DNA from: a virus
Strand: one strand, 5' to 3'
DNA length: 64,000 nucleotides
Virus genome (UHGV): UHGV-0286546
A model generated the notes under the pieces. The model saw nothing but the letters and a program-made list of their open reading frames with translations. It did not search any database and had not been told where the DNA came from. The position numbers and the translations under genes were made by a program. Of this stretch, positions 1 through 64,000 are shown in pieces (within the stretch, counting starts at the first letter, position 1; each line of letters opens with the position of its first letter).

Positions 1-749
1 TTACGTATAATGAAGAAACTTCTGCATACGATGAATATAAATTACCAAATTCTAGTATAAGCAATGTTTCTAACGCTTCACTCAACTATCTTGTACAAAG
101 ACGATATTATGAAACGTTCTTTAGCACTGTAAATGGTAAAGATTATGTACATATTATTTATAAAGGCGTATATGAATATGTACCAGAAAGAGGAATTTAT
201 ACCTTCGAAGTAAATGAAGATAAAACACAAGCAGTGTTTGTATCATATTATCCTGCTTTAGGTGGTACATTATACGAATTCTTACCAGTTAAAGAAGATA
301 ACAATAGAATTGTTCTTGCAACAAATTCTTCTTATCACGTTTTGAATTTTGATGGTATTGCTAAAAAATGGGTTTCTTCATTTGATTCTCTTAATAAAAT
401 GCAGTCTTGTATTTATACTGACGAAAATAAATTATATGTAATTTTAGCCGATAATTCTATTGTTTGTCATGATTTAGAAGGTGCTGTTATTTTAGATTTT
501 GATTTTGAAAAAACTTCCTATAATTATAACAATGCAGATATTGATAGTTATATTAGCATTTGGGCTAAAAATGCGGATAGTGATTATGTAGCAACAAATA
601 TTAAATTGACTATTGTTGGTGATGCAGTGTGGAAACAGAACGGAGAGAAAACGTTAAATACTACAACGGCTGCGTCTGGTCCAAGTAACATTCCTTTCAC
701 TATTAAAGGCCAAACAGCAATTAATGTAAGTGTTGATGCAGTAATTTAA
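1..749 (+). CDS. tail fiber-like structural protein, 5'-truncated at window edge (open frame from nt 3, in frame with track ORF 234..749)
   Basis: No stop in frame 3 from window start to 749; lies at head of a block of fiber-like genes; beta-rich composition. Confidence 0.5.
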   Translation, partial: TYNEETSAYDEYKLPNSSISNVSNASLNYLVQRRYYETFFSTVNGKDYVHIIYKGVYEYVPERGIYTFEVNEDKTQAVFVSYYPALGGTLYEFLPVKEDNNRIVLATNSSYHVLNFDGIAKKWVSSFDSLNKMQSCIYTDENKLYVILADNSIVCHDLEGAVILDFDFEKTSYNYNNADIDSYISIWAKNADSDYVATNIKLTIVGDAVWKQNGEKTLNTTTAASGPSNIPFTIKGQTAINVSVDAVI

Positions 750-758
750 AAATAAACA

Positions 759-1928
759 ATGTCAGAAGCATATGGATATTATACGTACGGCGATGAAAAA
801 GCAAGGCATGTTGTTGGAACATCGTCGTACGGAATTAAAAAATTAAATACCGATATAAATTTAATATCTAAAGAAGCAAATTGTTACATAAAGACTTTAG
901 ATAAGGATTTAACATATACTTTAAAAAATACTGTTTCAAAAAATAGTGTTTGTTATTATCACAATCTTAATAAATCTGCAAATATACATCTATATTATAA
1001 AGAAACGGATTTAACGTCTTCGACTCCTGAATATATAAAAATTGATGAAGATACTTTTTCTTTTTCTTCTGATGTTAATGGATATTATGAAATCGGATTA
1101 GAAGGACAAATTGCTACACATAATGTTATAATAAATGTTCAGCCTGAAACAGCAATAACAAAAATAAATAATACAGAGCAAAATACTTATGTTGCAGTTG
1201 ACACAGAAGATCTCAATTGGGAAGTTTCGGCAGAAGGATATGTACCTCAAAGCGGTGAAATTTTAAATATACGTGAAAATAAAGTTTTAGACATTACATT
1301 ATTAGAAGCTGTTTTATTAACAATTACATGTAATATAGAGAATGCAACTATTCTTATTAACGGAATAGAAGGTGCTAGTCAAAAAGTCGTTAAGGGTGAA
1401 GAAATAACATATGTTGTATCTGCTCCTGCTTATAAAACAAAAACAGAAACTTTAATATTAAATGCAGACACTGTAATTGAAGTTGAATTAGAAAAAAATA
1501 TTGTAAATATAGTATATCCAGGTACTACATTACCAAGTACAGTAACAACAGAAGGAATAGGTCCGAGTAGTAGTTATGCATTTTATAATACTGGGTCACA
1601 ATTATATAGTTATAAAGGATCTTATCACATTAACAGTGGTTCTTCCATAGCATATATTAGATTTAGAAGCCCAGATGAAGCAAGTCAATTATCATTAAGA
1701 GCATATGTTAGTTCCGAAGCAAAGCATGATTTTGGAAGAATTTATTTGAATGGATCACGAATTTTTTCACAATCAGGTACATCAAATTCTTGGGTAACAG
1801 TAACGTGTGATTTAACACCAAATACTGACTATGAATTAAAACTACGATATACAAAAGATGGTTCCGGAAATAAAGGTAGTGACCGTCTATATGTTTCAAA
1901 TATCACCTTTAGTACATTTGGAGATTAG
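759..1928 (+). CDS. putative tail fiber / receptor-binding structural protein (389 aa)
   Basis: Tightly packed in same operon as fiber genes (10-nt spacing); S/T/N-rich beta-type composition; no recognisable catalytic motif. Confidence 0.45.
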   Translation: MSEAYGYYTYGDEKARHVVGTSSYGIKKLNTDINLISKEANCYIKTLDKDLTYTLKNTVSKNSVCYYHNLNKSANIHLYYKETDLTSSTPEYIKIDEDTFSFSSDVNGYYEIGLEGQIATHNVIINVQPETAITKINNTEQNTYVAVDTEDLNWEVSAEGYVPQSGEILNIRENKVLDITLLEAVLLTITCNIENATILINGIEGASQKVVKGEEITYVVSAPAYKTKTETLILNADTVIEVELEKNIVNIVYPGTTLPSTVTTEGIGPSSSYAFYNTGSQLYSYKGSYHINSGSSIAYIRFRSPDEASQLSLRAYVSSEAKHDFGRIYLNGSRIFSQSGTSNSWVTVTCDLTPNTDYELKLRYTKDGSGNKGSDRLYVSNITFSTFGD

Positions 1929-1930
1929 AT

Positions 1931-2614
1931 GTGGATGACGAAATAATCAAAGAAAGTGCTGATAATAATTGTTGGTATAAAATATATAAATCGGGAAGAG
2001 TAGTAAGTGGAATAAAAACAAGATACATAGGTAATCCTTTAACTTTTAACTTACCTTTTAAATTTACTAATACAGAATATACAATAAATAGTATAAACAT
2101 TCCACAATATAATCCAATGCAGCATTATTCTGATAAATCTGCAGTTTGTTATAATTCACATTGGGTTATAAATGAAACTGAAGGATTAGTACCAGAAAGA
2201 AAAGTAAATAAAAAAGTATATTCTCAAAGTGTTGTTGTAGGCTTTAATGAAAGTAATGTATGTCCTATAAATAAAACAGCATATACATTTGGTACACCTA
2301 TTCCTAAAGTTACATCATTTAAAGGGCCTACGAAAACTGCAAATGTAGAAAATATTTCAAGTGATCCAACAGTTGGTGTAAGTACAGGAACATTAAATGA
2401 AATTCGGTTATCTTTAGCAACAAATCAGTTTATTACATTAAAGGTTGATATTTCTGGTGCTAAAATTAATAATTTACCTACTGGATTTACATTTGCTAAT
2501 AGTGAAATAACAGGTGCAGCTAAAAATCCTGGAGAATATCGGTTTAATATAGTATCGGAAGCAATAACTGTCCCAGTAATAATGAAAGTTAGTAATATTA
2601 TTAGAATATCTTGA
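1931..2614 (+). CDS. hypothetical structural protein (227 aa)
   Basis: ORF 3 nt after previous gene; S/T/N/V-rich like fiber proteins. Confidence 0.45.
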   Translation: MDDEIIKESADNNCWYKIYKSGRVVSGIKTRYIGNPLTFNLPFKFTNTEYTINSINIPQYNPMQHYSDKSAVCYNSHWVINETEGLVPERKVNKKVYSQSVVVGFNESNVCPINKTAYTFGTPIPKVTSFKGPTKTANVENISSDPTVGVSTGTLNEIRLSLATNQFITLKVDISGAKINNLPTGFTFANSEITGAAKNPGEYRFNIVSEAITVPVIMKVSNIIRIS

Positions 2615-2632
2615 GTGTTTATAGAGGTTTAA

Positions 2633-4426
2633 ATGAAAAAAGTAGTAGAAAATATTATTCAAATTAAGAATCCAGATGGTTATCACTTATTTCCTAAAAC
2701 CAAGGCGTCTGCGGTATATATGGGTGATGGTAAAACATTAGGAAACATAGATCCAAATGCTCAAGAAAACAAAATTGAATCTATCTTAGTAAATGGAAAA
2801 GAATTACCAGTAGAAGGTAAAGCTGTTAATATTAATATTTCAGAAACGACTGGTGGTGTAAGTGATTATGTTTTACTTGAAAATAAACCTAAAATTAATA
2901 ATATTGAATTAGCAGGTAACAAAACTACAATTGATTTGGGTTTGGCTTCATCTTCTGAAGTTAAGAGATTAAATACAAAAATTGAAAACTCAGAAGTAGA
3001 AATTAATACAATAAACACTCAAATCACTATGTTAAATGACCAATTGACGACTACGACTGAAAATGCAAATAAAGCGTTGGAAGAAATAGAACAAACTTCT
3101 GCGTTAATTGAAAATGTTAATAATGATTTAAACACTGAAATAACAAGAGCATTAAAAACTGAACAATCCTTAGATGAAACCAAACAGAATAAATTGGTTG
3201 CGGAAAATGGCATTGTTATTAGAGAAGATTCGAATTCAGATAATACAGTAATTGCACTTGATAATGAATATGTAACGGTACCTTTCTTTAATACTCAGTT
3301 AGAAAGCCTATCTTCAGCGATTATTCAAGACTTAGATGGTTTACAGGAAAATAAACAAAATAATCTTACAGCTGGTTTTGGTATTAAACTTGAGAACGAT
3401 ATAATTTCTTTAGATGTCGAAAGTCCTGAAGAAGAATCTGGAAGTGGTAGTGGTGGAGGTAGTGCTTTTCCTACTCTTCAACTTAAAACAGATGACTTAA
3501 AAACAACCAATTCTTTGTATTTCGACGGTGATAAAGTTGATAGAGTTAAAGTTAATTCAAAAGATATGGTTTTGACTGGTGATAATTTAAAATACTTTAT
3601 TAAATCAGACGGTGAATATACAGAAATTAAAAAAATCGAATATGATATGTGTCAATTCAGTGCTCCAGACTTAGATATTGGTTATATATCGTTGAATCCT
3701 GGATTTACACAGACTTTAAATTTCAATACATACGTTATAGATGAAAATACTGTAATTGAAGATAATTTCTTTGTTGAAGTACCGCGTGATTTTGATAATA
3801 AGTTAACTCCTTTATACAATTATCGTACCGGTTCAGAAATGTATTCATTCGAAGTCTGGACTGATGAATTTGTTGAAGACATGACAGGATTAGGTTCAAC
3901 TGCTATGCCTAGAAAGGCTTTATTACAAGCTTACAGTATGGATGAAATGTCTTTAGCCCGTGTTGCTTTGATTGACTGTTCATATCTTTTCGGTAAACCT
4001 ACTCGTCCATATTTAGCAGTATTTATTAGAGGTTTAAATGGATATTGGCGTACGATAGTTGCTTATAACTTTTACAACTCTATTCCAGATAGCGTTGTTG
4101 GAAATGGAATAGGTAGATATACAATCGGTTTACAGCATTGGGTATGGGAACAAATTCAGCGTAATACTTTAAAAGGTATGGATTTAGACAAACTTAGTAA
4201 ATCGAATAAAAATAGCATCGATTCGATAAAAACTACACTTGACGCTCTGGATACAAAAACTTCTAATAACACGAAAGATATTACTGCGTTACAAACACGA
4301 GTTGATCAGCTTAATTCAGAGTTAAGTACGAGTTTAGCAAATATTGAACAAAGATTACTGACTATAGAAAATAATGTAAGTTCGATGTTAGTAAGATTAG
4401 AAGCACTAGAAGCTAGAAATAGTTAA
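2633..4426 (+). CDS. tail fiber protein (597 aa): conserved N-terminal fiber motif, G/S linker, C-terminal coiled coil
   Basis: N-terminus ...VLLENKPKINNIELAGNKTTIDLGL shares motif NKPxINNxEhxGxxSLxxLG with ORFs 6987..7859 and 8736..9236; GSGSGGGS linker; heptad-like Q/L/N-rich N- and C-terminal segments. Confidence 0.7.
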   Translation: MKKVVENIIQIKNPDGYHLFPKTKASAVYMGDGKTLGNIDPNAQENKIESILVNGKELPVEGKAVNINISETTGGVSDYVLLENKPKINNIELAGNKTTIDLGLASSSEVKRLNTKIENSEVEINTINTQITMLNDQLTTTTENANKALEEIEQTSALIENVNNDLNTEITRALKTEQSLDETKQNKLVAENGIVIREDSNSDNTVIALDNEYVTVPFFNTQLESLSSAIIQDLDGLQENKQNNLTAGFGIKLENDIISLDVESPEEESGSGSGGGSAFPTLQLKTDDLKTTNSLYFDGDKVDRVKVNSKDMVLTGDNLKYFIKSDGEYTEIKKIEYDMCQFSAPDLDIGYISLNPGFTQTLNFNTYVIDENTVIEDNFFVEVPRDFDNKLTPLYNYRTGSEMYSFEVWTDEFVEDMTGLGSTAMPRKALLQAYSMDEMSLARVALIDCSYLFGKPTRPYLAVFIRGLNGYWRTIVAYNFYNSIPDSVVGNGIGRYTIGLQHWVWEQIQRNTLKGMDLDKLSKSNKNSIDSIKTTLDALDTKTSNNTKDITALQTRVDQLNSELSTSLANIEQRLLTIENNVSSMLVRLEALEARNS

Positions 4427-4518
4427 TAAAATTTTATAAATTATATCTTTTACATAGTAATTCCCTGAATAAAGTTCTAATAAATAATGATTGGACTAAT
4501 TTAGGGAATTATTTTATT

Positions 4519-5139
4519 ATGCTCAAATTTCTTAAATCCATTGTGGAATATTTAAAACATGCTGTTTGGTTAATACCTGTTACTTTATCTGCTATTTTAT
4601 GTATGTACTTTATGAATCTTTTTCAGCGTATAGATGAAGCACAGTTACGCAGACAAATTGATGAAAGAGATAGTATTATAGAAATTACCAAGTTCATTAA
4701 AACGAAAGATACTTTATACGCATATTTAGATATTATAGATAGATTCGAAGATAATAATTTATATCTATTGGATAATAAGTTAGAATTATTACCAGATAAG
4801 AGACATACCAGACATTGTTATTATTCGATGTATAGTGTAACTCCTCCGTTTGAAATAGAAAAATTTAGACAGGAGATGTTAAAAAACAAGGTTGGTACAT
4901 TTGATCATAAAATAGTCCCAGGTATAAAAATTAATTTTCAATATCGTCATATACGTGCAGACAATAAAGAATATATTTTATTAGCCGGCGTTCATAATTA
5001 CGTTAAATTACCAGAAGAAGAAGAATTATATTTTGCGATTGGTTTACTTTTACTTTTTACAGCCGTTTGCAATCTTATTATTGTTATTTATGCAAAGCAC
5101 ATGAGATATTTGTGTCATCTGGAAAATGATAAAGAATAA
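4519..5139 (+). CDS. membrane protein (N- and C-terminal TM helices)
   Basis: Two hydrophobic segments (LIPVTLSAILCMYFMNLF; IGLLLLFTAVCNLIIVIYA); precedes lysis-like genes. Confidence 0.5.
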   Translation: MLKFLKSIVEYLKHAVWLIPVTLSAILCMYFMNLFQRIDEAQLRRQIDERDSIIEITKFIKTKDTLYAYLDIIDRFEDNNLYLLDNKLELLPDKRHTRHCYYSMYSVTPPFEIEKFRQEMLKNKVGTFDHKIVPGIKINFQYRHIRADNKEYILLAGVHNYVKLPEEEELYFAIGLLLLFTAVCNLIIVIYAKHMRYLCHLENDKE

Positions 5140-5474
5140 TGGAGAAAATAGAAATGCAAGAACAAGGTGCCAAGTATCCAGAGGTGCTGACAGTCTTTTT
5201 ATGTTTTATCTTGGCATTATTAGGTGGAACAGCAAAAGAATTATCTAAATCTGAAGAAGCTTTTACATGGAGAAATTTCTTAAAAAATATCTTTGTATCT
5301 GGATTTTGTGGTATAATTGTAGGTTTATTTGCTCCGGATTTTGACCATAAAAATTGGATTATGGTATGTGCTGGTATTTCTGGTGTTGCTGGAATTCAAT
5401 TTTTAGATTTTTGTACTGAGATTTTAAAAACAGTAATTAAAAAGACAATTGACGCCGAAACAAAAAAGGAATAA
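5139..5474 (+). CDS. putative holin-like small membrane protein (3 predicted TM, 111 aa)
   Basis: Three hydrophobic helices, charged C-terminus; ATGA overlap with upstream gene; adjacent to spanin-like pair. Confidence 0.45.
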   Translation: MEKIEMQEQGAKYPEVLTVFLCFILALLGGTAKELSKSEEAFTWRNFLKNIFVSGFCGIIVGLFAPDFDHKNWIMVCAGISGVAGIQFLDFCTEILKTVIKKTIDAETKKE

Positions 5475-5477
5475 TCA

Positions 5478-5792
5478 ATGATAGCGAATAAAGCGAGTCT
5501 TATTACTATTGCCGTTTCTATTTTGGCTGCAGTTATATTTTTTATGCTTTGGCAAATTTCACAAGATAATTTAAAGAATACAAGAGAAAAATTGTGTGAT
5601 GCAAATAATACTATTCAGACATTAAAAAATGATAACGATAAATTACTTGTATATATTCAAACAAAAGATCAAGAAATTAAAAAAATCGAAAAAGAATATA
5701 TAAATAAATTAAATAATATTCCAAAAGATAATTGTGGTGATACTAAACCTTCAAAAGAATTACTTGATTATTTAAAACAGAATGCACAATGA
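5478..5792 (+). CDS. i-spanin-like protein (N-terminal TM anchor + coiled coil)
   Basis: Single N-terminal TM (SLITIAVSILAAVIFFMLW) followed by K/E/L-rich helical region; overlaps downstream lipoprotein gene by 4 nt. Confidence 0.5.
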   Translation: MIANKASLITIAVSILAAVIFFMLWQISQDNLKNTREKLCDANNTIQTLKNDNDKLLVYIQTKDQEIKKIEKEYINKLNNIPKDNCGDTKPSKELLDYLKQNAQ

Positions 5793-6034
5793 AAATATTA
5801 TGTAGAATTTTAGGATTGTTGATATTTTTCTTATTTTTGTTCAGTATGCTTTTTGGGTGTACTTCTACAACGCAGGTAAATGTATCTACAAACAATTTAG
5901 TACAAACAGATTATGATTATCAATGTTTAGATAGTACTAAAACTTTTACACAAATTATAGTTTGTTATCAAGCTCAAGATAAAGCAGAAAAAGTCCAAAA
6001 CAAGATAACAAACGAATTACTTAAAAATAAATAA
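5789..6034 (+). CDS. o-spanin-like outer-membrane lipoprotein
   Basis: Signal peptide with lipobox LFGC (MKILCRILGLLIFFLFLFSMLFGC); ATGA overlap with i-spanin-like gene. Confidence 0.5.
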   Translation: MKILCRILGLLIFFLFLFSMLFGCTSTTQVNVSTNNLVQTDYDYQCLDSTKTFTQIIVCYQAQDKAEKVQNKITNELLKNK

Positions 6035-6035
6035 A

Positions 6036-6070
6036 AATAAAGGCTCGTTTTTTGACCGTACACGAGCCTT
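6036..6070. terminator. bidirectional intrinsic terminator between convergent + and - gene blocks
   Basis: Hairpin AAAGGCTCGT-tttttgaccgtac-ACGAGCCTTTT flanked by A/T runs on both sides. Confidence 0.7.
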
Positions 6071-6093
6071 TTAATTTAATCTTAAGAGTTTCT

Positions 6094-6972
6094 CTAGAAA
6101 GTTAATTTAGCTACACACATGACCAATTTTTCGGCATCTGTGTCATTGTCTTCTAATGCGATAGCAACTACTTTTCTAAAATCATACCATTTTTTAACAC
6201 AACCGACTCCGGCAATCTTACTGAGTACAATTTTATCAAACTTTTTAACTTTACCAACAACTCTTACTTTTACTTTGCCGACGAGAGCAATACTTTGACC
6301 TTTGCTTTTCGAATTTAAAATAAAACCTGGTTTTTCAGAAATTACACCATTCACTTCTTTATCAGCTATAGTTATTTCTTTTTCACCACCGAATTTAATC
6401 AATGTACCAACTGGATATTTTTCATCACTAAGATATTTTTCGGCTAAGTCTGCATATCGAGCTTGAGTTGCAACACCATTAAAGATGGGTGCGGTAATAG
6501 TACCTGGAAATTGACTATCACCAGCTTCATTCATCAATGTAATTTGTTTATCTAAGCTGTTTGTACCCGCATTTATAGTAGTATTTGAAGTATAACCAAG
6601 TAATAATTTATCTTGATAGGTGTTTAATGTGAATTTACCATTTGTACTATTCGTTTTAATAGCTGTAACATAAGCGCCGTTTGCAGCTTTTGAGTTTAAT
6701 ATAGCGGTGCCTTGGTTACCATTCAAATACGTATTTGTTAAAATATCAGTATTCAAACGATCAACTTCAATAGTATCTGGTAAAGGTTGCCAAATAAGCT
6801 TACTACCATCTGTATATAAGTAACTTCCAGCTTTTCCTGCAATCTCAGAAATTACACCGCCGATCGTTAAAGTACCTTCGGCTGTAACGTCTAAATCTTC
6901 TCCGATGATAACACCGCCTTTTTTAGTAGTGGTTGCAGGAGGTAAAACACTGTCTATAATTCTAATTGCCAT
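6094..6972 (-). CDS. tail fiber protein (292 aa) with N-terminal TTTKKGGVIIG fiber motif
   Basis: N-terminal ATTTKKGGVIIGEDL resembles A(S/T)xTxxG(I/V)VxL motif of phage fiber proteins; T/N/G-rich beta composition. Confidence 0.55.
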   Translation of the reverse strand: MAIRIIDSVLPPATTTKKGGVIIGEDLDVTAEGTLTIGGVISEIAGKAGSYLYTDGSKLIWQPLPDTIEVDRLNTDILTNTYLNGNQGTAILNSKAANGAYVTAIKTNSTNGKFTLNTYQDKLLLGYTSNTTINAGTNSLDKQITLMNEAGDSQFPGTITAPIFNGVATQARYADLAEKYLSDEKYPVGTLIKFGGEKEITIADKEVNGVISEKPGFILNSKSKGQSIALVGKVKVRVVGKVKKFDKIVLSKIAGVGCVKKWYDFRKVVAIALEDNDTDAEKLVMCVAKLTF

Positions 6973-6986
6973 TTTATATCCTCAAA

Positions 6987-7859
6987 CTATAAAGCAGTTA
7001 AATATTCTTCAAATTTTAATATTTCGATATCAGGAAAATTTTTATTCTGTGGAATATCACGTAAGTATTGAGCATACTGTAATAATTTAAAATAAATGTT
7101 TTCCGAATCTTCTGTTTTAATACCTAATTTAGTTTGTTGTTCAAAGCGTGTGATTCGCCATAATACATTTTCTAAATTTTGGTTGCGTTCTTCTCTTTTT
7201 AATTCTTCTTTTGATTTTTCTCTTTCGATAATATAAGGCTCTGCAACGTTACTTTCAAACGAAGATAATTCATCTGCCACTTTTAAAGATAACTCGGCAT
7301 TAGAAACATACTTACGTAATACTTTCGAAAGATCAGCTTTTGTAATATATTCTGCTTTTTTTAATGTGTTAATTAATTCATCTATTTCTTCTTTTGAATA
7401 TACATCTTCGTTACAAGCTTTTTCTGATATTAATTTTTTTACTTCGTCGGCAGTAACGTAATTTGTATCTTTAAGTAAATCAGATTCTGTTAGTACTACA
7501 TTGTTTGCTAAAACTTTTCCATTAATTGTTGGCTTATTTGAAAGAGTATTATAATCTAAATCAGTATCTTTAAGTTTATTTAAAACCGTATCGTGGGTAA
7601 ATTTAATTTTAGCGTTTATTTCACTTAATCTTGTATCGATATTCTTGTGTAATTCTTCAAAATCTTTAACAGTTGTAGTTACAAATTCAGCAAAATTATC
7701 TGTTTCAACATAACTTCCTTTCGGTTGAATACCCAAATCTGATAAAGATAAATTACCATTTAATTCGATATGATTAATAGAAGGTCTATTTTCTAAAGTG
7801 AGATAATCTTTAGAAGGAGTATATCCAGCAACTATTTTATCACCTTGTCTAATAGTCAT
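6987..7859 (-). CDS. tail fiber protein (290 aa) with shared N-terminal fiber motif and coiled-coil C-terminus
   Basis: N-terminus LTLENRPSINHIELNGNLSLSDLG matches motif of 2633..4426 and 8736..9236. Confidence 0.6.
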   Translation of the reverse strand: MTIRQGDKIVAGYTPSKDYLTLENRPSINHIELNGNLSLSDLGIQPKGSYVETDNFAEFVTTTVKDFEELHKNIDTRLSEINAKIKFTHDTVLNKLKDTDLDYNTLSNKPTINGKVLANNVVLTESDLLKDTNYVTADEVKKLISEKACNEDVYSKEEIDELINTLKKAEYITKADLSKVLRKYVSNAELSLKVADELSSFESNVAEPYIIEREKSKEELKREERNQNLENVLWRITRFEQQTKLGIKTEDSENIYFKLLQYAQYLRDIPQNKNFPDIEILKFEEYLTAL

Positions 7860-7862
7860 TTG

Positions 7863-8168
7863 TTATTCCTTTGGATATTTCTTTTTTATTTGATTAATAG
7901 TGTTAAACCAGACATTTGTACCTTTAACTTTATCCCAATACAACATGTCTAATTGATCTTCTAAACTTGGGTATTCTGCCAATCTCGCTGCAATAGCTTT
8001 TTCTGCTTTTACTTTTGATTCTAAAACATACTGATTGTTTACAAATACATAGTTTTCATTCGTTTTAATTATTTCGTCAAAGATAATAAATGGAATATTT
8101 TCTAATTCTTCTTTTGTTTTAGCTACTGCGATTATCTTATTGTCTTTATATGCTAAGTACTGACTCAT
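7863..8168 (-). CDS. hypothetical protein (101 aa), possible fiber assembly factor
   Basis: Small ORF overlapping neighbours by 4 nt inside fiber gene block. Confidence 0.45.
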   Translation of the reverse strand: MSQYLAYKDNKIIAVAKTKEELENIPFIIFDEIIKTNENYVFVNNQYVLESKVKAEKAIAARLAEYPSLEDQLDMLYWDKVKGTNVWFNTINQIKKKYPKE

Positions 8169-8731
8169 TCAAATTTATCTCCTTTAACGTATAAGAAATT
8201 TACAGTCTCACCAGCAAAAGTATATTCAATCTTTAATTCATCGTCTTTTAATACGGGAATAAACAGCGAATACATTGAATGAGCACGCGTAGATACACAA
8301 TGCTGATAAATAGTATTCATTATTTTACTGTGTACTGAAATGTATTGACCGAGTGAAGTACAATATTTATTCAGTAAGATATATCCATTTTCAGGAATTT
8401 TATAAGTAGAACCAGATGCAAATAATTGTAAAGAGACTGTACTTATTCCATTTTTTGTGGATTCTGCTTCGATTTCATTCCATTTTAGTATTCCGTCAGA
8501 GGCTTCTAATAAATGGCATCCAGACTGTGGCACTCTTGGAAGAAGACCTTGTAAAGTTTCATATATTTTAGATGACGACCAAGTTTTATCTTTATATAAA
8601 CCAGAATCTTCAAGTAAATCTATAACTTCACAATCGTCTGTGATAATATATGTAATGTCGTCATCGTGTTTTGACAATGCATTATATTCAGCTAATGTAC
8701 CCTTCCACAACTTTTCTTTTTTCGTTGTCAT
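8165..8731 (-). CDS. hypothetical structural protein (188 aa)
   Basis: ORF in fiber block, 4-nt overlaps both sides. Confidence 0.45.
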   Translation of the reverse strand: MTTKKEKLWKGTLAEYNALSKHDDDITYIITDDCEVIDLLEDSGLYKDKTWSSSKIYETLQGLLPRVPQSGCHLLEASDGILKWNEIEAESTKNGISTVSLQLFASGSTYKIPENGYILLNKYCTSLGQYISVHSKIMNTIYQHCVSTRAHSMYSLFIPVLKDDELKIEYTFAGETVNFLYVKGDKFE

Positions 8732-8735
8732 TTAA

Positions 8736-9236
8736 TTAGCTCCAATAAGACTGTAAGTTACCAATCCAATTAACACCTTGATCAAAACTTCTAAATGCTA
8801 ATAAATAATTATTATTTGCTTCTATTAAAGGCACTTCTCCACTTAACCATTTTACACTACCTGGCCAAGTAATTGTTCCAACTGTCGCAGACGCTGGTAT
8901 ATATAATTCAAAAGTTATAATCTTTCCAGGTACATTTCCAGTCAAAGAAGAAGTATCGAATGTAAATGTAACATCACCTGTAATAGTATAACTATAAATA
9001 CTAGTCGACGCAGTTAATGCTATATTGTTAGTAGTAGAAATTAAATCTTGATAAATTGTACAAGCATGAGTAGCAAAAGCATTGTCAACTTCTGCTTTTG
9101 TATAACAGCCTAACGAATCTAAACTAATTTCCCCTTTTATTTCTACATTATTAATTTTGGGTTTGTTAGTTAAAACATTGTAATCTGTAGTCCCAGAAGG
9201 ACCCGCAATTAATGTATCTCCAATATAAACTGACAT
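8736..9236 (-). CDS. fiber-like protein (166 aa) with shared N-terminal fiber motif
   Basis: N-terminus TDYNVLTNKPKINNVEIKGEISLDSLG nearly identical in pattern to N-termini of 2633..4426 and 6987..7859. Confidence 0.55.
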   Translation of the reverse strand: MSVYIGDTLIAGPSGTTDYNVLTNKPKINNVEIKGEISLDSLGCYTKAEVDNAFATHACTIYQDLISTTNNIALTASTSIYSYTITGDVTFTFDTSSLTGNVPGKIITFELYIPASATVGTITWPGSVKWLSGEVPLIEANNNYLLAFRSFDQGVNWIGNLQSYWS

Positions 9237-9382
9237 TCTTTGTTTTCCTTACTTTATATATAGTATATAGAACTTTAATAATAAAAGCCCAATTTCTAAT
9301 ACGAAATATAACCAAATAAACAAAAAGTCTCAGAAAATCAATCTGAGACTTTATGCAACGCTATTTCAAATTATAACGTTTA

Positions 9383-11344
9383 TTATCTAGCAGTAACAGT
9401 AACGTTTGCATCACTACCTTGAATAACACTATTCAAAATAATGACTTCAGCTGTATAAACTGGCCATAAGTAAACGTCAATTACCATTTGATTGTTTGCA
9501 ATTACTAACGGTGTATTGTTTTCTTCGTTACAAACAACACTATATTTAGTAATACCTTCAGCAGACAAGATTGAATTTAAGAAGCTGTTGAACTGTAATG
9601 TGATTTGCATACGTTCATAAGCTGTGTTGTTTTCAAACAAGTGCCATTTAGCTGCATCACGTAATACAGTCTCAATGTAGATAACTGTTCTTGCAACGTT
9701 AATACGATCTAATGCAGAAGGTTTAGCTTGTAACGTTCTTTGACCCCAGTTAACATAACCAGCACTCGGATCTTTAATAATGCAGTTAATCTGGTTGTCT
9801 GTATAGATGTTACCGCCTTTAGTCTGATCGTAGTATTGAGTCAAACCAGTCGGAGAAACAACAGCAGAAGTTAAGACACCTCTATTTAAACCTGCAGGAG
9901 CCATCCAAGGCTGACCATTACCCATAATTTTAGCAACATACGCAGATGGGCACATTACAAAATTTGCACGACCTTGAACTGAATCATATGTTTTAACCCA
10001 AGGAGCAGAAACAGCACCACGATAAGAGTTAAAGCCTTGAATATTCTTACGCCAATCAACTAAGTTTTCGTAATCAGTCTCAGTCATCGGGCAGTCAAAC
10101 AAGCAGAAGCAGTCACGACGATGTTCGGCGATTTCTAACATTTTAGCCTGATAAGAAACATTGCCTTTGTTGACATAACCACTGTTCATCAAGAGCGAAA
10201 CACCAACTTGTGATCTGTCTTTGAAATTATCCCAAGCAGCATTCAAATCAGTATATTTAGCATTCGCATCTTTCCATGTACCAGATTTACCACCAGTCAA
10301 TGCAACGTTTTCAACAAATTCAGGAATAACAATAGCATCTGGATTTGCTTGAACAAAATTCTGGTTTACAAATACTTGAATGTAATTAGAAGTACCGTTT
10401 ACAACGTCTTCAACATACATTGAGTTACCGTAGCTATCTTGGCTCGGATACAATGTACAATATTCAAACGTTTCAAGAGTTTGCATAACGCGACCAACTT
10501 TCTCAATAACTGACAAAGTGAAAGTTGTTTGATCATCATCTGGATAACGACCTACACGTGCATTTGAATCATTTGTCTGTGTTTCAATACTATTAACGAA
10601 GAATGAAACTGTACTAGATTGTCCGTTAACTGTCCAATCATATACTTTAAATGTACCATTCAACGCTTCATTAGACATTCTAGAAACAACAATAGATGCA
10701 CCTAATTCTAATCCATCAACAACACTCGCCGGAACAGTAATCGTAACTAATGTTCTACCTGTATCTCCAGATTCTTCTTCGAATTTAGTAGGAGCAGTTA
10801 CAGCATATGCACGATTTTCATTAATCGTACTATCTGATAAGGAGATATAGAATTTTCTGTTGTTCGGGTCGGTTGCAGTAACAATGAAAGCAGAATCTAA
10901 ATCGTCGCTAGCAAATAAACCAGATTCAGCACCGGAGTCACGAGATGTCTGAGCTGCTGTAATTTCTTCATAAAAATACCCATTTGAAACAGGCATTTCT
11001 TTAACACTGCCTTGAACAGGAATTGTAGCTGCAGCCCAATGAGCATCATTTACACGGTCTTCTGCAGGTAATTCTGGATCACCAGTCGGAACTACACGTA
11101 CAAAGTAATGTTCACCAATTGTATCTGACGCAACTGCTAAAGAATAACCAGCATAACCGTATTTGGAACTTAATGAACCAAAACGACCAGTATAATCTTG
11201 CAGCGTAGATAACAGAGTTGGAGTATTAATCGGTCCATATTCAGCTTCACCGACATAAGCACATGCTGTCGTAGTATTTGTAGCGACAACTCCACTTAAA
11301 TCTTTAATAGAAGCATAAATTCCCGGAAATTTATAGTTGGCCAT
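9383..11344 (-). CDS. contractile tail sheath protein (653 aa)
   Basis: N-terminus MANYKFPGIYASIKDLSGVV...YVGEAEYGPINTPTLLSTLQDYTGRFG matches the hallmark sheath N-terminal motif (xPGVYxxExDxS ... GPxxxPxLhTSxxxFxxxFG); size typical of sheath. Confidence 0.8.
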   Translation of the reverse strand: MANYKFPGIYASIKDLSGVVATNTTTACAYVGEAEYGPINTPTLLSTLQDYTGRFGSLSSKYGYAGYSLAVASDTIGEHYFVRVVPTGDPELPAEDRVNDAHWAAATIPVQGSVKEMPVSNGYFYEEITAAQTSRDSGAESGLFASDDLDSAFIVTATDPNNRKFYISLSDSTINENRAYAVTAPTKFEEESGDTGRTLVTITVPASVVDGLELGASIVVSRMSNEALNGTFKVYDWTVNGQSSTVSFFVNSIETQTNDSNARVGRYPDDDQTTFTLSVIEKVGRVMQTLETFEYCTLYPSQDSYGNSMYVEDVVNGTSNYIQVFVNQNFVQANPDAIVIPEFVENVALTGGKSGTWKDANAKYTDLNAAWDNFKDRSQVGVSLLMNSGYVNKGNVSYQAKMLEIAEHRRDCFCLFDCPMTETDYENLVDWRKNIQGFNSYRGAVSAPWVKTYDSVQGRANFVMCPSAYVAKIMGNGQPWMAPAGLNRGVLTSAVVSPTGLTQYYDQTKGGNIYTDNQINCIIKDPSAGYVNWGQRTLQAKPSALDRINVARTVIYIETVLRDAAKWHLFENNTAYERMQITLQFNSFLNSILSAEGITKYSVVCNEENNTPLVIANNQMVIDVYLWPVYTAEVIILNSVIQGSDANVTVTAR

Positions 11345-11527
11345 TTCTTTATTATCCTTATCTTAAACTTAACTAAAACAGTTAATATTTAGAACTTTTG
11401 AAAGGATATAAAGAGATATTAATCTAACTTATTATATCATTCCATAAATTCTTTTATATGTATAGAACCGGAATAAAGTTAGATTATTTTTCAATACGTT
11501 ATTATTTTAAAATCTGAATGAATGTAA

Positions 11528-12436
11528 TTAAACTTCGAATTTACATTTATCAGGAAACATACTATTTAAGAATTGGTTAAGTCTAGGATATTGTCTATTA
11601 TTACCAACTGTATCATCAAAAACACTCAACCAATCTTCTTGTAACCAAGCGTCAGTTAGATCCTGATTTAATGTTATTTTTACATCGTTAATTTTTCTAG
11701 GTTTTCCTAATCCTTCGTCTGGGTATAAGTTTTTGTAGACACTACGTTTGTGTAATACTTTTGGAGTTTGACAAAATTCTTTAATACAAGATAATTTCAT
11801 CATTTGATTAAAATTAGCTTTATTTATAATAATAGGAAGATGTGATTCGTAATTATAATGACTACGACAATCTAATTTATTTAACAATTCGACTGCATAA
11901 TCAAAGCCATACTTCCAACGAGATTTTTTTATATTGTTTGCGTTTCTTTTTACTTCGGCATCTAATGTACCAAGACAAACATTTAATGCTTCATACCAGT
12001 TTCTAATTGGCTTTAATGCGAAGAAATCATCATTCATTAATACAAAATTATCAGATATTTCCTGGCAATTACAAGCAGCTAAATAATTTGTAATGCTATT
12101 TTTCCACTTGTCTTGATTCTGGATAGTCGGAATATAACGAACATTTTTAATCCAACTAGGCTTATATCCAATAATCCAAATACGTTTAAAATTACAGAAT
12201 TTAGCAATAGAACGTAAAGACATCCGTATATCTGGATTATTTTCACTTGCTTTTAAAATATATACTAAATCTAATTCTAAATCTGGTTTGTATATTTCAG
12301 TCGTTAAACATGGATTTAAGAAAGATCTTGCCTTTTCTGATAAAACATTGTGTGGGTAACTTATTTTCTGTTTATCAGCCCACTCTTTTGTATGTAACCA
12401 CGGCTGAGTAACAATCTTCCTTTTTGATTCTACCAT
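11528..12436 (-). CDS. hypothetical protein (302 aa), possible glycosyltransferase-like (NDD motif)
   Basis: ORF with strong coding signal; W/K/N-rich; LMNDDFF DxD-like motif; no confident family assignment. Confidence 0.5.
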   Translation of the reverse strand: MVESKRKIVTQPWLHTKEWADKQKISYPHNVLSEKARSFLNPCLTTEIYKPDLELDLVYILKASENNPDIRMSLRSIAKFCNFKRIWIIGYKPSWIKNVRYIPTIQNQDKWKNSITNYLAACNCQEISDNFVLMNDDFFALKPIRNWYEALNVCLGTLDAEVKRNANNIKKSRWKYGFDYAVELLNKLDCRSHYNYESHLPIIINKANFNQMMKLSCIKEFCQTPKVLHKRSVYKNLYPDEGLGKPRKINDVKITLNQDLTDAWLQEDWLSVFDDTVGNNRQYPRLNQFLNSMFPDKCKFEV

Positions 12437-12446
12437 GTTTATACAC

Positions 12447-12830
12447 TTATTTCTGCTTTATTGCGTTTGCTAATTTTTTTGCTGATATTTCAAGAGGATA
12501 CATAATACCACCGTTAGATTTAAGAAAATTATAAATCTTGGCTTCTAATTCTTCTGTACTAACCTCTTCTTCGATTGGTTTTTGACCTAATACATTATGA
12601 ATAGTATTCCAAACTTTATGTAATACAATATCTTGCTGTTCTTCGTTTAACTCATCAAAAGCATTAGAATGGTATACGGAGGTTTTTTGTAAAAGATCTT
12701 GAACTTCTTCATAGCTTTTCGCTTTAAGAATAACACTACTTTCAATATAATTCAATTTTTTAATTATACTGTTTGCAATTCTATTGAGCGGATTTAATGC
12801 TTCTATGAATAATTCTTTCGTTTTAGACAT
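12447..12830 (-). CDS. hypothetical protein (start revised to second Met; TAATG stop-start overlap with upstream gene)
   Basis: Internal ATG at minus-strand 12830 overlaps stop of 12830..13720 (TAATG), typical phage translational coupling. Confidence 0.5.
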   Translation of the reverse strand: MSKTKELFIEALNPLNRIANSIIKKLNYIESSVILKAKSYEEVQDLLQKTSVYHSNAFDELNEEQQDIVLHKVWNTIHNVLGQKPIEEEVSTEELEAKIYNFLKSNGGIMYPLEISAKKLANAIKQK

Positions 12831-13720
12831 TATGCGATTATTCTCTTCTTTGGATTGTTTCCACCAAAAGCAGAATGACGAACAGACCAACCAATTTCTT
12901 TTTCGCCATTGTATTCTAACTTCTTAAGATACTGAATTACATCAAATAATTTTTCTTTTGCAGCAATCGAATAAACATTTTCCATGACATTCTCAATACT
13001 AGAGATGTCAGAATCGATGTCGCCTTTGAAATCATTTTTTCTATCAGTAATCGGATCATTGGAAGCAATAATAGCATTTTCAATTTGATCTATTTTTGAA
13101 TCAGATATATTAAAATAATTTCGTAATTCAATCAAAGCTCTATCGACTTCATCAGCAAGCATTTCATCTTCATAAAAACCAAATACTTTTTCTAAGATTT
13201 CGTACTGTTTATCGTTTAAACCTAAAGTATCTGCTATAATTTGACATACAGTATAATTATCATATGTACGATTTTGCTGTACTGCTTCTGTTAATACTTG
13301 CACTGATTCTTTTACTTCTTCTTTGTCTTTGGTCTCAACTTCGTCTTTATCTTGATCTTCTTTATTTTCTGTATTATCAAGAGACTGTTCTTCGCCAGAG
13401 TCTGCTTCTTTAACACCTGCTTCATAAGCTTTTTTCATTTCTGGAACTTCGCTTATTTTAGATGTTAATTGAGCCAGATGTTTCATTTCTTCATCACGTA
13501 CATCTACTAATACGTCATGAAAAAGATCAACTAATTCTTTTCTGGTAACATTATCTTCTAACGATAAAATTTGATCGTATTCGCTGTATGCTTTAGATTC
13601 AGAAGCAATCGCACCTAAAATCGCCTGGCAATAAGCTTCATCGTTTGACAAATCAACATCATTTGTTTCTAATGGATTTGCTTCTGCTTCAACCAATCTC
13701 TTTTTTGGAATAATACGCAT
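12830..13720 (-). CDS. acidic hypothetical protein (296 aa)
   Basis: D/E-rich helical composition. Confidence 0.5.
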   Translation of the reverse strand: MRIIPKKRLVEAEANPLETNDVDLSNDEAYCQAILGAIASESKAYSEYDQILSLEDNVTRKELVDLFHDVLVDVRDEEMKHLAQLTSKISEVPEMKKAYEAGVKEADSGEEQSLDNTENKEDQDKDEVETKDKEEVKESVQVLTEAVQQNRTYDNYTVCQIIADTLGLNDKQYEILEKVFGFYEDEMLADEVDRALIELRNYFNISDSKIDQIENAIIASNDPITDRKNDFKGDIDSDISSIENVMENVYSIAAKEKLFDVIQYLKKLEYNGEKEIGWSVRHSAFGGNNPKKRIIA

Positions 13721-13731
13721 TTTTTCCTCTA

Positions 13732-15018
13732 TTATCTAGCAAGCGGAAAAGCATCACTAGTTTTATTTACTTTATATGTGTCGCCGTCTAATTCAAGTAA
13801 TACGTTTTCGACATGTAATTTTTTAGGTAATAAATTTTTGTCGATCTGAGATACTTTATATGCATTATCTTTACGTTCATCATATTCCTGATCGACATGT
13901 ACAGCTTCTGAACCTTCGCCGATTTTATTCTTCAAAGCAGCAACAACATCTGCAACGGAAATACGAACATCAGGAACAAAATTTAACGGACCAGCATAGT
14001 TAGACTCTTTTACCGCTTCTCTTTGTAATTGATTTTTACTTGCCATGTGCCAATATAATTCAGATGGAGTAATGTTATAATCTAATAACTCATCAATTTC
14101 ACCGTACTTCGTTAAAATTAAATATGGATCTGCTTCAGGATCTCCGTTCATTTCTTTTTCTGCTTCTACAACGAAGGCGTGTTTATCCTCTTCAGACATA
14201 GAAGCAAGAAAGTTATCCATAACACGAGCTTCAAAATTCGCAAGACCAAGAGCTGGATTAATCGGTTTTAAATTATACTTTGTTTTTTCTGCTACCGCTT
14301 CTCTTTGTAATTGATTTTTACTTGCCATGTGCCAATATAATTCAGACGGAGTAATATTATAAGCTAACATATCATCAATTTTACCATAATTGGCCAAAAT
14401 TAAATATGGATCGGCTTCTGGGTCTCCGTTCATCTCTTTTTCACATTCTATAACAAAGTCTTGCTTATCTTCTTCGGACATTGAAGCGAGTAATTCATCC
14501 ATTACATATGCTTCAAAATTTGCCTGACTAAGAGCCGGATTGATCGGTTTAAAATTATAATTTGTTTTTTCTGCTAAATACTGTTCACAAGTTTTACCAT
14601 TCAAAATACTTTCAACGAATTTAGCCAAATGAGATTCACCAAAAGAATGTTTATTTTCTTCGCAATCACAGCAATCGTCTGTAGTTTTAACGATTTTCAA
14701 TGAAGTAACATCAGAATCTTCGTTATCACCGGCGGAAATATCAACCAGATCATTGGCCATATCTTCAACAGCTTTTTCGAAAGAATTTCCAGTATCAGAA
14801 GATTTACCAAAATCATTGTCGTTTGACATATTAGCTTTGTTAACTAAATTTTCTTGATCGGTAATTTCACCTTGCGCAAATTCACCCGGCTCAACGTTAG
14901 CCATTCCCATTTCTTCGAAGGAAGGCACAATATTGTTACTCATGATTTCTTTTGAACTTTCAACACCTTCGTTCAAATTTTTAGAAATAGCTTCTAACAT
15001 ACGTTCTCTAAGATTCAT
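13732..15018 (-). CDS. hypothetical protein (428 aa) with internal ~95-aa tandem duplication
   Basis: Two near-identical segments (KTNYNFKPINPAL...ELYWHMASKNQLQREAV) from a ~285-bp tandem DNA duplication around 14005..14575. Confidence 0.6.
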   Translation of the reverse strand: MNLRERMLEAISKNLNEGVESSKEIMSNNIVPSFEEMGMANVEPGEFAQGEITDQENLVNKANMSNDNDFGKSSDTGNSFEKAVEDMANDLVDISAGDNEDSDVTSLKIVKTTDDCCDCEENKHSFGESHLAKFVESILNGKTCEQYLAEKTNYNFKPINPALSQANFEAYVMDELLASMSEEDKQDFVIECEKEMNGDPEADPYLILANYGKIDDMLAYNITPSELYWHMASKNQLQREAVAEKTKYNLKPINPALGLANFEARVMDNFLASMSEEDKHAFVVEAEKEMNGDPEADPYLILTKYGEIDELLDYNITPSELYWHMASKNQLQREAVKESNYAGPLNFVPDVRISVADVVAALKNKIGEGSEAVHVDQEYDERKDNAYKVSQIDKNLLPKKLHVENVLLELDGDTYKVNKTSDAFPLAR

Positions 15019-15102
15019 ATTTTTATCCTTATTGAAAACTCTTATATTTTGTGAAATTAATACTTTTATAATTAGAACTTTACTTACTAAAAAATAAATA
15101 TT

Positions 15103-15381
15103 CTATTTAACTTTAACAAAACCCGGACAAAGTGTTACTATTTTTCCTTTTTTAGATTTTGCATACATGGCACATTGAGGCTTACCTGCTTTTATCCAAT
15201 GCTGACATAAATTAATATGAAAATGATTATAGGGATTTTTAGATTCTGCAAAATATCTACAAGAACAAGTTTTTAAATCAGCTGTTACAAAATGCGATTC
15301 AATTAAATTTCCATTAATTTTTTCATCAACCCAATAACCTATTGTTTGATTGTCTAAAGTATCTTCACGTATTAAGTACAT
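15103..15381 (-). CDS. SWIM-type zinc-finger protein (92 aa)
   Basis: CSCRYF...N-x-LCQH fits CxCxnCxH SWIM signature. Confidence 0.5.
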   Translation of the reverse strand: MYLIREDTLDNQTIGYWVDEKINGNLIESHFVTADLKTCSCRYFAESKNPYNHFHINLCQHWIKAGKPQCAMYAKSKKGKIVTLCPGFVKVK

Positions 15382-15420
15382 TGAATATCCATTCCATAGT
15401 ATTAATATATTAAACTAGAA

Positions 15421-15455
15421 CATAAAAAAAGGTCCCTCAATTAAGGAACCTTTTT
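15421..15455. terminator. intrinsic terminator-like hairpin downstream of minus-strand gene 15479..16567
   Basis: AAAAAAAGGTCCCT-caattaa-GGAACCTTTTT, A/T runs on both sides. Confidence 0.5.
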
Positions 15456-15478
15456 CATTTAGTATTTTATTAACTAGA

Positions 15479-16567
15479 TTAACCGAAAAAACGTTTTGTA
15501 AAACGTGATTCTTCAGCTGTTTCTGCAATGAAGTTATTTGCGTCAACAGATTCATTGAAAGCTGCAACGTATTTACCATATTTAGAGTCATAAACACGAA
15601 CACATTCTTTCAAAGAGCGATTGTCAAAAGTAGAAACGATTTTAGCAATAGCTTCTTCTTTCAAACCAGTTTTTTCTGTAGACAGAGCTTCAACCAATGC
15701 CATATAATCTTTACCAGATTTAGCAGATTCTTCGTAAGCACACAAAGCAGATTCGAGAACTTCAGTTTCAGCACCCATGTCATCGTCTTGCATCATCGGA
15801 GCAGGAGCAGCATCGAAAGAATCCATTTCGTCAGCAGATTCAAATGTTTTTTCAGGATAGATTTCACCAGAATTAGCTTCTGTATCAAAAGCACCCATAA
15901 CTTCGCCAGCTTCAGACAAAGCAATTTCACGTTTACCAGGCTGTAAAGAACCTTTCAATTCAGAAACTCTTTCAGCGAATTTCTTATAATCTGAGAAACT
16001 TTCTTTCTTAACAGAATCGGTTTTTAAGAGTCTCATATTAATCGGAGAATTATCAGCTTCGTCGATCAAGATAGATTCACAAACAACGAATTTAGTCGGA
16101 TTAATACGATTTTCACTGAATTTAGCGAATTTAGATTCAACAGATTCTTTTTCTTCAACATCTAATTCAGCAACTTCGATATTGTCACCAGCATCTTCGC
16201 CTTCAGGAGCATCAGCCAAACTATCGATAACGTCATCAACTTCTTCACCGTCCATAACAGCATCCAAAGCAGGTTTTTCAACAAATTTAACGTCAGACAA
16301 TTCATCAGAAGAAACAACGATGTCAGCGATTTTAGAAGCTAAATCTGCGTCAGAAATAACAACAACTGCAGCAGAACCGTCTAAAGCCATATCACCATCT
16401 GGAGTAGCACCGATTTCTACAGTTTCGCCTTTATCAAATTCAATATCGGCATCTTCTGTTTCGAGAATTAATTTTTTAGTTACAATCCAGCTTTTGCCTT
16501 CTTTAGCACTTTCACGCAAAGCTTCTCTGCAAAGTCTTGCTGAAAGTCTTTTCAAAAATTTTGCCAT
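15479..16567 (-). CDS. highly acidic protein (362 aa), possibly head scaffolding/prohead core protein
   Basis: D/E/A-rich (about 25% acidic), helical, noticeably higher GC than flanks; function inferred only from composition. Confidence 0.4.
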   Translation of the reverse strand: MAKFLKRLSARLCREALRESAKEGKSWIVTKKLILETEDADIEFDKGETVEIGATPDGDMALDGSAAVVVISDADLASKIADIVVSSDELSDVKFVEKPALDAVMDGEEVDDVIDSLADAPEGEDAGDNIEVAELDVEEKESVESKFAKFSENRINPTKFVVCESILIDEADNSPINMRLLKTDSVKKESFSDYKKFAERVSELKGSLQPGKREIALSEAGEVMGAFDTEANSGEIYPEKTFESADEMDSFDAAPAPMMQDDDMGAETEVLESALCAYEESAKSGKDYMALVEALSTEKTGLKEEAIAKIVSTFDNRSLKECVRVYDSKYGKYVAAFNESVDANNFIAETAEESRFTKRFFG

Positions 16568-16689
16568 TTTAAATCACTTTCCTTATGTGTTTTACTTAAT
16601 TAAATTTTTAAACTTATCAAAAACTAGAACTGTACAAATAAAAAATCAAAAACTAGAGATATATGCTTTTTAGAACTATATTTTTTGTA

Positions 16690-17661
16690 TTAACTAATTA
16701 CTATTCTATTTGTTCTTCCATCACCTTCTACATGGATATTCATTCTGATAGTCTCAATTAAAGATTGTGGCAATGGAGTATCTGTTAAGCAACCCCAGTA
16801 ATTAATCTTAAACGCTGAACCATAAATATATCCTTGACCTTTTAATTTATCTGTAGAAGAAGAATAACGGTCAATATTAGGAATTTCAAATACAGTAAAT
16901 AATTGATTTTCATTATTACCAATGGATGGAGATGCGTACTTATGCCAGATTTGAGCATCAGCACATCTTAAAATAAATTTATCACGAATGTATTGAATCT
17001 CGTCTCGATTATCACATAAAATAACTGCGCTATAAGTACCGGTTATTGATTTTGCTTTATATCTATTTGGTAATTTATCCCCAGTCGCACGTAAATCTTC
17101 AGTATTAAACCAAACATCTTCTTTCTTTAAATTCGGTAGAGATTTAGTAATGACTACTCCATTTATTGATAACTTACAAAAAACTTTATTTTCTTCGGTT
17201 TTAATTTCAACGATTTCACCCTGTAAACCTCTATATCTATCCATAGAAGCAATAAATACAGTATCACCTACTTCCCACGATTCTGGAGGACTAGGTAAAT
17301 CAAAATACCACTGACGAAAACGATTACCGCTTTTCCAAAAGACTGTTTCAATATCATTCTGCATAAAAGCTAAAATAGGATAAGAAACATCTACTCCTTT
17401 TTCTTTATTTATATTTTTTCGGAGTAAGTACGTATTAAAAATTTCTTCAGTATTTAATTCATCTACTTGAAAAACGCGTGAATAATCCCACAGCCAGTCA
17501 TTTTTTATTGGATCTGCATTTATATCTTGTATTCCAAGTTTATTTCTCGGGTCAGCAATTCTCATTTGATTTAATAGTACTTCTCTCATTGCTAAATCAA
17601 CTTCATTTAAACTAGAGTGAAATACACTATTTGTAGGTATATGTAATGTAATATCAGGCAT
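16690..17661 (-). CDS. hypothetical protein (323 aa)
   Basis: Long ORF; no recognisable motif. Confidence 0.5.
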   Translation of the reverse strand: MPDITLHIPTNSVFHSSLNEVDLAMREVLLNQMRIADPRNKLGIQDINADPIKNDWLWDYSRVFQVDELNTEEIFNTYLLRKNINKEKGVDVSYPILAFMQNDIETVFWKSGNRFRQWYFDLPSPPESWEVGDTVFIASMDRYRGLQGEIVEIKTEENKVFCKLSINGVVITKSLPNLKKEDVWFNTEDLRATGDKLPNRYKAKSITGTYSAVILCDNRDEIQYIRDKFILRCADAQIWHKYASPSIGNNENQLFTVFEIPNIDRYSSSTDKLKGQGYIYGSAFKINYWGCLTDTPLPQSLIETIRMNIHVEGDGRTNRIVIS

Positions 17662-17664
17662 ATC

Positions 17665-18522
17665 TTAATTATTTATCCATTCTATAAATTGGTCCATATT
17701 AAAAAACTCAATCCAATTTAATTTATTTTCTTTGACTATTTCTCTCTTTTTTGGATCTCTTATTGTCCATACGTCTATCGCACTCAAATAAGCAGGTTTA
17801 GTATTAGACTTTTCCTTCCATTTATTTAGAACTTTAATGTCATCTTCTGTACCTTTGAAAGCTTTTCCACCGTGTGTCCAATGGCCTTGATACTCAATAT
17901 ATAAATCTAAAGTTGGTATATAAAAATCACAATTGAATGGATACTCTTTTGATCTATATTGATACTTCACATCTTCAAACGTCTTCTCTAATGCTTCTTT
18001 TATAAATTTTTCTGGTTTTGAACTATTAACTGTGTGACGTTTTTTCTTTGTTTCATAACTTTTTTTACGAATTTTTGAGTTTTGAATAGGATTTTTACAA
18101 CCGTATCTTTTTATACAAGTAGATTCGCGTTTTTCTATAAATTCTTTTACTTTAGCAGTGCAAGTTACCCCATACTTTTTTAAATTTGTATTGATAACCT
18201 TTCTATATATCTCTTTGTTTTGTAAGGAATATTCATGACCATATTTTTTTATACATGTATTTCTAGCTTTTTTGTTTACTTCTTTTAATTGCAAAGTACA
18301 AGATACACCGTATTTTTTTAAATTATTTGTTATAGTTGTTTGTGTTACAGCTTTTCTATCTTTTTTTATATGTTCACGCTTTAATAAATAAGTTATTGTT
18401 CTTATACTTAAATTTAATTTAAATGCAATTTCAGATATTGTTAGATTATCAATAATATATAATTGATAAAGTTGATTTCTATTAATAAAATAGCGTTTTT
18501 TATACTGTCCTGAATTAATCAT
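17665..18522 (-). CDS. homing-endonuclease-like protein: N-terminal HTH, NUMOD-like KKYG repeats, C-terminal Vsr/DUF559-like PD-(D/E)xK domain
   Basis: HTH LTISEIAFKLNLSIRTITYLL; repeated K(K/R)YGxxCTxxxKE motifs; C-terminus DFYIPTLDLYIEYQGHWTHGG resembles Vsr/DUF559 core (DFxLP...IEvDGxxWH). Confidence 0.55.
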   Translation of the reverse strand: MINSGQYKKRYFINRNQLYQLYIIDNLTISEIAFKLNLSIRTITYLLKREHIKKDRKAVTQTTITNNLKKYGVSCTLQLKEVNKKARNTCIKKYGHEYSLQNKEIYRKVINTNLKKYGVTCTAKVKEFIEKRESTCIKRYGCKNPIQNSKIRKKSYETKKKRHTVNSSKPEKFIKEALEKTFEDVKYQYRSKEYPFNCDFYIPTLDLYIEYQGHWTHGGKAFKGTEDDIKVLNKWKEKSNTKPAYLSAIDVWTIRDPKKREIVKENKLNWIEFFNMDQFIEWINN

Positions 18523-18526
18523 TTGA

Positions 18527-19228
18527 TTATTTATCCAGTAATTCTAAATGTTTGTTAAATATTTTTTCAAGTAAACGCTGGCGGTTTTGTCTTGACATTG
18601 ATTTACAAAGGTTTGTTTCATGAGAACGATAATAATATAAAATTTCATGAATACTTAAAATAGGCATTCTTTTTAAAATCTGTAAATGAAAATCAAAATC
18701 TTCACACATTTTTAAAGATTCATCAATAGAACAATAATCAAGAACTTCTTTTTTAAACATCATTCCACCAGCATACCCTGTCCCAGCAGTCTGTTTATTC
18801 TTAATTATTTTTTCATAATTCCACTCTTTAGGCCTCGTTATATGTTGATCATAATCTCCAAAACGTTTTAATTCACAACAAACAGCACCAACCGATGGAT
18901 TTTCTTCTAATAATTCAACTTCTTTTTTAATTAAATCTTTATCAAAAATATCATCACTGCCTAATCTAACTAAATATTTACCGGTTGTTAATGAAAAAGC
19001 TTTATTTACAGACTTATTCATACCTAAATTTTTTTCATTTATATATAATTTTATTTTAGGTGATAATTTAGTTATTTCATCATAATTTACATTCGGAGAT
19101 GCGTCATTTATACAAACTATTTCTAAATTTTGATATGTTTGATTTAAGATACTATTTAAACATTCATATAAATATTGTAATTTGGTATCATATACTGTTA
19201 AAATTATTGAAACTAAAGACTGTGTCAT
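18527..19228 (-). CDS. glycosyltransferase family 2 (233 aa)
   Basis: N-terminal GT-A signature VSIILTVYDTKLQYLYECLNSILNQTYQNLEIVCINDAS. Confidence 0.7.
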   Translation of the reverse strand: MTQSLVSIILTVYDTKLQYLYECLNSILNQTYQNLEIVCINDASPNVNYDEITKLSPKIKLYINEKNLGMNKSVNKAFSLTTGKYLVRLGSDDIFDKDLIKKEVELLEENPSVGAVCCELKRFGDYDQHITRPKEWNYEKIIKNKQTAGTGYAGGMMFKKEVLDYCSIDESLKMCEDFDFHLQILKRMPILSIHEILYYYRSHETNLCKSMSRQNRQRLLEKIFNKHLELLDK

Positions 19229-19232
19229 AGCA

Positions 19233-19862
19233 TTACTCTTTGTTTAATTTATAGTTTGATAATGAGCCTTCTCTTTTTAAATAATGATAATATATACCGT
19301 TATCTGGACATTCAAAAATTTTATCTGTTAATTTATATAACCAAAATTTAAATCTACTGTCCTCTCCTTTCTTTAAAGCTGTAGGAAAACGACAATTAGG
19401 ATTATCATCTAATAATTTTTTACGGATAATAGAAGGAACTATACAACCATATTCATTTTTACCATGCTTGCCGTCTATTACTCGTATACCTCGTACAATA
19501 TCATAATCTTTGGAATGTTTATACAATTCTTCAAAATAGCCAAGATCTACTTTATCATCACTGTCAACAAAGCCAATAAATTCTCCGGTTGCATTTTTGA
19601 TAGCATGATTTCTTGCAATAGATACTCCGCTATTTGTTTTAAAATAGGTTACATGAATTCTACTATCTTTTTCGGCATATTGTTCTATTATGAATTTAGA
19701 ATCATCTGTAGAACCATCATCTACTATTAATATTTCAATATCACTCAGCGTTTGATTTACAATGGAATCTAAACATCTATTTAAATATGGAGCAGAGTTA
19801 TAAACAGGAACGATTATAGATATTTTAGGCATATATGAATCCTTGTCTTTGTAAATATTCAA
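19233..19862 (-). CDS. glycosyltransferase family 2 (209 aa)
   Basis: Classic GT2 N-terminus ISIIVPVYNSAPYLNRCLDSIVNQTLSDIEILIVDDGSTDDS. Confidence 0.8.
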   Translation of the reverse strand: MNIYKDKDSYMPKISIIVPVYNSAPYLNRCLDSIVNQTLSDIEILIVDDGSTDDSKFIIEQYAEKDSRIHVTYFKTNSGVSIARNHAIKNATGEFIGFVDSDDKVDLGYFEELYKHSKDYDIVRGIRVIDGKHGKNEYGCIVPSIIRKKLLDDNPNCRFPTALKKGEDSRFKFWLYKLTDKIFECPDNGIYYHYLKREGSLSNYKLNKE

Positions 19863-20304
19863 TAAATTCTAAAGCATGCTTACAAAAGCCCGGCAAGTTG
19901 TGTGGATTGTTTGGTTTACGCGCAGTTAATCTATGATAAGCTGGAAAACGCGCCCCTGTACCTGCTCTATTCATTCTATTTGCTTTATCGAATCTAAAAC
20001 GATAACTAGGACAACTACAGCGAATTAAGACTTCATGCCTACTTAAACTAGGTTTTGGCTGATACCCTTGTAAAATTTCTTCATCTGATAATCCGTCGTT
20101 TTCAAGTACACCTTTAAAACTAATCATAACAGAATAACTAGAAGGCTTATGGGAAGAACTAACCTCGCCATAGAAAGTAATTGTTCGTACGCCTTTATCG
20201 TATCTCAAATCTAAATTTCGTATTCTAGCAGATTGATCGGCGTTGTTTATTGAACCCGGCGATACTTTTGGTGTATTTCTGGCTAATTTTCCCCATACAG
20301 GCAT
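19825..20304 (-). CDS. SWIM zinc-finger domain protein (159 aa)
   Basis: CSCPSYRFRF...FCKHA fits CxCxnCxH; higher GC than neighbours. Confidence 0.5.
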   Translation of the reverse strand: MPVWGKLARNTPKVSPGSINNADQSARIRNLDLRYDKGVRTITFYGEVSSSHKPSSYSVMISFKGVLENDGLSDEEILQGYQPKPSLSRHEVLIRCSCPSYRFRFDKANRMNRAGTGARFPAYHRLTARKPNNPHNLPGFCKHALEFIEYLQRQGFIYA

Positions 20305-20766
20305 TTATTCTTCTTCTACTGTTTTATTTAAGTCAATCGTTTGTAAAATCCATTGAGTACATTCTTCTAAAGTACGCCATTCTAACACTTCATAACCCAT
20401 AGATTCTAGTCGATTACAAAAAGCTTCTTGATCTGCTGATTTTTTTCCCTTTCCAAATTTAAATTCTACAAAGGTACATTTTCCATTATGTAAAACAATC
20501 AAATCGGGTTGACCTTTTTTAGCTCCCATTTTTTCCATGTGTCCTTTATAGATGGCTTTGAATCTAACATCCTTAATAAAAGACATACCATTAAAAACAT
20601 CTGTACAAAAACACAGCATATTATGAGCTTGTAATTTTGCTACACAGGCTTTTTGTAATTCGTGCTCAGAGGTTATTTGATTTACTTTTTTTTCATCGAC
20701 TTTAACTTTTAGTTTAGATACCGTCGATGAACGTTTATAATAAGTCATATTAGCTGTACCATACAT
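20305..20766 (-). CDS. VRR-NUC domain nuclease (PD-(D/E)xK superfamily)
   Basis: GAKKGQPDLIVL...CTFVEFKFGKGKKSADQEAF matches VRR-NUC core (KKGxPDLxhh...hhExKxxxGKLSxxQ). Confidence 0.7.
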   Translation of the reverse strand: MYGTANMTYYKRSSTVSKLKVKVDEKKVNQITSEHELQKACVAKLQAHNMLCFCTDVFNGMSFIKDVRFKAIYKGHMEKMGAKKGQPDLIVLHNGKCTFVEFKFGKGKKSADQEAFCNRLESMGYEVLEWRTLEECTQWILQTIDLNKTVEEE

Positions 20767-20776
20767 AGCACTATTC

Positions 20777-21139
20777 CTAATTTAAACTATCTTTAAAATC
20801 AAGAATATTACAAGCAAGCATAGCAATAGCAATTTTAGCCTGGTTCCAAAGCTGCATAGCGCTTGATAACTGTAATTTCTCGGCATTTTCTTTATTAATA
20901 GATAGTTTTTCCATGTATTTTTGTAATTCAATGAGGGCACTTTCAATTGCTGGTTTTCCTTCATATAATTTTTTCTCAACTAAATATTTGTGTAATGAAA
21001 AACCTTCTTCGATAATTACATTTAAATCTGCAATAGATTCTTTTGTAGTAATACTTTTACCATCTTCAGAAGTATACTTTTCACTATAAGTATTAACGTC
21101 TTTTAAAATTTTTTCAGATAAGGTATATGCTTTTTCCAT
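20777..21139 (-). CDS. hypothetical protein (120 aa)
   Basis: ORF, coding-like composition. Confidence 0.5.
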   Translation of the reverse strand: MEKAYTLSEKILKDVNTYSEKYTSEDGKSITTKESIADLNVIIEEGFSLHKYLVEKKLYEGKPAIESALIELQKYMEKLSINKENAEKLQLSSAMQLWNQAKIAIAMLACNILDFKDSLN

Positions 21140-21426
21140 TAATTTTCCTCACTTTTCAATAATTTAATTACTTTGTTAATGTTTCCTTTTATCGCGTATT
21201 CCTGTAAAATATTTGATATAACAAAACACAATTCTTGATCTAATGCAATTTCAGTACCTGACTTTTTTTCAGTTAATATTAAAACTGTATCATTTCCTGC
21301 TGGTTTAAGATTAATTTCAATATTTTGTAATTTACTATCTTGGAACGTCAATGACATTTCTTGTATAGGTTGTTCATTATATTGAGCTTCTTTTTTAGAA
21401 AAAAATGATTTTAATTTAGAAAACAT
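21139..21426 (-). CDS. hypothetical protein (95 aa)
   Basis: ORF with 1-nt overlap to downstream gene; head of minus-strand operon facing divergent promoter region 21427..21518. Confidence 0.5.
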   Translation of the reverse strand: MFSKLKSFFSKKEAQYNEQPIQEMSLTFQDSKLQNIEINLKPAGNDTVLILTEKKSGTEIALDQELCFVISNILQEYAIKGNINKVIKLLKSEEN

Positions 21427-21518
21427 TTGAGATTAACCTCCTTCATTTTTATTATTAGAACTCAAAAGACATTAATATTCTATATAAAAAGCGAATCACG
21501 GGAAAGAGAACCTTTAAT

Positions 21519-23075
21519 ATGCCAATTTATCAAACACATTCTTTTTGGAATTATATAGCGAACGAATCAGAAACGATTATTAATAAAGTTAAAGATTTAC
21601 TGTATATTGAAAAATATAATTATGAAACAAAAGATTATGAAATCGCTCACTATTTTCAAGAAGTTGCCAAATTAAAAATAGAAGATTCGGTGTATATTAC
21701 TCTTCGCGTTCCGGCTGGTTTAACTCAATATCTTTTAGATAAAACAACTTTATTATTAGAAAAGAAAGAATATCCAGAAAAAAGATATAGTGAAAACGAA
21801 ATATTAAGAGTCGCTGAAGAAATTAAACAAATAAATCCCCAATTTGAAATAAGAGAGTATCAAACTGAAGCTGCTCTTACTTCTCTGAATCAATTTCAAA
21901 GTTTAATTGAAGCTAGTGTCGGAAGTGGTAAAACTAGCATTATGTCTTTTGTTTGTAAGATTTTAGAAAATGAAAAAATATTAATCTTAAATGATAATAA
22001 CTTTATTTTAGATCAAATATATAAAAGATTGCTTTCATTTGGTTTAACTAGTATAAGTTGGAATCTCAGTAAAGATCCAGATTATACAAAAAATATCGTT
22101 ATTCTTAATACTAGTGGCTCAGATGCAAAATTAAACAAACAAGATCCAGATTATATAAAGTATCTACAAAACGTGCATACAATTATATACGATGAAGCAC
22201 AACATGTTCAAAGTTTAACATTTTTTGAGCCAATTCTTTATACAGATCCCGAAAAATTGAAACATATCATAGGTTATTCAGGTAGTCCTTTTCGTTGCTA
22301 CAAACATCCCTACGATGATTTCGATGATTTTAGAACAATAGCAATTCTAGGTGAACCAGCTTTTAAATATACAATGTCAGATGCGATAAAAGACGGTAAT
22401 ATCGCACAACCTTACGGATACTTTATTAGATATAATAATAAACCTGGATATGTACCCGAACAATTTAAAGATAACTATTTCATGCAATACCGAGCAAATA
22501 TCATATATAATAAAAATAGAAACAAAGCCGGTTTGGAAATGCTAAAATTCTTAAATAAACATAATATTAAAACACTCGCTTCTTTTAATAATATAAAACC
22601 AGGGCAAAATATGATGAAGATGTTAAAAGAAGAAGGAATATCAGCAATTTTTAGTTGTGGTAATGAAACTCTTTATGAATGGCTACCCAACAAAAGAGGA
22701 ACTTTAAAATTAGATGTACGGAAAGGAAACACTGATGATATTAAAATTGCATTACAAAGTGGATACAATATAATCTTCGGTAGTCAAGTATTAGACGAAG
22801 GCGTTGATATATCAGAATTTCAAGCTGCTGTTTTATTTAGTGCTGGGAAAACACCTATTGCTGGTATTCAAAGGATTGGTCGAGCAAGTAGAAAAAGAAA
22901 AAACGAATTGAATGTTTCTTTAGTTATTGATTTCCAAGACATTAATGGTTATTATAAATTTCAAGAGCATTATATATTACGAAAACAAATGATGGTTGAT
23001 TCTGGCGTTAAAATATTTGCAAATGTACAAGATTTTATAAGTATGGTTGAACAAATTAGTAGCCAGAATAAATAA
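21519..23075 (+). CDS. superfamily-2 DNA/RNA helicase (DEAQ-box, 518 aa)
   Basis: Motif I ASVGSGKTS, motif II IIYDEAQHV, motif VI IQRIGRASRKRK. Confidence 0.8.
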   Translation: MPIYQTHSFWNYIANESETIINKVKDLLYIEKYNYETKDYEIAHYFQEVAKLKIEDSVYITLRVPAGLTQYLLDKTTLLLEKKEYPEKRYSENEILRVAEEIKQINPQFEIREYQTEAALTSLNQFQSLIEASVGSGKTSIMSFVCKILENEKILILNDNNFILDQIYKRLLSFGLTSISWNLSKDPDYTKNIVILNTSGSDAKLNKQDPDYIKYLQNVHTIIYDEAQHVQSLTFFEPILYTDPEKLKHIIGYSGSPFRCYKHPYDDFDDFRTIAILGEPAFKYTMSDAIKDGNIAQPYGYFIRYNNKPGYVPEQFKDNYFMQYRANIIYNKNRNKAGLEMLKFLNKHNIKTLASFNNIKPGQNMMKMLKEEGISAIFSCGNETLYEWLPNKRGTLKLDVRKGNTDDIKIALQSGYNIIFGSQVLDEGVDISEFQAAVLFSAGKTPIAGIQRIGRASRKRKNELNVSLVIDFQDINGYYKFQEHYILRKQMMVDSGVKIFANVQDFISMVEQISSQNK

Positions 23076-23162
23076 ACTATTTGGAAAATTTAATAGTGTA
23101 GAGAACAATCGGAAATACATTCTATATGGTAAGAAAATTAAATAAAAAAGGTATGGATAAAA

Positions 23163-24581
23163 ATGGTTGATATTGCATATAGCTTTGAAGATGAATATAG
23201 TATAGATGTTCAATTAAAATTCTTAAGTTTATTGCTGTTTGACGAAGCTTGGGCAGAACTCAGTGGATTAGAAGTAGTAAAACCTGAATTTTATGAAAAT
23301 CGTCATTTACATAGAATATGTGAATGGATCCATAAGTATTATAAAAAATATAAGAAAATGCCTACTTCTGCTGTTTTACGTGAATTGGCAAAAGATTATA
23401 TAAATGATAACAATTTAGCTCAAAAAGAATATTTTATCTATGAAGACTACATCAATCGTATTTCAGATTTAAAAGAAGAAGACGATTTAGAATATTTTAA
23501 AGATAAAGCTATTATTTTTGCTAGACAAGTAATGTGGAGAACTGCTTTAGCAAAAGGCGGAAAAGCATTTGAATTAGAAAATTATAAAGATGCAATGGAA
23601 GCTTTCGAAAAGGTATTACATATTGGCGAAGAAGCTGATATGGGCTTAGATTTTCAAAAGTTAGACATGCGTCAGTTCTTGGATTCTTTGGAAAACGAAT
23701 ATAGTACAGATAATATGCTTCAAACACATATTCCTGACTGGGACGAAGCATTAGGTGGAGGTTTTATTAAAGCAAACGTTCATATTATCGCTGCAGAACC
23801 TGGTGGTGGTAAAACTAAAACTATGTCATATTTAGCGAAAGAAGCTTTACTTTCATATAAACGAGTTGTTTTCATTACACTTGAATTAACAGAAAATCAA
23901 ATTATGCAAGGTATTGCTAACTGTGTAACAGGTTTGAGTATTTCAGAAATGCGTAATAAAGCAATACAAGAAGACTTTATACGTAAAATAACTAAGTTTA
24001 AAAATGATTATTCTGATAATTTGGTTATTAAGTTTTATAGACCAGATACAATTACCTGTAATACAATTAATAACTATATTAAAACTCTTTGTAGAAAAAA
24101 ATCCGAAGAATTAGGAAAAGATTGGAGACCGGATGTAATCTTTCTTGACTACATGGATAAAATATTACCGACAACAAGAATAAAGGGAAATGTATACGAA
24201 GATAACGGTAATGTCGCGACAGACTGTAAGAATTTAGCCATTACTTTCGATTGTCCTGTTATTACTGGCTCTCAGTTAGGACGTGGTGGTTGGAATTTAA
24301 CAGGTAATCAGGTAATCAGTATGGCTTCGATTGCGGAATCTGCACGTAAAGTTCATATTGCTCACTCCATGACAACCATCAATGCTAATAATGCCGAAAA
24401 ACAATTAAATAGATGTAGATTTTATATAGCTAAATCACGAACAGGTACACCAGGAAAAGTAATTTACATCGAAAGACATATGGGCAGAGGTACAATAAAA
24501 CAAGTTGAGCCTTACGACGCTGGAGCATTACAAGATCTGTCAGGATGCACCATTAGAAATACGAATAATACAGATAAATAA
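23163..24581 (+). CDS. DnaB-family replicative DNA helicase (472 aa)
   Basis: Walker A AAEPGGGKTKT; H4-like VITGSQLGRGGWN; overall DnaB/gp41-like architecture. Confidence 0.75.
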   Translation: MVDIAYSFEDEYSIDVQLKFLSLLLFDEAWAELSGLEVVKPEFYENRHLHRICEWIHKYYKKYKKMPTSAVLRELAKDYINDNNLAQKEYFIYEDYINRISDLKEEDDLEYFKDKAIIFARQVMWRTALAKGGKAFELENYKDAMEAFEKVLHIGEEADMGLDFQKLDMRQFLDSLENEYSTDNMLQTHIPDWDEALGGGFIKANVHIIAAEPGGGKTKTMSYLAKEALLSYKRVVFITLELTENQIMQGIANCVTGLSISEMRNKAIQEDFIRKITKFKNDYSDNLVIKFYRPDTITCNTINNYIKTLCRKKSEELGKDWRPDVIFLDYMDKILPTTRIKGNVYEDNGNVATDCKNLAITFDCPVITGSQLGRGGWNLTGNQVISMASIAESARKVHIAHSMTTINANNAEKQLNRCRFYIAKSRTGTPGKVIYIERHMGRGTIKQVEPYDAGALQDLSGCTIRNTNNTDK

Positions 24582-24688
24582 AAAGAGAGGCTTAAAAACC
24601 TCTCTAACTTTTTCAATGTACAAATCGCTGGATACTCTAAAACTTTTCCAATGATTTCATTACTCTCTGTACATAGGTAAAGTCAAAC

Positions 24689-24976
24689 CTATTTATTTTT
24701 CGGTAAAAATAACTTTTTCAATTCAGTGAACAAGAAAATGACTGAATCGTAGATAGCTTCAAATAAGGCAGAAAGAACACCAACTACCAAACTCATACAA
24801 ACAACTTCGATAGATTTAATTGTATTACCAACAAAATCCATAACTAAATCAATGGTTTGAACAACAAGTGCTTTTGCTTCATTAACAAAGTCATTAAAAA
24901 TAGCTTTAATTGAATCTTTAGTTTTATTCCAAGCTTCTTTACACTTTGTACTAAACTTTTTCCAAATTTCTTTCAT
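24689..24976 (-). CDS. small membrane protein (95 aa)
   Basis: ORF with central hydrophobic helix (VVCMSLVVGVLSALFEAI). Confidence 0.45.
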   Translation of the reverse strand: MKEIWKKFSTKCKEAWNKTKDSIKAIFNDFVNEAKALVVQTIDLVMDFVGNTIKSIEVVCMSLVVGVLSALFEAIYDSVIFLFTELKKLFLPKNK

Positions 24977-25007
24977 TTAGATATACCTCTTTAGTTTTAT
25001 ATTTACT

Positions 25008-25187
25008 TTATTTAGAACACTCTTCTTTCTCTGGTGGTCTAAAATCAATTTCAATTTCTTCTTGCTTCTCATTAAATCTAAATGTAAAGATTTCACTGGT
25101 TGGTCTGTCTAGTGGTTGAACGTCTACTAATTCGTTGGTAACTAGACTAGGATAATATCTTTTAACAATCTCATCTAACGTTTTCAT
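25008..25187 (-). CDS. small hypothetical protein (59 aa, below track cutoff)
   Basis: ATG with upstream GGAG; clean ORF MKTLDEIVKRYYPSLV...EKEECSK abutting 24689..24976. Confidence 0.4.
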   Translation of the reverse strand: MKTLDEIVKRYYPSLVTNELVDVQPLDRPTSEIFTFRFNEKQEEIEIDFRPPEKEECSK

Positions 25188-25228
25188 TTTTTGCTTTACA
25201 TCTCCATATAATTTATTATTATAGAACC

Positions 25229-25624
25229 ATGATGAAAAGAATTACTACAGCAAAAGAAACCGTTTTAGATTTATTAGAAAAAGGAAAGCTAATAAATCTT
25301 GTTGAATTACGCACCGGTAAAAACAATTCGGGATCTGGAATAAACAAGATTAACCAGTTACGAACAATCTGTAAATACTTTGATATACCTTTAGAAAATT
25401 ATGTACGTTATTGTAATACAAGTAAATTACGTAATCGTCGTAATTTTTTTATTTTTTTAAACTATCTAAAACGAAATAACATTCAATATATCTATGCAGA
25501 AAAAGTTTTATATTTTCCTGTAGAATCAGAAATTGCAGACATTCTAAGAGTATATAATAACAATTGGAATGCAGTATATGATTCTATCGTAGATTGTCAT
25601 TTGGCCGAGAAAGAAAGTAAATAG
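25229..25624 (+). CDS. hypothetical protein (131 aa)
   Basis: ORF; downstream gene starts 1 nt after stop. Confidence 0.5.
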   Translation: MMKRITTAKETVLDLLEKGKLINLVELRTGKNNSGSGINKINQLRTICKYFDIPLENYVRYCNTSKLRNRRNFFIFLNYLKRNNIQYIYAEKVLYFPVESEIADILRVYNNNWNAVYDSIVDCHLAEKESK

Positions 25625-26053
25625 ATGCTATACTATTCAGACTACCTTAATAAAGATTCTAGATTTGAAGCTGCAGTTTTATATTATCTATTAAATGCGA
25701 TTTCAAAAAACAACGAAGAAGTTAGTGTGGAAGATGTATTCTGGATAATCAATCGTGCAAATTTTAGAGCATGTGAAAAATATTGGACTCCTGTTATTGA
25801 TTATAATTTTTTAAATTGGTTAGGAGATATTGAATATAAATTAGAAGTATTTAATGTAGATTGGAATGAAGGTACATTTAAAAATACATATACTCATTTG
25901 GATTTTCTTTCACAGTCACAAATTGAATGTTTAGATAAAGCAATTTTTAGATATAAGTTATATGGTAAATATATTATAAAGAATAGAGAATGGGTATGGA
26001 AATTAAAAGATTATTTAAAAAAGGTAAAGAAAAAATGGTTAGAAAAATGTTAA
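25625..26053 (+). CDS. hypothetical protein (142 aa)
   Basis: ORF. Confidence 0.5.
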   Translation: MLYYSDYLNKDSRFEAAVLYYLLNAISKNNEEVSVEDVFWIINRANFRACEKYWTPVIDYNFLNWLGDIEYKLEVFNVDWNEGTFKNTYTHLDFLSQSQIECLDKAIFRYKLYGKYIIKNREWVWKLKDYLKKVKKKWLEKC

Positions 26054-26343
26054 AATTCATAGGTTTAGCGTTAGAAAAAGATTATGCAAAGGCAGATACT
26101 TGTTGGATCGTCGCATTGAATCATATCGCAAAACACCTATTTAATCCTAAGACCCCTATGCCGGTAATTAAAAATCTCGTAGAATTACTTTGTGTTATTG
26201 ATTATGATGGCAATGAACTTATAAACGATTGGATGACAGACTTAAAAAGTAGAAACGGCAATAAAGAATACTTGGCACGATTAAATGTGATTTGTCCAAT
26301 TATTATCAAAGAACAAAAGAAACTCGAAAAAGGAAACAAATAA
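26035..26343 (+). CDS. hypothetical protein (start ambiguous: 25990/26035/26047)
   Basis: ORF overlapping previous gene; internal ATGs give shorter overlap. Confidence 0.45.
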   Translation: MVRKMLKFIGLALEKDYAKADTCWIVALNHIAKHLFNPKTPMPVIKNLVELLCVIDYDGNELINDWMTDLKSRNGNKEYLARLNVICPIIIKEQKKLEKGNK

Positions 26344-26344
26344 T

Positions 26345-27460
26345 ATGTATATACTAAATGACATCCAATTAGATTATAATGATGTTTTAATTGCACCACA
26401 AACAACTACTATTAATCATAGGGGCGAAGTAGAGATTATTAGAAATTTTAAAACACTTCGAAAAGATGTCGGTGGCCATCATGAAGAATTTAATTGTTGC
26501 CCGGTTATGAATGCTAATATGACACAAACTGGTACTTTTGAATTAGTTGCTGAATTATTAAAAAATGATATGATCGGTTGTATTCATAAATTTTACACCG
26601 TAGAAAAAATTCGTGAATTCTGTGAGCAAAACACAACAGATAATAGATTTTTTATTACGATCGGTTTGCGCAATTGGCAATCTGAAATTCAAAAGTTAAA
26701 AGATTGTAACAAATATAAATGGTCTATTCTTATCGATGTACCGAATGCATATATTCCAGAAGTAGAAAATTTAGTTAAAGAAGTACGTAAAGAATTTCCA
26801 GATAGAATAATTGCTGTAGGTAATGTTTGTACTGGTGACCGTACTCAAGAACTAATTAAAGCTGGTGCAAATATTGTAAAGGTTGGCATTGGACCTTCTG
26901 CAGTATGTCGAACTCGTCATACAACTGGCTGTGGTCGTCCACAATTATCAGCAGTCATCGATTGTGCTAATGCTGCGCATCAAGTTGGTGGATTAATCAT
27001 TGCTGATGGTGGTTTTACAATGTCCGGTGATCTATGTAAAGCTTTTGTTGCTGGCGCAGATATTTGTATGTCTGGATCAATGTTTGCTGGTTGTGATGAA
27101 GCTGCAGGTCAAGTAATCAATAAATGTTTTCGTACATCTGTTTATTCTATGACAGAAAAAGAAAACGAATTCGGTGATATTATTTGTGAACACGATAAAC
27201 CACAATTTGAAATTAAACAATTTAAAGAATATTATGGTATGTCTAGTTTTAGAGCGCAATACGAAAATTATGGTCAAAAAACTAAAACTGGAACTTCTGA
27301 AGGAGTAGAAAGTAAACTTATTCCTTATACTGGACCAGTTATAGATACAATTAACAATATTAAAGGTAGTTTAAGAAGCTGTGGTAGTTATATTGGTGCA
27401 AAAAATATTAAGTATTTTTCTAGACAAGGTACTTTTTATAGAGTGAATAGGATTCAATAA
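26345..27460 (+). CDS. GMP reductase / IMP dehydrogenase-family enzyme lacking CBS subdomain (371 aa)
   Basis: Catalytic loop KVGIGPSAVCRTRHTTGCGRPQLSAV and IADGGFTMSGDLCKAFVAGAD...MSGSMFAG match IMPDH/GMPR TIM-barrel signatures; no CBS insert, so GMPR-like. Confidence 0.75.
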   Translation: MYILNDIQLDYNDVLIAPQTTTINHRGEVEIIRNFKTLRKDVGGHHEEFNCCPVMNANMTQTGTFELVAELLKNDMIGCIHKFYTVEKIREFCEQNTTDNRFFITIGLRNWQSEIQKLKDCNKYKWSILIDVPNAYIPEVENLVKEVRKEFPDRIIAVGNVCTGDRTQELIKAGANIVKVGIGPSAVCRTRHTTGCGRPQLSAVIDCANAAHQVGGLIIADGGFTMSGDLCKAFVAGADICMSGSMFAGCDEAAGQVINKCFRTSVYSMTEKENEFGDIICEHDKPQFEIKQFKEYYGMSSFRAQYENYGQKTKTGTSEGVESKLIPYTGPVIDTINNIKGSLRSCGSYIGAKNIKYFSRQGTFYRVNRIQ

Positions 27461-27625
27461 ATATAAAATGAAACAATTAAATATATCATGGATTGGATTG
27501 GTATATACTGTATTATTACATGCTTAGCTCAGTATACAGTTTCAACAAAACTTAAAAAAGGTTTTACAAATAAATTTTTTTGGTGTATATATACATTCAA
27601 TAAATGACGAAAGGAAATGTTAAAA

Positions 27626-27991
27626 ATGACACCTAACCAAAACAGAACGATTCATAGAGTTATTTCTGTATTCGGTGAAAAAAATCAACAGATGCAAGCA
27701 ATAGAAGAATTAATGGAACTTCAACGTGCGGTATTTGAAAATGTACACCGAGGAACAGACAACAGAGACAATATCGTAGAAGAAATTGCAGACGTAGAAA
27801 TCATGTTGACACAGCTTAAAAGAATTCATAATATTGATCAAAATGAAATCGAAGCAATTCAAGAGCATAAATTGAACCGTCTCGATCATACAATAGAAAA
27901 ATATTTGGCAAAACAACAGTCGAAAAACAATTCTATTGAAAGTAAACAGGTTGACATTCAAATCGATAGAAATACCTCTAACGGTAGATAA
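27626..27991 (+). CDS. MazG-like nucleotide pyrophosphohydrolase (start moved to ATG with better RBS spacing)
   Basis: EELMELQRAVFEN ... VEEIADVEIMLTQL matches the two EExx(E/D) helices of the MazG/NTP-PPase family. Confidence 0.65.
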   Translation: MTPNQNRTIHRVISVFGEKNQQMQAIEELMELQRAVFENVHRGTDNRDNIVEEIADVEIMLTQLKRIHNIDQNEIEAIQEHKLNRLDHTIEKYLAKQQSKNNSIESKQVDIQIDRNTSNGR

Positions 27992-28005
27992 AGGGAGAAA
28001 TATAA

Positions 28006-28200
28006 ATGTTTTTAATTAAGAATACAAAAAGATCTTATAACTGTTATCTTTCTGACGAAGGTAAATGGGCAGGATTGTTAATTGCCAAAGTTTTCGAAAA
28101 TAAAGAAGACGCAGAAAAAGTTTGTTCAGAAGACGGAAAAGTTATTTCTTGGAATGAAGCGACTGGTTTATATTTAAAAGATTCAAACGAACAAAATTAA
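28006..28200 (+). CDS. small hypothetical protein (64 aa)
   Basis: ORF with RBS AGGGAG. Confidence 0.45.
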   Translation: MFLIKNTKRSYNCYLSDEGKWAGLLIAKVFENKEDAEKVCSEDGKVISWNEATGLYLKDSNEQN

Positions 28201-28356
28201 TTAAAAAAAAATAATTATTATAAAAACTTTTCTAAAAATACTGTTCTAATGACTATGATTATACGTACTGAAAATAATAATAGTTTAGCGACAGATTTAG
28301 AAAAGCCTACAATCTGGCGACGTATTGTAATATAAAAACTGAATTTAAATATATGA

Positions 28357-28400
28357 AGTACGCCCCAGAAAAAAAAAATAAAAAAAATTCTGGGGTTTAT
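28357..28400 (+). terminator. terminator-like hairpin (CCCCAGAA-A-rich loop-TTCTGGGG + T run)
   Basis: Inverted repeat followed by TTTATTTTTTTC. Confidence 0.5.
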
Positions 28401-28535
28401 TTTTTTCGGTTTTACAAATAATAAATTTTCAGATATAAAATAATCATTCAAGAGTCAATAAAATGATTCTTTAGTTATAAGACATTGTGAATAGGAAATA
28501 ATATTAAACGAATTAGCCTTGGCAGCTAAACTGTT

Positions 28536-28574
28536 ATGTATTTGCCAAATAAAACAGAATATAAATATACATAA
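28536..28574 (+). CDS. candidate 12-codon leader mini-ORF (MYLPNKTEYKYT) upstream of tRNA cluster A
   Basis: ATG TAT TTG CCA AAT AAA ACA GAA TAT AAA TAT ACA TAA; codons largely match downstream tRNAs (Met, Leu, Pro, Asn, Thr-TGT, Glu); weaker case than 37719 and 43174 (see findings). Confidence 0.3.
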   Translation: MYLPNKTEYKYT

Positions 28575-28662
28575 CACCGGTAGTCTTAACGTTTATCTTA
28601 ACCGGCCTAGAGGGTAAAAGTAGATGTTTTTACTTAAAAATCTACGAAAGAAGCGTATCTAT

Positions 28663-28737
28663 CGCGGGGTAGAGCATTGGTAGATCACTAGGCTCATAAC
28701 CTAGAGGTAGGTGGTTCGATTCCATCCCCCGCAACCA
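28663..28737 (+). tRNA. tRNA-Met (anticodon CAT), possibly initiator-type (C1-A72 mismatch)
   Basis: Cloverleaf by eye: anticodon stem CTAGG/CCTAG, loop CTCATAA, T-loop TTCGATT, 3' ACCA encoded. Confidence 0.7.
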
Positions 28738-28800
28738 TTTTAGGTAGGAACAGCAATACATAACAAACTCAAACTTGAACTTTGACAGAATACTACCTAG
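28738..28800 (+). repeat. tRNA-trailer hairpin element, copy 1 (TTTTAGGTAGG...ACAGCAAT...ACTACCTAG); contains perfect TTGACA
   Basis: Second copy at 29098..29166, also immediately 3' of a tRNA; TAGGTAG/CTACCTA stem enclosing ~50 nt. Confidence 0.5.
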
Positions 28801-28816
28801 TTTTTATTTTAATTAC

Positions 28817-28903
28817 GCGCTCGTGGGGGAACAGGTAGACCCGTAAGACTTAAAATCTTATGTCCGTAGGGACGTGTCAGTTCGATTCTGACCGAGCGCA
28901 CCA
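28817..28903 (+). tRNA. tRNA-Leu (anticodon TAA), class II
   Basis: Acceptor GCGCTCG/CGAGCGC, anticodon loop CTTAAAA, long variable arm, T-loop TTCGATT, CCA encoded. Confidence 0.8.
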
Positions 28904-28915
28904 AAGTTTTTTTAT

Positions 28916-28989
28916 CGAGAACGTGGTGTAAGGGTAACACTCCTCGTTTGGGGCGAGGGATTGCCGTTCGAGTCGGACGTTCTCGACCA
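28916..28989 (+). tRNA. tRNA-Pro (anticodon TGG); T-arm folds poorly by eye
   Basis: Acceptor CGAGAAC/GTTCTCG, anticodon stem CCTCG/CGAGG with loop TTTGGGG, TTCGAGT T-loop, CCA encoded. Confidence 0.6.
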
Positions 28990-29011
28990 TTTGATTATTA
29001 TATTTTATTGT

Positions 29012-29087
29012 GCCGGCATCGACAAGCGGTTTAAGTCGTCTCCCTTTCACGGAGGAGTCACGGGTTCGAATCCCGTTGCTGGTACCA
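29012..29087 (+). tRNA. tRNA-Glu (anticodon TTC)
   Basis: Acceptor GCCGGCA/TGCTGGT (two G-U), D-stem CGAC/GTCG, anticodon loop CTTTCAC, T-arm ACGGG-TTCGAAT-CCCGT, CCA encoded. Confidence 0.7.
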
Positions 29088-29097
29088 TTTTATGATT

Positions 29098-29166
29098 TTT
29101 AGGTAGGTACAGCAATCAATTTCGCTTTGTAGCACCAGACTTTTAATCTGTTATAAAACTACCTAG
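29098..29166 (+). repeat. tRNA-trailer hairpin element, copy 2
   Basis: Shares TTTTAGGTAGGTACAGCAAT ... AACTACCTAG with copy 1. Confidence 0.5.
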
Positions 29167-29176
29167 TTAAAATCGT

Positions 29177-29252
29177 GGGGAATTAGCTCATCTGGGAGAG
29201 CGTCTGATTTGCATTCAGAAGGTGAGGAGTTCGAGTCTCCTATTCTCCACCA
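29177..29252 (+). tRNA. tRNA-Ala (anticodon TGC)
   Basis: GGGGAAT acceptor, D-arm AGCTCATCTGGGAGAGC, anticodon loop TTTGCAT, T-loop TTCGAGT, CCA encoded. Confidence 0.8.
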
Positions 29253-29397
29253 AATTTATGGAGGTTCTGTTAAGTATAGAGTAGTTAGAATATAAATTAG
29301 CTGATCCTAGGTATGTAAAAGCACTAATTAATTCAATGATACAAAATATACGATTAAATAACTTATATATGACACAGATATAGTTACCTCCGCCAAC

Positions 29398-29485
29398 GCC
29401 GACTTGCCAGAATTGGTTGAATGGAACGGATTTGTAATCCGTCGGAGTAATCCCATTGCAGGTTCGAATCCTGTGGTCGGCACCA
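29398..29485 (+). tRNA. aberrant class-II-length tRNA (88 nt), anticodon TGT (Thr) in a perfect 5-bp stem/7-nt loop but with a 15-nt extra arm; Tyr (GTA) register does not fold
   Basis: Acceptor GCCGACT/GGTCGGC, anticodon arm ACGGA-TTTGTAA-TCCGT, T-arm GCAGG-TTCGAAT-CCTGT, CCA encoded. Confidence 0.5.
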
Positions 29486-29574
29486 TTTTTCAAATGCTTT
29501 TTATTTCAGTTTATATAAAAGGTACTTATAAAAACAAGAGTATCATAGAATAAAACTTTTAGTTGTATTTTTAT

Positions 29575-29649
29575 TCTGACGTAGCCTAAAGGTTAGGCAG
29601 CAGACTGTTAATCTGCCCTATGCTGGTTCGAGTCCAGCCGTCAGAGCCA
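29575..29649 (+). tRNA. tRNA-Asn (anticodon GTT)
   Basis: Acceptor TCTGACG/CGTCAGA, D-stem GCCT/AGGC, anticodon arm GCAGA-CTGTTAA-TCTGC, T-arm CTGG-TTCGAGT-CCAG, CCA. Confidence 0.8.
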
Positions 29650-29789
29650 TTTTTTTTTTGTGGTAGTGTCGGTAAAATCTATCTTTATGAATGTTAATTG
29701 TTATATAGATGGATATTCCCGGTATATATGACACCGATATAGGGAGACTACCTCCTTTATTGAATTTACGTTTTTATTCTTAGCGATTT

Positions 29790-29867
29790 GGTCGTTTCGT
29801 TCAGTTGGTCTAGGACATCGCCCTGTCACGGCGAAGATCACGGGTTCGAGCCCCGTAACGACCGCCA
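29790..29867 (+). tRNA. tRNA-Asp (anticodon GTC)
   Basis: Acceptor GGTCGTT/AACGACC, anticodon arm TCGCC-CTGTCAC-GGCGA, T-arm CACGGG-TTCGAGC-CCCGT, CCA. Confidence 0.8.
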
Positions 29868-29944
29868 TTTTTTATCGGAATTTGTATTAGAGTGTTTGGA
29901 AATATTTGTTAATTATGCTCTAATACAATAGAGGTTAAGTGAAT

Positions 29945-29998
29945 CCGGTCTAGCTTAACACTGCAAACCCCTCTAGACCGGACAGTTTTTATATATTT
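29945..29998 (+). terminator. strong intrinsic terminator ending tRNA cluster A (9-bp stem CCGGTCTAG/CTAGACCGG + T run)
   Basis: Inverted repeat with 20-nt loop followed by ACAGTTTTTATAT; second hairpin GTATTAGAG...CTCTAATAC just upstream (29884..29925). Confidence 0.65.
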
Positions 29999-30062
29999 GT
30001 AGAAATAGTTAGTACTTGTTCTAAAAAGTATGTGTTAGTATTTTTTAGCGAGGGTTAACTAT

Positions 30063-30548
30063 ATGAAAATATACACAGACGCCAGTACAAGAAGTAATCT
30101 TTCAGGTTTAGCGTTTATAGTTACTGATGCGAAGAACAAAGTGCAATGTAGAAGAGCGTCTGTTGTAGAAGAAAAAGATAATAACACTGCAGAATTGAGA
30201 GCAATATGTTATGCATTGGCGTATACTAAGTCTGTTGATGAGCCTGTTGTATTAATGACAGATTCAACATATGCGATACAGGCGATAAGAGGTGGATATC
30301 ATAGACCTAATGAAGAAAAATTAATAAACTATATTCATGCTCATATGAAAAATAGAAAGTGTAATATATTTTGGGTGAAAGGACATAACAAAGATGGTAC
30401 TGTCCTTTCTTATTTTAATAAAGAAGCAGATAAGTTAGCAAAACACGTTAGAAAAGAATATGAATATAGTGTAGCTAAACAAAAGAAAATAGATAAACAA
30501 AAAAGATTAGAAGCTGCATTGGTATCTAAGAAAGGAAAAAATAGATGA
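30063..30548 (+). CDS. ribonuclease H (RNase HI-like, 161 aa)
   Basis: Catalytic DEDD pattern: IYTDAST, TAELRAICYAL, LMTDSTYAIQ, WVKGHNKDGTVLSYFNKEADKLAKH. Confidence 0.75.
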   Translation: MKIYTDASTRSNLSGLAFIVTDAKNKVQCRRASVVEEKDNNTAELRAICYALAYTKSVDEPVVLMTDSTYAIQAIRGGYHRPNEEKLINYIHAHMKNRKCNIFWVKGHNKDGTVLSYFNKEADKLAKHVRKEYEYSVAKQKKIDKQKRLEAALVSKKGKNR

Positions 30549-31123
30549 GGACCATAGACTTTTATACAGTTAAAGAAAGTGGTGCAAATATAAATAGAGT
30601 TATATATCATGTTGAAAATTCTGATATTGCTCTTATTAGTGCTTTTCGTTCTGATTCTTCGAAAAAACAAAATTTAGAAAATAATAAAAGATTAGCATTA
30701 GATATACATAATATTGGATTATCGTATATAAAAGTTACTGGTAATTATAAAGAAGAAAATAATTCAGAATTTACAACCGAAGATAGTTTTATAGTAATTC
30801 ATCGTCCAGAATCAAATAAAGCACAAGATGAATTTTTTGAAGAAATGCTTGGATTATGTAGAAAATATAATCAAGATGCAGTATTAATTAGTTTAAAAAA
30901 TCGAAAAGATGTCCCTATTGCTTCGTATGATAGTAATGGAAAAATTGTATATGGTCCATTTACTAAACTTACACTGAGTAATATAGAAGATTTTTATACT
31001 AGAATCCATAATCATAGGTTTAAATTTGAAAGCATTGTAGAATCAGAAGAAGGTATAAAACCGAGCGGATATTCAAATGCCATGCGATATTATGGAACAA
31101 AAGCTTTATTAAAATTAAAATAG
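30545..31123 (+). CDS. hypothetical protein (192 aa); leaderless paralog of 31592..32329
   Basis: Shares FFEEMLGLCRKYNQDAVLISL block with 31592..32329 (FKEEMLALGRKYNQETILLKL). Confidence 0.55.
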   Translation: MRTIDFYTVKESGANINRVIYHVENSDIALISAFRSDSSKKQNLENNKRLALDIHNIGLSYIKVTGNYKEENNSEFTTEDSFIVIHRPESNKAQDEFFEEMLGLCRKYNQDAVLISLKNRKDVPIASYDSNGKIVYGPFTKLTLSNIEDFYTRIHNHRFKFESIVESEEGIKPSGYSNAMRYYGTKALLKLK

Positions 31124-31224
31124 AAGTTTGAGACGTTGAGATTGCGGCTCTGGAGATAATCCTAAATTTATTATATACAATCTCTCAATTAAAACGTTAA
31201 CTTATAGAAAAGGAATAAATAGTC

Positions 31225-31587
31225 ATGTTGAATGGCAGCAATCAAGCACATAAAAGTAGTGCATACGAATCTTTGAGCAAATTAGAACAAGCTGAATTAG
31301 ACACTTTTATTAGAGGTCTTATTCAAGGGGCTTGTGCTTTTACAGACGAGTTTACAGTTTCAGATATTGTAGGTGGTAAGTTTACGCATTGGAAAAATAC
31401 TCCTTTGCATAAAATATATCTTTACCATAAGCATAGAAAAGATTGTGATAATCCGGTGGCCGAATCTGGTAAAGATATGGGAAGAATCTTTAAATATGTC
31501 ATGGCTAAAGATAAATTTAGAAATTATACTCTAGTCGGTACAGAACAAAGACAATTTCCAATTAACCGTTATAGAATAGAGTACTAA
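31225..31587 (+). CDS. hypothetical protein (120 aa)
   Basis: ORF with RBS AAAGGAA. Confidence 0.5.
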   Translation: MLNGSNQAHKSSAYESLSKLEQAELDTFIRGLIQGACAFTDEFTVSDIVGGKFTHWKNTPLHKIYLYHKHRKDCDNPVAESGKDMGRIFKYVMAKDKFRNYTLVGTEQRQFPINRYRIEY

Positions 31588-31591
31588 TAAA

Positions 31592-32329
31592 ATGTCAAAA
31601 TTTAAAGAAGTAGTAGAAAATGCTTTAAAAGAAAGAGGATTTTCTTTACAAAAACTAACAAATAATCTTGAGATAGATAGTCCGATATGTACGTGTTTTA
31701 TAACTGCATATTTAGAAACAAATGACAAGGAAACAAATATTGCTAATAACAACAAATTAGAATTAAATATTGTATCTCTCGGTTATGAATACGGTTATAA
31801 AAAAATCCTTGGTGGATATGTTTATTCAAATGGAACTTTTGCTAAAGAGCCTGGATTTTTAGTATCTTGTAAAAGAACTAATGTATTACCTGAAGATTTT
31901 AAAGAAGAAATGTTAGCTCTTGGCAGGAAATACAATCAAGAAACTATTTTACTAAAGTTACCAGGAGAAAAACCAGCTTACTATAATACCAGAGGTAATA
32001 AAATAGATGAAAAGGATATTGAATTCGCCTTTACAAAGCAGGTAGATCCAACAAAACCGAAAACACTTTATCCAAATGAAATTACAGCTTGGAGTAAAGG
32101 ATATACTCAATTACAAAAAGATGCAAACAAAGGTAAAAATCAAGCTATTGAATTGACCAATGAAAACTCTTCTGTTTTTGAATCGTTGATATTGACTGAT
32201 GAAGAAATCAATGAATTAAAAGAAGATACCAGAGAAAAATGTTTTTGTAGTGGCTCTGGGATATTAAGAATGGCTGCCTGTAGAGAACATTTGGGTTTAG
32301 AACCTTATCCTTGTCTCAAAAAGCGGTAA
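31592..32329 (+). CDS. member of MS(K/R)F(K/R)TIVEN-leader paralog family (245 aa)
   Basis: N-terminus MSKFKEVVENAL; body homologous to 30545..31123. Confidence 0.6.
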   Translation: MSKFKEVVENALKERGFSLQKLTNNLEIDSPICTCFITAYLETNDKETNIANNNKLELNIVSLGYEYGYKKILGGYVYSNGTFAKEPGFLVSCKRTNVLPEDFKEEMLALGRKYNQETILLKLPGEKPAYYNTRGNKIDEKDIEFAFTKQVDPTKPKTLYPNEITAWSKGYTQLQKDANKGKNQAIELTNENSSVFESLILTDEEINELKEDTREKCFCSGSGILRMAACREHLGLEPYPCLKKR

Positions 32330-32345
32330 TTTGAAAGTGTTTAAA

Positions 32346-32954
32346 ATGTCAAGCTTTAGAGAAATAGTAAATACTATTTTGAAGTCAGCTTTACTTGGTA
32401 AAAATCCTAATGTTGAATCATTAGCTATTATTACAGCTGAAGATTCCTTTGGTAAAAAAATTAACAGAAGAGACAATGCTACTCGATTGAAAGTTTTTAA
32501 GATACAATTGAAGCTAGGAGGTCATCCTTATGAAAACATTGTTGATAAATATGGAAATAAAGAGCATTCTTTTGTAATTTTTAATTTATCAAGATCTGCT
32601 GCTAAAAATTATGCAAAAGTATATGAGCAAGAATCGTTTATTTTTGGCATAAAGAATAAAGATGACATGTTATATGAATATTGGGAAACTGTAGATAATG
32701 GTAAAACTTATAATTTATCTAAAACTACAGATTTTATAAGAAATGAGCCAGAATTAGAAGATTATTTTTCTAGATTACATGATTATAAATTTAATATAGG
32801 CTTTGATTTTAATGAATCTATCGACGAAGAAACTGTAAGAAAATTAGAATCTATTACGACTCCAGAAGATAAGAAATGGATTAAAGAATATATTAATGAA
32901 GAACGTGTAGGTATGGCTTCTTATTTACATTATAAAAAGTTGTATAAAAATTAA
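32346..32954 (+). CDS. member of MSxFxxIVxN-leader paralog family (start at second ATG: MSSFREIVNTIL)
   Basis: Internal Met gives family-consensus N-terminus. Confidence 0.5.
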   Translation: MSSFREIVNTILKSALLGKNPNVESLAIITAEDSFGKKINRRDNATRLKVFKIQLKLGGHPYENIVDKYGNKEHSFVIFNLSRSAAKNYAKVYEQESFIFGIKNKDDMLYEYWETVDNGKTYNLSKTTDFIRNEPELEDYFSRLHDYKFNIGFDFNESIDEETVRKLESITTPEDKKWIKEYINEERVGMASYLHYKKLYKN

Positions 32955-32977
32955 TGTCTTAAAAGGAGAGAATCAGT

Positions 32978-33163
32978 ATGACACAAGAAGAAAAACAGAA
33001 ACGCTTAGAAGAACAGCAGTTTAAGAAAAAATGGGCCAAACGTTTGAAACTTAGCCCTATGCCAAATAAGATATCTGCAAATGTTGGTAGAGCACCTCGT
33101 TGTAATAGTAATACCGCTAAAAAAGAAGTATCTTTGGCAGTAGCTTCGAAGAAAAAGAAATAA
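32978..33163 (+). CDS. small basic (K-rich) protein (61 aa)
   Basis: Strong RBS AAGGAGAG 8 nt upstream; preferred over overlapping antisense ORF 32959..33204. Confidence 0.5.
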   Translation: MTQEEKQKRLEEQQFKKKWAKRLKLSPMPNKISANVGRAPRCNSNTAKKEVSLAVASKKKK

Positions 33164-33322
33164 TTTAATCCAATTGACTCCCTAAGCCTCTTAACAATGC
33201 GCAACTAGTCTCTGAATTAACAGTAGATGTATATATAAGCTGCAGTAATTATATATATAGGAGTCGTTTTCTGTTTTACAATACAATTAAAATACTGCAT
33301 ATAATGTATATATTAAATAAAT

Positions 33323-33595
33323 TTGAAAGATAATTTTATGAATTTACTTAATCAATGTCAAATCCGTTTATACGGTGAAAATGAGTGGAGTGAAATTAAA
33401 GAATTTTATCCGGTAGCTAAAAGTGTTTTGATTGAAACCTGGTTAGAAGATCATCCAGAATTTTATGAAAGATCGGTGTTAAGTGATGGATATAAAGAAT
33501 TGATTATTGAAACAAGACATAATGATTCTGAAGATTCTACAATACAAATTCATAAAGTAGATATTTCATATAAGTTTGATATAAAAGATTTATAA
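33323..33595 (+). CDS. hypothetical protein (90 aa)
   Basis: ORF ending 8 nt before tRNA-like element. Confidence 0.5.
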   Translation: MKDNFMNLLNQCQIRLYGENEWSEIKEFYPVAKSVLIETWLEDHPEFYERSVLSDGYKELIIETRHNDSEDSTIQIHKVDISYKFDIKDL

Positions 33596-33603
33596 ATTTT
33601 TAT

Positions 33604-33723
33604 GAGAGGGTAGCTCAGTCTGGTAGAGCAACGTAAAAAAGTATTTAGTATTTAAGTACGTTCAGCAACATATATTTTTGGTTGGTAACCCGTGTGTCGT
33701 AGGTTCAAATCCTACCCCTCTCA
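33604..33723 (+). tRNA. tRNA-like element with ~46-nt insertion replacing a canonical anticodon arm (intron-containing, disrupted or repurposed tRNA)
   Basis: Perfect acceptor GAGAGGG/CCCTCTC, canonical D-arm GCTCAGTCTGGTAGAGC and T-arm GTAGG-TTCAAAT-CCTAC, but 68 nt (33631..33698) between them with no foldable 17-nt anticodon arm; no encoded CCA. Confidence 0.45.
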
Positions 33724-34355
33724 ACAAGTTTTGGTTTGTTAGTTTAGATAGGCTATAATTAAAGTAAGTAAGTTTGGAAGTTACGACACAGACCAAATAA
33801 CCTATCGTTTCCAAATTATCTTTATCGTTGTCGTGAAGGATAAAGAGTGAAAAACTAACGTTAAAGTGACAAAAAGTATACTTAATTATCCAAAGTATTG
33901 CCAATATCACTTGAATTTATGGGTGTCGTGTTTTCGAAAGAGCATGAAGGTCAGGGTCAATCCCAAAAGAGTCACGAACGTGGATTTCATATTTTACCTC
34001 CACCTGCCCATAATTTTTTATGCTCCGTCGTAGTCTTGGTGACCACTAGTTGAATGTCTATAGCTCCAGTCAATTAGTATGGGAATACTGTTCGAATCAG
34101 TTACGGGGTACCAATTTTTATGAGTAGTTTATTAGTTCTTCTCGCCTTGGAAAATTGAACTAGTGAATAGTCATCTTGTAATGGTAAACATTCTTGACTG
34201 AAACTAAAGAAAAGTTTATATGTTTATTAGAGTAATATGGTAAGCCGCGGCTGAGACTTATAAGGGTAAGTAGATATATAGATGTAATGAAAGTTTTACC
34301 ACAGTATAAAGATTAGTAATATGAAGAAAGAATTAAATGACGCGAGGATAAAATA

Positions 34356-34541
34356 ATGAAAGCAAAGAAAATGACAATATCGATTAAAATACCTAAACCT
34401 AGAGATTTTAATCATTATACCTTACAATTAAAAGGATTGATGAGAACGAAAGTAATTAAAAATAAAAAGAAAGAAATCAAGAAATTCAATTGGAAAAAAG
34501 ATAGTACAGATTATTCAAACATTATATTAGCTAGTGCTTAA
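34356..34541 (+). CDS. small K-rich hypothetical protein (61 aa), doubtful
   Basis: ORF in AT-rich spacer; low-complexity lysine-rich. Confidence 0.3.
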   Translation: MKAKKMTISIKIPKPRDFNHYTLQLKGLMRTKVIKNKKKEIKKFNWKKDSTDYSNIILASA

Positions 34542-34562
34542 ATAATTTGTATTGTCTTCATT

Positions 34563-34650
34563 GGAGGAATGGCAGAGTGGCTTAATGCAGCGGTTTACTA
34601 AACCGTCGTACCGAAAGGTGCCGTGGGTTCAAATCCTACTTCCTCCGCCA
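34563..34650 (+). tRNA. class II tRNA (88 nt, Ser-like architecture) with non-canonical anticodon loop TTACTAA (ACT by standard register)
   Basis: Acceptor GGAGGAA/TTCCTCC, anticodon arm (G)CGGT-TTACTAA-ACCG(T), variable-arm hairpin GTACC-GAAA-GGTGC, T-arm GTGGG-TTCAAAT-CCTAC, CCA encoded. Confidence 0.5.
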
Positions 34651-34657
34651 ATTTATT

Positions 34658-34751
34658 AGGTCTGTCGTTCAATGGTTAGGACACTAGGCTTATACCCTAG
34701 CGAGCGTCTGATTAACGCGAAATCCCAGTTCGAGTCTGGGCGGACCTACCA
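34658..34751 (+). tRNA. 94-nt tRNA-like gene: anticodon arm CTAGG-CTTATAC-CCTAG (TAT) followed by a 23-nt extra arm that itself looks like an anticodon stem-loop (GCGT-CTGATTA-ACGC)
   Basis: Acceptor AGGTCTG/CGGACCT, D-arm GTTC-AATGGTTA-GGAC, T-arm CCCAG-TTCGAGT-CTGGG, CCA encoded. Confidence 0.45.
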
Positions 34752-34776
34752 GTTTTAAATAAGAAAGGAAGTATAA

Positions 34777-34971
34777 ATGAGCACACGTCAAGAATATAAT
34801 AAAAAAATTTTAGCACATATTTCTGAAAAAATAGACCAGTGTTCAGATATGCGTTTTGTACAAATTCTGTGGGCATTGAGAATTGATGATGGACAAGATA
34901 ATTTCTACGAAGAATCGAAAGAAACGTTAGAAAAAGTAGAAAACAATCTAAAGAAAATTAATAACGAATAA
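34777..34971 (+). CDS. small hypothetical protein (64 aa)
   Basis: ORF with RBS AAGGAAG. Confidence 0.5.
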   Translation: MSTRQEYNKKILAHISEKIDQCSDMRFVQILWALRIDDGQDNFYEESKETLEKVENNLKKINNE

Positions 34972-35046
34972 TATTATTTCCGGTTTTACAATATTTTTAA
35001 CAAGACATATATTTGTTTATAGATTAACAGAAAAAAGGAAGTGGAT

Positions 35047-36531
35047 ATGTCTGATAATAAAACAATGACTGAAAAAGGTGCTATTACTAATCAATCTACA
35101 TTAGACAAAGTTGTAGATTGGTTTTATCATGGAGCCGCATTACGTAGAGAAAAAAACAAAGACCGTATTATAGCTTTGTTTGATGATGCTTTTAAACAGG
35201 ATAAAACCAAAGCATTGCGTATTTTATTTTATATTCGTGATATTCGTGGTGGTCAAGGTGAAAGACGCATTTTTAGAATTTGCTTAAATCATTTGGCAAA
35301 AATAGAATCTGCTTGGTTAAAAGACAATTTGGCATTAATTGCTGAATACGGCAGATATGATGATTATTTGTGCTTGCTTGATACAGAAATTAAAAGTGCT
35401 GTAATTGATTTCGTTAAAGCACAATTAGATAAAGATATTGCTGCAATAGATAGCAATACACCTATTTCATTGCTTGCCAAATGGATGCCTTCCGTTACAA
35501 CCAAGAATAAAGAAAAAAGAAGATATTTAAATGCTCTTTTGAATTCTGGTAAATTTGGCACAGTAAAAAATTATAGACAAACGTTATCTAAACTTCGTGA
35601 TAAATTAAATATTGTTGAAAAGAATCTTTGCAATAAAGCCTTTGCTGAAATTGAATATTCTAAAGTTTCTTCTAATGCAATGTCTAAGTATTCAAAAACT
35701 AGAATTTCATCTGGATTAGCTGGTACTTTTTGGCGCAATGACTTAGATAGATTTAAAATGTATTTAGACGCTGTTAAAAACGGTAAAACAATCGACGGCA
35801 AAGAAGTAAAAATAAATGCAAAAACCTTATATCCATATGATGTTATTACAAAATATATGAGTGGTTATAGTATAAGTCATCAAGAAGATCCTGCAGCGGA
35901 AGCTCAATGGAATGCTTTACCTGATTATGTACCAGAGATTAACGGCATTGTAATTTATGATACTTCGGGTTCAATGTATGGATTACCTATGGCTGTATCT
36001 TTGTCGTTGGCTATTTATATTGCTGAAAGAAATAAATCAGAAGTTTGGCGTAATTATGTTATTCCATTCTCATCTAATGCGACTTGGAAAAAAGTAAAGG
36101 GTAACAATTTAGTAGAAAAAATTGAATCTATTTATACTGGAGATTGTTCAAATACTAATTTACAAGCAGCCTTTGATCTTATTTTAGGTAAAGCTATATA
36201 TGCGCAAGTACCTAAAGAAGATATGCCAAAACAGCTGATTATTATTAGTGATATGGAATTTGATTCGGTTTCTTCTAATAACCAAACTAATTATGAAGCT
36301 ATAAAAAGCAAATATAAGAAAGCTGGTTATGACTTACCACAATTAATCTGGTGGAACGTTGAATCAAGAAGCAATCAAACACCGATTACAGTAAATGATA
36401 AAAATTGTTTATTGCTTTCTGGCTGTTCACCGGTAGTTATGCAAGTAGCTTTGGGTGGTTCATACGATTTTATGGAAGCAATCGATAAAATTATTAACCA
36501 AGAACGTTATAGTTGCATCAATTATAATTAG
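35047..36531 (+). CDS. von Willebrand factor A (vWA) domain protein with DUF2828/TROVE-like N-terminal region
   Basis: MIDAS motif IVIYDTSGSMYG; N-terminal ALRILFYIRDIRGGQGERRIF block reminiscent of DUF2828-type proteins (uncertain); ATG at 35047 preferred over GTG at 35041. Confidence 0.6.
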   Translation: MSDNKTMTEKGAITNQSTLDKVVDWFYHGAALRREKNKDRIIALFDDAFKQDKTKALRILFYIRDIRGGQGERRIFRICLNHLAKIESAWLKDNLALIAEYGRYDDYLCLLDTEIKSAVIDFVKAQLDKDIAAIDSNTPISLLAKWMPSVTTKNKEKRRYLNALLNSGKFGTVKNYRQTLSKLRDKLNIVEKNLCNKAFAEIEYSKVSSNAMSKYSKTRISSGLAGTFWRNDLDRFKMYLDAVKNGKTIDGKEVKINAKTLYPYDVITKYMSGYSISHQEDPAAEAQWNALPDYVPEINGIVIYDTSGSMYGLPMAVSLSLAIYIAERNKSEVWRNYVIPFSSNATWKKVKGNNLVEKIESIYTGDCSNTNLQAAFDLILGKAIYAQVPKEDMPKQLIIISDMEFDSVSSNNQTNYEAIKSKYKKAGYDLPQLIWWNVESRSNQTPITVNDKNCLLLSGCSPVVMQVALGGSYDFMEAIDKIINQERYSCINYN

Positions 36532-36650
36532 TTCTTAATAACTATTAAAGACTGTGAAAAACGTACAGCAATCTATAAAATATTTTATATTGAAGACTTG
36601 CTGTGTTTTAACAGCATGATAAGGTATTAATTTCGGTTAATACCTGTTTA

Positions 36651-36715
36651 TAAGGAAGGGCCGAAACAAAAGTTTTTCGTTAAAAGACAGTCTTTACGGT
36701 CCTTCCTTTTTTTTA
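36651..36715 (+). terminator. long hairpin + T8 terminator after vWA gene
   Basis: AAGGAAGGGCCG...CGGTCCTTCCTTTTTTTT. Confidence 0.6.
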
Positions 36716-36728
36716 TCAAAGGATAGGA

Positions 36729-36977
36729 ATGTTTACAATGTTAGATTTGCATAAAAAGTCAATATATAATAAAGAAGAATTGGATAAAGCAGATTTATGT
36801 GGATGTTTCTATTGCTGCGAAGTATTTGATCCGAGTGAAATAAAAGAATACACTGATAACGGAAACACTGCACTTTGCCCATATTGTAAAGTTGATTCTG
36901 TAATACCTCTTAATAAAAACGATGAAGAGTCTAAAGAAATTTTACAAAAAATGTATGGATATTTCTTTAAAGATTAA
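36729..36977 (+). CDS. zinc-ribbon protein (82 aa)
   Basis: CGCFYCC...CPYC four-Cys pattern. Confidence 0.5.
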   Translation: MFTMLDLHKKSIYNKEELDKADLCGCFYCCEVFDPSEIKEYTDNGNTALCPYCKVDSVIPLNKNDEESKEILQKMYGYFFKD

Positions 36978-37057
36978 AATTTTATTTATTTTTTGTTTTA
37001 CATTTATATTCTATATTATATAAATATATTGTTTTTAAGTCAATATAAAAATTTTAT

Positions 37058-37130
37058 TCGGGGGTCGTCTAGTGGCAGGACATGAGATTTTGGCTCTCAT
37101 AACGTTGGTTCGAATCCAGCCCCCCGAACC
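37058..37130 (+). tRNA. tRNA-Gln (anticodon TTG)
   Basis: Acceptor TCGGGGG/CCCCCGA, anticodon arm TGAGA-TTTTGGC-TCTCA, T-loop TTCGAAT, CCA encoded. Confidence 0.75.
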
Positions 37131-37152
37131 AAAAATTGAAAGGAAAAGAAAA

Positions 37153-37380
37153 ATGAAGTTATATGATAGTGGAATTATTTTAGGTAGTGTAATTGCATTT
37201 ATGATATATGGAATAGGGTATATTATAAATGGAAAAATTAATGAACAGCCTAAAGTAGACTATCAAGAACAAAGAATTCTAAACGAAGGTTATGTAAAAA
37301 CTAATTATACAGAAGATCAAATTTTCTACAGTGATTACCAAGAATGTGTAGAATATAAAGATCATTTTTATTGTTATTAA
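37153..37380 (+). CDS. small membrane protein (start corrected to ATG after tRNA-Gln; track ORF 37072 begins inside the tRNA)
   Basis: RBS AAAGGAAAAG then ATG; hydrophobic N-terminus IILGSVIAFMIYGIGYII. Confidence 0.5.
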   Translation: MKLYDSGIILGSVIAFMIYGIGYIINGKINEQPKVDYQEQRILNEGYVKTNYTEDQIFYSDYQECVEYKDHFYCY

Positions 37381-37394
37381 TTTAGGAAGTAAAG

Positions 37395-37643
37395 ATGAAA
37401 AAAGTATTGTTAGGCATTTTTATTGTTTTATTGTTAACTGCTTGTGCTCAAGAAAGAGTACCGTACGTTAAAACAGATTGTAGAAATTGTAATTCTCAAT
37501 ATACCGTAAGAAAACCTGTAGAAATTGTATACGAAGAGATTACTTATACTACTGTTTATGAACCAAGAACATATGCTAAGACAAAAAGAGTAACGGTTCC
37601 ATATAAAAATTGTGAAAAAACTTATAAAAAATACTGTCGTTAA
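37395..37643 (+). CDS. small lipoprotein (82 aa)
   Basis: Signal peptide with lipobox LLTAC. Confidence 0.5.
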   Translation: MKKVLLGIFIVLLLTACAQERVPYVKTDCRNCNSQYTVRKPVEIVYEEITYTTVYEPRTYAKTKRVTVPYKNCEKTYKKYCR

Positions 37644-37650
37644 TAAAAAA

Positions 37651-37680
37651 TTGCTTTACAAATAAAAATTTTATGATAAT
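37651..37680 (+). promoter_or_regulatory. sigma70-like promoter TTGCTT-N17-TGATAAT (module copy 1)
   Basis: Near-consensus -35/-10 spacing; homologous copy at 43106..43136; related TTGTTTTAC motifs at 36999 and 39397. Confidence 0.55.
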
Positions 37681-37718
37681 ATAAATATATAAATTAAAAA
37701 AGAAGGGTTCTATAAACT

Positions 37719-37778
37719 ATGATGAAAATGATGTTTAAATATATTAGATTTTATAAACAGCTCAATCGAGGTGTATAA
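37719..37778 (+). CDS. 19-codon leader peptide MMKMMFKYIRFYKQLNRGV (candidate attenuator leader for downstream tRNA cluster)
   Basis: RBS AGAAGGG; first 13 codons are only ATG, AAA, TTT, TAT, ATT, AGA = codons of the downstream phage tRNAs Met/Lys/Phe/Tyr/Ile/Arg(TCT). Confidence 0.5.
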   Translation: MMKMMFKYIRFYKQLNRGV

Positions 37779-37811
37779 TTTTCTATTACGTTTTTATCAG
37801 ATAGAATTTAA

Positions 37812-37850
37812 AAGCCTCGAGAATAAGAATCGAGGCTTTATTATTATAAG
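37812..37850 (+). terminator. intrinsic terminator (AAGCCTCGA-N9-TCGAGGCTT + T-rich) between leader ORF and tRNA-Tyr
   Basis: 9-bp perfect stem; leader 3' end contains identical TCGAGG able to compete for the 5' arm. Confidence 0.6.
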
Positions 37851-37855
37851 TTTTT

Positions 37856-37940
37856 GGTTGGGTCGCATAGCGGCAATTGCTGGAGACTGTAAATCTCTTC
37901 TCTTCGGAGTTCGTAGGTTCGAGTCCTACCCCAACCACCA
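37856..37940 (+). tRNA. tRNA-Tyr (anticodon GTA), class II
   Basis: Acceptor GGTTGGG/CCCAACC, anticodon arm GGAGA-CTGTAAA-TCTCT, long variable arm, T-arm GTAGG-TTCGAGT-CCTAC, CCA. Confidence 0.8.
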
Positions 37941-37945
37941 TTTAT

Positions 37946-38023
37946 AGAGAGGTAACTCAGTTGGTCTAGAGTATTCGCCTGATATGCGAAGAGTCGTGAG
38001 TTCGAGTCTCACCCTCTCTACCA
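37946..38023 (+). tRNA. tRNA-Ile (anticodon GAT)
   Basis: Acceptor AGAGAGG/CCTCTCT, anticodon arm TTCGC-CTGATAT-GCGAA, T-arm GTGAG-TTCGAGT-CTCAC, CCA. Confidence 0.8.
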
Positions 38024-38042
38024 AATTATTTAGGGAGCATTT

Positions 38043-38600
38043 TTGTTGAGTTATAACAGATTAAAAAATTTTAGAAAATTACGAAAACTAGCTATATTAC
38101 AAGGATTTGGCGGAAAATGTCAATGTTGTGGTTATAACAAATGCGTTCAAGCTTTAGAATTTCATCATTTAAATTGTAATGATAAAGAATTTTCTATTAG
38201 TACCATTATGAATAAAAACTGGAACGAAATAAAAAATGAATTAAAAAAATGTATTTGTGTGTGTGCCAATTGTCATAGAGAAATACACAATAATTTATTA
38301 GAAATTGATGTTAATAAACAATATTTTGACGAAAACGCCGTACAAGATTATGAATGTGCTATAAATAAGGTAACAAAATATAGCAAATGTCCAATTTGCG
38401 GAGCATTAAAACCAGAATATAACAAATTTTGTTCTCGAAAATGTGCCGCGAAATCAAGAGATAGAGTAAATTGGGAACAATACGAAAGTTTAGTTTATAT
38501 TATTGATAATAAAATTGAATCTATTAATAGTATTGCTTCTAAATTAAATATTTCTTGGCAAGCTGTAAAGAAAAGATATAAAAAATTAAAATCGCAATAA
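38043..38600 (+). CDS. HNH homing endonuclease (185 aa, TTG start with AGGGAG RBS) inserted inside tRNA operon
   Basis: CQCCGYNKCVQALEFHHLNCN ... CANCHREIHNN = HNH/zinc-binding signature. Confidence 0.7.
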   Translation: MLSYNRLKNFRKLRKLAILQGFGGKCQCCGYNKCVQALEFHHLNCNDKEFSISTIMNKNWNEIKNELKKCICVCANCHREIHNNLLEIDVNKQYFDENAVQDYECAINKVTKYSKCPICGALKPEYNKFCSRKCAAKSRDRVNWEQYESLVYIIDNKIESINSIASKLNISWQAVKKRYKKLKSQ

Positions 38601-38617
38601 AGATTTGAATTATTTAT

Positions 38618-38693
38618 GGTCATGTAGCTCAGTTAGTAGAGCACCAGACTGAAAATCTGGGTGTCGTTGGGGCGGAACCAACCGTGACCACCA
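38618..38693 (+). tRNA. tRNA-Phe (anticodon GAA) with atypical T-loop GGCGGAA instead of TTCGAAT
   Basis: Acceptor GGTCATG/CGTGACC, anticodon arm CCAGA-CTGAAAA-TCTGG, T-stem GTTGG/CCAAC, CCA encoded. Confidence 0.65.
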
Positions 38694-38699
38694 TTTATT

Positions 38700-38775
38700 G
38701 GAAGTATAGCTCAGCCGGTAGAGCAACGAGCTTTTAACTCGTGGGTCATGGGTTCGAATCCCTTTGCTTCCACCA
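38700..38775 (+). tRNA. tRNA-Lys (anticodon TTT)
   Basis: Acceptor GGAAGTA/TGCTTCC, anticodon arm ACGAG-CTTTTAA-CTCGT, T-loop TTCGAAT, CCA. Confidence 0.8.
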
Positions 38776-38783
38776 ATTTTTAT

Positions 38784-38860
38784 GGCGATGTAGTTCAGCC
38801 GGTTAGAACGTATCCCTCATAAGGATAAGGTCACTTGTTCGAGTCAAGTCATCGCTACCA
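38784..38860 (+). tRNA. tRNA-Met or Ile2 (anticodon CAT), second CAT tRNA
   Basis: Acceptor GGCGATG/CATCGCT, anticodon arm TATCC-CTCATAA-GGATA, T-loop TTCGAGT, CCA. Confidence 0.75.
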
Positions 38861-38913
38861 TCTTTTTAAATTTTAAGTTCTAAACATAAAATGATTATTA
38901 CGGAGAAATTTTT

Positions 38914-39390
38914 ATGCCTAGAATTATAAAACATACAGATAAAGTTTTAGTAGAACGCTGTGAAAGTTATTGGTTAAGTCTACGACATGTAAATAGTTAT
39001 TTACCAGGGATAGAAATTTTTAAAAATCCGTCAAAGTCTGATCTTTTAAAAATGTTAAGACAAACATCTACAATACGAGGATTTGCTGATCACGAAGATG
39101 TAATTGTATGGAATGGAGAAGAAGAAATTCATGGTACAATCGAAAAGGCAATACGACAAAAGTATGGTGATGATACTTTTTCAGACGGTAAGCATAGGAT
39201 AGCAAGATTTCAAGTATTTAGAGATAAAAATAACCTTTTAGGATTTGAAGACAATGAGGGTCCCGATACAGATGAGGTAACGAATGAGTTAAAACAAACA
39301 CTTTTGGGTAACCCAAATTTCACTAAACTCTTTTCGAAAGAAGAAATACTAAATGCACAATCTCATCACATTATAGACGATGAAGAATAA
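38914..39390 (+). CDS. hypothetical protein (158 aa); leaderless paralog of 42557..43102
   Basis: Shares blocks LKERCES, TIRG(F/L)AD(H/N)EDVI(V/I)W(N/D)G, NPNFT(K/R)LFS(K/E)EEILNA(Q/D)SH with 42557..43102. Confidence 0.6.
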   Translation: MPRIIKHTDKVLVERCESYWLSLRHVNSYLPGIEIFKNPSKSDLLKMLRQTSTIRGFADHEDVIVWNGEEEIHGTIEKAIRQKYGDDTFSDGKHRIARFQVFRDKNNLLGFEDNEGPDTDEVTNELKQTLLGNPNFTKLFSKEEILNAQSHHIIDDEE

Positions 39391-39452
39391 ATAAAATTGT
39401 TTTACTTTTATTAAAAATAATATATATTTATTTTAAATAGCTTTGCATTAGA

Positions 39453-39529
39453 GGATTCTTAGCTCAATTGGATAGAGCAATAGCCTTCTAAGCTATGGGT
39501 TGCAAGTTCGAATCTTGCAGAATCCGCCA
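39453..39529 (+). tRNA. tRNA-Arg (anticodon TCT)
   Basis: Acceptor GGATTCT/AGAATCC, anticodon arm ATAGC-CTTCTAA-GCTAT, T-arm TTGCAAG-TTCGAAT-CTTGCAG, CCA. Confidence 0.8.
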
Positions 39530-39577
39530 TTTTTTTATTATTTTCTGTTTTACATTTTTTAATTATGGTGTATTTTA

Positions 39578-39855
39578 TTAATATCTGTTATGGCGGAAGT
39601 ATAGACGCTAGATGGAGTGTGGAGAGAGGAAGTGAATCCGGAATAGCTTACCTCGCAGATGAAAAGAATACGGCCGAAAGCGGTGAATAATCGCAATCGG
39701 AGAAACCGTAGAACGGAGGCTCAGACGGGATGCAAACTAACCAATTAAGTCACAATTCGCGAAGTGATGTCATCGAGCCCAAAACAAAGACCACACGTTC
39801 TAAAGGGTTGGTATTTTCTTAATAGTATATCATGGCTTTAGATAACAGATATTAA
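39578..39855 (+). ncRNA. candidate structured non-coding RNA / IR-bounded element: GC-enriched 250-nt ORF-free core flanked by perfect 14-bp inverted repeats TTAATATCTGTTAT / ATAACAGATATTAA
   Basis: No ORF >=60 aa on either strand; GC much higher than flanks; sits in tRNA island directly 3' of tRNA-Arg (T4 encodes stable RNAs C/D in its tRNA region, a precedent). Confidence 0.4.
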
Positions 39856-39887
39856 CAAAGTATATAGTGAAAGGAATGAATAAATAG

Positions 39888-40295
39888 ATGTTGGAAAAAA
39901 TAAAAGAAAAAATTAAAGATTGGTGGTTTTCTAGAGATAGTATTTTTAATTTTTATTTCTCAATATCTTCATCTGGTATTTTTATAAATTTTACTATATT
40001 AGATTACGGTATAGATTTAGATATCACTATTCCGTGTATTCTTCCTAGCTTCTATATTAAAACCTTTTATGAAAAAGAACAAGAAATCTTTACAAATAAA
40101 TTTTGGGGTGAACAGTTTACATTTGTTTCTGATTTGCGTACAGAATTTGGTACAGGTTGGTTTGTTAATCAAGATCATGCTGGTTTTAGTGCTCAAGCGT
40201 CAATTTTAGGTTTTAATTATAGTTATGAATTGAGAGATACAAGGCATTGGGATTACTTTAAAAATTGCTGGAAGAGCTGTTCAGAAGATAAATAA
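39888..40295 (+). CDS. hypothetical protein (135 aa), F/W/Y-rich
   Basis: ORF. Confidence 0.5.
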   Translation: MLEKIKEKIKDWWFSRDSIFNFYFSISSSGIFINFTILDYGIDLDITIPCILPSFYIKTFYEKEQEIFTNKFWGEQFTFVSDLRTEFGTGWFVNQDHAGFSAQASILGFNYSYELRDTRHWDYFKNCWKSCSEDK

Positions 40296-40350
40296 ATAAG
40301 ACATTCTAAAGTTCTAAGTATATATTTGGTATATTTAGGACTTTTTATTT

Positions 40351-41106
40351 ATGAGTAGATTCAGAACAATTGTAGAAAATATCATAAAAACTTTTACAGA
40401 AGACGCGTTCTCAGACAGAGATAGATATAAAGAGGCAATTGATGTATATCTTAATGTATTAGATAAAATGGAACCGTCTCTAAATACAGATAAAATTATT
40501 ACAGATAGCGCAGAATGTGTCAGTTTACAAGTAGATACACCTCATGGTCCTCTAATTGTTAGTGTTTCTCTAGATAAAGATGTACATAATGCCGGTGTAT
40601 ATTATCCAGAATACAACGCTATTGAACTTAACATACACGGTATAATGGATTTGAGTGATGAAACTATAAACATGACAGATCCGATTACCGGTGAAGAAAA
40701 TGTTACAGGTATAAATGCTAAATACTTATATAAAATTTTATCTTCTCGTGCCGTTCAAGATACATTTATTCACGAATATACCCATTTTATAGATGATAAA
40801 ACAAAGTACTCCATGAAAAAGCAAGCAGATACATATAAAAATATAGATTATTTCAATAAACCTTACGAAAGAAATGCGTTTTATATTGCTTGGTTAAATA
40901 AAATCGTTTCATATACCTATAAAAAATATGGTAAAATAATGAAAGAGTTGACACCAGATGAACGATTAAATTTTTTAAGAAATGCTTGGAAAGAAGACGA
41001 AGAATTTGTAGAATATTATAATAAACTTGAACCTGCTGCAAAGAAAAGATTTATGTCAAGATTATATAATTATTTTAGTACTGATTTCTGGTCGGATGCT
41101 GCATAA
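40351..41106 (+). CDS. leader-family member (MSRFRTIVENIIK) with HExxH zinc-metallopeptidase motif (251 aa)
   Basis: DTFIHEYTHFIDD = HEXXH; conserved N-terminal decapeptide. Confidence 0.55.
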   Translation: MSRFRTIVENIIKTFTEDAFSDRDRYKEAIDVYLNVLDKMEPSLNTDKIITDSAECVSLQVDTPHGPLIVSVSLDKDVHNAGVYYPEYNAIELNIHGIMDLSDETINMTDPITGEENVTGINAKYLYKILSSRAVQDTFIHEYTHFIDDKTKYSMKKQADTYKNIDYFNKPYERNAFYIAWLNKIVSYTYKKYGKIMKELTPDERLNFLRNAWKEDEEFVEYYNKLEPAAKKRFMSRLYNYFSTDFWSDAA

Positions 41107-41123
41107 CAAAAGGTAGATTTAAA

Positions 41124-41708
41124 ATGAGTAAAATAAGAACAATTATTGAAAATATCCTTTATGAAGGTGATAAAAAAATATTTGATAAAGAATCTGGATA
41201 CAATAGCTCTAAAGATGAGTTATATATTTATGATTTACTTAAAAAGAAATGGCCAGATGTTAAAATGAGCTATACCAGAGATGATTTTATTAATCCAGAA
41301 ACTCATCGTCATTTTCAATTAGATTTTTACGTACCTTCTGAAAATATGGGAATACAGGTAAATAAACATTGGAAACACGGTAGAAGAGTATATGATCCAT
41401 CTGATCCAAATTGTCAAAAAGATGTTCGTTGGTTAAAAAATAAAGGTGGAGATTTTTATAACAAAGTTTTGCATACCTGGACCGAATTAGATCCTATTAA
41501 ACGAGAAGTTGCAAAGCAAATAGGTATGAAATACGTAGAAATCTTTAATTTAGACGAATTTAATACTTGGTACAATAATCCAGAATTAACATACGAAGAA
41601 TATAAACAGGCTCCAGATTCTTTACAATACGACAGTGATGAATATTTTGCTGCAAAAGCTAATAATCGTGATATTTATGGTAATGATTCCGATCCGTTAG
41701 GTGCATAA
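41124..41708 (+). CDS. leader-family member (MSKIRTIIENILYE), possible nuclease-like fold (194 aa)
   Basis: Conserved N-terminus; FQLDFYVPSENMGIQVNKHWKH loosely PD-(D/E)xK-like. Confidence 0.5.
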   Translation: MSKIRTIIENILYEGDKKIFDKESGYNSSKDELYIYDLLKKKWPDVKMSYTRDDFINPETHRHFQLDFYVPSENMGIQVNKHWKHGRRVYDPSDPNCQKDVRWLKNKGGDFYNKVLHTWTELDPIKREVAKQIGMKYVEIFNLDEFNTWYNNPELTYEEYKQAPDSLQYDSDEYFAAKANNRDIYGNDSDPLGA

Positions 41709-41774
41709 TTACGGTTTTACTTTTATTTTAATATAAATTATTATATATAAAATTTAAAATAGATAGGTATAAGA

Positions 41775-42530
41775 ATGAGTAAGTTTAAAACCATCGTAGA
41801 AAATGCATTATATGAAGTTGGAGCATTGCCTTTTCCAAAAAATATTCAAGTATATGCTAAAAAAGAAAAAGTAAATTTATTTGAAATTAAATATTTACGA
41901 AAAGATGGTAAATTGGATGAACCAGGTGGAATTTGTTATGCTAAAACTGGAATTTGGAAAGATATCCGTGAAAATGAAAATGCTTTTATACGCACGCAAT
42001 TAGATGAAAAATTTAGACCAGATCAAGGCAATTTTAGTAAATATCGTGGTGGTATGATTGTATTTGCTCTGAGTGTCAATACTGTCATTGATAAATTGAA
42101 TTATAATCAATTAGTTGCAGAAATTAAAAAGATTTGGTATACCTTAATAAACAATACCTTTAAAAATAAAATGATTAAAGGTGTAGTTAATTCTATGAAA
42201 AATACTTATGCTAACATTGAAGATGCAGAGATCGGAGGTATTACAATAGGTAATAACTTTAAAGGCATGTATTTTGATGGTAATAAAGTATATAATGATA
42301 AATCAACGAGTTTAGAAATAAATGACATTTCTAGTGAGATGTTGTTATTACTAGCTATTGAAATTTGTAAAGCATTTCGTCAAGATAGCGTTTTAATCAA
42401 AGATTTCAATAAAAATAAATTCTTTTTGTGTGATTCTGAAGAAGTAGAAGGCGAAATTCCAGAAGAAAAAATAAAAAACGCTTCTAAAGACTTAGCAAAC
42501 TTAAAGAATGTAAATACAAAAACAAAATAA
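41775..42530 (+). CDS. leader-family member (MSKFKTIVENALYE), 251 aa hypothetical
   Basis: Conserved N-terminus. Confidence 0.55.
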   Translation: MSKFKTIVENALYEVGALPFPKNIQVYAKKEKVNLFEIKYLRKDGKLDEPGGICYAKTGIWKDIRENENAFIRTQLDEKFRPDQGNFSKYRGGMIVFALSVNTVIDKLNYNQLVAEIKKIWYTLINNTFKNKMIKGVVNSMKNTYANIEDAEIGGITIGNNFKGMYFDGNKVYNDKSTSLEINDISSEMLLLLAIEICKAFRQDSVLIKDFNKNKFFLCDSEEVEGEIPEEKIKNASKDLANLKNVNTKTK

Positions 42531-42556
42531 TGTATGATTTAGCAGAAAGTATAATT

Positions 42557-43102
42557 ATGAGTAGATTTAGAACAATTGTTGAAAATGCTATTGCCAAAGT
42601 AAATAAAAAACTTTTAAAAGAACGTTGTGAATCGCTTTTTATAGCACCAATGAGTCTACATAATGATGAGCGAGAAGTAGTAGAAGTACTTTATAATCCT
42701 TCGAAAGCAGAATTCAATAGAGCATTTAGAGAATGGGGTACTATACGAGGACTTGCTGACAATGAAGATGTAATTATTTGGGATGGATATAAAGCTGTTC
42801 ATGATTCAGTAAAAGAACAATTAGAAAAACAGTATGGTGCAACCTTTCCAACTAATTACGGGACATTATGCAGATTTGAAACAACACGCGAATATCCATT
42901 AATGCTCGAAGATGATACAAAACAGTATAGTCATGGTAAAGAATTAGATCCAGTAAAGCAAACCTTATTTAAAAATCCTAACTTTACACGATTATTTTCA
43001 GAAGAGGAAATACTAAATGCTGATTCTCATAATTTTGCTAATGGAGAATTCGGTGAGTTTCAAAATGATCCAGAAATATTAAAAAAGTTTGGATATGATT
43101 AA
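42557..43102 (+). CDS. leader-family member (start at MSRFRTIVENAIAK; track ORF starts 27 nt earlier), paralog of 38914..39390
   Basis: Family N-terminus at internal ATG; body homologous to 38914..39390. Confidence 0.55.
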   Translation: MSRFRTIVENAIAKVNKKLLKERCESLFIAPMSLHNDEREVVEVLYNPSKAEFNRAFREWGTIRGLADNEDVIIWDGYKAVHDSVKEQLEKQYGATFPTNYGTLCRFETTREYPLMLEDDTKQYSHGKELDPVKQTLFKNPNFTRLFSEEEILNADSHNFANGEFGEFQNDPEILKKFGYD

Positions 43103-43105
43103 AAA

Positions 43106-43136
43106 TTGCTTTACAGATATAAAATTTTATGATATT
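43106..43136 (+). promoter_or_regulatory. sigma70-like promoter TTGCTT-N18-TGATATT (module copy 2)
   Basis: ~90-bp region homologous to 37647..37735. Confidence 0.5.
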
Positions 43137-43173
43137 GTATAAATATAAAATAAAAAAGAGAGTTCTATAAATT

Positions 43174-43239
43174 ATGATTAATACGAATATTTTACATTGT
43201 TGGTGTCATCATTTACTTCACAGAGGTGTTGATGCTTAG
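43174..43239 (+). CDS. 21-codon leader peptide MINTNILHCWCHHLLHRGVDA (candidate attenuator leader for Cys-His-Trp tRNA cluster)
   Basis: RBS AAAAGAGAG; CAT TGT TGG TGT CAT CAT ... CAC = 7 of 21 codons are His/Cys/Trp, exactly the three tRNAs immediately downstream. Confidence 0.5.
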   Translation: MINTNILHCWCHHLLHRGVDA

Positions 43240-43272
43240 TTATACGTGTTAATTCATAAAATTATTAGTTTC

Positions 43273-43308
43273 AAGCCTCTAGGATAATTACTTTCTAGAG
43301 GTTTTTTT
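43273..43308 (+). terminator. intrinsic terminator (AAGCCTCTAG-loop-CTAGAGGTTT + T7) between leader ORF and tRNA-Cys
   Basis: 10-bp stem + TTTTTTT; leader 3' end AGAGGTG can pair with the CCTCT 5' arm. Confidence 0.65.
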
Positions 43309-43313
43309 ATTAT

Positions 43314-43387
43314 GGACTGTTGGTAGAGTGGTTATACGTTAGTCTGCAAAACTAATTACACAAGTTCGAATCTTGTACAGTCCTCCA
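43314..43387 (+). tRNA. tRNA-Cys (anticodon GCA), U73 discriminator
   Basis: Acceptor GGACTGT/ACAGTCC, anticodon arm TTAGT-CTGCAAA-ACTAA, T-arm CAAG-TTCGAAT-CTTG, TCCA end. Confidence 0.75.
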
Positions 43388-43430
43388 ATTTTACGCATAG
43401 AAGTATATATCAATAAAATGGTCTATTCTT

Positions 43431-43506
43431 GTGTGCGTAGCTTAATTGGTAAAGCGTCGGTTTGTGGTACCGAAGGATACGAGTTCGAATCTCGCTGCTC
43501 ACCCCA
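43431..43506 (+). tRNA. tRNA-His (anticodon GTG), C73 discriminator, no encoded G-1
   Basis: Anticodon arm TCGGT-TTGTGGT-ACCGA, D-arm GCTT-AATTGGTA-AAGC, T-arm ACGAG-TTCGAAT-CTCGC, one acceptor mismatch. Confidence 0.7.
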
Positions 43507-43512
43507 CTTTAT

Positions 43513-43586
43513 AGGGACTTAGTTTAATGGTAAAACACTAGTCTCCAAAACTAGATATAGGAGTTCGATTCTCTTAGTCCTTGCCA
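43513..43586 (+). tRNA. tRNA-Trp (anticodon CCA)
   Basis: Acceptor AGGGACT/AGTCCTT, anticodon arm CTAGT-CTCCAAA-ACTAG, T-arm AGGAG-TTCGATT-CTCTT, GCCA end. Confidence 0.75.
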
Positions 43587-43589
43587 ATT

Positions 43590-43940
43590 CTAACGATATT
43601 TAAAGTATAATGTATCTGCTTCATATCTTATTCTGTTATAACGTATTATATTTTTTACATCTTCTATATCAGAGTCTGGAACAGTAAACCATTCACCACG
43701 CATTTTATAATTTTTACGACGTAATTCTCTATGTATTAATCTTTCGATTTTAAGTAAATGATTTCTTTCACATTCAAATTCTTCAGTAAACAATAACACC
43801 AAATCATTCGGATGTCCGGTTTGTAATTCTTTTATTCTTTTATTAGGATCTTTAGATATACCTACTTTTATATGACCGTTATTATCTCCAATCATATACA
43901 TATAATCTAAAGGTTGTATTTCATCATTTATTATTTGCAT
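43590..43940 (-). CDS. T5orf172/GIY-YIG-like (MUG113-type) domain protein, putative homing endonuclease
   Basis: YMYMIGDNNGHIKVGISKDPNKRIKELQTGHPNDLVLL ... GEWF matches T5orf172 core. Confidence 0.65.
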   Translation of the reverse strand: MQIINDEIQPLDYMYMIGDNNGHIKVGISKDPNKRIKELQTGHPNDLVLLFTEEFECERNHLLKIERLIHRELRRKNYKMRGEWFTVPDSDIEDVKNIIRYNRIRYEADTLYFKYR

Positions 43941-44050
43941 ACTTATTAGAATACTTAATCTCTACAAAATAACAAAATAAATTTCAATTAACGGTTTTAC
44001 ATATATAGTCAACAATAGTAAAATGTAATTATAGATAAAAGGAAAATGTC

Positions 44051-44842
44051 ATGGTTAAAAACTATTACGAAATATTAGAAGTACATAAATTTGCTTCAGA
44101 TACTGAAATTAAGCGTGCTTTTTACAAGTTAGCTAAAAAGTATCATCCTGACATTAACCCTAAAACAGCAAACTTATTTAAAGAAATTAATGAAGCTTAT
44201 CATGTTTTAATTGATCCTAAACTAAGACGTGAATATAATAACAGCTTAAATACAGAAGTTCCGTTCACTTTAAACGAAGATATTTTTAAATCCTCTGAAA
44301 ACGATTCATTAGTAGATATTCTTAATAATGTAACCAAACAAACAGAAGACCTGAATAAAGAATTAGAAGAACTTATAAACTCTTTTGATTACTTTGAAGA
44401 TGGACAATACTACTATAATCCAGAAAAAGAAAGTATCTTTAGAATTATAGATGAATTTAAAACATTTAGATTTGAAAACGCTGTTGCTGCCATATGGAAT
44501 AGAAATGCAATTAGTATCTTCGGCGCGGCATTTGTTTTCCTGCTGAGTTTTATTTGTATTTTGTTTACTAAACCATTTAAACTCTATAAACATCTTACTT
44601 ATAAAAAACGTAACTTTGCTTGGTTAAATCATATTTCCAGATTAACTAAAGAAAATAAATTGTTTTTTACATTGTGCTGGACTATTATCTTAAATATTTT
44701 TAGCGTAAGTAGGCTAATTTATAATATTTTATATTCTACTGTATGGATTTTCAGTAAGATTTTAAAATACTTCTTGATTCCAGCCGCTATTATATTTGCT
44801 GCCACATTTAGAGTTGCTTTCTATAATCCAACAAGAAGATAG
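44051..44842 (+). CDS. J-domain (DnaJ-like) protein with C-terminal transmembrane segments (263 aa)
   Basis: [33 protein letters not shown] = J-domain with HPD; 3 hydrophobic helices in C-terminal half. Confidence 0.75.
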
Positions 44843-44856
44843 CAGAGAAGTTTAAA

Positions 44857-45189
44857 TTAATTTCTTTCCCAAATACCTAAAACAATCATTTGGCCAACTA
44901 AGACTTCAAAATCAACAGTTGGCTTTATTTTTATTTTCACTTTATATCCCAGATCAGAGGCTTCTATATGTGGTTTCAACATAGTCAGTTCCATTTCAAA
45001 TGAATCACACAAATCTGAATTAATTTGATTCATAATATCAACTAAAAGCTGTTGCTGACACATTATTTTAAAATTTAATGCTTCGTCTTCTAAATACGGT
45101 AATCGATCACAATAATACATATCGTGAAAGTAGGTATTCGTAATACATTTAAAAATCTTACTAATTAATAACTCTCTATTGAATTTCAT
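44857..45189 (-). CDS. hypothetical protein (110 aa)
   Basis: ORF in 3-gene minus-strand cassette with 4-nt and 10-nt overlaps. Confidence 0.5.
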   Translation of the reverse strand: MKFNRELLISKIFKCITNTYFHDMYYCDRLPYLEDEALNFKIMCQQQLLVDIMNQINSDLCDSFEMELTMLKPHIEASDLGYKVKIKIKPTVDFEVLVGQMIVLGIWERN

Positions 45190-45512
45190 AAAGCCATCTC
45201 ATATAGTCTATTGGTTATGCGTAATGTTGCAACTATTAATTCACTGTAGGTTTCGTCTAATACCTTTACATTTATACGAATATTAATTACTTTTGGACGT
45301 ACACGTACTAATGTATAATCAATTTGTAAGAACCCTTCGAATTCTTTTTTAATTTTCTTTATATTATCTAGAAAATCCGATTTATATGGACAAATAATAG
45401 TACATATACCTAATTCATTGTTAGAATTCATTGTCACTCGATAACCAGACATCTTAAAACACTTATGAACTAAGCTATAAAAAATTGCTCTATTATAATC
45501 TTCTATAACCAT
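45186..45512 (-). CDS. hypothetical protein (108 aa)
   Basis: ORF. Confidence 0.5.
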   Translation of the reverse strand: MVIEDYNRAIFYSLVHKCFKMSGYRVTMNSNNELGICTIICPYKSDFLDNIKKIKKEFEGFLQIDYTLVRVRPKVINIRINVKVLDETYSELIVATLRITNRLYEMAL

Positions 45513-45961
45513 GTCTTCATCTCTTGTTCAAATTTTAAGATGTGTGTATTCTTATGATACCCTTTGATCTTTAACAGCGTCATGAAATCTTCTATTTCAT
45601 CAGTATACTCATCGCTAACGCATATCCATAATTCATTCCTTAGCTTTCCGGGCCACGTTGTAATCATATCCTGAGCATATATATGATATGGTTCTGTTTT
45701 TTTAGTAAAATAAAGATATTCGTGTAACAACTTATATTCTCGACTAAATTTATGAATCATATCAATTTCCTCAGAATCTATATTCCCTTGTAAATTAAAT
45801 AAAACATTACAATAAGTTACTCCATCTGTTATTGAATACTCTTGATTGATTAAATATATAGGCAAACCAATATGATTTTTTGCCATTTCTTTTGTCAAAA
45901 TATCAAATATAAAACCTAACTTTTCATCTATAATATCTCTACTATTCATACTGGACTCCAA
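45503..45961 (-). CDS. hypothetical protein (152 aa)
   Basis: ORF. Confidence 0.5.
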   Translation of the reverse strand: MESSMNSRDIIDEKLGFIFDILTKEMAKNHIGLPIYLINQEYSITDGVTYCNVLFNLQGNIDSEEIDMIHKFSREYKLLHEYLYFTKKTEPYHIYAQDMITTWPGKLRNELWICVSDEYTDEIEDFMTLLKIKGYHKNTHILKFEQEMKTWL

Positions 45962-46067
45962 AGATTATTATAATTATAAAGAATTGTACCATAGTCTTAA
46001 TAGAAAAGTAAAACATTATTATTCTATTATGTGATATTAATTTAAATAAACAAGGATATAACTCACA

Positions 46068-46370
46068 ATGATTAAAACATTAAATGAAGAAACTTATGAG
46101 TATGAAGATATATCATTGGAAGAATTACATTGGCGCGTACATAATAGCATGGACCGTTCAGATAACTTTAATTACGGTGAATATGAAGATTTAGAAAAAC
46201 CAACTAATGATTATGATATAGAAGATTTTACTGAAAATCCTTATGACTATGGATCACAAGAATATCTGACTACTATGGAAAAACTAAAGGCACAGCGAGA
46301 CAAATACAGAGAAAGTAAAGAAAACTCTAAAAATTTATACCTGCAAAATTGTAAAAAATATTCCAGATAA
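46068..46370 (+). CDS. small acidic hypothetical protein (100 aa)
   Basis: ORF with RBS AAGGATA. Confidence 0.5.
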   Translation: MIKTLNEETYEYEDISLEELHWRVHNSMDRSDNFNYGEYEDLEKPTNDYDIEDFTENPYDYGSQEYLTTMEKLKAQRDKYRESKENSKNLYLQNCKKYSR

Positions 46371-46431
46371 AAAGGTTTTACATTATACCATATATTAAAT
46401 ATAATAAACTCATGATAACAAAGGATATAAC

Positions 46432-46761
46432 ATGTATAACCAACAAAAAGTAAATAATTTTAAAACACTATTGAGAATAAAATACCCAACGCCTCTTGCT
46501 GATGGAAACGAAGCACAAAAGTTGGCCTGGCGTATCTTTAATCATTTAACTACAACATATAATCCTAAAATAGAAGCATTAGATACGTATGACTCTCCAA
46601 AAACGCATTATATATTATTTATAGGTAACAAACGTATAGATGTTGAATTATCCTCATCTGCTTTTTATGTTAAAGATGTACCACTTTGGACAGTAGATGA
46701 AAAAGAAACTTATCTAAACAGTACATTTATAAATTACTTGCTAAATGAAAATTTAATATAA
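46432..46761 (+). CDS. hypothetical protein (109 aa)
   Basis: ORF with RBS AAGGATA. Confidence 0.5.
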   Translation: MYNQQKVNNFKTLLRIKYPTPLADGNEAQKLAWRIFNHLTTTYNPKIEALDTYDSPKTHYILFIGNKRIDVELSSSAFYVKDVPLWTVDEKETYLNSTFINYLLNENLI

Positions 46762-46775
46762 AAGGAAGATAAATC

Positions 46776-47075
46776 ATGGGAACTAATTACTACTTACACA
46801 CTGACTTCTGTCCTTGCTGTGGAAAACCTAAAAAAGAAATTCACCTGGGTAAGTCTTCCTTCGGTTGGAAATTCTTAATTCATAAAACAAAGAAAACTTC
46901 TAATTATAAAGATTTTTGTAATTTTTTAAAAACAGGAATAATTAAAGACGAATACGGTGAAGAATGGACAACAGAAGATTTTCTAGATTTAGTAAACGCA
47001 CATCAAAACGATAAAACTGATAAAGACTGCGAAATTATTGACGGATATGCTTTTTTAGATTGTGATTTTACTTAA
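46776..47075 (+). CDS. zinc-ribbon protein (99 aa)
   Basis: CPCCGKPKKEIHLGKSSFGWKF Cys pair + downstream Cys. Confidence 0.5.
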   Translation: MGTNYYLHTDFCPCCGKPKKEIHLGKSSFGWKFLIHKTKKTSNYKDFCNFLKTGIIKDEYGEEWTTEDFLDLVNAHQNDKTDKDCEIIDGYAFLDCDFT

Positions 47076-47087
47076 AGGAATAACGTA

Positions 47088-47540
47088 ATGAAAATATTTG
47101 GATACAACATTTTAAAAGATTCCGAACTTGAAAGAATTAAAAAAGACCATTGGGAAGATTTTAAAAAATATCTTAAAATAAAAAAGCTTTGGCATATTGA
47201 CTATCACTGGGAAAAGAAACCTAAGTGTTCTGCTTGTGATGAAAAAAGAAAACTAACCATACAAATGCCTGATGGTAGCACAACAAAAATTTCTTGCTCT
47301 TGTGATAAAACTATAACAATAATGGAAGTAGCCCCACTCGATAAGGAATTACCTATTATCGCTGTTAAAGGAGAAATCGTATATATGGCTGATGGGTTTA
47401 GTGAATGGAGTGTTAGTGGCAGAATTATATTCAAACAATCAGAATTATATACCACAGAAGAACATTTAGATAGATGTTTCTTTACTTCAAAGAAATTAGC
47501 TGAGCAGGCTTTAAAAATTATAAAGGAAAATGAAAAGTGA
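47088..47540 (+). CDS. Cys-containing hypothetical protein (150 aa)
   Basis: ORF; CSACDEKRK...CSCDK. Confidence 0.5.
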   Translation: MKIFGYNILKDSELERIKKDHWEDFKKYLKIKKLWHIDYHWEKKPKCSACDEKRKLTIQMPDGSTTKISCSCDKTITIMEVAPLDKELPIIAVKGEIVYMADGFSEWSVSGRIIFKQSELYTTEEHLDRCFFTSKKLAEQALKIIKENEK

Positions 47541-48223
47541 CTTTATTGATTGACAATACAGATAAACTAAAAGCTATAATGGAATTTAATCCATCATTAT
47601 CTTATTATAAATTTGTCTGTTTGATAAGAGAAAAAGATTATAAAGATAAAGAAATGCCTCTATCTAACAAAGAAAAACAAGAAATACTTGTAAAACAATG
47701 GCTTGTTGATTCCCAAGAATCATTAGATAAACAATTGCCTGATATGCTTAAAATGACAGATATGTTTAAATGTAGATTATATATGTGCTTAGATAGAAAA
47801 TCTACAATGAAAACATTAGTACAGATGAGAAATCAAATAAATAATTATCTTGATCCATTTTTGGGTAATGATAATCCTAGCTGTTCTATTAAAGCTATAA
47901 ACAAAGTCATTATATCAGCAAGTTCTGTTTCTGAATCTTCTGATAAAAAATTTAGAAGATGGTTATATGATTGTGATTCATTGTCTTCATCTTTGAAAGA
48001 ATATGTTAGAGATGATTGTGGACAATTTTATCTAGCAACATTTAAAACAAAAAACGGTTATCATGTTGTTGCTAAAAGAGAGTTTAATGGTACTAGTGTT
48101 ATATCTGAATTAGCTGATTATGCTTTTGAAAATGGGTTAACTAAAGAATTTTTAGATTCACAAAATAGACCACTAGTTGAACTAAAAGAAAATGCTATGG
48201 TATTGGTTGCTATGGGAGAGTAA
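47537..48223 (+). CDS. hypothetical protein (228 aa)
   Basis: ORF with 4-nt overlap. Confidence 0.5.
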   Translation: MTLLIDNTDKLKAIMEFNPSLSYYKFVCLIREKDYKDKEMPLSNKEKQEILVKQWLVDSQESLDKQLPDMLKMTDMFKCRLYMCLDRKSTMKTLVQMRNQINNYLDPFLGNDNPSCSIKAINKVIISASSVSESSDKKFRRWLYDCDSLSSSLKEYVRDDCGQFYLATFKTKNGYHVVAKREFNGTSVISELADYAFENGLTKEFLDSQNRPLVELKENAMVLVAMGE

Positions 48224-48225
48224 CA

Positions 48226-48528
48226 ATGGAAATTAAAGATAGCATACCAAAAATTCCAAGTAATAGATTTTTATTTGAAAATTGGAACTCAAGATTTTGT
48301 ATAAACTTTTATGATATGTATGAGAATAAGGAATTTATAAAAAGTAAAATCATAGGCTGGTGTGAATCATCAAAAGTTTTTGCGAGAAAAAGAAATGACG
48401 AGGAATCCATTGCTATTATGCTTGATGATAATACTTGGTGTCATTTTCCAACCTTTGCGATTGAGTGTTTAATAGGTAAAGATATGAGAAATTTTTGGAA
48501 TTTTGAAAAGTATGAGGTCAAAGAATGA
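48226..48528 (+). CDS. hypothetical protein (100 aa)
   Basis: ORF. Confidence 0.5.
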   Translation: MEIKDSIPKIPSNRFLFENWNSRFCINFYDMYENKEFIKSKIIGWCESSKVFARKRNDEESIAIMLDDNTWCHFPTFAIECLIGKDMRNFWNFEKYEVKE

Positions 48529-48680
48529 TTAAAGTGGCAATTTATAATAGCTATTATTCTTGGGTAAATGATGAACCAGAGGCTGTATTAACCTTGAAAG
48601 AGTTTGAAGATGAGTTTAACAGCAGATTAGATAATAATTTAGACTTTGACCCTAGTCGTATCAGATTTATTGTTGAATAG
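48525..48680 (+). CDS. small hypothetical protein (51 aa, below track cutoff), ATGA-coupled to upstream gene
   Basis: ATG overlapping upstream TGA; clean ORF MIKVAIYNSYYSWVNDEPEAV... Confidence 0.4.
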   Translation: MIKVAIYNSYYSWVNDEPEAVLTLKEFEDEFNSRLDNNLDFDPSRIRFIVE

Positions 48681-48688
48681 GAAATTAA

Positions 48689-48931
48689 GTGATGTTTGAA
48701 GTACCAGAAGAAATATTGATTTATGCTTTTAGATATGCATTAGGTAGATTATCTTCTTCCCCCTACGATGTTGCTATATTGTTGATTAAAAACAAAAATA
48801 AAATAAGTAAGCATTACAAAACTATGATTGTAAATGAAATAGACTTGTTTTTAAGTTTGAAAGAAGATCATCCTAAAGATTTGGTAGAATTATGGAAAAC
48901 TGTTAAAACCGAAATGGAAAGGACAAATTGA
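48689..48931 (+). CDS. hypothetical protein (80 aa)
   Basis: ORF. Confidence 0.5.
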   Translation: MMFEVPEEILIYAFRYALGRLSSSPYDVAILLIKNKNKISKHYKTMIVNEIDLFLSLKEDHPKDLVELWKTVKTEMERTN

Positions 48932-49203
48932 TGTCATATTATTCAGAAAAAGATGAAGTGATATTCTATAATAGTCCTACAAATGATGAAATTGAGCTTT
49001 ATCTTATGTTAAATTGGGAAGAACTGAAAAAGAACAATTATATTTGGGAAGATATTAATGGTAAGAGGTTTAAAGAAAATCAAATAGATAACAGATATCT
49101 AAAAAATATAATCCGTTATTGTAGACGAAATTTTAGACCGCAAGAACAAATAACAGCTTTAAACAATCTAGCTTTAAGAAGGGGTATCAAATGGCACGTT
49201 TAG
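48928..49203 (+). CDS. hypothetical protein (91 aa)
   Basis: ORF with 4-nt overlap. Confidence 0.5.
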   Translation: MMSYYSEKDEVIFYNSPTNDEIELYLMLNWEELKKNNYIWEDINGKRFKENQIDNRYLKNIIRYCRRNFRPQEQITALNNLALRRGIKWHV

Positions 49204-49595
49204 AAGAAGTTTTATCAGAGTTCAGAAAAGGAGCGAAAATTAGAGCTACTCATTGGGATAAAAACTCCTATATCGAAATCAAGAATGAAGAGATTGTTGA
49301 TTGTAAAGGAACTGATGTCGGTGATTTACCATTTTATAAAGTAATGAACAATGATTGGGAATTTTATCGAGAACTAGAACCAGACTGGGATTATATCATT
49401 AAGAATAAGTGTTTATGCTGGTTTTGGGATAAAAGAGAAGATCACAAAATAGCAGGAATTTTAGAAAAATATTGTAATTTAAACAATATAAGTAGATTTA
49501 TTGTGAATATTTATGGGGAAGAAGCAGGTTTTTTTCACTGTCGTCCTGTTTGTAAAAATGAGATAAACTTTTATGAGGATAGAAAAGATGAGTAG
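49191..49595 (+). CDS. hypothetical protein (134 aa)
   Basis: ORF. Confidence 0.5.
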   Translation: MARLEEVLSEFRKGAKIRATHWDKNSYIEIKNEEIVDCKGTDVGDLPFYKVMNNDWEFYRELEPDWDYIIKNKCLCWFWDKREDHKIAGILEKYCNLNNISRFIVNIYGEEAGFFHCRPVCKNEINFYEDRKDE

Positions 49596-49803
49596 ATACG
49601 ATTATATGGATAAAGAAATCCTAGCTAATTTGCTATATGAGAGAGATAAAGAAATTGAATCTCTAAAAGATGAATTACGCTCAGAACGTAGAAAAAAGGA
49701 AGATTTAATGTATGAAGTAACAAAATTAAAACCTTATGAACAACGAGCAAAAAACTCTTATGATAATTGGGTTACAAACGCTGAAAGAGAAATATATGAA
49801 TAA
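49588..49803 (+). CDS. small coiled-coil protein (start moved to ATG after GAGGATAGAAAAG RBS)
   Basis: RBS spacing; same RBS module repeated before 49892 and 51437. Confidence 0.5.
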   Translation: MSRYDYMDKEILANLLYERDKEIESLKDELRSERRKKEDLMYEVTKLKPYEQRAKNSYDNWVTNAEREIYE

Positions 49804-49891
49804 AGAAATATTTAAGGTTCAAATAAGCGTGAATAAAAAGTGGGCATCTTGTTTATAATGAAAACCGAAGATTTTACAGAGGATAGAAAAG

Positions 49892-50074
49892 ATGGGATTT
49901 GAAGAAGCATTAAATTATATGAAAGAAGGTAAAAAAGTCTATATCAACGGTGATGATTACGCAATCATTGACGATGAAATAAGAGTTTTCCCAAATAAGT
50001 GGGATGATGATTTTCCAGCTTCGTTGGATAGTGATTTAATTTTATCTGATAATTGGAGCTTATGCGATGAGTAA
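49892..50074 (+). CDS. small hypothetical protein (60 aa)
   Basis: ORF after GAGGATAGAAAAG RBS. Confidence 0.5.
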   Translation: MGFEEALNYMKEGKKVYINGDDYAIIDDEIRVFPNKWDDDFPASLDSDLILSDNWSLCDE

Positions 50075-50210
50075 AGAAAAGGTCTATATCTGTGTCGGTG
50101 AGGGCTACATAAACAACATCAGACAAGGCTTGTGCGGTGGCTATGGAACTGTTAGTAATATCATTCAATGGTTATTTAATCGTTCAAAAAAAGATTGTTT
50201 CCCTGAATAA
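50067..50210 (+). CDS. small Cys/Gly-rich protein (47 aa, below cutoff)
   Basis: ATG overlapping upstream stop; ORF MSKEKVYICVGEGYINNIRQGLCGGYG... Confidence 0.35.
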   Translation: MSKEKVYICVGEGYINNIRQGLCGGYGTVSNIIQWLFNRSKKDCFPE

Positions 50211-50235
50211 ACAGACAAGGAAATAATTAATTATT

Positions 50236-50508
50236 TTGCCAAGAATTACCGGAAAAGGTTTGAAGAAAAGAGCAACGAAAGCGGAGGTTGGAGTATTCAA
50301 AAGGAGAAATCAGATGTGGCAGAAGATTAAAAAAATTTTAAATTTATACAAAAATTGGTTTTTATCAATATTGAAAATTTTATTTTTGATTTGTTTATTA
50401 ATAATGAGTTTAACTGTAATAATATTATCAGCCCCTTTTATTATTTCAACAAAAGTTCAAACGGTTTTACAAAATATGTTTGATAAGATTATAAGGTTTA
50501 TGTGGTGA
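50236..50508 (+). CDS. small membrane protein (90 aa) containing internal MWQKIK module
   Basis: Hydrophobic C-terminal half; shares DNA repeat TGATGTGGCAGAAGATTAAA with next two MWQKIK genes. Confidence 0.45.
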   Translation: MPRITGKGLKKRATKAEVGVFKRRNQMWQKIKKILNLYKNWFLSILKILFLICLLIMSLTVIILSAPFIISTKVQTVLQNMFDKIIRFMW

Positions 50509-50699
50509 TGTGGCAGAAGATTAAATGCTGGCTAAAACAACTATTTTGCAAGCACGAATGGAAGTGTTTAAATTATGACTGCAAATATCGTAAACCGAAT
50601 TGGTGTGGTGACGAGGGTTTAATTCATGGATTACCGTTATGTTGGGCTTGTTATTCTCGTCATGTAGTTTGTAAACATTGTGGAAAGATAAAAAAATGA
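50502..50699 (+). CDS. Cys-rich MWQKIK-family small protein (65 aa)
   Basis: 9 Cys; ends CKHCGKIKK; GTG/ATG start. Confidence 0.5.
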   Translation: MVMWQKIKCWLKQLFCKHEWKCLNYDCKYRKPNWCGDEGLIHGLPLCWACYSRHVVCKHCGKIKK

Positions 50700-51112
50700 G
50701 TGTACAAGCTTGTAGAATAAGAGGATTTGGTTATAAATTTGATTATGAATATCCATTGTTCTCTTTTATAAAAGGTGAAGATGAAGAAGAAATATTAGAC
50801 AACGAATATGACTTCATTGATGTTTTGGGATTGAATTTTAGTTATTATGATATGCATAACACCCCATCTGATAAAAATAAACGCAAATTAATGATTATTA
50901 CAGATGGAATGAATGGAAACTATAAAGCCGTTATGTTTGTAACTCAAGTTATTGATATGTATGATACTCATGGATTTTATGAGCAGGGTTGGGTAAGAGA
51001 TTTTAGAAATGACGACTGGTTGCGAAAATGTGCGAAAAGAGATATTGAAACGTTATTACAGCGAAAATTTGATGAAGAACCTATTGAATTAGATTTAGAA
51101 TATTATAGTTAG
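50696..51112 (+). CDS. hypothetical protein (start at ATG overlapping upstream TGA)
   Basis: ATGA coupling; track TTG start less likely. Confidence 0.5.
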   Translation: MSVQACRIRGFGYKFDYEYPLFSFIKGEDEEEILDNEYDFIDVLGLNFSYYDMHNTPSDKNKRKLMIITDGMNGNYKAVMFVTQVIDMYDTHGFYEQGWVRDFRNDDWLRKCAKRDIETLLQRKFDEEPIELDLEYYS

Positions 51113-51121
51113 GAGATTGTG

Positions 51122-51394
51122 ATGTGGCAGAAGATTAAACGCTGGTTTACTAGACCGTTACTTAAACCTAGAACAGTGTTAGCTAGAGCTGATATAGGCG
51201 GAGAATGGTTTAGATTTAAAGTTCATAAAGGTAACCAAATTTACCTATATTGGTTTGGTTATATGTTTCCCCTCGAGTTGCAAGAAGATGGTTCAACTAT
51301 TTGTAAAAAAGAGGGGATAAGAGGATACAATAAACCATATTATTGGCATTGGATAGGAGATGACGGTAGAGATTGTCGTCAGGCAACGTTGTAA
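51122..51394 (+). CDS. MWQKIK-family small protein (paralog of 50502..50699 with replaced middle)
   Basis: Same 5' module; decayed copy of the CKHCGKIKK-encoding 3' module lies just past its stop (51380..51410). Confidence 0.5.
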   Translation: MWQKIKRWFTRPLLKPRTVLARADIGGEWFRFKVHKGNQIYLYWFGYMFPLELQEDGSTICKKEGIRGYNKPYYWHWIGDDGRDCRQATL

Positions 51395-51436
51395 ATATTG
51401 TGGAAAGATTAAGTAATTTTTATAAGGATAGAAATG

Positions 51437-51874
51437 ATGAGTAAATCAAAACCAGAAGTCGGTGATATATGGGAAATATCTGATCCAAACGCTGGAACTT
51501 ACCGAGCTCTTGTCATTAATACAACCAACTTTAAACATCCCTATTGTATTACAGATGACCTAGAAGGATGTTTTTTATGGGGCTATTCAACTGAAACATA
51601 TATTGGTAACTCTAAAGGTTCAATTTCGGCTTTATTTGAGGTAAAAAACGATAATATTATAAAAGTAGGACAGATTTACGAATTACCAGAAACAAAGGGT
51701 AGAGTTGTTGTTATTAGAGCTCCTGAAACAAAATCTCCATTAGATTGGGTGTATTTTATTTTTGATAATGGATATACCAAAAGATTATGGCAGAAAACAG
51801 TTAAAGAGCTTAAACTCATCACAGAATACCCCACTTGGCAGGAGGCCGTTAATTCAAAGGAGTTTAAAAAATAA
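51437..51874 (+). CDS. hypothetical protein (145 aa)
   Basis: ORF after AAGGATAGAAATG module. Confidence 0.5.
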   Translation: MSKSKPEVGDIWEISDPNAGTYRALVINTTNFKHPYCITDDLEGCFLWGYSTETYIGNSKGSISALFEVKNDNIIKVGQIYELPETKGRVVVIRAPETKSPLDWVYFIFDNGYTKRLWQKTVKELKLITEYPTWQEAVNSKEFKK

Positions 51875-51988
51875 TACAAATGGGGATGTGATAGTTTAGG
51901 CGTTTGAAATACTAGTTAGCCGATACGAAAGAGATTCCACCGGTGCGACTCTGGACATCCCCACTATTTTAACAAAGGAGTTTAAAAA

Positions 51989-52186
51989 ATGATTGATATT
52001 ATAAAAGCCTTCTGTGAAATGATAATAGATACTACTGTCATTACATTACTAGGTATCGTGTGTATTCTTCTATTTGTATGCGCCTTCTTATTTTTTCCAT
52101 TTAAAAGTATAAAAGCTTGGTTCGGTACACAAATATATAAAATCGCAGATACTATGGAATACTACTTAACAAAAACTGAATACTAA
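51989..52186 (+). CDS. small membrane protein (65 aa)
   Basis: Central hydrophobic helix; RBS AAAGGAG. Confidence 0.5.
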   Translation: MIDIIKAFCEMIIDTTVITLLGIVCILLFVCAFLFFPFKSIKAWFGTQIYKIADTMEYYLTKTEY

Positions 52187-52214
52187 AACATAACTACTAC
52201 TGAAAGATAAACAA

Positions 52215-52574
52215 ATGAACACTACTGATAAAACATACCTCAAATCAAGAACTAAAACTGAATATAAACTCCTATCCTATATAACAAAAACACTAAACCT
52301 TAACTCAAAAGACTTTAAAATTAAAAAAGCCAAACGTAAAGATAAACCCTCTATGCTAATGTCTTCCATGCCAATTATAACTAACGTCTACAAATTTCTA
52401 AAAAATAATTATAACCTACCAGAACTTACTATATCTACATCATATTATTCAGATACAAAAAAACTACTAAGAAGATCTCATACTGAATATAATGTCCTAC
52501 ACCTCAAAATAAACAATACAGTACAAGATCCTCAAGACATACTAACCCTACTCCGTATTAAAAACTCTATATAA
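52215..52574 (+). CDS. doubtful ORF (119 aa, K/T/L/N low complexity) inside G-depleted block
   Basis: Open frame may simply reflect absence of G (TAG/TGA impossible) over 52.19-52.92 kb. Confidence 0.25.
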   Translation: MNTTDKTYLKSRTKTEYKLLSYITKTLNLNSKDFKIKKAKRKDKPSMLMSSMPIITNVYKFLKNNYNLPELTISTSYYSDTKKLLRRSHTEYNVLHLKINNTVQDPQDILTLLRIKNSI

Positions 52575-52942
52575 CACACAATCTACCTATAGGGGCCATA
52601 CGTATATTACACAACCTACTACGTTAATAACTACGCTAATAGCTACACTAACTCCAACATGGCCCCTCTACATATCCCATAACCATACATACCACACAAC
52701 TTCACCTACAATACCTACAAGGGGCCTTACTTATACCTATACAACATAATACGGACCTACAACTATACTAGCCTATAAACTAACTTTACCTTTGGCCCCT
52801 CTACGAACTCTACGACTAATACTTCCCTTGCTACCTATGTACCCTGCCTTGCTACTTCTGCCTTTCTTTTATTTATCTTAACACTTCCAACGCTTCCCCT
52901 CCTACTGGATTTTATATTGAGCTTATTATTTATATACGTAAA

Positions 52943-52961
52943 GGCCCCATGGCGGGGGGCC
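52943..52961. repeat. GC-only palindromic hairpin GGCCCC-atggcgg-GGGGCC at junction of G-depleted block and AT-rich iterons
   Basis: 6-bp pure G/C stem in about 25% GC context. Confidence 0.6.
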
Positions 52962-53470
52962 CACCATGAGATAATTAAAATATTTTCAATGGTGAATTTT
53001 TTTTATTTCAATGGTGAAAAAAATTTATTATTATAAATATATAATAAATAATAAAAAAGCTTAATTAAAAAAATTTTAATATAAATATAAAAAATACAAG
53101 GTTAAAATTTTTATTTTCAAGGCTAAAATTATTTATTATAATAAATTATAATTTAAAATAAAATTTTACAAAAGCTTTTTATTTTATATAATATGCAAGT
53201 TTGTAAATTTATTTTAAGAAGTAAATTAAAAGCTAATTAAATATAAAGAGCTTCAAGGCTAACTTTTTTGTTTTCAAGGCTTAAAAAATATAATATAATA
53301 AAAAAATTTTAATTAAAATAATAAAAAGCTTCAAGGTTGAAATTTTTGTTTTCAAGGTTCAAATTATTTATTATTATAAAAATATAATAAATAAAAAATT
53401 ATAAAAGCTTTTTATTTTAATAATAATATGCAAGTTTATAAGTTTATTTATTAAATATAAAAAAAGAATC
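52962..53470. repeat. extreme AT-rich iteron region (direct repeats of ~45 bp AAAAGCTTTTTATTTTA..ATATGCAAGTTT(G/A)TAA(A/G)TTTATTT and TTTTCAAGG(C/T)T(A/T)AAA motifs x6)
   Basis: Repeats visible at 53165/53400 and 53113/53258/53283/53330/53347; >90% A+T. Confidence 0.6.
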
Positions 53471-53623
53471 TAATCGTAATTTGTAAATATATAATACAAT
53501 TACAATTAGCCCTAGGAGAACAGTTGTCTCAGAGCTGTTGTGATTATACTATATATTTCGTTTTGACAGAGATGATATATATAGATTTTGTAAATTAACC
53601 AACCACTATGAAAGGAAAAAGCT

Positions 53624-53959
53624 ATGACAAAGGCTAAAAAAACCATGACTGTTGAAGAAGTACGTAAAGCAAGAGAAGAAAACATCCCGGTAGTATTTAA
53701 TATGATAGCTGCACTGAAGGCCATAGAAGATACGCCTGCCAAGGTTGTTAAAAGCGGTGCTCTTGGTGATTTCAGTAAGGATATTATGGAATTGTTTAGG
53801 CAGGCCGGTACCCCCTTGGCATTAAATCAGGTAAGAGCGGCACTTATAGCAGGGGGTAAGGAAGTTACAGCGAAGCAGGTTGCTGATAGATGCTGGTTGC
53901 TTGCGAAGCGTGGTCAGTTGAAGAAGGGTACTGATAAAGGTGTATATGAGTTAGCTTAA
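53624..53959 (+). CDS. hypothetical basic helical protein (111 aa), first gene of higher-GC block
   Basis: ORF preceded by AACCAACC-N-GAAAGGAAA leader motif. Confidence 0.55.
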   Translation: MTKAKKTMTVEEVRKAREENIPVVFNMIAALKAIEDTPAKVVKSGALGDFSKDIMELFRQAGTPLALNQVRAALIAGGKEVTAKQVADRCWLLAKRGQLKKGTDKGVYELA

Positions 53960-54132
53960 GAGCGCCGCATGGTAATTGATATAAGGGGATGTCGTTAGTG
54001 ATGTCCCCTTTTGTTGTATATGAGTAGTATATATAAACGACGAAGATGAGTGAGCGTCGCTTATACATATTGCTTGATAGACAGAATTAAGTGATATGAA
54101 ACCCAACCGATATTAAATGAAAGGAAAATATT

Positions 54133-54327
54133 ATGAATAAAGTATTTAAGAACGTCGCTTATAATAGATCATTGAAGGTAGTGTCGTTAGGAAATGGCAA
54201 CTATGGTTTGTATGATCGTGAGTTTAAGTTTTGGGTAGCGCAAGGCAGCAAGACTGATATGTTAATGTTGTACAAAAAGATGACGGTTAATGCTTATTGT
54301 GATTCAAAGTTATTGATAGCACAGTGA
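54133..54327 (+). CDS. small hypothetical protein (64 aa)
   Basis: ORF preceded by ACCCAACC motif. Confidence 0.5.
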   Translation: MNKVFKNVAYNRSLKVVSLGNGNYGLYDREFKFWVAQGSKTDMLMLYKKMTVNAYCDSKLLIAQ

Positions 54328-54404
54328 CGTTGTAAGAGTAAGAGCGATGTTAGTAATTAGCGTCGCTCTTGTTTGTATTAACCTTTTATTAGGGAGTAAA
54401 CGAT

Positions 54405-54509
54405 ATGACAATATTAAAAAGTGTTGCTATCGCGTTGGTTGTAGTTAAACCAGGTAGTAAAAGTCAGCAAACGTTGTTAGTTGTTGATGAGAAAGTAAAA
54501 ACCTATTGA
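54405..54509 (+). CDS. very small hydrophobic peptide (34 aa)
   Basis: Strong RBS AGGGAG; MTILKSVAIALVVVKPG... Confidence 0.35.
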   Translation: MTILKSVAIALVVVKPGSKSQQTLLVVDEKVKTY

Positions 54510-54523
54510 TAAGGAACAAAGCA

Positions 54524-54661
54524 ATGAACGATATAAAGGTTGATAAAGATCCTATAGGTTATTTGTGGCGTGTATGGTTATGTAACGTTATCATATTTGT
54601 AACTGATACACAAGCTCGTGCTGAAGAATTTGCTAAACTTTATAGAGGAGCAACACAGTGA
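54524..54661 (+). CDS. small hypothetical protein (45 aa)
   Basis: RBS AAGGAAC; stop overlaps GTG start of next gene. Confidence 0.35.
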   Translation: MNDIKVDKDPIGYLWRVWLCNVIIFVTDTQARAEEFAKLYRGATQ

Positions 54662-54849
54662 GTAAAACCTTGAAAAACCTAGCGTATTTAATCCTAATGA
54701 TGAGTGCGCTTATTTTAATGACAATATGCTTGATGACGCCGGATAAAACGAACGATGGTTATTTTACGGATATTGTTCGTTATTGGACGGATAATCAGTA
54801 TTATTGTGATAATTTTAACCCTAACTACTGTAAAGGAATAAAACCATGA
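54658..54849 (+). CDS. small membrane protein (63 aa, GTG start)
   Basis: RBS AGAGGAG; hydrophobic N-terminus. Confidence 0.5.
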   Translation: MSKTLKNLAYLILMMSALILMTICLMTPDKTNDGYFTDIVRYWTDNQYYCDNFNPNYCKGIKP

Positions 54850-55085
54850 GTGAGTTTATTACAGTAAACACGCTGGAGTTAAAACCAATAGATCCTAATA
54901 CGTTGGGACTTACTTATAAACTCACTGCGTGTGTGGATGTCAATAAAAGGATGGTTGAGTCATTTCGAACAATCAAAGATCCTTTTAATAAGAAGGCATA
55001 CGTTTTATTAACAATGACTTCTGGTAAAGAGTATGTCATTACTGAAGAATCTGAAACCTTACTTAGAGAGGAGATTGAACAATGA
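54846..55085 (+). CDS. hypothetical protein (79 aa)
   Basis: ORF, 4-nt overlap. Confidence 0.5.
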   Translation: MSEFITVNTLELKPIDPNTLGLTYKLTACVDVNKRMVESFRTIKDPFNKKAYVLLTMTSGKEYVITEESETLLREEIEQ

Positions 55086-55294
55086 GTATCGTAAATAAAA
55101 CAGATAGAGATTGGAATTACACAATGCTTGTAAGTACAGTCGATACATTAAAATCTTCACAAGGATTTTATTCAAGATTAGCGGCAGAGCTTGCTGAAAT
55201 GTCTGAGGAAGAAAAAGAGCAGCTTAAAGAACAGTTAGCTAATCAACCTAAGTTTAACGACTCATTAGATGTTGTTATGTTTTTAGAAGGTTAA
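55082..55294 (+). CDS. hypothetical protein (70 aa)
   Basis: ORF, 4-nt overlap. Confidence 0.5.
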   Translation: MSIVNKTDRDWNYTMLVSTVDTLKSSQGFYSRLAAELAEMSEEEKEQLKEQLANQPKFNDSLDVVMFLEG

Positions 55295-55308
55295 CAAAGG
55301 AGGCTACC

Positions 55309-55722
55309 GTGACAATACCTTATGTAACAGGTGACCAACTTAAAAATGCTGCAGACTATCTTGCTTCTACTAAAGAACAAGGTGGATGTTATCATTGGAA
55401 AGTTTGCAGTAAAGACGACAAAGATATTTCTGTTGTCTTAGGTTGGACAGATGGTTTTGATAAAGATGATCCTGATAAAGATAAATATCAAGATGATACT
55501 TGGAGACTTGCTGTTAAAGTAGGTTATCAACCGTCAAATAGTATGATGCAATGTGATTATGATGTAGACTTTAATCTTCCATACTGGCCAGAAAATGGTG
55601 ATGTTTTGGATGAATGTGAACGCGTCATCTATGAAACCACTGACTTTGGAATACTTGCTAAGGATATAAATAGCAATGTAAATTGGGTAATCGAGCATTG
55701 GAAGGAGTTAGGACATGATTAA
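55309..55722 (+). CDS. hypothetical acidic protein (137 aa)
   Basis: ORF with RBS AAGGAGG. Confidence 0.55.
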   Translation: MTIPYVTGDQLKNAADYLASTKEQGGCYHWKVCSKDDKDISVVLGWTDGFDKDDPDKDKYQDDTWRLAVKVGYQPSNSMMQCDYDVDFNLPYWPENGDVLDECERVIYETTDFGILAKDINSNVNWVIEHWKELGHD

Positions 55723-56065
55723 AACACTGTGTGATGTGGAAATAATTATATCTGAAGACAATGAAGTCTCATATAATTATAAAGGAGTACTCTATACCAA
55801 AGAAAAATTTGAAGAGAGATTCCTTCCTAAGTCCAAAAAGTTTGCGTTAATCTATACAGACTATGGTGATACCTGTGATGGTTTAGCTAGAGTGTCTGGG
55901 GTATATGATACATTCAGAGAAGCGCAGATTGAAATGAACAAAGATGTTGAACACTTTAAAAAAGTAAACAGTCAATATCCTGACGAAGCTTCTGATGATA
56001 ACTACATTGTATTAGGTGATACATTTGATGGTTGTCAATGGCAAATCTTAGAAATGGAAGTATGA
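55715..56065 (+). CDS. hypothetical protein (116 aa)
   Basis: ORF. Confidence 0.5.
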   Translation: MIKTLCDVEIIISEDNEVSYNYKGVLYTKEKFEERFLPKSKKFALIYTDYGDTCDGLARVSGVYDTFREAQIEMNKDVEHFKKVNSQYPDEASDDNYIVLGDTFDGCQWQILEMEV

Positions 56066-56128
56066 AACAACTAAAAACTATGAATTATTATGTACTTTTA
56101 ACCTAACCACATTAAAGGAGAATAAATT

Positions 56129-56530
56129 ATGACTAATATGTGTAATGATGATGACCATGAATTTGTTGGCATGGACATGTGCATATATTGTGGTGAATGT
56201 AAACAATTGCTATTACAACCACATTTTTTCAAAGATGCAAATGGTGAAATGAAACCAAAAAGAGGTATTCGTAAATATCAATCAACGAGTCCTGAACCTT
56301 GTGACAAATGTAAAAAGAAGTTTGAAGAGGATGGAGTTGTACCTATGATTGAAGCAACTCGCGGTCATAAAGGTGAGCCTATCTTTGGTAAGAGATACAT
56401 CTTCATGAGAAGAGAAGCTATTCAGGGTCAAGAGTTTATTGACTTTATGAATAAACACGGATACTTAATCTGTGAACCTGAATTTATTGATACAGTGTTA
56501 GCTAAACATAAGGAACAAATGAATGTGTGA
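56129..56530 (+). CDS. Cys-rich zinc-finger-like protein (133 aa)
   Basis: CIYCGEC ... CDKCKKKF. Confidence 0.5.
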   Translation: MTNMCNDDDHEFVGMDMCIYCGECKQLLLQPHFFKDANGEMKPKRGIRKYQSTSPEPCDKCKKKFEEDGVVPMIEATRGHKGEPIFGKRYIFMRREAIQGQEFIDFMNKHGYLICEPEFIDTVLAKHKEQMNV

Positions 56531-56750
56531 TGACATTAAAAAGTTAGAGGAAGAACTCAAGCAAGCTGAATATGATGAAACAGATGCATATGGAACGTAT
56601 ATGTATTATGAATGTGCAGACCGAGGATATGATTATGCAGCTGCCTCAAAAGCGTGTGATGATTATCATAAAGCAAGTCAACGAGTGAAAGACCTCAAAG
56701 AAAAACTTGAAAGCCTACGTAAAAAGGTTAATGGTATTAAAAATGAATGA
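56523..56750 (+). CDS. hypothetical protein (75 aa)
   Basis: ORF. Confidence 0.5.
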   Translation: MCDDIKKLEEELKQAEYDETDAYGTYMYYECADRGYDYAAASKACDDYHKASQRVKDLKEKLESLRKKVNGIKNE

Positions 56751-56805
56751 TACCATGTAAAACATATTATTATGAATCTTCTACACTAACTGAAAGGAGT
56801 GTGAC

Positions 56806-57090
56806 ATGTCTAAGAAACTAAAAGAAGTCTTTACGGTTGATTTAAATACACAGGATGAAGATAATCAAGGTCGTCCTGTATATGTTGTATCGACCAGAAA
56901 AGAAGCTGAAAGGAGAGTGCGAATCCTTAATGAGCAAGAAGCTTGGGGAGTTGAACTTACTGAGGATAAGTTGGATATTAGTGATTGTGATGAGAATTAC
57001 AGAGTAATCAGTTGTGGTCGTCCTCATAGATTTTATAACGTAGGATCATTTGAAGTAGATGGTCCTTTTTATGAAGAAGAAAGTGAATGA
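56806..57090 (+). CDS. hypothetical protein (94 aa)
   Basis: ORF with RBS AAAGGAG. Confidence 0.5.
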   Translation: MSKKLKEVFTVDLNTQDEDNQGRPVYVVSTRKEAERRVRILNEQEAWGVELTEDKLDISDCDENYRVISCGRPHRFYNVGSFEVDGPFYEEESE

Positions 57091-57091
57091 T

Positions 57092-57331
57092 ATGAATAAA
57101 GATTCAAAGCAAACTTTATATATGGTTGCTTATTGGTTTTTCTGTGATGTAGAAAGTATGGTTATTGAAGCTTTCGAAACTCAAGAAGAAGCAGACAAAT
57201 TTGAAGAACTTGTCTGGGATAAATGCCAAGATGCACATATTGAATGTGATGTTGTTACTTATATTGGCACAACAAATCGATATAATGATGCTTTAAGTAA
57301 CCTCAATAAGTTACTAAATGAAGAAAAATGA
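57092..57331 (+). CDS. hypothetical protein (start ambiguous 57059/57074/57092)
   Basis: ORF. Confidence 0.45.
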   Translation: MNKDSKQTLYMVAYWFFCDVESMVIEAFETQEEADKFEELVWDKCQDAHIECDVVTYIGTTNRYNDALSNLNKLLNEEK

Positions 57332-57349
57332 TAATAAGGAGTAAAAAAC

Positions 57350-58009
57350 ATGGGAAATCGTGCAGTAATCACAGATGCTGAAAAGAAAATCGGTGTATAT
57401 CTTCATTGGAACGGTGGACGAGATACAATCGAACCGCTTTTGGCATACTGTAAATTAAAAGGATACAGGGATGTAGAGAATGATCCTAGTTATGCCTTTG
57501 CGAGATTAACACAGGTTATTGCTAACTTTTTTGGTGGTAGTAATTCCCTTGGTGTTGGACTTTTCAGTGAGCTTGATACTGATAACATGGACAATGGTAC
57601 ATATGTTATTGGTAAAGATTGGAAGATTGTTGACAGACTGTTCTTTAAAGGTTTCGAACAAGATCATTATAAATTCTTACCTATGCTGCGTGCACTTAAT
57701 GATAGTCAACCAAAAAAAGAACAACTTGATAATATAGAGTTAGTCAAGTATTGTTTACAGAACGGTATATCCTTAGAAGATGACTGTGATCGTGAACATG
57801 TTATTGATGCCAATGGATTTGATGAAACAGTTGGATACATTATTAAAGATCTTAATATAGAGATTGATGTCACTCGGATTAAAACAATGTATCAAACCGA
57901 GTCAGACAATTTCGAATTAGAATTAGTCAACGGTCTCAAATATCCTATTAGCTCTAATGACGCCAACCTAATCATGGCTAAAATTGCAACCCTTAACAAT
58001 CCGGAGTAA
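57350..58009 (+). CDS. hypothetical protein (219 aa)
   Basis: ORF with RBS AAGGAG. Confidence 0.55.
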   Translation: MGNRAVITDAEKKIGVYLHWNGGRDTIEPLLAYCKLKGYRDVENDPSYAFARLTQVIANFFGGSNSLGVGLFSELDTDNMDNGTYVIGKDWKIVDRLFFKGFEQDHYKFLPMLRALNDSQPKKEQLDNIELVKYCLQNGISLEDDCDREHVIDANGFDETVGYIIKDLNIEIDVTRIKTMYQTESDNFELELVNGLKYPISSNDANLIMAKIATLNNPE

Positions 58010-58013
58010 ATAA

Positions 58014-58211
58014 ATGGCAACACCTAAATCATTAAAACCTATTCCAGCAGATGAAGCACGAGCCTTGATTGAAAAACATCTTAAGGCAGGAACAGGTTTT
58101 TACGAATATCCTGATAATGTCGGTGATTTCGTATATCAAACAAAACGAGGAGTGTATCTAATCCGTGAAAACTTTGGAGGTAGATATGAAACCGGTAAAA
58201 TCAGCGACTAA
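58014..58211 (+). CDS. hypothetical protein (65 aa)
   Basis: ORF. Confidence 0.5.
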   Translation: MATPKSLKPIPADEARALIEKHLKAGTGFYEYPDNVGDFVYQTKRGVYLIRENFGGRYETGKISD

Positions 58212-58461
58212 TAATCTTTTGTTTGTAAACGTGAGAACCTATACACCAAATGTAAGGTTTGATACTGATGGTTTAAATGATGATGTGGAACTTGTAGAAG
58301 ATAACTGCATCAGATTAAACATTTTACAAATCTGTTATATCGAACCTTATAAACATCTAGGTTTCACATACTATAAATTGGTAATGACAAATGGACAATC
58401 CATAGTTACCGATAAGTTTTCATTTTCTTCTATTGATAAACTTATACAAGGAGGTGATTAA
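58186..58461 (+). CDS. hypothetical protein (start at ATG after GGAGG RBS)
   Basis: GGAGGTAGAT-ATG. Confidence 0.5.
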   Translation: MKPVKSATNNLLFVNVRTYTPNVRFDTDGLNDDVELVEDNCIRLNILQICYIEPYKHLGFTYYKLVMTNGQSIVTDKFSFSSIDKLIQGGD

Positions 58462-58462
58462 A

Positions 58463-58915
58463 ATGACAAATAGACAGTGGCAAACATGTGAAAAATGTGG
58501 AAAACAATATATCGATGAAGAATCTGATATATGTCCACAGTGTCAAGATGAATTGTATTGTGAGCTTAATAATCTTGAAGACGTAACACCAAAATCTGAA
58601 AATGTTACTTGGTCTGCATCGGGTGTTGTTATTGGTAAAGACTTCTATGGTAATGCGGGAAGTTATCCTGCTTTAAACTACGCGAGTTTTGATACTAAAG
58701 AACACCTGCTTGAAAAGATAAATACGGACTTTGCAGACAACTGTCTTGATGCAGGTTTTGGTTTTGACCGTCTACTTGCTGCTAGGATGCATGTATGTAT
58801 GAAGCATACCATAGTAATTGATGGTAAAGATTATACACATGAAGAATGGCAGAATGTGGATATTGGTGACACAAGTCTTATTGATAAACTAACCAAGGAG
58901 AACGGCAATGAATGA
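58463..58915 (+). CDS. zinc-ribbon protein (start at ATG after AAGGAGGTG RBS)
   Basis: CEKCGKQY...CPQCQ. Confidence 0.55.
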   Translation: MTNRQWQTCEKCGKQYIDEESDICPQCQDELYCELNNLEDVTPKSENVTWSASGVVIGKDFYGNAGSYPALNYASFDTKEHLLEKINTDFADNCLDAGFGFDRLLAARMHVCMKHTIVIDGKDYTHEEWQNVDIGDTSLIDKLTKENGNE

Positions 58916-59177
58916 AGATATAGAAGTCGGTGATATTATTTCAAAGATGTATGGTTACAATATGACCTTATATAAATTTTATCGTGTTGAACGTATAACT
59001 GGTCGGAGTATGTTCCTTCAAGAGATTGGTAAGACAATTGTAGATGGAGATTATATGACTCCGAAAGTTATACCTAATCCAAAAGAGTTAAAAGGAGGTG
59101 TAATTCGTAAGAGTTTAAATACTTATGTAGGTAATAAATGGGATGGTAAGCCTTTACAAGAAGATCGTTGGGATTAA
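58908..59177 (+). CDS. hypothetical protein (89 aa)
   Basis: ORF. Confidence 0.5.
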   Translation: MNEDIEVGDIISKMYGYNMTLYKFYRVERITGRSMFLQEIGKTIVDGDYMTPKVIPNPKELKGGVIRKSLNTYVGNKWDGKPLQEDRWD

Positions 59178-59264
59178 TTTTTGTAAAAATTTTTTCAATT
59201 TATTAACTATTTTTTAGTAATTTTATGATATGTATTAACCAACCACAACGAAAGGAAACAAAAA

Positions 59265-59627
59265 ATGTATGTACTTAATACTGTCACTACCGAAGAACAG
59301 TTTAAAGAATTGTATGATGCATCTGCTTATACGATAACTGGTGCTGGTGGTGATTTAAGTGAATGGATGAAAGGTATTAACGATGGATTGCAGCAACGTA
59401 AAATCGGCTCAGTCTCTCAGTTTTATACCTTTAAGGGTGCAGATATGAACAGAGTCTATAACTTAAAAGGTGATGTGATGTATCAAGATGATTTGACATT
59501 CCTCGCCTTTAAGTTAGATGGCTTGAATGTTGGTAAGTTGTCAATGCTCAAGTTAGAAATGGGTGACAGATGGTTTGACGATATTGTAGATAATAACCGT
59601 CACTTCAATAAACGTTTGTTGAACTAA
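59265..59627 (+). CDS. hypothetical protein (120 aa)
   Basis: Preceded by AACCAACC-N-GAAAGGAAA motif. Confidence 0.55.
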   Translation: MYVLNTVTTEEQFKELYDASAYTITGAGGDLSEWMKGINDGLQQRKIGSVSQFYTFKGADMNRVYNLKGDVMYQDDLTFLAFKLDGLNVGKLSMLKLEMGDRWFDDIVDNNRHFNKRLLN

Positions 59628-59637
59628 GGAGTGTGTG

Positions 59638-59832
59638 ATGACAGACAAACAACTGCGAAAACTGGCTAAAGAAGAATACCTTGATTGTCGTGAGTGTGGT
59701 CATTATCCTGAATTTATTACTGATTGCTGTGAGCTAAGTGATGAAGAAGAAAAAATGTATGCCTCTGAATATGATATGACTATCGAGGAATTCAGAAAGT
59801 ACAAAGCATATCTTGAAGAATTGTGTAACTAA
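59638..59832 (+). CDS. small Cys-containing protein
   Basis: RBS AAGGAGTG then ATG. Confidence 0.5.
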   Translation: MTDKQLRKLAKEEYLDCRECGHYPEFITDCCELSDEEEKMYASEYDMTIEEFRKYKAYLEELCN

Positions 59833-59893
59833 ATAAATAAGTATTATTATGTTTTTTTGTTTAAACCCAACCGTAGAATGAAAGGAAAGTACA

Positions 59894-60523
59894 ATGGGAA
59901 AATCAAGTCGTATACAAATTGAAGATGAAGTTTTTGATAGCTTAAAAGATGCTGCAGACTTCCTCGGTATTAATGATTATGATCTATCTGGTAAGCTGGA
60001 TGATTGTGAAGAAAAAGTCATTAAAGGTTTTAAAGTTAGAAGATTGGATCCAAGAGTATCTCGTTTGTGTGGTGCAATCTATTGTAATAAAACCGGTAAA
60101 TTGTACAAGAATGCAGTTATCCTCGGTAAGTGTTTGAAAGTAAATCCTACGTATATCTCTAATGAATTACGTAAGAACAACAAGTATGTTGACCGGTTTA
60201 ATAATACATATCGTCGGGTACAGAATCCTGAAAACTTCGATATGTCTAAAGCGATTGATACCATCGAGCCAGTTACTTTACATGCTGTATCATTGGTTGA
60301 AACGCAGAAACCGGTTGTACAGAATGAACCGTCTACATATATCGAACCTGCACCGGTAGCTAAGCCTGAGGTAAAAGAATCGGTTGTTGAAGATGATAGT
60401 GACATCCTAAATGATTTGGAAAAACTTACCGTAAGATTCTTGAATAAAAGAGATTACAGTACAGTTGAAGGTCTTCTGGATGTTATGAAAAAGATTACTT
60501 CTGAAAAAACAAATCTAGCTTGA
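59894..60523 (+). CDS. protein with two NUMOD1/IENR1-like HTH repeats (homing-endonuclease DNA-binding module without a nuclease domain)
   Basis: VFDSLKDAADFLGINDYDLSGKL and LYKNAVILGKCLKVNPTYISNEL resemble FxSxxEAAxxLGxxxSxI repeats; preceded by AACCCAACC motif. Confidence 0.45.
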   Translation: MGKSSRIQIEDEVFDSLKDAADFLGINDYDLSGKLDDCEEKVIKGFKVRRLDPRVSRLCGAIYCNKTGKLYKNAVILGKCLKVNPTYISNELRKNNKYVDRFNNTYRRVQNPENFDMSKAIDTIEPVTLHAVSLVETQKPVVQNEPSTYIEPAPVAKPEVKESVVEDDSDILNDLEKLTVRFLNKRDYSTVEGLLDVMKKITSEKTNLA

Positions 60524-60537
60524 GGGAGAATAGAAAC

Positions 60538-61026
60538 ATGACTGACCAAACTGTAAAGAAAATTAAACGGAAAGATGATTATACCTTAGAAGAATTGCGG
60601 GCATTAATCGCTGAAATGGATGAGAGTATAGGTCGTCAGCATGGAAAATCCGGTAAAATCTTTGAAGACGAAGAAAAAGAAAAGAACAGACTTTGGAATA
60701 ACTATTGTTCAAGAAAGTCTCGTGAGCGTAGAAGAAAAGTTGAGAAAGACCAGGAAAAATCATTCATGGAAGCTCATGGTTTAAGCGCTGACGAAGACGA
60801 GTACGGAATAAGACCTGTTGATGAAAGGAGATATATACGATGCTTCCACTCTGGTTACATTGATGCTCCAGTCTATCGTAAATACGTACAACGAATGACT
60901 GGCTTAAGTCTTAAACAAATCTGTATCCTACAAAAGCGTACAGGTTTAATTCCAGTTCCTGCTGTCGGTGATGCTGAAGCTGAGAAAGACTGGAAAGAAA
61001 GATATGAGCGTGGCGATATTTATTAA
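60538..61026 (+). CDS. hypothetical basic protein (start at ATG after AGGGAGA)
   Basis: ORF. Confidence 0.5.
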   Translation: MTDQTVKKIKRKDDYTLEELRALIAEMDESIGRQHGKSGKIFEDEEKEKNRLWNNYCSRKSRERRRKVEKDQEKSFMEAHGLSADEDEYGIRPVDERRYIRCFHSGYIDAPVYRKYVQRMTGLSLKQICILQKRTGLIPVPAVGDAEAEKDWKERYERGDIY

Positions 61027-61365
61027 TGGTAAAAAAATAATTTTCCACGGCAACTAAAATGTGATATATATAATATTGTTTTATGAGCTAAACAATATTT
61101 AAATAACAATCGGAATTGGTCCGGTTGTATAACTGAAAGGCACTAAAATATAAAACGTAATTAAGGTTCAAGGCGACTATGATAATTCTACAGAGTAATC
61201 CTTTTTATGATATTCACTAACAACTAGTACACGATTACTTTGTATATCACGCTCGGCTGGTAAAATGTAAGTTGCGTTAAGATTTACAAACCTACAGAGT
61301 TTTCCCTTTTTCCTTGTGGTTGGGGAAAGAATCCTGGACATGATTATAAACTGTCTTTCTGTCGC

Positions 61366-61420
61366 GAAGAGGTATTTAATTATTGAGTACATTGTAGTTA
61401 GATACCTCTTCTTTTTATTC
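61366..61420 (+). terminator. 10-bp perfect hairpin GAAGAGGTAT...ATACCTCTTC + TTTTTATTC, ending an ORF-poor 435-bp spacer
   Basis: Inverted repeat + T run. Confidence 0.5.
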
Positions 61421-61461
61421 AACCCTATACTGTAAATGTATAACATCTAAGGAGATCAATT

Positions 61462-61779
61462 ATGACAAAACAGATTAAAACGTTAACTGACAAACAGATT
61501 GAAGAGTTGGTTAAAGCTTACGTAGAATATAAAAACGCTGAACAGAAATTTAAAGACCTTAAAGAAAAATATACCAAAGACTTGGTCGAAGGTAAATTTT
61601 CAGCTGAAGGCATTGGTGAAGTTATTAAAACCAAGTTTGTAAGGTCTTCCCTCAATTCCACAAGATTATCAGAAGAACACCCTGAAATCAACCTTGATGA
61701 ATATAAAGATTCCACTGAATCAACAAGTGTAACCATTAAAAATAAAATGGTTAACAATAAAGTTCTTGGTATATTCTAA
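61462..61779 (+). CDS. hypothetical protein (105 aa)
   Basis: RBS AAGGAG. Confidence 0.55.
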   Translation: MTKQIKTLTDKQIEELVKAYVEYKNAEQKFKDLKEKYTKDLVEGKFSAEGIGEVIKTKFVRSSLNSTRLSEEHPEINLDEYKDSTESTSVTIKNKMVNNKVLGIF

Positions 61780-61790
61780 AGGAGAATGCC

Positions 61791-62810
61791 ATGAAGACAA
61801 TTGAAGAATGGTTTCAAGGTTTAACTGAGACCCAACAAGACTACATCAAAAGAACTGCTAACGGTTTTGATGTAAATGTTCCGGGTTATTTCGAATTCGA
61901 TAAAGACTTAGATGCAGATAAAATACTTAGTTTTATTGCGCGAGGTCGTTTAGATAGTGCAGGATCTACAAATACGGAACGTAAAGAAGCCAATTTGTTT
62001 CTAGTCTATAGTCTGAATAAATGTAACAAAGAGTTACTATCTGATGATATGTTCATAACTTACCTAGATAATACATATTATGATGCTTCTTACGTACGTA
62101 AATACCTATCTAAAGAAATTTATCTGAAATTTCTCGAAAGTAAATATAGCAGATATGGTGAAGGAATATATGACTTAGACCAATTGCTTATTAGTACTGA
62201 AGACTTTGATAATATCAATTGGAATAAACTCAAAAATTCTTCTGGTTTCTGTAACGAAGAACTGTTTGGTATCATGGGTAAAGAAAAAGCTAAGGAATGG
62301 TTAAAAGAACATCCTGCAGCTTTTGATATTTATCGTGATGAGGAACGTCCACTTATTGATGAACTCTTTGATGAGTTATTCTTTGGTGAAGATGGATGGT
62401 GTGAATCAGATAAAATGGTAGTAGTTAGAAGGTATGCTGCACATCAATATCGTTTTGATGATCTGTTAAAGCGAATTGTTTGTGTAGATAAAAAGTATTA
62501 CAAGTATATCTATCCATTCATTGAAAATCGCACAGCTATGGCAAATGAAATCTATACAGCAAAGAAATCGGAGGAAGAGCTAACCGGTAATGAAACGGTA
62601 GAACAAGTTTATAGATATTCGAAAGAAATACGTAAGCTTGCTCAAATCGCTGCATGCTGTGTCAGAGGAAATATCAGTAAAGCAATGACAGGTACACTTG
62701 CTGAAGTCGCAGGACTTATGAAGATATACCAATATGACTTCGATAAGATCTTTGCGTGTATGTATCCTGAAACAATTGAAGATGATGAGGAGGAATACCA
62801 GGAAGCTTAA
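61791..62810 (+). CDS. hypothetical protein (339 aa)
   Basis: RBS AAGGAG. Confidence 0.55.
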   Translation: MKTIEEWFQGLTETQQDYIKRTANGFDVNVPGYFEFDKDLDADKILSFIARGRLDSAGSTNTERKEANLFLVYSLNKCNKELLSDDMFITYLDNTYYDASYVRKYLSKEIYLKFLESKYSRYGEGIYDLDQLLISTEDFDNINWNKLKNSSGFCNEELFGIMGKEKAKEWLKEHPAAFDIYRDEERPLIDELFDELFFGEDGWCESDKMVVVRRYAAHQYRFDDLLKRIVCVDKKYYKYIYPFIENRTAMANEIYTAKKSEEELTGNETVEQVYRYSKEIRKLAQIAACCVRGNISKAMTGTLAEVAGLMKIYQYDFDKIFACMYPETIEDDEEEYQEA

Positions 62811-62975
62811 GTAACTGATTTGGTTTAATTTTCAGGTAGTGAAACATGTATTTATTGAAGTAACTACCTTTTTTAATTACCATGTTAAAAAAATATATTT
62901 TCATGGTGAATCAATTGTAGTATATAAACAAACGTATTTTATAATATAACCCAACCAAAATTAGGAGAAAATGTT

Positions 62976-64000
62976 ATGGTTAAGAATGTACAAGATAAAT
63001 TGCTGATGCCGGAATTCACGATTGATACAGTTGTTAATGATAGTGGTATCGAAATTCCTGGTATCAAAAGAATGTATGATATTGCATTGGCTATTGGTGA
63101 TTCATTGATGCAGTGGGGTGGTCCAGGATGTGGTAAGTCTCAGTCAGTACAGCAGTGGAATGCAGATAAAGTTGCTGAGTATGAAAAACGTATGGCTGAA
63201 GGTGAAAAAGTAAAACCTTGGAATCCGGTCGTTTGTGATGTTCGTTTGTCTATGAAAGAGCCAGTTGATATGGTTGGTGTTCCTATTCCGACTAAAGATG
63301 AAAAAGGTAACATGACAACTGTTTGGGCAACTCCTTCGATGTGGCCTAAGAATGATGGTGAATTCGCTGGTGGTGTTATTCACTTGGATGAAATGAATCA
63401 GGGTCAAGCTGCTATTCTGAATGCTGCCTTCCAGTTGATTCAAGACCGTGCTTTGGGAGAATACAAAGTACCTGAAGGTTATATCATTATTGGTTCATCT
63501 AACCCGTCTGCATATAACTCTACTGTTACTGAGTTTTCTGTACCATTGTCAAACAGATTTAGTCACTTCAATGTTAAACCTGACTTCGATTCTTGGTTGA
63601 ACTACAGAATGAATAACGGTGGTAACTTGGATGTTATGACCTTCTTAAAGACACAGGGTATGAATATGTTGTTTGATAAAGAAGGTATGGAAGCCAAAGT
63701 TGGTAGTCTTGCCGATGCTATGTATACAGATATTGTTATCACTCCTCGCTCTTGGGAAGTAATTGAAAAAGTATTAGCGCTTCCTGATGGTAATAAAGCA
63801 ACTGGTGGATTTACAATAGATGAAAAACAAAGATATGCAACCGGTCGTTTAGGTCTTGCTATTGCTTCCAGACTGTTTACTTGGTTGAAAGATAAAGCTA
63901 AATATCAAGACTGGAGAGAAATCCTTATCGATGGTAAAGACTTTAAAGATGAAAACAGTGAACAATTCTGGGCTGTTCAGATGGCATGTATGAATGCAAT
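62976..64000 (+). CDS. AAA+ ATPase, AAA_5/MoxR-CobS-like (3'-truncated at window end; not in supplied track)
   Basis: Walker A GGPGCGKS, Walker B VIHLDEMNQ, sensor ...SSNPSAY...NRFSHF; preceded by AACCCAACC motif and AGGAG RBS. Confidence 0.7.
   Translation, partial: MVKNVQDKLLMPEFTIDTVVNDSGIEIPGIKRMYDIALAIGDSLMQWGGPGCGKSQSVQQWNADKVAEYEKRMAEGEKVKPWNPVVCDVRLSMKEPVDMVGVPIPTKDEKGNMTTVWATPSMWPKNDGEFAGGVIHLDEMNQGQAAILNAAFQLIQDRALGEYKVPEGYIIIGSSNPSAYNSTVTEFSVPLSNRFSHFNVKPDFDSWLNYRMNNGGNLDVMTFLKTQGMNMLFDKEGMEAKVGSLADAMYTDIVITPRSWEVIEKVLALPDGNKATGGFTIDEKQRYATGRLGLAIASRLFTWLKDKAKYQDWREILIDGKDFKDENSEQFWAVQMACMNA

Follow-up and report, generated by a model that had tools for sequence, protein, structure and literature searches.

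What is encoded by a GC-rich stretch of phage DNA that lies among tRNA genes, contains no open reading frame (ORF) of its own and is bounded by perfect inverted repeats? The first-pass annotation of the 64-kb stretch of viral DNA analyzed here (hereafter the window) had described such an element of 278 bases on the plus strand (39578-39855) and had left its nature open between a stable structured RNA and a miniature mobile element. Direct checking of the sequence bears out the description: TTAATATCTGTTAT at 39578-39591 recurs as its exact reverse complement at 39842-39855, forming a perfect 14-bp inverted repeat around an ORF-free core of 250 nt (39592-39841). The core is purine-rich on the plus strand and has a GC content of 45.2%, against 11-25% in the flanks and 30.9% in the whole window, so that the reported contrast in composition holds. 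The element also follows directly on tRNA-Arg(TCT) (39453-39529), the gap being 48 nt, in a window where ARAGORN finds 20 clustered tRNA genes. The window is part of a metagenomic scaffold of 480 kb (ENA ERZ28658812). All neighbouring genes are likewise on the plus strand, and 32 nt separate the 3' arm of the element from the start codon of the next gene (39888-40295). No second perfect inverted repeat of 14 bp with a spacing of 100-400 nt occurs in the window; in first-order Markov simulations such repeats are expected by chance at a mean of 0.48 per 64 kb, and one third of the simulated 64-kb windows contain at least one. Taken on its own, the inverted repeat is not beyond chance expectation. 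The fold of the single sequence is moderately better than that of shuffled sequences (z = -3.3 for the plus strand and -2.4 for the minus strand). We accept the element as real because of the comparison with its homologues, rather than because of the repeat or the single-sequence fold.

Established families and close relatives contributed little to this comparison. At gathering score, Rfam 15 matched tRNAs in the window and nothing in the element, so that the Rfam scan proposed at the outset gave no hit there; nothing relevant appeared in the element at an E of 10 (region 39400-40000) or in six homologous loci at an E of 1. The RNA family is absent from Rfam 15, whose models include riboswitches, ribozymes, RNase P, SRP, 6S, tmRNA, group I/II introns, GOLLD and ROOL. 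GenBank phages gave no DNA match to the element with blastn, exact patterns taken from the variable parts of the RNA found no close DNA relative in IMG/VR or JGI metagenomes, and the homologues of the neighbouring proteins of 135 and 158 aa are confined to their own phage clade. Contigs with both flanking proteins keep the element at 98-100% identity, while the identity of these proteins falls to 75% (downstream) and 86% (upstream), a difference that gave an initial indication of constraint. Predicted stems differ at few positions among these close relatives, in most cases by a change from C to U facing a G.

Further homologues were reached via relatives of a Ro-like protein of 496 aa, described below, and then by scanning for a 19-mer. 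A diverged copy was detected with nhmmer in the 238-kb contig L017; relative to the window, the sequence has changed at the ends and in two internal helices with pairing kept, and the 19-mer GGCGGAAGTATAGACGCTA right after the terminal stem is identical. Scanning three public collections with the 19-mer returned 26 loci, about half of which are true homologues as judged by flanking inverted repeats and common motifs. Altogether the family spans some nine diverged lineages on phage contigs of gut and rumen origin, with further members on GC-rich contigs from the environment. Seven AT-rich lineages come from rumen or gut phage-like contigs (L017/19, L022/39, L023/30/32, L024/41, L025/40, L026/34 and L035/38/43), with a near-identical copy, L047, binned in a Succinivibrionaceae MAG; the GC-rich environmental members number three to four (L028, L036, L037 and perhaps L033). 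The 19-nt motif is thereby common to genomes of 30% and 58% GC. Members of the AT-rich group measure 239-331 nt and those of the GC-rich group 177-217 nt. In several lineages the element is found among tRNA genes; its upstream neighbours differ in other lineages, and tRNA-Arg(TCT) lies outside the RNA family.

Alignment of these homologues supports a common secondary structure. The consensus fold, obtained with RNAalifold from 12 sequences, has 44 pairs, of which 35 show compensatory double changes. In the nine-sequence core alignment 95.2% of cells are standard-paired, against 31-44% when the partners are slid by one to three columns. Double changes affect 35 pairs, where the slid controls have 4-13, and not one of 500 column shuffles equalled the observed values. 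The 18-sequence model-based alignment, which includes the GC-rich members, gives 95.0% pairing and 34 pairs with double changes (slid controls over both alignments range from 31 to 46% of cells paired). The stable structured RNA of the first-pass annotation is therefore strongly supported, including by the covariation across related phages that it had suggested looking for. G-U pairs are found throughout the fold and fit the plus strand only; because they would become C-A mismatches on the opposite strand, the RNA is read from the plus strand. On this comparative evidence the element is a plus-strand gene for a structured non-coding RNA of about 250-280 nt, composed of the following parts:

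39578-39590, plus strand: 5' strand of helix P1, pairing with 39843-39855; with mismatches it extends outward to 39568
39591-39610, plus strand: hairpin P2, UGGCG/CGCUA with loop GAAGUAUAGA
39592-39610, plus strand: 19-mer GGCGGAAGUAUAGACGCUA within P2, invariant in all AT-rich lineages
39611-39616, plus strand: joining segment J2/3, GAUGGA, near-invariant in alignment A4
39617-39622, plus strand: 5' strand of helix P3, GUGUGG, pairing with 39791-39796
39626-39654, plus strand: hairpin P4, preceded by conserved AGAGAG, with CCGG in its loop
39655-39669, plus strand: joining segment J4/5, with a conserved CGNAGAUGAA-like segment in alignment A4
39670-39709, plus strand: P5, a family-variable hairpin taken from the MFE fold
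39718-39722, plus strand: 5' strand of helix P6, GGCUC, preceded by conserved AACNGAG and pairing with 39775-39779
39727-39742, plus strand: P7, a short hairpin with conserved loop AUGYRAACU
39749-39768, plus strand: P7b, a family-variable hairpin (GUCAC/GUGAU) from the MFE fold, in a region variable in alignment A4
39775-39779, plus strand: 3' strand of P6, GAGCC, with covariation in the alignments
39780-39790, plus strand: joining segment J6/3, CAAAACAAAGA, invariant or near-invariant in all AT-rich members
39791-39796, plus strand: 3' strand of P3, CCACAC, with covariation in the alignments
39799-39842, plus strand: hairpin P8, UCUAAAG/CUUUAGA, abutting the 3' strand of P1
39809-39811 with 39830-39832, plus strand: P8b, the inner helix of P8, with covariation in three of three pairs
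39843-39855, plus strand: 3' strand of P1; with mismatches it extends to 39865

Compensatory changes are present in all ten modelled pairs of P1 (98-100% of cells paired), a helix that varies from 10 to 25 bp among homologues, and in six to seven of the seven pairs of P8 (99-100% of cells paired), beside the stem of which a conserved GG...UGG is found. Within the interior, covariation affects five of the six pairs of P3, four of the six of P4 (81-83% of cells paired), all five of P6 (alignment A5) and the closing pairs of P7, which appear as GC, AU and CG. The palindrome CCGG in the loop of P4 (39638-39641) is invariant, and the conserved joining segments include GAUGGA, AGAGAG and CAAAACAAAGAC. 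P2 is predicted to be a hairpin without variation that would support its pairing, since the sole change seen is a C to U opposite G in L015.

Two of the details that had suggested a folded RNA from the single sequence do not hold, and both fall in parts that vary within the family. CCGAAAGCGG, taken as a GAAA-type loop, is not a GNRA hairpin; it belongs to the variable P5, which is built in three tiers (ACGG/CCGU, CCGA/UCGG and GCGGU/AUCGC) with the layout ACGG-CCGA-AA-GCGGU-loop-AUCGC-AA-UCGG-AGAAA-CCGU. In close relatives, G-C pairs of P5 have become G-U at 39692 and 39694, and other lineages either have unrelated AT-rich hairpins at this place or lack one. The palindrome TCGCGAA is situated in the loop of the variable hairpin P7b.

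The covariance model built from the alignment, R1, describes the core of the RNA rather than its full length. It recovers every AT-rich member at 90-140 bits; for L037 and L028, both GC-rich, the score is 28-31 bits, with only P1, P2 and P8 aligning. These three helices are common to the GC-rich members, whose interiors are unrelated and whose P8 has 6 bp and a loop of 7-8 nt ending in GG. (The GC-rich members were recovered by the exact 19-mer, so that the presence of P2 in this set follows from the search; a relaxed scan allowing variation in the P2 stem gave 65 extra loci, all chance matches.) The pattern indicates a conserved handle, P1-P2-P8, with an interior that is kept within the gut-phage group and replaced elsewhere. 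In the whole fold, P1 is topped by P2, by the central stem P3, from which a multi-hairpin domain opens that is conserved in part and otherwise lineage-specific, and by P8.

Upstream of the element, a weak sigma-70-like promoter match is found on the plus strand (TTTACA-16-TATTTT, 39549..39576), from which transcription would start within the 5' strand of P1. Matches of such quality arise at chance level in the AT-rich DNA of the window. L035 has TTTACA-17-TATAAA placed as in the window, and the GC-rich L028 has TATAAT about 7 nt before P1 as well as an intrinsic terminator right after P1. A promoter role of these upstream boxes is putative.

What, then, might such an RNA do? A possible partner is encoded a short distance upstream on the same strand:

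35041-36531, plus strand: gene for a Ro60-like protein of 496 aa, with Pfam DUF2828 and DUF7788 and PHROG 850 ('RNA-binding protein')

The protein is laid out as a helical-repeat ring followed by a vWA domain with the MIDAS motif DxSxS, of which D307, S309 and S311 are invariant among homologues. Although a sequence search of the PDB was uninformative, the AlphaFold2 model (36 homologues; pLDDT 90) matches over its full length, in Foldseek, Xenopus Ro60 best (1yvr, E 4e-9) together with Ro60-RNA complexes, followed by Deinococcus Rsr (2nvo) and the Ro60 of Thermus phage phiLo (9l5y, 9kop). By its modelled fold the protein is Ro60-like. Homologues are present in 711 GenBank phages and are annotated as 'Ro-like RNA binding protein' in mycobacteriophages. 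Neighbouring genes searched with Pfam and PHROGs include no RNA ligase, RtcB, PNPase or kinase. (Of the related large phages, L012 has a tmRNA near its Ro-like gene.)

Bacterial Y RNAs, the non-coding partners of Ro60, are recognized by three published features: they are encoded no more than 4 kb from the Ro60 gene and on its strand, their ends pair into a long stem, and their 5' strand has a conserved motif that Ro contacts (PMC4201824; bioRxiv 10.1101/312249). The Ro-like gene lies upstream of the RNA on the same strand at 3.0 kb in the window, 3.6 kb in L017, 1.3 kb in L048, 1.6 kb in L049 and 2.7 kb in L038, that is, within the 4-kb same-strand distance (PMC4201824) in five lineages. Such an arrangement is not seen in the available flanks of L022/L039 and L025, where no Ro-like gene was found within 4-12 kb or among the best 80 IMG/VR hits, and L021 has a Ro-like gene with no such RNA within 10 kb. 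Among 80 more distant DUF2828 loci the R1 model found no convincing homologue of the RNA (weak matches in L059 and L101 were rejected, both lying inside ORFs). The synteny in the five lineages, which are related, could reflect plain common descent. The second feature, a long stem formed by paired 5' and 3' ends, is provided by P1.

As to the third feature, the Ro-contacted motif is GGUCCGA in animals and GNCGAAN0-1G in YrlA, and in Deinococcus radiodurans it is defined by the protected residues of Yrn1. In Yrn1, Rsr protects G7, G8, C9, G11 and A12, and the Northern probe used for this RNA is complementary to CCAACCUCAAUGGGCGGAAGCGGUG (PMC4201824). The invariant GGCGGAAG of the phage RNA is identical to a stretch of the probe complement; the wider invariant UGGCGGAAG, directly after P1, shares 8 identical nt with it, and AUGGCGGAAG resembles AAUGGGCGGAAG, as deduced from the Yrn1 probe, with a match of 8-11 nt. 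The octamer would then coincide with the Rsr-protected site of Yrn1, where the protection appears to fit GGCGGA. We propose on these grounds that P2, with GGCGGAAGUAUAGACGCUA, may be the Ro60-binding motif. UGGCGGAAG is not an exact fit to GNCGAAN0-1G, and it is predicted to lie in the P2 hairpin rather than in the terminal helix.

Searches with known Y RNA models did not reveal a canonical member. No YrlA or Y_RNA covariance match was found at an E of 10 in 39400-40000, the GC-rich members gave no YrlA, and no tRNA-like T or D arms were detected in the RNA. No canonical YrlA is present in the window between 33.5 and 40 kb either, the one weak match being a known artefact that covers two tRNAs in tandem. 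A script that looked for terminal stems combined with GNCGAA-type motifs gave hits inside coding regions only (for example at 61585 of the window). The positive control for the YrlA search, Mycobacterium phage Zaria, was matched: 125 nt downstream of its DUF2828-type gene, on the same strand, it has a YrlA match of 39.8 bits (E 4e-6) that is below the gathering score of 69 and has clear T and D arms. It follows that the DUF2828 branch of Ro-like proteins does travel with Y-like RNAs. A precedent in phages is also available, since a phage Ro60 has been found bound to two phage-encoded Y-like RNAs and to host PNPase (PMC12135203).

Immediately 3' of the Ro-like gene, at 36545-36712, the window has another structured and conserved element, which shows compensatory changes and ends in a terminator-like sequence. 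It is seen only where the Ro-like gene is present and, as a rival candidate, could itself be the primary Ro partner. In bacteria and in phage phiLo, however, two or more Y RNAs occur side by side with one Ro system.

We tentatively favour, at a likelihood just short of even, the reading of the RNA as a large Y-RNA-like scaffold and putative partner of the phage Ro60-like protein. The Ro60-like protein that the phage itself encodes upstream on this strand would bind the P1-P2-P8 handle, and the RNA would act as an oversized Y RNA that either gates the Ro ring or tethers it, via the variable interior, to a host factor. PNPase, a 3'-5' exoribonuclease, provides the precedents for such a factor, both in Deinococcus and Salmonella and with Thermus phage phiLo. 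The outcome may be a particle for RNA surveillance or degradation that is under phage control during infection. The RNA would probably be made with, or beside, the tRNA cluster, co-transcription with tRNA-Arg being possible, and the long P1 helix could serve for end protection or as a processing site.

This reading can be compared with the Y RNA systems of D. radiodurans (Yrn1/Yrn2), of Salmonella and Mycobacterium (YrlA/YrlB; Rfam RF02553) and of Thermus phage phiLo (Yrl1/Yrl2). In common with these the phage RNA has a Ro60-type gene at less than 4 kb on the same strand (five lineages), a helix joining its ends, a purine-rich conserved 5' motif atop that helix, in which GGCGGAAG matches Yrn1, and a modular build; the conserved handle with swapped interior matches the handle-plus-effector design of Y RNAs. 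Characterized Y RNAs, however, measure about 80-130 nt and have one large internal loop, whereas the phage RNA is two to three times longer and has a conserved multi-helix interior. Its motif is predicted in a hairpin instead of the terminal helix, and its candidate partner belongs to the DUF2828/DUF7788 branch instead of being a Pfam TROVE protein. The elaborate conserved core of P3, P4, P6 and P7 with their junctions is more than a simple tether would need.

This last point leads to the strongest alternative, namely that the RNA is an ornate one that works independently of Ro and has only its place in a hypervariable tRNA island in common with the Ro-like gene, which we regard as possible though well short of an even chance. 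Its core might have jobs such as catalysis, the binding of tRNA or of tRNA-processing or translation factors, service as a decoy against host defences that target tRNA, or self-assembly through CCGG. The covarying multi-helix core together with the invariant single-stranded AGAGAG, CCGG, AUGYRAACU and CAAAACAAAGAC exceeds what known Y RNAs possess; the RNA occurs with no Ro-like gene nearby (L022/L039 and L025) and a Ro-like gene without the RNA (L021); none of the 80 distant Ro-like genes has a homologue beside it; and the location among tRNA genes recurs in several lineages. On the other hand, no ribozyme or other Rfam family was matched, and the GC-rich members drop the whole core, which makes the handle the universally conserved part. 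This reading would also make coincidences of both the identity of GGCGGAAG with Yrn1 and the presence of a nearby Ro-like gene in five lineages. A modular form of Ro60-independent function, in which the universal handle docks on a host machine for tRNA processing, translation or RNA decay and the swappable interior has lineage-specific activities such as catalysis, a tRNA decoy or self-assembly via the CCGG loop, would make the RNA a new class of phage RNA and is, in our judgement, about as probable.

Large phage RNAs of other kinds offer partial parallels. GOLLD and ROOL are large folded non-coding RNAs of phages and prophages, often beside tRNA genes, with unknown biochemical function. The element resembles them in being an intricate phage-borne RNA near tRNAs, and the palindromic CCGG loop could mediate self-association, but it has no sequence or model match to them, is about 270 nt long compared with about 600-800 nt, and has a different layout of helices. 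In T4, the stable RNAs species 1 and 2 (rnaC and rnaD) are encoded in the tRNA cluster, are processed with the tRNAs and have no known function. This analogy, drawn by the first-pass annotation, stands for location only: both are small RNAs encoded inside a phage tRNA cluster, but the search of GenBank phages revealed no sequence relationship and their size and fold differ. T4 is not known to have a Ro60-like gene. The topology is also reminiscent of tmRNA, in that the ends pair, a small element is found at the 5' side, a long stem leads to a big domain and a 3' hairpin adjoins the closing helix, but the T-loop, G3:U70, the CCA end and a conserved tag reading frame are all missing. ARAGORN, whether or not its intron and permuted options were used, predicted neither a tmRNA nor a tRNA within the element, and a tmRNA tag ORF (ADEKNTAESGE*) was rejected, the features it needs being absent or unconserved and a covariance match lacking. 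Several likenesses noticed by eye met the same fate, their pairings or motifs being absent or unconserved and no covariance match being found: RNase P (CR-I/CR-V-like strings), a T-box (AGGGUUGGUA), the SRP S-domain, and strings of the hammerhead and hairpin ribozymes.

The element is a free-standing RNA gene, rather than a leader or a mobile element, as follows from the lack of an Rfam match, of a conserved ORF and of extra copies, and from the variable downstream gene. That the RNA should be a cis-acting 5' leader, riboswitch or processing signal for the gene at 39888-40295 is improbable in our estimation. Its 3' arm does end only 32 nt before the start codon, no terminator separates the two in the window, and a homologue of the downstream gene (41% identity) also follows the RNA in L017. 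Nevertheless, the downstream neighbour differs in L022, L024, L025, L026 and L035 and is a tRNA-like sequence in L023, and in L028 the RNA is flanked by a promoter-like box and a terminator of its own. Riboswitch or T-box matches were absent even at an E of 10, and there is no conserved alternative pairing of the kind expected from an expression platform.

Still less probable is the other half of the first-pass interpretation, a mobile DNA element of the MITE type (miniature, with inverted repeats) or its remnant, to which the perfect terminal inverted repeats of 14 bp and a GC content unlike that of the flanks had lent some plausibility. The element is present once in the 64-kb window and once in each contig, with no additional copy of the repeats in either, and occupies the same syntenic place in every relative; no target-site duplication, no empty site among relatives and no transposase nearby were found. 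The arms, moreover, covary along with the internal helices, and the compensatory changes in long-range helices and the strand-specific G-U pairs argue for an RNA and not for transposase binding sites. A missed small protein-coding gene is scarcely credible: the longest ORF touching the element reaches 45 aa, and although a gene caller annotated a 41-aa ORF in contig L011 (39565-39690), a ribosome-binding site is absent, the substitutions among close relatives are mostly non-synonymous, no ORF is conserved among the relatives of the element (so that the overlooked gene which the first-pass annotation had allowed for was not found), and none of at least 25 aa is common to several lineages, L017 having none at all.

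Of the two natures considered at the start, the structured RNA is thus strongly supported and the miniature mobile element is not supported. As far as sequence comparison can define it, this is a previously undescribed family of RNAs from large gut and rumen phages; in the literature library searched, its motif gave a single match, in an unrelated paper on apicomplexan genomics. The family is defined by an alignment, a structure and a covariance model, and is suited to structural and functional work. Ro60 and Y RNAs form a system of RNA surveillance that is conserved from bacteria to humans, the substrates and partners of which are poorly defined. About 700 GenBank phages have a DUF2828-type Ro60-like gene, yet a few mycobacteriophages and a single Thermus phage are the only ones with a known RNA partner; the RNA described here gives a concrete candidate partner for the Ro60-like gene in gut and rumen megaphages. 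If it is bound by Ro, Y RNAs would extend to far greater size and complexity than in those characterized so far, which would hint at how phages use Ro; if it is not, it would still represent a new and well-defined family of structured RNAs with an invariant motif of 19 nt.

In addition to the RNA gene bounded by inverted repeats, the window contains a structured element immediately following the Ro60-like gene, which encodes a protein of 496 residues with DUF2828 and DUF7788 domains:

36545-36712, + strand: second conserved structured element, directly 3' of the Ro60-like gene

The two ends of this element pair into a long interrupted helix, in which AAAGACUGU-GAAAAAC faces GUUUUUC-bulge-ACAGUCUUU, and this helix is followed by a long hairpin and a run of eight U; the element also carries the conserved motif CGUACAGCA. 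Compensatory changes are seen in four loci of other phages (L016, L017, L038 and L048), and the element is found only at loci that possess a Ro-like gene. It represents either a rival or additional candidate for a Y-like RNA, or else the 3' UTR and terminator of the Ro-like gene.

Ro-like loci of other phages contain further structured RNAs, as follows:

L193 6008-6116 (MN586023.1, about 40384-40492): unannotated YrlA-like RNA of Mycobacterium phage Zaria
L012 17256-17625: tmRNA with tag GNEFDIAENFLDTASVEVGVGEVAFA*

The RNA of Zaria, which scores 39.8 bits (E 4e-6) against the bacterial Y-RNA family RF02553 of Rfam, lies in a gap of 360 nt right after the gene annotated as 'Ro-like RNA binding protein', with further structured-looking sequence and a terminator downstream of it. 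The tmRNA belongs to a 122-kb IMG/VR contig of a distantly related phage and is located approximately 6 kb downstream of a Ro-like gene having 36% identity; the window itself yields no tmRNA call.

Upstream of the Ro-like gene (35041-36531, + strand) there are two unusual long tRNAs, adjoining it directly, and two tRNA-like sequences:

33603-33725, + strand: tRNA-like gene with an insertion in the anticodon region
34021-34113, + strand: tRNA-like sequence inside a GC-rich, ORF-poor island (33889-34118)
34563-34650: long tRNA, called Ser(ACT)
34658-34751: long tRNA, called Ile(TAT)

The first of these has canonical acceptor, D and T arms, its anticodon region being interrupted by an insertion of about 39-45 nt; it is called by neither default ARAGORN nor Rfam, 'aragorn -i' returns it as tRNA-Lys(ttt) with an intron, and its counterparts in L016 and L017 show 76-77% identity. 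The second, which neither ARAGORN nor Rfam calls, has an acceptor stem of 7 bp (GCTCCGT/ACGGGGT), a T arm of canonical form (ACTG-TTCGAAT-CAGT) and ACCA encoded in the sequence, and is retained by close relatives. In L017 and L021, too, the Ro-like gene has the Ser(ACT) tRNA just upstream of it, with the Ile(TAT) tRNA some 1-2 kb upstream.

Other genes of the window deserve mention:

30545-32954 and 41775-42530: set of four paralogues, inside and near the tRNA island
38043-38600: HNH endonuclease gene, between tRNA genes
43590-43940, - strand: T5orf172/MUG113 (GIY-YIG-like) gene
53624-53959: ORF of 111 residues
53986-54012: GC-rich terminator hairpin, downstream of this ORF

The 111-residue ORF, whose GC content of 54% is very high by the standards of this genome, has the look of a recent acquisition. 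The four paralogues match the Pfam families S-adenosylmethionine lyase and/or DUF3293. The HNH gene is variable among close relatives, being present in some and absent from others (L004, L005, L007 and L009), and the T5orf172/MUG113 gene is the commonest shared neighbour of the inverted-repeat RNA across lineages; these observations give the tRNA island the appearance of a hotspot for homing elements.

Follow-up and report, generated by a model that had tools for sequence, protein, structure and literature searches.

What does a phage gain from placing a short, translated-looking leader and a transcription terminator immediately before its tRNA genes? The question is raised by a module at 43102-43313 of UHGV-0286546, the genome of an uncultured gut phage, of which a stretch of 64,000 nucleotides was analyzed here (the window). 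An earlier note on this DNA had read the module as an attenuator, and that reading found support in every computational test that we ran. Leader-peptide attenuation is a textbook mechanism. Its targets, to our knowledge, are genes for aminoacyl-tRNA synthetases and for the biosynthesis of amino acids; expression of tRNA genes is commonly regarded as constitutive or as set by growth rate. We consider it probable that the module regulates tRNA genes, and not genes for amino-acid biosynthesis, by ribosome-mediated (leader-peptide) transcription attenuation. Computation establishes the anatomy of the module, the enrichment of particular codons, pairings that depend on ribosome position, and conservation with covariation in relatives, and these are considered below together with the alternatives.

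Anatomy of the module and its paralog

The module, called copy 2 here, consists of a promoter, a Shine-Dalgarno-like site, a 21-codon open reading frame (ORF), and an intrinsic terminator (Table 1). The -10 hexamer is TATTAT in two near-identical contigs (L004 and L005), and further tRNA clusters, both of the window and of relatives, are likewise preceded by a G(T/C)TTTACA...TATAAT-like motif. The promoter is not obligatory, as the leader is found directly 3' of an upstream gene in L001 and L047. The spacing between the Shine-Dalgarno-like site and the ATG lies toward the upper limit of that seen among the window's long ORFs, which have AAGGA/GGAG-like motifs. The leader ORF reads ATG ATT AAT ACG AAT ATT TTA CAT TGT TGG TGT CAT CAT TTA CTT CAC AGA GGT GTT GAT GCT TAG, and all of the proposed sensor codons are decoded by the tRNA-Cys, tRNA-His, or tRNA-Trp encoded downstream; one extra His codon lies outside the sensor block at 43219-43221. 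The terminator that had been noticed 5' of the tRNAs was recovered by an independent scanner as a hairpin at 43273-43304 (-15.3 kcal/mol) with a T-run, and the three tRNAs were called by ARAGORN with the identities given in the earlier note and scored by Rfam at 56-68 bits. Only 2-3 nt separate the terminator tail from tRNA-Cys, a space too short for another promoter, and the transcription unit stops against a convergent T5orf172 endonuclease gene.

Table 1. Coordinates of the two leader modules, their predicted RNA elements, and the genes that follow copy 2.
Feature	Position	Strand	Basis or detail
Copy 1 module (paralog)	37647..37848	+	
Copy 1 -35	37655-37660	+	
Copy 1 -10, TAATAT	37677-37682	+	
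Copy 1 leader ORF, MMKMMFKYIRFYKQLNRGV	37719-37778	+	
Copy 1 terminator	37811-37839	+	
Sigma-70-like promoter	43110..43138	+	sequence reading; homology to copy 1 promoter region
-35, TTTACA	43110-43115	+	followed by 17-nt spacer
TGn extension	43130-43132	+	sequence reading
-10, TATTGT	43133-43138	+	sequence reading
Shine-Dalgarno-like site, AAGAGAG	43156..43162	+	11 nt 5' of ATG
Leader mini-ORF, MINTNILHCWCHHLLHRGVDA	43174..43239	+	21 codons plus TAG
Proposed sensor codons 8-13, CAT TGT TGG TGT CAT CAT (H C W C H H)	43195..43212	+	
Predicted hairpin 1:2	43202..43236	+	region 1 (43202-43217, in sensor codons) with region 2 (43222-43236, AGAGGUGUUGAUGCU, codons 17-21); MFE pairs
Predicted long-range helix	43172..43259	+	start-codon region 43172-43189 with post-stop spacer 43241-43259; folding
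Proposed antiterminator	43218..43284	+	region 2 (43218-43236) with 43267-43284; MFE, duplex energy, shuffles, conservation
Intrinsic terminator	43273..43311	+	12-bp stem and T7 run; independent terminator scanner, folding
tRNA-Cys (GCA)	43314..43387	+	ARAGORN; Rfam 65.3 bits
tRNA-His (GTG)	43431..43506	+	ARAGORN; Rfam 56.1 bits
tRNA-Trp (CCA)	43513..43586	+	ARAGORN; Rfam 68.1 bits
T5orf172 endonuclease gene	43590-43940	-	PHROG and Pfam matches

A paralogous module, copy 1, precedes a second and longer array that comprises, in order, tRNA-Tyr, tRNA-Ile(GAT), an HNH gene, tRNA-Phe, tRNA-Lys, tRNA-Met, an ORF, and tRNA-Arg(TCT). Its Shine-Dalgarno-like sequence, AGAAGGG, is at the same distance from the ATG as AAGAGAG in copy 2. 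The earlier note had described the two copies as homologous from promoter to ribosome-binding site with different mini-ORF bodies, and an alignment of the modules bears this out, with a conserved segment from promoter to ATG (88% identity, 66/75) and a diverged ORF body (57%). Identity is 61% in the post-stop spacer and 73% in the terminator. Both leader ORFs have the ending xGA GGT GTx, corresponding to the shared Arg-Gly-Val that had been pointed out, and the copy 1 peptide has zero Cys and zero His. No comparable leader ORF was found at the other tRNA clusters of the window (28663, 34563, 37058, 38618, and 39453).

Codon content and predicted folding of the leaders

The abundance of His, Cys, and Trp codons in the copy 2 leader had been noticed in the earlier note, and it holds up when measured. 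These codons make up 4.0% of the codons in the window's long ORFs and 7 of the 20 non-start codons in the leader (binomial P = 8.5e-6). For comparison, we used the 593 ATG mini-ORFs of 10-40 codons that occur in the six frames of the window. The copy 2 leader ranks first of 593 both by its count of His, Cys, and Trp codons (7) and by the longest run of such codons, which is 6 versus 4 for the runner-up. In copy 1, 12 codons in a row after the ATG can be decoded by its own downstream tRNAs; this run also ranks first of 593 (runner-up, 9), with the caveat that the copy 1 codons are AT-rich and would be frequent in any case at a genomic GC content of 30% (background 27%).

The copy 2 leader RNA is predicted to have the four-region topology of an attenuator, with alternative pairings 1:2, 2:3, and 3:4. 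The segment GAGGTG belongs to a longer stretch in region 2, AGAGGUGUUGAUG, which can fold in two ways, onto the sensor codons (1:2) or onto the 5' arm of the terminator together with the bases that precede it (2:3). As the latter strand, 43267-43284, consists of pre-terminator bases and the 5' arm itself, its pairing with region 2 should exclude the terminator. When a transcript cut just 5' of the terminator 3' arm was folded with a ribosome at codons 2-13, the pairs 43230:43273 to 43218:43284 were present in the MFE structure. The footprint model gave the same outcome for all five leaders: an antiterminator was predicted with the A site at codons 2-13 and none from codon 14 through the stop. 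In copy 2, a stall beyond codon 13, where the sensor block ends, is thus predicted to give none. The complementarity of GAGGTG to the terminator 5' arm, proposed in the earlier note, is supported by duplex energies and by shuffling. The copy 2 antiterminator duplex is -14.3 kcal/mol, and the duplexes of region 2 with the 5' arm range overall from -11.4 to -17.1 kcal/mol, versus -13.5 to -16.5 for the terminators. The complementarity exceeds that of dinucleotide shuffles (n=1000) with P from 0 to 0.03 in the five leaders, and P = 0.006 for copy 2.

Folding without a ribosome divides the leaders. In the three copy 2 (c2) leaders no antiterminator is then predicted, whereas in the copy-1-type leaders it is predicted even so, which counts against the attenuator reading. 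In the full-length RNA at equilibrium the terminator is always preferred, and the model consequently requires kinetic, co-transcriptional control, like that of classical attenuators. The leader stop codon always falls on region 2 or just after it. Apart from the long-range helix that involves the start codon, an additional helix pairs the Shine-Dalgarno site and spacer (43158-43167) with 43263-43272; jointly, these two are predicted to sequester the Shine-Dalgarno site and the start codon once the leader RNA is complete.

From this arrangement we infer that the leader ORF is translated, that ribosomes stall on it, and that termination at 43273-43311 is conditional. In the proposed mechanism, transcription would begin at the promoter or enter from upstream genes, and a ribosome would load on the leader and translate it while RNA polymerase advances. 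With fast decoding of the His, Cys, and Trp codons, the ribosome would reach the stop codon, in or just after region 2, and with region 2 covered the terminator hairpin and its U-run would form, stopping transcription 2-3 nt before tRNA-Cys. If no ribosome had loaded, 1:2 pairing would occur and the terminator would form too. During a shortage of charged tRNA-His, tRNA-Cys, or tRNA-Trp, the ribosome would stall at codons 8-13 and cover region 1, leaving region 2 free for the terminator 5' arm and permitting read-through into the three tRNA genes. The new tRNAs would relieve the stall and bring termination back, which would place decoding capacity under negative feedback. The same scheme would apply to copy 1 and its Tyr/Ile/Phe/Lys/Met(/Arg) cluster, with a different set of sensor codons. 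The physiological signal may be codon-usage demand, loss of host tRNA, or amino-acid starvation; it speaks against the attenuator reading that extra tRNA would be useless where the amino acid itself is short.

Conservation, tRNA cargo, and alternative explanations

Relatives were drawn from the ENA and Logan assemblies only, by means of two anchor proteins. The leader ORF is kept in L001, L002, L004, L005, L036, and L047. Two of these are diverged lineages from other metagenomes: the anchor protein of L036 is 37% different, and L047 was found through a different anchor, the T5orf172 protein (69% identical). Both keep the ATG, the H-C-W block, the terminator, and a distance of 49-50 nt from ATG to GAGGTGT. 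The earlier note had argued for function over chance and had named an ORF that is not kept in frame among relatives as the result that would undo its reading; L036 and L047 keep the ORF, and together with the first rank among 593 mini-ORFs this supports function. Every lineage, and the paralog as well, keeps the leader ATG, and an SD-like site precedes it in most sequences, though not clearly in copy 2 of L036.

Leader codons track the tRNA cargo in part. In the window, the copy 1 leader has the Ile codon ATT, the Arg codon AGA, and three internal Met codons, and its cluster has tRNA-Ile(GAT), tRNA-Arg(TCT), and tRNA-Met; the copy 1 leader of L036 has the Ile codon ATA, no AGA, and one internal Met codon, and its cluster has tRNA-Ile(TAT) and neither tRNA-Arg nor tRNA-Met. 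Similarly, the L036 cluster lacks tRNA-His and its leader has H8>N, and the L047 cluster lacks tRNA-Cys and its leader has C11>Y. However, L036 retains three His codons despite having no tRNA-His in the cluster, and L047 retains Cys codons despite having no tRNA-Cys and has gained Tyr and Phe codons. The idea of a sensor swapped to suit each cluster is strengthened by the codon differences between lineages, for example the ATT/ATA switch with GAT/TAT, and qualified by an imperfect match of leader to cargo in L036 and L047. Separately, a Tyr-like element at 6139-6232 of L036, whose GTA anticodon arm resembles that of the window's tRNA-Tyr, is left out of the confirmed tRNAs, being called neither by ARAGORN (introns allowed) nor by Rfam.

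The element has a narrow distribution. Neither module occurs in L037, L041, L044-L046, or L048-L051, several of which carry other tRNAs, and L035 has neither the c1 nor the c2 module. L035 does have a candidate third leader of like design 5' of tRNA-Pro, with the sensor block PQQQP and a 12-nt exact copy of the terminator 3' arm overlapping the stop codon. The element is consequently restricted to one sub-clade, where it precedes two tRNA clusters (three if the L035 candidate is included). Searches of INPHARED phages with blastn gave only unrelated matches to tRNA-Trp and tRNA-His. In IMG/VR, four DNA patterns and a neighboring protein gave no true match, the 29 matches to GTTCTATAAAYTATGAT being due to chance, as were the three matches to GTTCTATAANNTATGAT-N(29-59)-GAGGTGT in JGI metagenome contigs. 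A generic detector that looked for an ORF-end repeat of the terminator 3' arm was abandoned as too strict, having recovered only copy 2 of L036.

At the level of RNA structure, 80% of structure cells are paired, versus 37-48% in slid controls, and nine pairs have changed on both sides; this covariation represents few independent events, the sample being limited to three lineages and to two or three types of paralog. In seven sequences, helix 1:2 has 79% of its cells paired, with both-side changes in three pairs, and the terminator has all cells paired, with two compensatory pairs. For the antiterminator the figure is 81.5%, versus 17-55% in slid controls; one pair covaries between A-U and C-G in the two module types, and one core pair is broken in L047. 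Codons 2-7 differ as amino acids between copies and lineages, and the opposing post-stop strand of the helix compensates.

That helices with compensatory changes are the strongest conserved features would also be expected of a structured 5' leader that works independently of translation. Its conserved long hairpin and terminal hairpin might then stabilize the tRNA precursor or take part in its processing, or the RNA might be the target of a protein or of a tRNA, and constraints on RNA structure would have produced the ORF and its codons as a by-product. Several substitutions suit this explanation: ATG>ACG in copy 1 of L001 loses a Met codon yet betters a base pair, converting U.G to C-G, and some sensor-codon substitutions fit the helix, such as C11Y in L047, where G.U becomes A-U. 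For GAGGTGT, too, it is the nucleotides and not the encoded residues that are conserved, since a 1-nt indel in L047 alters the peptide tail (..TSLRC*) and leaves GAGGTGT unchanged. Yet the His codons stay in frame across that same indel, and the stop codon keeps its place relative to region 2. A purely structural leader leaves unexplained the six consecutive His, Cys, and Trp codons in the frame of a conserved ATG with an SD-like site, the different codon set of the paralog, which again matches its own tRNAs, and the Ile codon switch that accompanies the tRNA-Ile anticodon; nor does the leader match a T-box or any other Rfam family. We regard this alternative as unlikely.

It is also quite unlikely, in our assessment, that the terminator is a constitutive, leaky one or an insulator after a short leader in which the ORF is fortuitous, with tRNAs supplied by unregulated read-through or by a phage antitermination factor. 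L046 shows that such an arrangement can exist, having an intrinsic terminator that adjoins tRNA-Pro with no leader ORF, and a terminator right before a tRNA gene is therefore not in itself proof of regulation. The full-length MFE structure always includes the terminator, and short ORFs are abundant in AT-rich genomes, as the 593 in the window illustrate. However, chance ORFs would hardly account for both copies ranking first of 593 by composition, each matching its own cluster, for the significant complementarity of the terminator 5' arm to the end of the ORF, or for an ORF length, frame, and sensor block that are kept where flanking sequence has diverged or been rearranged.

Lastly, the mini-ORF could be a genuine gene for a micro-protein that has a terminator of its own and lies near the tRNAs incidentally, encoding for example a Cys/His metal-binding peptide (HCWCHH). 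This is suggested by the likeness of H-C-x-C-H-H to a metal-binding motif and by the start codon, SD-like site, terminator, and conservation. We reject the metal-binding micropeptide and hold any such gene to be very improbable because the paralog shares promoter, Shine-Dalgarno site, length, tail, and RNA architecture and has no Cys or His, and because amino-acid identity is kept neither at residues 2-7 nor at the C-terminus, with the tail frameshifted in L047. The 19-21-residue leader peptides have no detectable homologues, and the L047 indel and freely varying codons 2-7 form a pattern that, judged from sequence, would be expected of a leader peptide and not of a functional protein.

Implications and comparison with known systems

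If attenuation of tRNA genes is what these modules do, tRNA supply would be adjustable codon by codon through translation feedback, and attenuators would be modular, with a constant scaffold, a swapped sensor, and co-evolution of sensor and cargo. Phage tRNAs may then be inducible rather than permanently on, which bears on the debate between codon compensation and escape from tRNA-targeting defenses. An element of ~150 nt might also serve as a synthetic sensor for the availability of a specific tRNA. A broader view, which we advance tentatively and consider doubtful, is that the modules form a family of re-programmable sensors of decoding capacity, with codons swapped to match the downstream tRNA genes and with expression that is demand-driven and self-limiting. 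At its furthest, this would make them a counter-defense alarm that induces replacement tRNAs: host anticodon nucleases or other tRNA-depleting immunity would remove a host tRNA and cause ribosomes to stall on the leader, and the phage tRNAs would be turned on only then.

Clusters of tRNA genes in phages such as T4, T5, and others have been proposed to serve codon compensation and the evasion of tRNA-cleaving defenses (PMC10264068, PMC11555353). The arrays described here resemble them in being carried by a large lytic-type phage with homing endonuclease genes interspersed; the papers found discuss the roles of the tRNAs and not codon-sensing control. We found no published precedent, in open-access papers and preprints, for a leader-peptide attenuator 5' of tRNA genes. 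E. coli pheU/pheV were considered as attenuator-led tRNA genes and set aside, having leaders of 3-4 nt and no attenuation described (PMC7049720).

Among regulatory leaders, pheST (with its pheM leader) and T-box systems also tie tRNA or codon status to a gene of the translation machinery for the same amino acid, although they control aminoacyl-tRNA synthetase genes and the phage module tRNA genes. The T-box senses uncharged tRNA by RNA-RNA contact without translation, whereas the phage module has no T-box signature; no T-box riboswitch match was obtained in either copy even at E <= 10. At gathering level, an Rfam scan of the window returned tRNAs only; none of the curated His, Trp, Thr, Leu, and Phe leader families reached its threshold, and Phe_leader was matched at 13.4 bits on the wrong strand. 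The one leader family with even a weak full-length alignment was His_leader, RF00514 (copy 2: 21.1 bits, E = 0.16; copy 1: 16.3 bits). These scores do not reach the gathering threshold of 49 bits, and with 21.1 bits so far below it the phage module is not a homologue of hisL.

The resemblance to the hisL attenuator of Escherichia coli and Salmonella is nevertheless close in design. Each begins with a short leader ORF that includes a run of His codons, can form the alternative hairpins 1:2, 2:3, and 3:4, and ends with an intrinsic terminator in front of the genes that it controls or, in the phage, is proposed to control. In both, as proposed for the phage, the signal would be the speed of the ribosome on His codons. 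The differences are that the phage sensor mixes three amino acids, that hisL regulates biosynthetic enzymes and the phage-encoded module precedes tRNAs, and that the phage leader, once finished, is also predicted to fold so as to sequester its own Shine-Dalgarno site and AUG. For a mixed sensor, the multivalent leaders are the better parallel. The ilvGMEDA, ilvBN, and thr leaders each combine the codons of several amino acids in one peptide (Ile/Leu/Val; Thr/Ile), so that a stall at any one of them relieves termination. In the multivalent and trp leaders, as in the phage module, a gap of ~10-13 nt separates the last sensor codon from the antiterminator strand, and the stop codon is near region 2. 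However, those leaders regulate enzymes for the amino acids that are sensed, whereas His, Cys, and Trp share no biosynthetic pathway and the phage set follows the identity of the downstream tRNAs only. As the output of the phage module is tRNA itself, the loop would close on decoding capacity and not on amino-acid supply.

Anatomy and codon content of the module ahead of tRNA-Cys

The promoter, SD-like site, mini-ORF, terminator and Cys-His-Trp tRNA order described in the earlier note are all present in 43102-43313 (copy 2) and just downstream. There is no room for a promoter between the copy-2 terminator and tRNA-Cys, so the Cys, His and Trp tRNAs need transcription past the terminator. The paralogous module, copy 1, encodes the leader MMKMMFKYIRFYKQLNRGV and is followed, in order, by tRNA-Tyr, tRNA-Ile(GAT), an HNH gene, tRNA-Phe, tRNA-Lys, tRNA-Met, another ORF and tRNA-Arg(TCT). 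The same note had proposed homology from promoter through ribosome-binding site around a different mini-ORF body, and alignment bears this out: the copies are 88% identical from promoter to ATG, 57% in the ORF body, 61% in the post-stop spacer and 73% in the terminator. In both, GAGGTGT starts exactly 49 nt downstream from the first base of the ATG.

The claimed enrichment of His, Cys and Trp codons in the copy-2 leader also held when tested against the window's 40 longest ORFs, in which these make up 4.0% of codons. Seven of the 20 leader codons are of this kind (P = 8.5e-6), and among all 593 ATG ORFs of 10–40 codons in six frames the leader ranks first both for their count and for their longest run (six; next best four). 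The AT-rich background cannot account for this enrichment. Copy 1 likewise ranks first of 593, with a run of 12 codons that the tRNAs of its own cluster can decode (next best nine), but with AT-rich codons and a background of 27% it would count for little by itself.

Features of the modules and of neighboring or related RNA elements
Feature	Location	Strand	Details
Copy 1	37647-37848
Promoter, copy 2	within 43102-43313	+	TTTACA, 17 nt, TGn, TATTGT
SD-like site, copy 2	within 43102-43313	+	AAGAGAG
Leader ORF, copy 2	43174-43239	+	MINTNILHCWCHHLLHRGVDA, then stop
Terminator, copy 2	43273-43311	+	12-bp hairpin, then T7 run
tRNA-Cys	starts 43314	+	then tRNA-His, tRNA-Trp
HNH gene	38043-38600	+	homing endonuclease
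T5orf172/GIY-YIG-type gene	43590-43940	-	homing endonuclease
DUF2828 gene	35041-36531		PHROGs label "RNA-binding protein"
Structured element	28400-28662		also L035:2370-2625, around L041:1780
tRNA-Met	28663		first of large cluster
tRNA-like element	34022-34300		with the ~180 nt after it; also L036:6610-6800
tRNA-Ser(ACT), tRNA-Ile(TAT)	34563-34751		unusual ARAGORN pair
Two-gene insertion	L001:10305-11830; L002:6190-7715
Tyr-like element	L036:6139-6232
Leader-like module	L035:12250-12530
Mini-ORF	L035:12265-12324		MITLSIHNLLPQQQPKRNC, then stop
Terminator	L035:12358-12391
tRNA-Pro(TGG)	L035:12454
Terminator	L046, reverse-complement ~7140-7340	-	GGTAGC...CTACC, T-run

Leader folding and a predicted antiterminator

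The leaders of both copies form folds far more stable than shuffled controls (z ≈ -4). Bases just ahead of the terminator pair with the SD and spacer, the post-stop spacer pairs with the start-codon region, and the sensor codons (region 1) form a hairpin with region 2 (AGAGGUGUUGAUG or CGAGGUGU); the terminator, made of its 5' and 3' arms (regions 3 and 4), lies 3' of these three elements. Because region 2 resembles the terminator 3' arm, it is able to pair with the 5' arm and the bases preceding it. This duplex reaches -11.4 to -17.1 kcal/mol, against -13.5 to -16.5 for the terminators, and its complementarity exceeds that obtained when each ORF is dinucleotide-shuffled 1000 times (P = 0–0.03), in agreement with the pairing of GAGGTG and the 5' arm that had been claimed.

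A ribosome was modeled as a 27-nt footprint on a transcript cut just ahead of the terminator 3' arm. In all five distinct leaders, the antiterminator (region 2 with region 3) was the minimum-energy fold with the A site at codons 2–13 and was lost from codon 14 to the stop; without a ribosome, none of the three Cys/His/Trp-type leaders formed it. Codon 13 is the last of the sensor block, save for one more His codon (codon 16, or codon 14 in the diverged relative L047), and the stop codon falls on region 2 or just past it. The classical trp and his attenuators have this geometry as well, a sensor block followed by a stop codon on or near region 2. Since the full-length transcript always prefers the terminator at equilibrium, the switch would have to be kinetic.

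Conservation in relatives and rival explanations

Four near-identical contigs from public assemblies (L001, L002, L004 and L005; 95–98% nt) keep both leaders. In L001 and L002, the rest of the phage being 95% identical, the copy-2 promoter is separated from its leader by two inserted genes, one for a SAM lyase and one for a 285-aa protein, and leader 2 starts 8 nt past the SAM-lyase stop codon. Its retention indicates that the conserved unit runs from SD to terminator and excludes the promoter; so placed, the attenuator would also gate read-through from the upstream protein genes. In L001 copy 1, codon 4 has changed from ATG to ACG, at the cost of a Met codon but with a U.G pair replaced by C-G. 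Two further lineages are diverged. L036, whose DUF2828 protein is 63% identical, has both modules, encoding MINIVKLNCWCHHLLHRGVDA ahead of tRNA-Cys and tRNA-Trp (copy 2) and MMNSVIKYFYFYKQLNRGV ahead of a Tyr-like element, tRNA-Lys, tRNA-Phe and tRNA-Ile(TAT) (copy 1). L047, reached via the neighboring T5orf172 gene, encodes MMKNVNLHCWYHFHTSLRC ahead of tRNA-His and tRNA-Trp. Searching 51 loci with an nhmmer profile turned up no additional copies.

The ATG, the H-C-W block and the distance from ATG to GAGGTGT (49, 49, 49, 49 and 50 nt in the five distinct leaders) are kept. The earlier note's refuting condition, mini-ORFs not kept in frame among related phages, was not borne out. Codons 2–7 vary in amino acid, with changes compensated in the post-stop strand. 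In a seven-sequence alignment, tested with a structure derived from one of its members, 80% of structure cells are paired against 37–48% with partners slid, nine pairs have changed on both sides, and the covariation score is 0.199 against 0.045–0.094 in slid controls. The antiterminator core does not vary across lineages, and over the whole antiterminator 81.5% of cells are paired (slid controls, 17–55%); one flanking pair covaries, A-U/C-G, between module types and is broken in L047. This dominance of RNA-level conservation would suit a structured leader or processing element that acts independently of translation, an explanation we regard as unlikely since it does not account for cluster-matched sensor codons in two, possibly three, paralogs. 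The same codons go unexplained by a constitutive leaky terminator with a fortuitous ORF, for which the relative L046, with a terminator abutting tRNA-Pro and no ORF, offers a parallel; we give it slightly less credence still. In L047 a 1-nt indel shifts the frame ahead of GAGGTGT, which is itself kept. Of the "RGV" tail noted in both copies, the nucleotide segment therefore stands as an RNA signal and the peptide motif does not, and a micro-protein gene is highly improbable. The His codons stay in frame through the rearranged stretch (CAT TTT CAT vs CAT CAT TT).

The module is probably a ribosome-mediated attenuator, in which decoding speed at cognate codons would give feedback control of tRNA transcription. 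In copy 1, the window pairs an ATT codon with tRNA-Ile(GAT) and L036 pairs ATA with tRNA-Ile(TAT); an AGA codon and tRNA-Arg(TCT) are both present in the window and both absent from L036; and three internal Met codons accompany tRNA-Met in the window, against one and no tRNA-Met in L036. In copy 2, the L036 cluster lacks tRNA-His and its leader has H8>N, and the L047 cluster lacks tRNA-Cys and its leader has C11>Y. These changes, each a single event, go in the direction expected if the sensor follows its cargo. Codons for the missing tRNA are partly retained in both lineages, and that tRNA may lie elsewhere in these partly assembled genomes. Homing endonuclease genes lie in or beside the tRNA clusters. 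The tRNA content beside the endonuclease gene differs by lineage (Cys-His-Trp, Cys-Trp, His-Trp), a difference suggesting that the endonucleases drive cargo turnover.

Other RNA elements, genome setting and known attenuators

A third, more diverged leader-like module of the same design lies upstream of tRNA-Pro(TGG) in L035. Its mini-ORF has a start context like those of copies 1 and 2, and its stop codon is overlapped by GATAGGATATTT, 12 nt that repeat the terminator 3' arm exactly (duplex -12.5 kcal/mol vs terminator -9.9). It has no SD, was not matched by the nhmmer profile, and has a promoter-like site between terminator and tRNA; we treat it as supporting evidence only. The L046 terminator abuts tRNA-Pro and tRNA-Gln; it has no leader ORF, nor does a promoter separate it from tRNA-Pro, whose 5' end (CGAGGTGTAGCTCAG) opens with the CGAGGTGTA of copy-1 region 2.

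The anticodon arm of the L036 Tyr-like element (GGAGA CTGTAAA TCTCT) matches the window's tRNA-Tyr exactly, and the element's acceptor stem and T arm are good, but its D region is aberrant and it carries a long insert. Neither ARAGORN (introns allowed) nor Rfam calls the element, which may represent a tRNA-Tyr that is disrupted or unconventional. The stretch from a promoter-like site to tRNA-Met, ~220 structured nt kept across lineages, includes several hairpins; it contains no leader ORF, matches no Rfam family at E <= 1, and may be a processed RNA of a new sort or another kind of leader. The tRNA-like element, with a 7-bp acceptor stem, GTTCGAATC T-loop and ACCA end, was called by neither ARAGORN nor Rfam. 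The ~180 nt after it are conserved downstream of tRNA-Phe in L036. The DUF2828 gene lies ~900 nt downstream of the element, which could serve as a non-coding RNA partner. The Ser/Ile pair, with its 94-nt tRNA-Ile, recurs in L001 and L037.

The window (GC ~30%) encodes a tail sheath, helicases, the DUF2828 protein and homing endonucleases, and has 20 tRNA genes on the plus strand. Relatives of the DUF2828 protein lie on 212–254 kb contigs from animal and human gut metagenomes, which together with this gene content points to an uncultured large myovirus; INPHARED and IMG/VR hold no close relative.

We found no report of leader-peptide attenuation of tRNA genes, phage or bacterial, in open-access papers and preprints. 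Interest lies in tRNA genes as the regulated target, in the modular sensor swap and in the bearing on why phages carry tRNAs. The module contains no T-box, and a gathering-level Rfam scan returned tRNAs only. In architecture and proposed function it resembles the leader attenuators of the his, trp and ilv operons. By sequence it belongs to no curated family; the Rfam His_leader model gives it 21 bits, where the threshold is 49.

Follow-up and report, generated by a model that had tools for sequence, protein, structure and literature searches.

A conserved AT-rich array of promoter-like cassettes beside a winged-helix gene in ~240-kb gut and rumen phages

The 64,000 nucleotides of virus genome UHGV-0286546 that were analysed (referred to below as the window) contain one non-coding stretch, at positions 52971–53500, that is both the longest and the most AT-rich of the whole 64 kb and is occupied by direct repeats. 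The question raised by this locus is what such an array is for. A first-pass annotation had proposed either a replication origin or a genome terminus.

Composition and repeat anatomy

The tract is ~89% A+T. In 50-nt bins covering 53000–53499 the value ranges from 76 to 94% (mostly 86–94%), and when a threshold of 84% A+T over 150 nt is applied, 52956–53529 is the sole tract of more than 200 bp in the window. It had been annotated as exceeding 90% A+T over more than 500 bp, of which the length holds while the percentage was slightly high. The array was also said to separate a low-GC block from a higher-GC block, and this is borne out by a step from 27–29% GC on the left to 34–39% on the right. 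There is no ORF of 40 aa or longer inside 52971–53500, and one 39-aa ORF overlaps the left edge only. An Rfam search of the entire window matched only tRNAs (gathering score or E ≤ 5); for 51800–53700 it gave two chance-level matches only, and for ten related loci none.

Two families of direct repeats had been described, and both are far beyond chance, but they are not separate: each is part of one composite module that occurs in four copies (W0–W3). The longer repeat, ATATGCAAGTTTRTAARTTTATTT, has exactly two copies, at 53191 and 53426, against an expectation of 0.01, and together with AAAAGCTTTTTATTTTA upstream it forms the ~45–48-nt unit of the earlier description. The shorter repeat, TTCAAGGYT, has nine matches in the window, where 1.45 would be expected by chance, and five of them are within 53116–53359; a count of nine was reached in none of 100 shuffles. 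Taken together with ACAAGGTT (53097) and two copies of TTCAATGGTGAA (52985 and 53007), this set resolves into four pairs with a spacing of 21–22 bp. A looser pattern, CAAG[GT][CT]T, is matched eight times on the plus strand of the array and never on the minus strand. In total there are ten CAAGGYT-type boxes, all of them plus-strand direct repeats of the same orientation. Every module has two such boxes (CAAGGYT/CAATGGTG) at this distance of two helical turns, while the spacing between pairs (57, 58, 78 and 88 bp) is out of helical phase. Each pair's second box is followed after 12 nt by TATAAT or TATTAT, which corresponds to a TTTTCA-17-TATAAT register. Composition and repeat counts thus confirm that the array is AT-rich and built from repeats.

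All four modules are on the plus strand. W0 (52974–53083) carries the TTCAATGGTGAA pair, 22 bp apart, with TATTAT (53029–53034) 12 nt past the second box. The long-form module W1 (53084–53240) has boxes at 53095–53106 and 53116–53127, TTTTCA-17-TATAAT at 53114–53142, a 12-bp AT hairpin at 53151–53189, and a unit B1 that contains TTTACA-16-TATAAT (53165–53192) and ATATGCAAGTTTGTAAATTTATTT (53191–53214). W2 (53241–53318) is a short form with boxes at 53252 and 53273 and TTTTCA-17-TATAAT at 53271–53299. W3 (53319–53466) is again long, with boxes at 53330 (the palindromic TTCAAGGTTGAA) and 53351, TTTTCA-17-TATTAT at 53349–53377 and a unit B2 at 53404–53449; it shares with W1 a 126-nt repeat (D3) that is 75% identical. 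Almost pure A/T extends for 40–100 nt downstream of each -10 element, each cassette runs into the next, and none ends at an ORF. TTTACA-N17-TATAAT is also found upstream of a gene at 46432. An interpretation of the box as a palindrome, TTCA-N4-TGAA, was rejected, as only three of the ten boxes fit and the count in the window is at chance level. The box-pair pattern had no match in an exact scan of IMG/VR. Sigma-70-like matches show no excess in the array (16, compared with 13.4 ± 3.4 in shuffles), so that promoters are assigned in the window from the recurrence of the register and by comparison with relatives.

A promoter-like region had been reported to follow the array, and two elements on the plus strand agree with this. 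One is ATCGTAA-N10-TATAAT (53473–53495), the only copy in the window of the box-plus-TATAAT promoter class that prevails in arrays and early regions of relatives; the other, as read from the sequence, is a gene-proximal TTGTCT-17-TACTAT (53524–53552). They are accompanied on the same strand by an inverted repeat, CTATATAT...ATATATAG (53549–53584), and by a leader, TTAACCAACCAC, with the Shine-Dalgarno sequence GAAAGGA (53610–53616). Among strains, 1.9% of the columns are variable in this segment (53524–53623), and relatives carry equivalents of it (TACTATAT plus CTATATTAG..CTAATATAG plus TTGTCAAC). The gene that follows (53624–53959, plus strand) is the first of a conserved downstream block and encodes a 111-aa protein with a C-terminal winged helix-turn-helix (wHTH), a generic, repressor-like fold. 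An intrinsic terminator (53983–54010, plus strand), consisting of a 12-bp stem and then a T run, makes this gene nearly monocistronic. The ORFs downstream of it (64, 51, 63, 79, 70 and 137 aa) have no Pfam match.

The left boundary and conservation

The left flank is a G-depleted, C/A-rich block on the plus strand (52190–52935), made up of a G-poor ORF of 119 aa (52215–52574) and a non-coding part of 360 nt that carries tandem repeats of 12 nt, a period also reported by TRF. It contains 1–5 G per 50 nt. Within 52000–52999, CTAC occurs 25 times on the plus strand and not once on the minus strand, the window-wide rate on the plus strand being 0.43 per 200 nt. Among strains the frame of the ORF is kept, while in the non-coding part 13.4% of the columns vary and indels are numerous. 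Lying upstream of the array, the block may be an insulator or a rut-like leader. A structured RNA within it was rejected, since the predicted fold is not above shuffles (z = -0.07).

A bipartite boundary motif (52901–52961, plus strand) has one half, CCTACTGG, at 52901–52908 and the other, ACGTAAAGGCCCC, at 52936–52948, after which comes a GC hairpin, GGCCCC-ATGGCGG-GGGGCC (52943–52961). ACGTAAAGGCC has a single occurrence in the window. The 35 nt comprising the second half-motif and the hairpin (52936–52970) are without a substitution in eight strains, and one column has a 1-nt indel. The motif is present to the left of the array, with constant internal spacing, in every divergent relative, and a scan with the motif pattern alone recovered two more related contigs from IMG/VR. 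A conserved RNA fold for the motif region was rejected (0 pairs).

Across the same eight strains the array has 4.3% variable columns, compared with 5.1% in the winged-helix gene and 6–11% in other ORFs. One strain (L002) lacks exactly one module, W2, and the absence is precise. The flanks are hyperplastic, with ORF-sized indels at 49.2–51.4, 54.85–55.08 and 57.1–57.3 kb and one 5.7-kb segment between 29-nt repeats. The array is kept throughout a family of phages of the gut and rumen with genomes of ~240 kb, and relatives with 33–65% identity in the adjacent protein retain the layout of G-poor block, CCTACTGR...AAGGCCCC motif with GC island, AT array, winged-helix gene and terminator. The same layout is found in L031, which was recovered through the DNA motif alone and not via the protein. 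The first-pass annotation had named absence of the repeats from relatives as a ground for refutation, but each of them has an equivalent array, and the view that the array is a functional, repeat-built, non-coding element of a protein-binding type is supported.

In relatives the arrays contain no genes and consist of stacked promoters with a rigid box-N11-TATAAT spacing (such units, or similar ones, make up the arrays of L016, L018, L019, L020, L021, L022, L024, L026 and L027). The spacing of 11 was seen in 29 cases on the gene strand, inverted copies of the box lack a -10 element, and TGnTATAAT occurs 16 times on the plus strand and once on the minus strand. The units are identical to a promoter class that precedes ordinary genes: in the flanks of L021 (11 on the plus strand, none on the minus strand) and L020 (6 and none) it is found before small ORFs and is followed by a Shine-Dalgarno sequence and ATG. 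Within the window, CAAGGYT-type units are restricted to the array and hence do not form a general promoter class, unlike those of L021 and L020. The strand bias of plain TATAAT was dropped as uninformative (9 vs 8 in the window lineage), because the AT repeats hold about as many copies of TATAAT as of its complement; in the L012/L023 lineage, TATAAT is located in the arms of AT hairpins.

No match to the region was found by megablast or blastn among 50,697 phage records, and IMG/VR searches with two flanking proteins returned nothing useful. A motif-scan match in L030 was attributed to chance, as it lies in GC-rich collagen-like repeats, and an IMG/VR locus (L001) was discarded as distant and non-syntenic. 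The tail sheath is only ~25% identical to T4-like sheaths. Succinivibrionaceae are a candidate host family, suggested by nothing more than the label of a MAG bin; a literature search on iteron origins of jumbo phages and on jumbo phages of Succinivibrionaceae found nothing relevant.

Promoter stack, replication origin or other element

As the repeats resolve into co-directional promoter-like cassettes, we place transcription control first, and because the four cassettes point at the gene of a small DNA-binding protein, a transcription-control region appears most likely. Specifically, we favour a stacked, regulator-controlled promoter region that heads a conserved operon, a reading to which we give an even chance. 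The tract would then be a gene-free stack of four promoter-type cassettes, with two or three more promoters to the right, and would head a conserved transcription unit whose first gene is that of the small winged-helix DNA-binding protein. Rightward transcription by a sigma-70-type RNA polymerase would begin at a maximum of six or seven promoters lying close together (four TTTTCAAGGYT-N12-TATWAT, TTTACA-16-TATAAT, ATCGTAA-N10-TATAAT and TTGTCT-17-TACTAT), and a sequence-specific protein on the paired CAAGGYT boxes, at about -30 and -52, would turn them on or off. The box binder could be the adjacent winged-helix protein, which would imply autoregulation, or a factor resembling MotA whose gene lies at another locus. 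Among members of one group of the winged-helix protein the putative recognition helix hardly changes, although their boxes differ, so the protein may not read the boxes, and no co-variation of helix and boxes was seen. The G-poor, C-rich block and the left GC island may insulate the stack from upstream transcription. A gene-less stack of promoters for one small gene is an unusual arrangement, and from sequence the array could not be told apart from a T4 oriF/oriG-type origin.

Such an origin, or one of the iteron type, is a plausible but less probable alternative. In the T4-like version a cassette would be a promoter with a -30 box and an AT-rich unwinding element, at which a persistent R-loop transcript, cut by RNase H, would provide the leading-strand primer; in the iteron version an initiator on the ten direct CAAGGYT-type boxes would melt the AT-rich DNA. 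The length and composition of the tract (~530 bp) fit an unwinding element, as do the same-orientation boxes paired at two helical turns an iteron set, and box-plus-TATAAT followed by near-pure A/T is the minimal-origin architecture of oriF and oriG (PMC3016281). In addition, a small DNA-binding protein gene adjoins the array, which is conserved like coding DNA and present in all relatives, the tail sheath is distantly T4-like, and the phage has an RNase H gene (30063–30548), although this is not specific evidence. However, the inflection of GC skew that had been suggested as a check is not found at the array within the 64-kb window: the skew does not change sign, with values of +0.24 to +0.35 to the left and +0.2 to +0.28 to the right, it dips in the G-depleted block only, and cumulative skew climbs monotonically from 46 to 64 kb except in that block. 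It switches only where the transcribed strand switches (near 6, 21.5 and 43–46 kb), and this is a weak test, as phage skew tracks transcription and 64 of ~243 kb are visible. DnaA boxes (TTATCCACA, at most one mismatch) are absent from 49613–56961 and their total in the window is at chance level, the replication genes (two helicases) are 30 kb from the array, the box pairs are mutually out of helical phase, the units serve as ordinary gene promoters in relatives, and the adjacent protein, with just 111 aa, has no helicase-loader-like part. An origin is still plausible, as T4 oriF and oriG themselves consist of a promoter and an AT-rich unwinding element (PMC3016281), but no test singles out either an origin or a terminus, as had originally been proposed. 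We also think it improbable that the array is a set of small non-coding RNA genes, specifying short, hairpin-led RNAs that would act in trans as decoys, sponges or protein-binding RNAs. In six related contigs, a hairpin of 13–18 bp is found 3–15 nt (mostly 3–8) past every gene-less promoter and is followed by an A-rich tail, and gene-proximal promoters of the same class are without it. In 17 copies of this hairpin, 9–10 of 15 predicted pairs have compensatory changes; pairing is 95.7% (74% in shuffles, with the observed values reached in none of 500) and the covariation score is 0.623 (0.196 in shuffles). A covariance model scores 31–51 bits on the plus strand of relatives and at most 23 bits on the minus strand, which together with a recurrent G.U pair identifies the gene-sense strand as the folded one. 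The hairpin matches no Rfam family, and the L023 lineage has terminator-ended, ORF-less units beside its array. In the array of the window, by contrast, the model finds no match (at most 15 bits, similar on both strands), the number of hairpins is not significant (10, compared with 6.3 ± 2.3 in shuffles), terminators are absent between cassettes, and the close strains are too alike for a test of covariation in this lineage.

It is very unlikely that the GC island and motif are a cos or pac site or the boundary of a terminal repeat, in which case early promoters would be stacked, like A1–A3 of T7, right behind the genome end that enters first. A nearly pure G+C island of 20–35 nt with a strict flanking motif, in a genome of 30% GC, does resemble GC-rich cos sites, and tandem promoters lie directly beside it; a 227-kb IMG/VR contig (L032) ends in AT-rich DNA ~250 nt past its motif copy, and several short contigs break within the array. 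Yet breaks inside an array of low-complexity repeats are expected, and the GC island itself is not the end of any of ~25 contigs. The breaks of three contigs of nearly equal length (~243 kb) fall at other places, ~24.6, 29.3 and 59.9 kb in the window, and a 480-kb scaffold holds the locus twice, 237 kb apart; both observations imply a circular or permuted map; T4, too, is circularly permuted and without fixed ends (PMC3016281). The ORFs within about 8 kb on either side are all small, and among those scanned no terminase gene was seen up to ~10 kb away. Long, independent contigs from at least seven samples read through the array site. Public data that contain the phage include the runs ERR11457519, ERR14039318, ERR14838938 and SRR30938656 and the assembly ERZ13616587 (NODE_1_length_242967). 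Genome ends joined in assembly, as had been suggested, are unsupported. Equally improbable as the RNA genes is a centromere-like or nucleoprotein site (of the parC or tubC style, bound by the winged-helix protein), or a functionless scar left by recombination between promoter/stem-loop cassettes (PeSLs), which in T4-type phages show indels in hyperplastic regions (PMC2839356, PMC4122927). The direct repeats lie upstream of a wHTH gene of TubR size, and the L022 array has eight copies of CTAGTTT, many 11 bp apart. The module deletion in L002 and the hyperplastic flanks are reminiscent of PeSL-mediated excision, which leaves cassettes behind (PMC2839356). Against this, no ParA, ParM or TubZ-like NTPase is encoded near the array and a terminator follows the wHTH gene, while a scar would neither match the conservation of coding sequence nor be retained as a stack of several copies at one position in lineages with as little as 33% protein identity.

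Comparison with known systems and possible significance

At the T4 origins oriF (uvsY) and oriG (34), a factor box at -30 and a sigma-70 -10 element are followed by an A+T-rich unwinding element, and an R-loop processed by RNase H primes synthesis; oriE has 12-nt iterons, the role of which is undefined (Kreuzer and Brister 2010, PMC3016281). The array has box-plus-TATAAT units within ~90% A+T DNA and direct repeats in common with these origins; a small gene of early type also lies beside it, and the phage encodes RNase H. The array differs in that no MotA/AsiA homolog was identified, there is no sequence similarity, and four to seven tandem units are present rather than one. Also, the more active T4 origins are near strand switches or compositional shifts, whereas the array lies between co-directional blocks with unchanged skew. 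Iteron origins (lambda ori and the oriV of RK2, R6K and RSF1010) likewise have same-orientation repeats of ~12 bp, an AT-rich tract with a GC-rich patch alongside, and a neighbouring gene for a winged-helix protein. Classical iterons, however, are contiguous, 17–22 bp apart and in phase, while here only the members of a pair are in phase, and neither a recognisable Rep/O-type initiator nor DnaA boxes are found.

The early region of T7 (A1, A2, A3) is similar in having several strong, co-directional host-type promoters within ~500 bp of gene-free DNA before the first early gene; unlike the array, where no end could be located, its promoters are beside a defined genome end, and they lack paired specific boxes. 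Partition centromeres (parC–ParR of R1; tubC–TubR of pBtoxis) resemble the locus in their 11–12-bp direct repeats around a promoter and in a downstream gene for a small DNA-binding adaptor, TubR being a winged-helix protein of ~100 aa. They differ from it by their adjacent cytomotive NTPase gene, where here a terminator follows the wHTH gene, and this is an apparently lytic, myovirus-type jumbo phage (with a tail sheath gene).

To our knowledge, origins and early regulatory circuits are essentially unmapped in jumbo phages outside the T4 and phiKZ groups. As a tentative proposal, the stack, motif and GC island may together be a dedicated non-coding "control island" that acts via nucleic-acid structure instead of simply promoting a gene, either as an R-loop origin or as a battery of hairpin RNAs. 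If so, an R-loop-primed, multi-unit origin would be the first defined for these previously undescribed ~240-kb gut and rumen jumbo phages, and hairpin RNAs might serve as decoys or sponges during takeover. If the region is only a strong regulated promoter region, it will help annotation and is otherwise ordinary. It is a precisely bounded, family-wide non-coding target of 0.7 kb, with motif, four cassettes, candidate regulator gene and terminator, and the hairpin of the relatives is a new motif supported by covariation.

The organisation also resembles that of PeSLs (Arbiol et al. 2010, PMC2839356; Comeau et al. 2014, PMC4122927), which are likewise composite units (~70–150 nt) in which AT-rich DNA precedes a sigma-70-like promoter with a stem-loop next to it. 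PeSLs, too, are clustered in hyperplastic regions rich in small ORFans and undergo cassette-bounded indels between close strains, as seen here for the L002 module and the 5.7-kb segment. The promoter consensus of the T4/PST pair, TTTACW-N17-TAYWAT, compares with TTTACA-16/17-TATAAT in the window. There are also clear differences. PeSLs are solitary intergenic units that run into a Shine-Dalgarno sequence and ATG, whereas here a fixed position, conserved family-wide, holds a stack of four to six copies without genes. The stems are AT-rich here and have G/C tracts in PeSLs, the stem-loop of the window not being demonstrable; paired specific boxes in each unit are a feature of the array only; and promoter and terminator activities have been measured for PeSLs, while the promoters of the array are predicted from sequence. 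Promoter/stem-loop cassettes, which in T4-type phages are scattered, shuffling elements, may thus also persist as a conserved gene-less stack.

A modular, strand-polar array of paired boxes

The AT-rich repeat array reported in the first-pass annotation is real. The tract at 52971-53500 has an A+T content of ~89% and is the sole one in the window that exceeds 200 bp above 84% A+T, and its repeats occur beyond chance: the long repeat core has exactly 2 copies (0.01 expected), and TTCAAGGYT has 9 matches in 64 kb, 5 of them inside 250 bp of the array (1.45 expected; 9 reached in 0 of 100 shuffles). The two repeat families described earlier are not separate, as both are parts of one composite module that is present in four copies, W0 (52974-53083), W1 (53084-53240), W2 (53241-53318) and W3 (53319-53466). 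A pair of ~12-bp boxes with a spacing of 21-22 bp opens each module; both are TTCAATGGTGAA in W0, and YTWCAAGGYTNAA is found in W1-W3. All 8 occurrences of CAAG[GT][CT]T in the array are on the + strand, with 0 on the - strand. Twelve nt past the second box comes TATTAT (W0, W3) or TATAAT (W1, W2), box and hexamer together forming the TTTTCA-17-TATAAT matches of a consensus scan. The extension of W1 and W3 corresponds to the 45-nt repeat noted previously; that of W1 holds TTTACA-16-TATAAT (11/12 consensus match), a type also found upstream of the gene at 46432. As the raw number of sigma-70-like matches in this very AT-rich array is not above shuffles (16 vs 13.4), the promoter reading in the window depends on the repetition of the register and on comparison with the relatives. 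The number of hairpins in the array is likewise not above shuffles.

A promoter-like region had been suspected to follow the array, and ATCGTAA-N10-TATAAT (53473-53495) and TTGTCT-17-TACTAT (53524-53552) are indeed present; to the right of the latter are an inverted repeat, a strong Shine-Dalgarno sequence, the ORF of the 111-aa winged-helix protein (53624-53959) and an intrinsic terminator (53983-54010). On the left, a GC hairpin (52943-52961) lies inside a conserved motif and is preceded by a strand-specific G-depleted block of 750 nt (52190-52935; 1-5 G per 50 nt). Part of this block is a conserved 119-aa ORF (52215-52574), in whose product Gly, Ala, Val and Glu are nearly missing; another 360 nt are non-coding, with 12-nt tandem repeats, of varying copy number among strains, and a several-fold enrichment of CTAC on the + strand only. 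In its composition (C-rich, G-poor, unstructured) the block looks like a Rho-utilisation (rut) site. A recurrent 5' leader, TTAACC(A/T)AACCAC then GAAAGGA or AAAGGAG, occurs upstream of several small genes (53588-53616, 56096-56128, 59243-59264), and in the related contig L023 such a leader is also found upstream of the winged-helix gene.

The array is thus a conserved, modular, strand-polar set of paired boxes in promoter register, and it heads a conserved block, with the winged-helix protein gene as its first gene, in a hyperplastic region whose cassettes are gained and lost.

Conserved layout and variable neighbourhood

Eight close strains, 89-100% identical across a 1.8-kb query, have 4.3% variable columns in the array, 5.1% in the downstream gene and 6-11% in other ORFs, while the G-poor non-coding stretch, where indels are frequent, reaches 13.4%; the GC motif and hairpin are free of substitutions among them. 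One strain (L002) lacks exactly module W2. ORF-sized indels occur on both sides of the array. The two copies of a 29-nt direct repeat, both in gene-start regions (54099-54127 and 59863-59891), delimit a 5.7-kb block of ~20 small ORFs, which is absent in one of two locus copies on a 480-kb scaffold (L004 vs L010). One 243-kb contig stops 40 nt past the second copy of this repeat.

Starting from homologs of the 111-aa protein that are 51-65% identical to it, the search reached another 15 contigs of gut and rumen metagenomic origin, among them contigs of 241 kb and 110 kb. The order of elements is identical in all 15: a G-poor block, which in L020 and L021 begins directly after a promoter; the bipartite motif, whose halves CCTACTGR and AYRYRTAWAAGGCCCC keep a constant distance, together with a GC-rich island; a tract of 250-450 bp with 80-100% A+T; a TACTATAT element with inverted repeat and Shine-Dalgarno sequence; and the homologous gene. 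Within the bipartite motif (window 52901-52961; L019-L027, L031, L032), 33-34 nt separate CTACTG from AAGGCCCC, and the island that follows is 20-35 nt of almost pure G+C. The motif is kept across lineages in which the neighbouring protein is just 33-61% identical; its second half occurs in two or three copies in some lineages, and no conserved RNA fold was found for it. The boxes are strand-specific and differ between lineages (AACCTAA, CTCGTAA, TCCCGTA, CAAGGTT/CCTTGTAG, AACTTGT, CTAGTTT (8 vs 0), TTGAGAT). When IMG/VR was scanned for the DNA motif only, without any protein query, a 124.6-kb contig (L031) emerged with the motif, GC island, ~520-bp AT array with ATCCACTGAA boxes, terminator and a 33% identical protein homolog (hhalign probability 96.9%), and therefore the linkage of the elements is not an artefact of protein searching.

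Promoters and hairpins in the relatives

In nine relatives (L016, L018-L022, L024, L026, L027) a TATAAT-like hexamer stands after the gene-strand boxes, 29 times with a spacing of exactly 11 nt, and inverted box copies have no -10 element. The gene strand has 16 copies of TGnTATAAT and the opposite strand one. T4 middle promoters combine a MotA box at -30 with a sigma-70 -10 element (PMC3016281), and the box position here, 11-12 nt short of the -10 element, matches theirs. Box-N11-TATAAT also precedes ordinary small flank genes, where ATAAATAT, a Shine-Dalgarno sequence and ATG follow (11 (+) vs 0 (-) in 11 kb of L021; 6 vs 0 in L020), and for this reason the array of those phages is made up of stacked copies of their own promoter class, with no genes in between.

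Every gene-less promoter in six contigs (L016, L018, L020, L021, L024, L026; for example L024 887-927, 988-1028, 1111-1152) is followed, at a distance of 3-15 nt (mostly 3-8), by a 13-18-bp hairpin with an A-rich tail. For the 17 copies, the RNAalifold consensus has 15 predicted pairs, 9 with compensatory changes; 95.7% of cells pair (74% in shuffles, 44-52% in slid controls), and the covariation score is 0.623 vs 0.196 in shuffles (reached in 0 of 500). The outer stem of the hairpin is variable and covaries, its inner stem AARAUAAA/UUUAUUUU is conserved, and an A.A mismatch separates the two; the tail follows the hairpin. The motif is strand-specific: covariance-model scores (31-51 bits on the gene strand, <=23 on the opposite strand) and a recurrent G.U pair in the inner stem identify the gene-sense strand as the one that folds. 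It matches no Rfam family and is a new motif. In the window array the model finds nothing (<=15 bits on either strand), so there are no grounds for extending the hairpin to the window lineage.

Two ORF-less units lie between GC island and array in L023 (5030-5500; also L012, L025, L028), each with a clear intrinsic terminator at its end, then another GTAAAGGCC copy; these are candidate small RNA genes, and units of this type are absent from the window lineage. The promoter region of the first unit (AGGAG..TGTCT..TTATAAT) is homologous to window 53511-53555, on the opposite side of the array from its L023 counterpart.

Of the possible explanations for the array, a stacked, factor-controlled promoter region is the most economical, and we rate its chances as roughly even. 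Such a stack is related in kind to the promoter-early stem-loop (PeSL) cassettes of T4-type phages, but the window's version is kept as a gene-less stack (PMC2839356, PMC4122927). A replication origin, as first proposed, is a serious rival, since a box-type promoter joined to an AT-rich unwinding element is exactly how T4 oriF and oriG are defined, and oriE has iterons (PMC3016281); we consider it possible yet doubtful. The expected GC-skew inflection did not appear in the window (skew is positive on both sides, and the cumulative curve has no inflection except at the G-poor block), nothing resembling a DnaA box lies between 49.6 and 56.9 kb, and the replication genes seen in the window are 30 kb away. 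An array of small RNAs is supported in the relatives but not in the window, and we regard it as improbable; a centromere or a recombination scar, taken together, is similarly unlikely.

A genome terminus, the other original proposal, is disfavoured and in our view very improbable. None of ~25 contigs ends at the GC island, and long contigs (at least 7 samples) read through, while the three ~243-kb contigs break elsewhere, at window ~24.6, 29.3 and 59.9 kb, a pattern that a circular or permuted map would give. Several short contigs break inside the array, a typical product of low-complexity repeats. The only case that a terminus hypothesis could cite is L032 (IMG/VR contig, 227,383 nt; 1-300), which ends in AT-rich DNA ~250 nt after a second AAGGGCC motif copy, probably an assembly break in low-complexity sequence.

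The source phage and its gene content

With the gene right of the array as query, an exact-protein look-up found this locus again in numerous gut metagenome assemblies (57 index blocks). Because these include three contigs of 242,967, 243,127 and 243,149 nt, and the 480-kb scaffold carries the locus twice, 237 kb apart, the source of the window is an uncharacterised jumbo phage of ~243 kb. Compared at the DNA level, no deposited phage matched the window, which has ~31% G+C; its contractile tail sheath (9383-11344, - strand) is only ~25% identical to T4-like sheaths. One related contig belongs to a Succinivibrionaceae-labelled MAG, which is binning evidence only.

The window also encodes two helicases (one DnaB-like), an RNase H (30063-30548) and, adjoining the latter, ORFs of the S-adenosylmethionine-lyase family, which is of the anti-restriction type, as in T3 SAMase. 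Three proteins are assigned to it, two paralogs above the Pfam cut-off and a third below, in an ORF set at 30545-31123, 31592-32329 and 41775-42530 (and 32331-32954); two ORFs of the set also match DUF3293, one above the cut-off and one just below. There are 20 tRNA genes in three clusters (28663-43586), with unusual anticodons assigned by ARAGORN to two long (88-94 nt) neighbours, tRNA-Ser(ACT) at 34563 and tRNA-Ile(TAT) at 34658.
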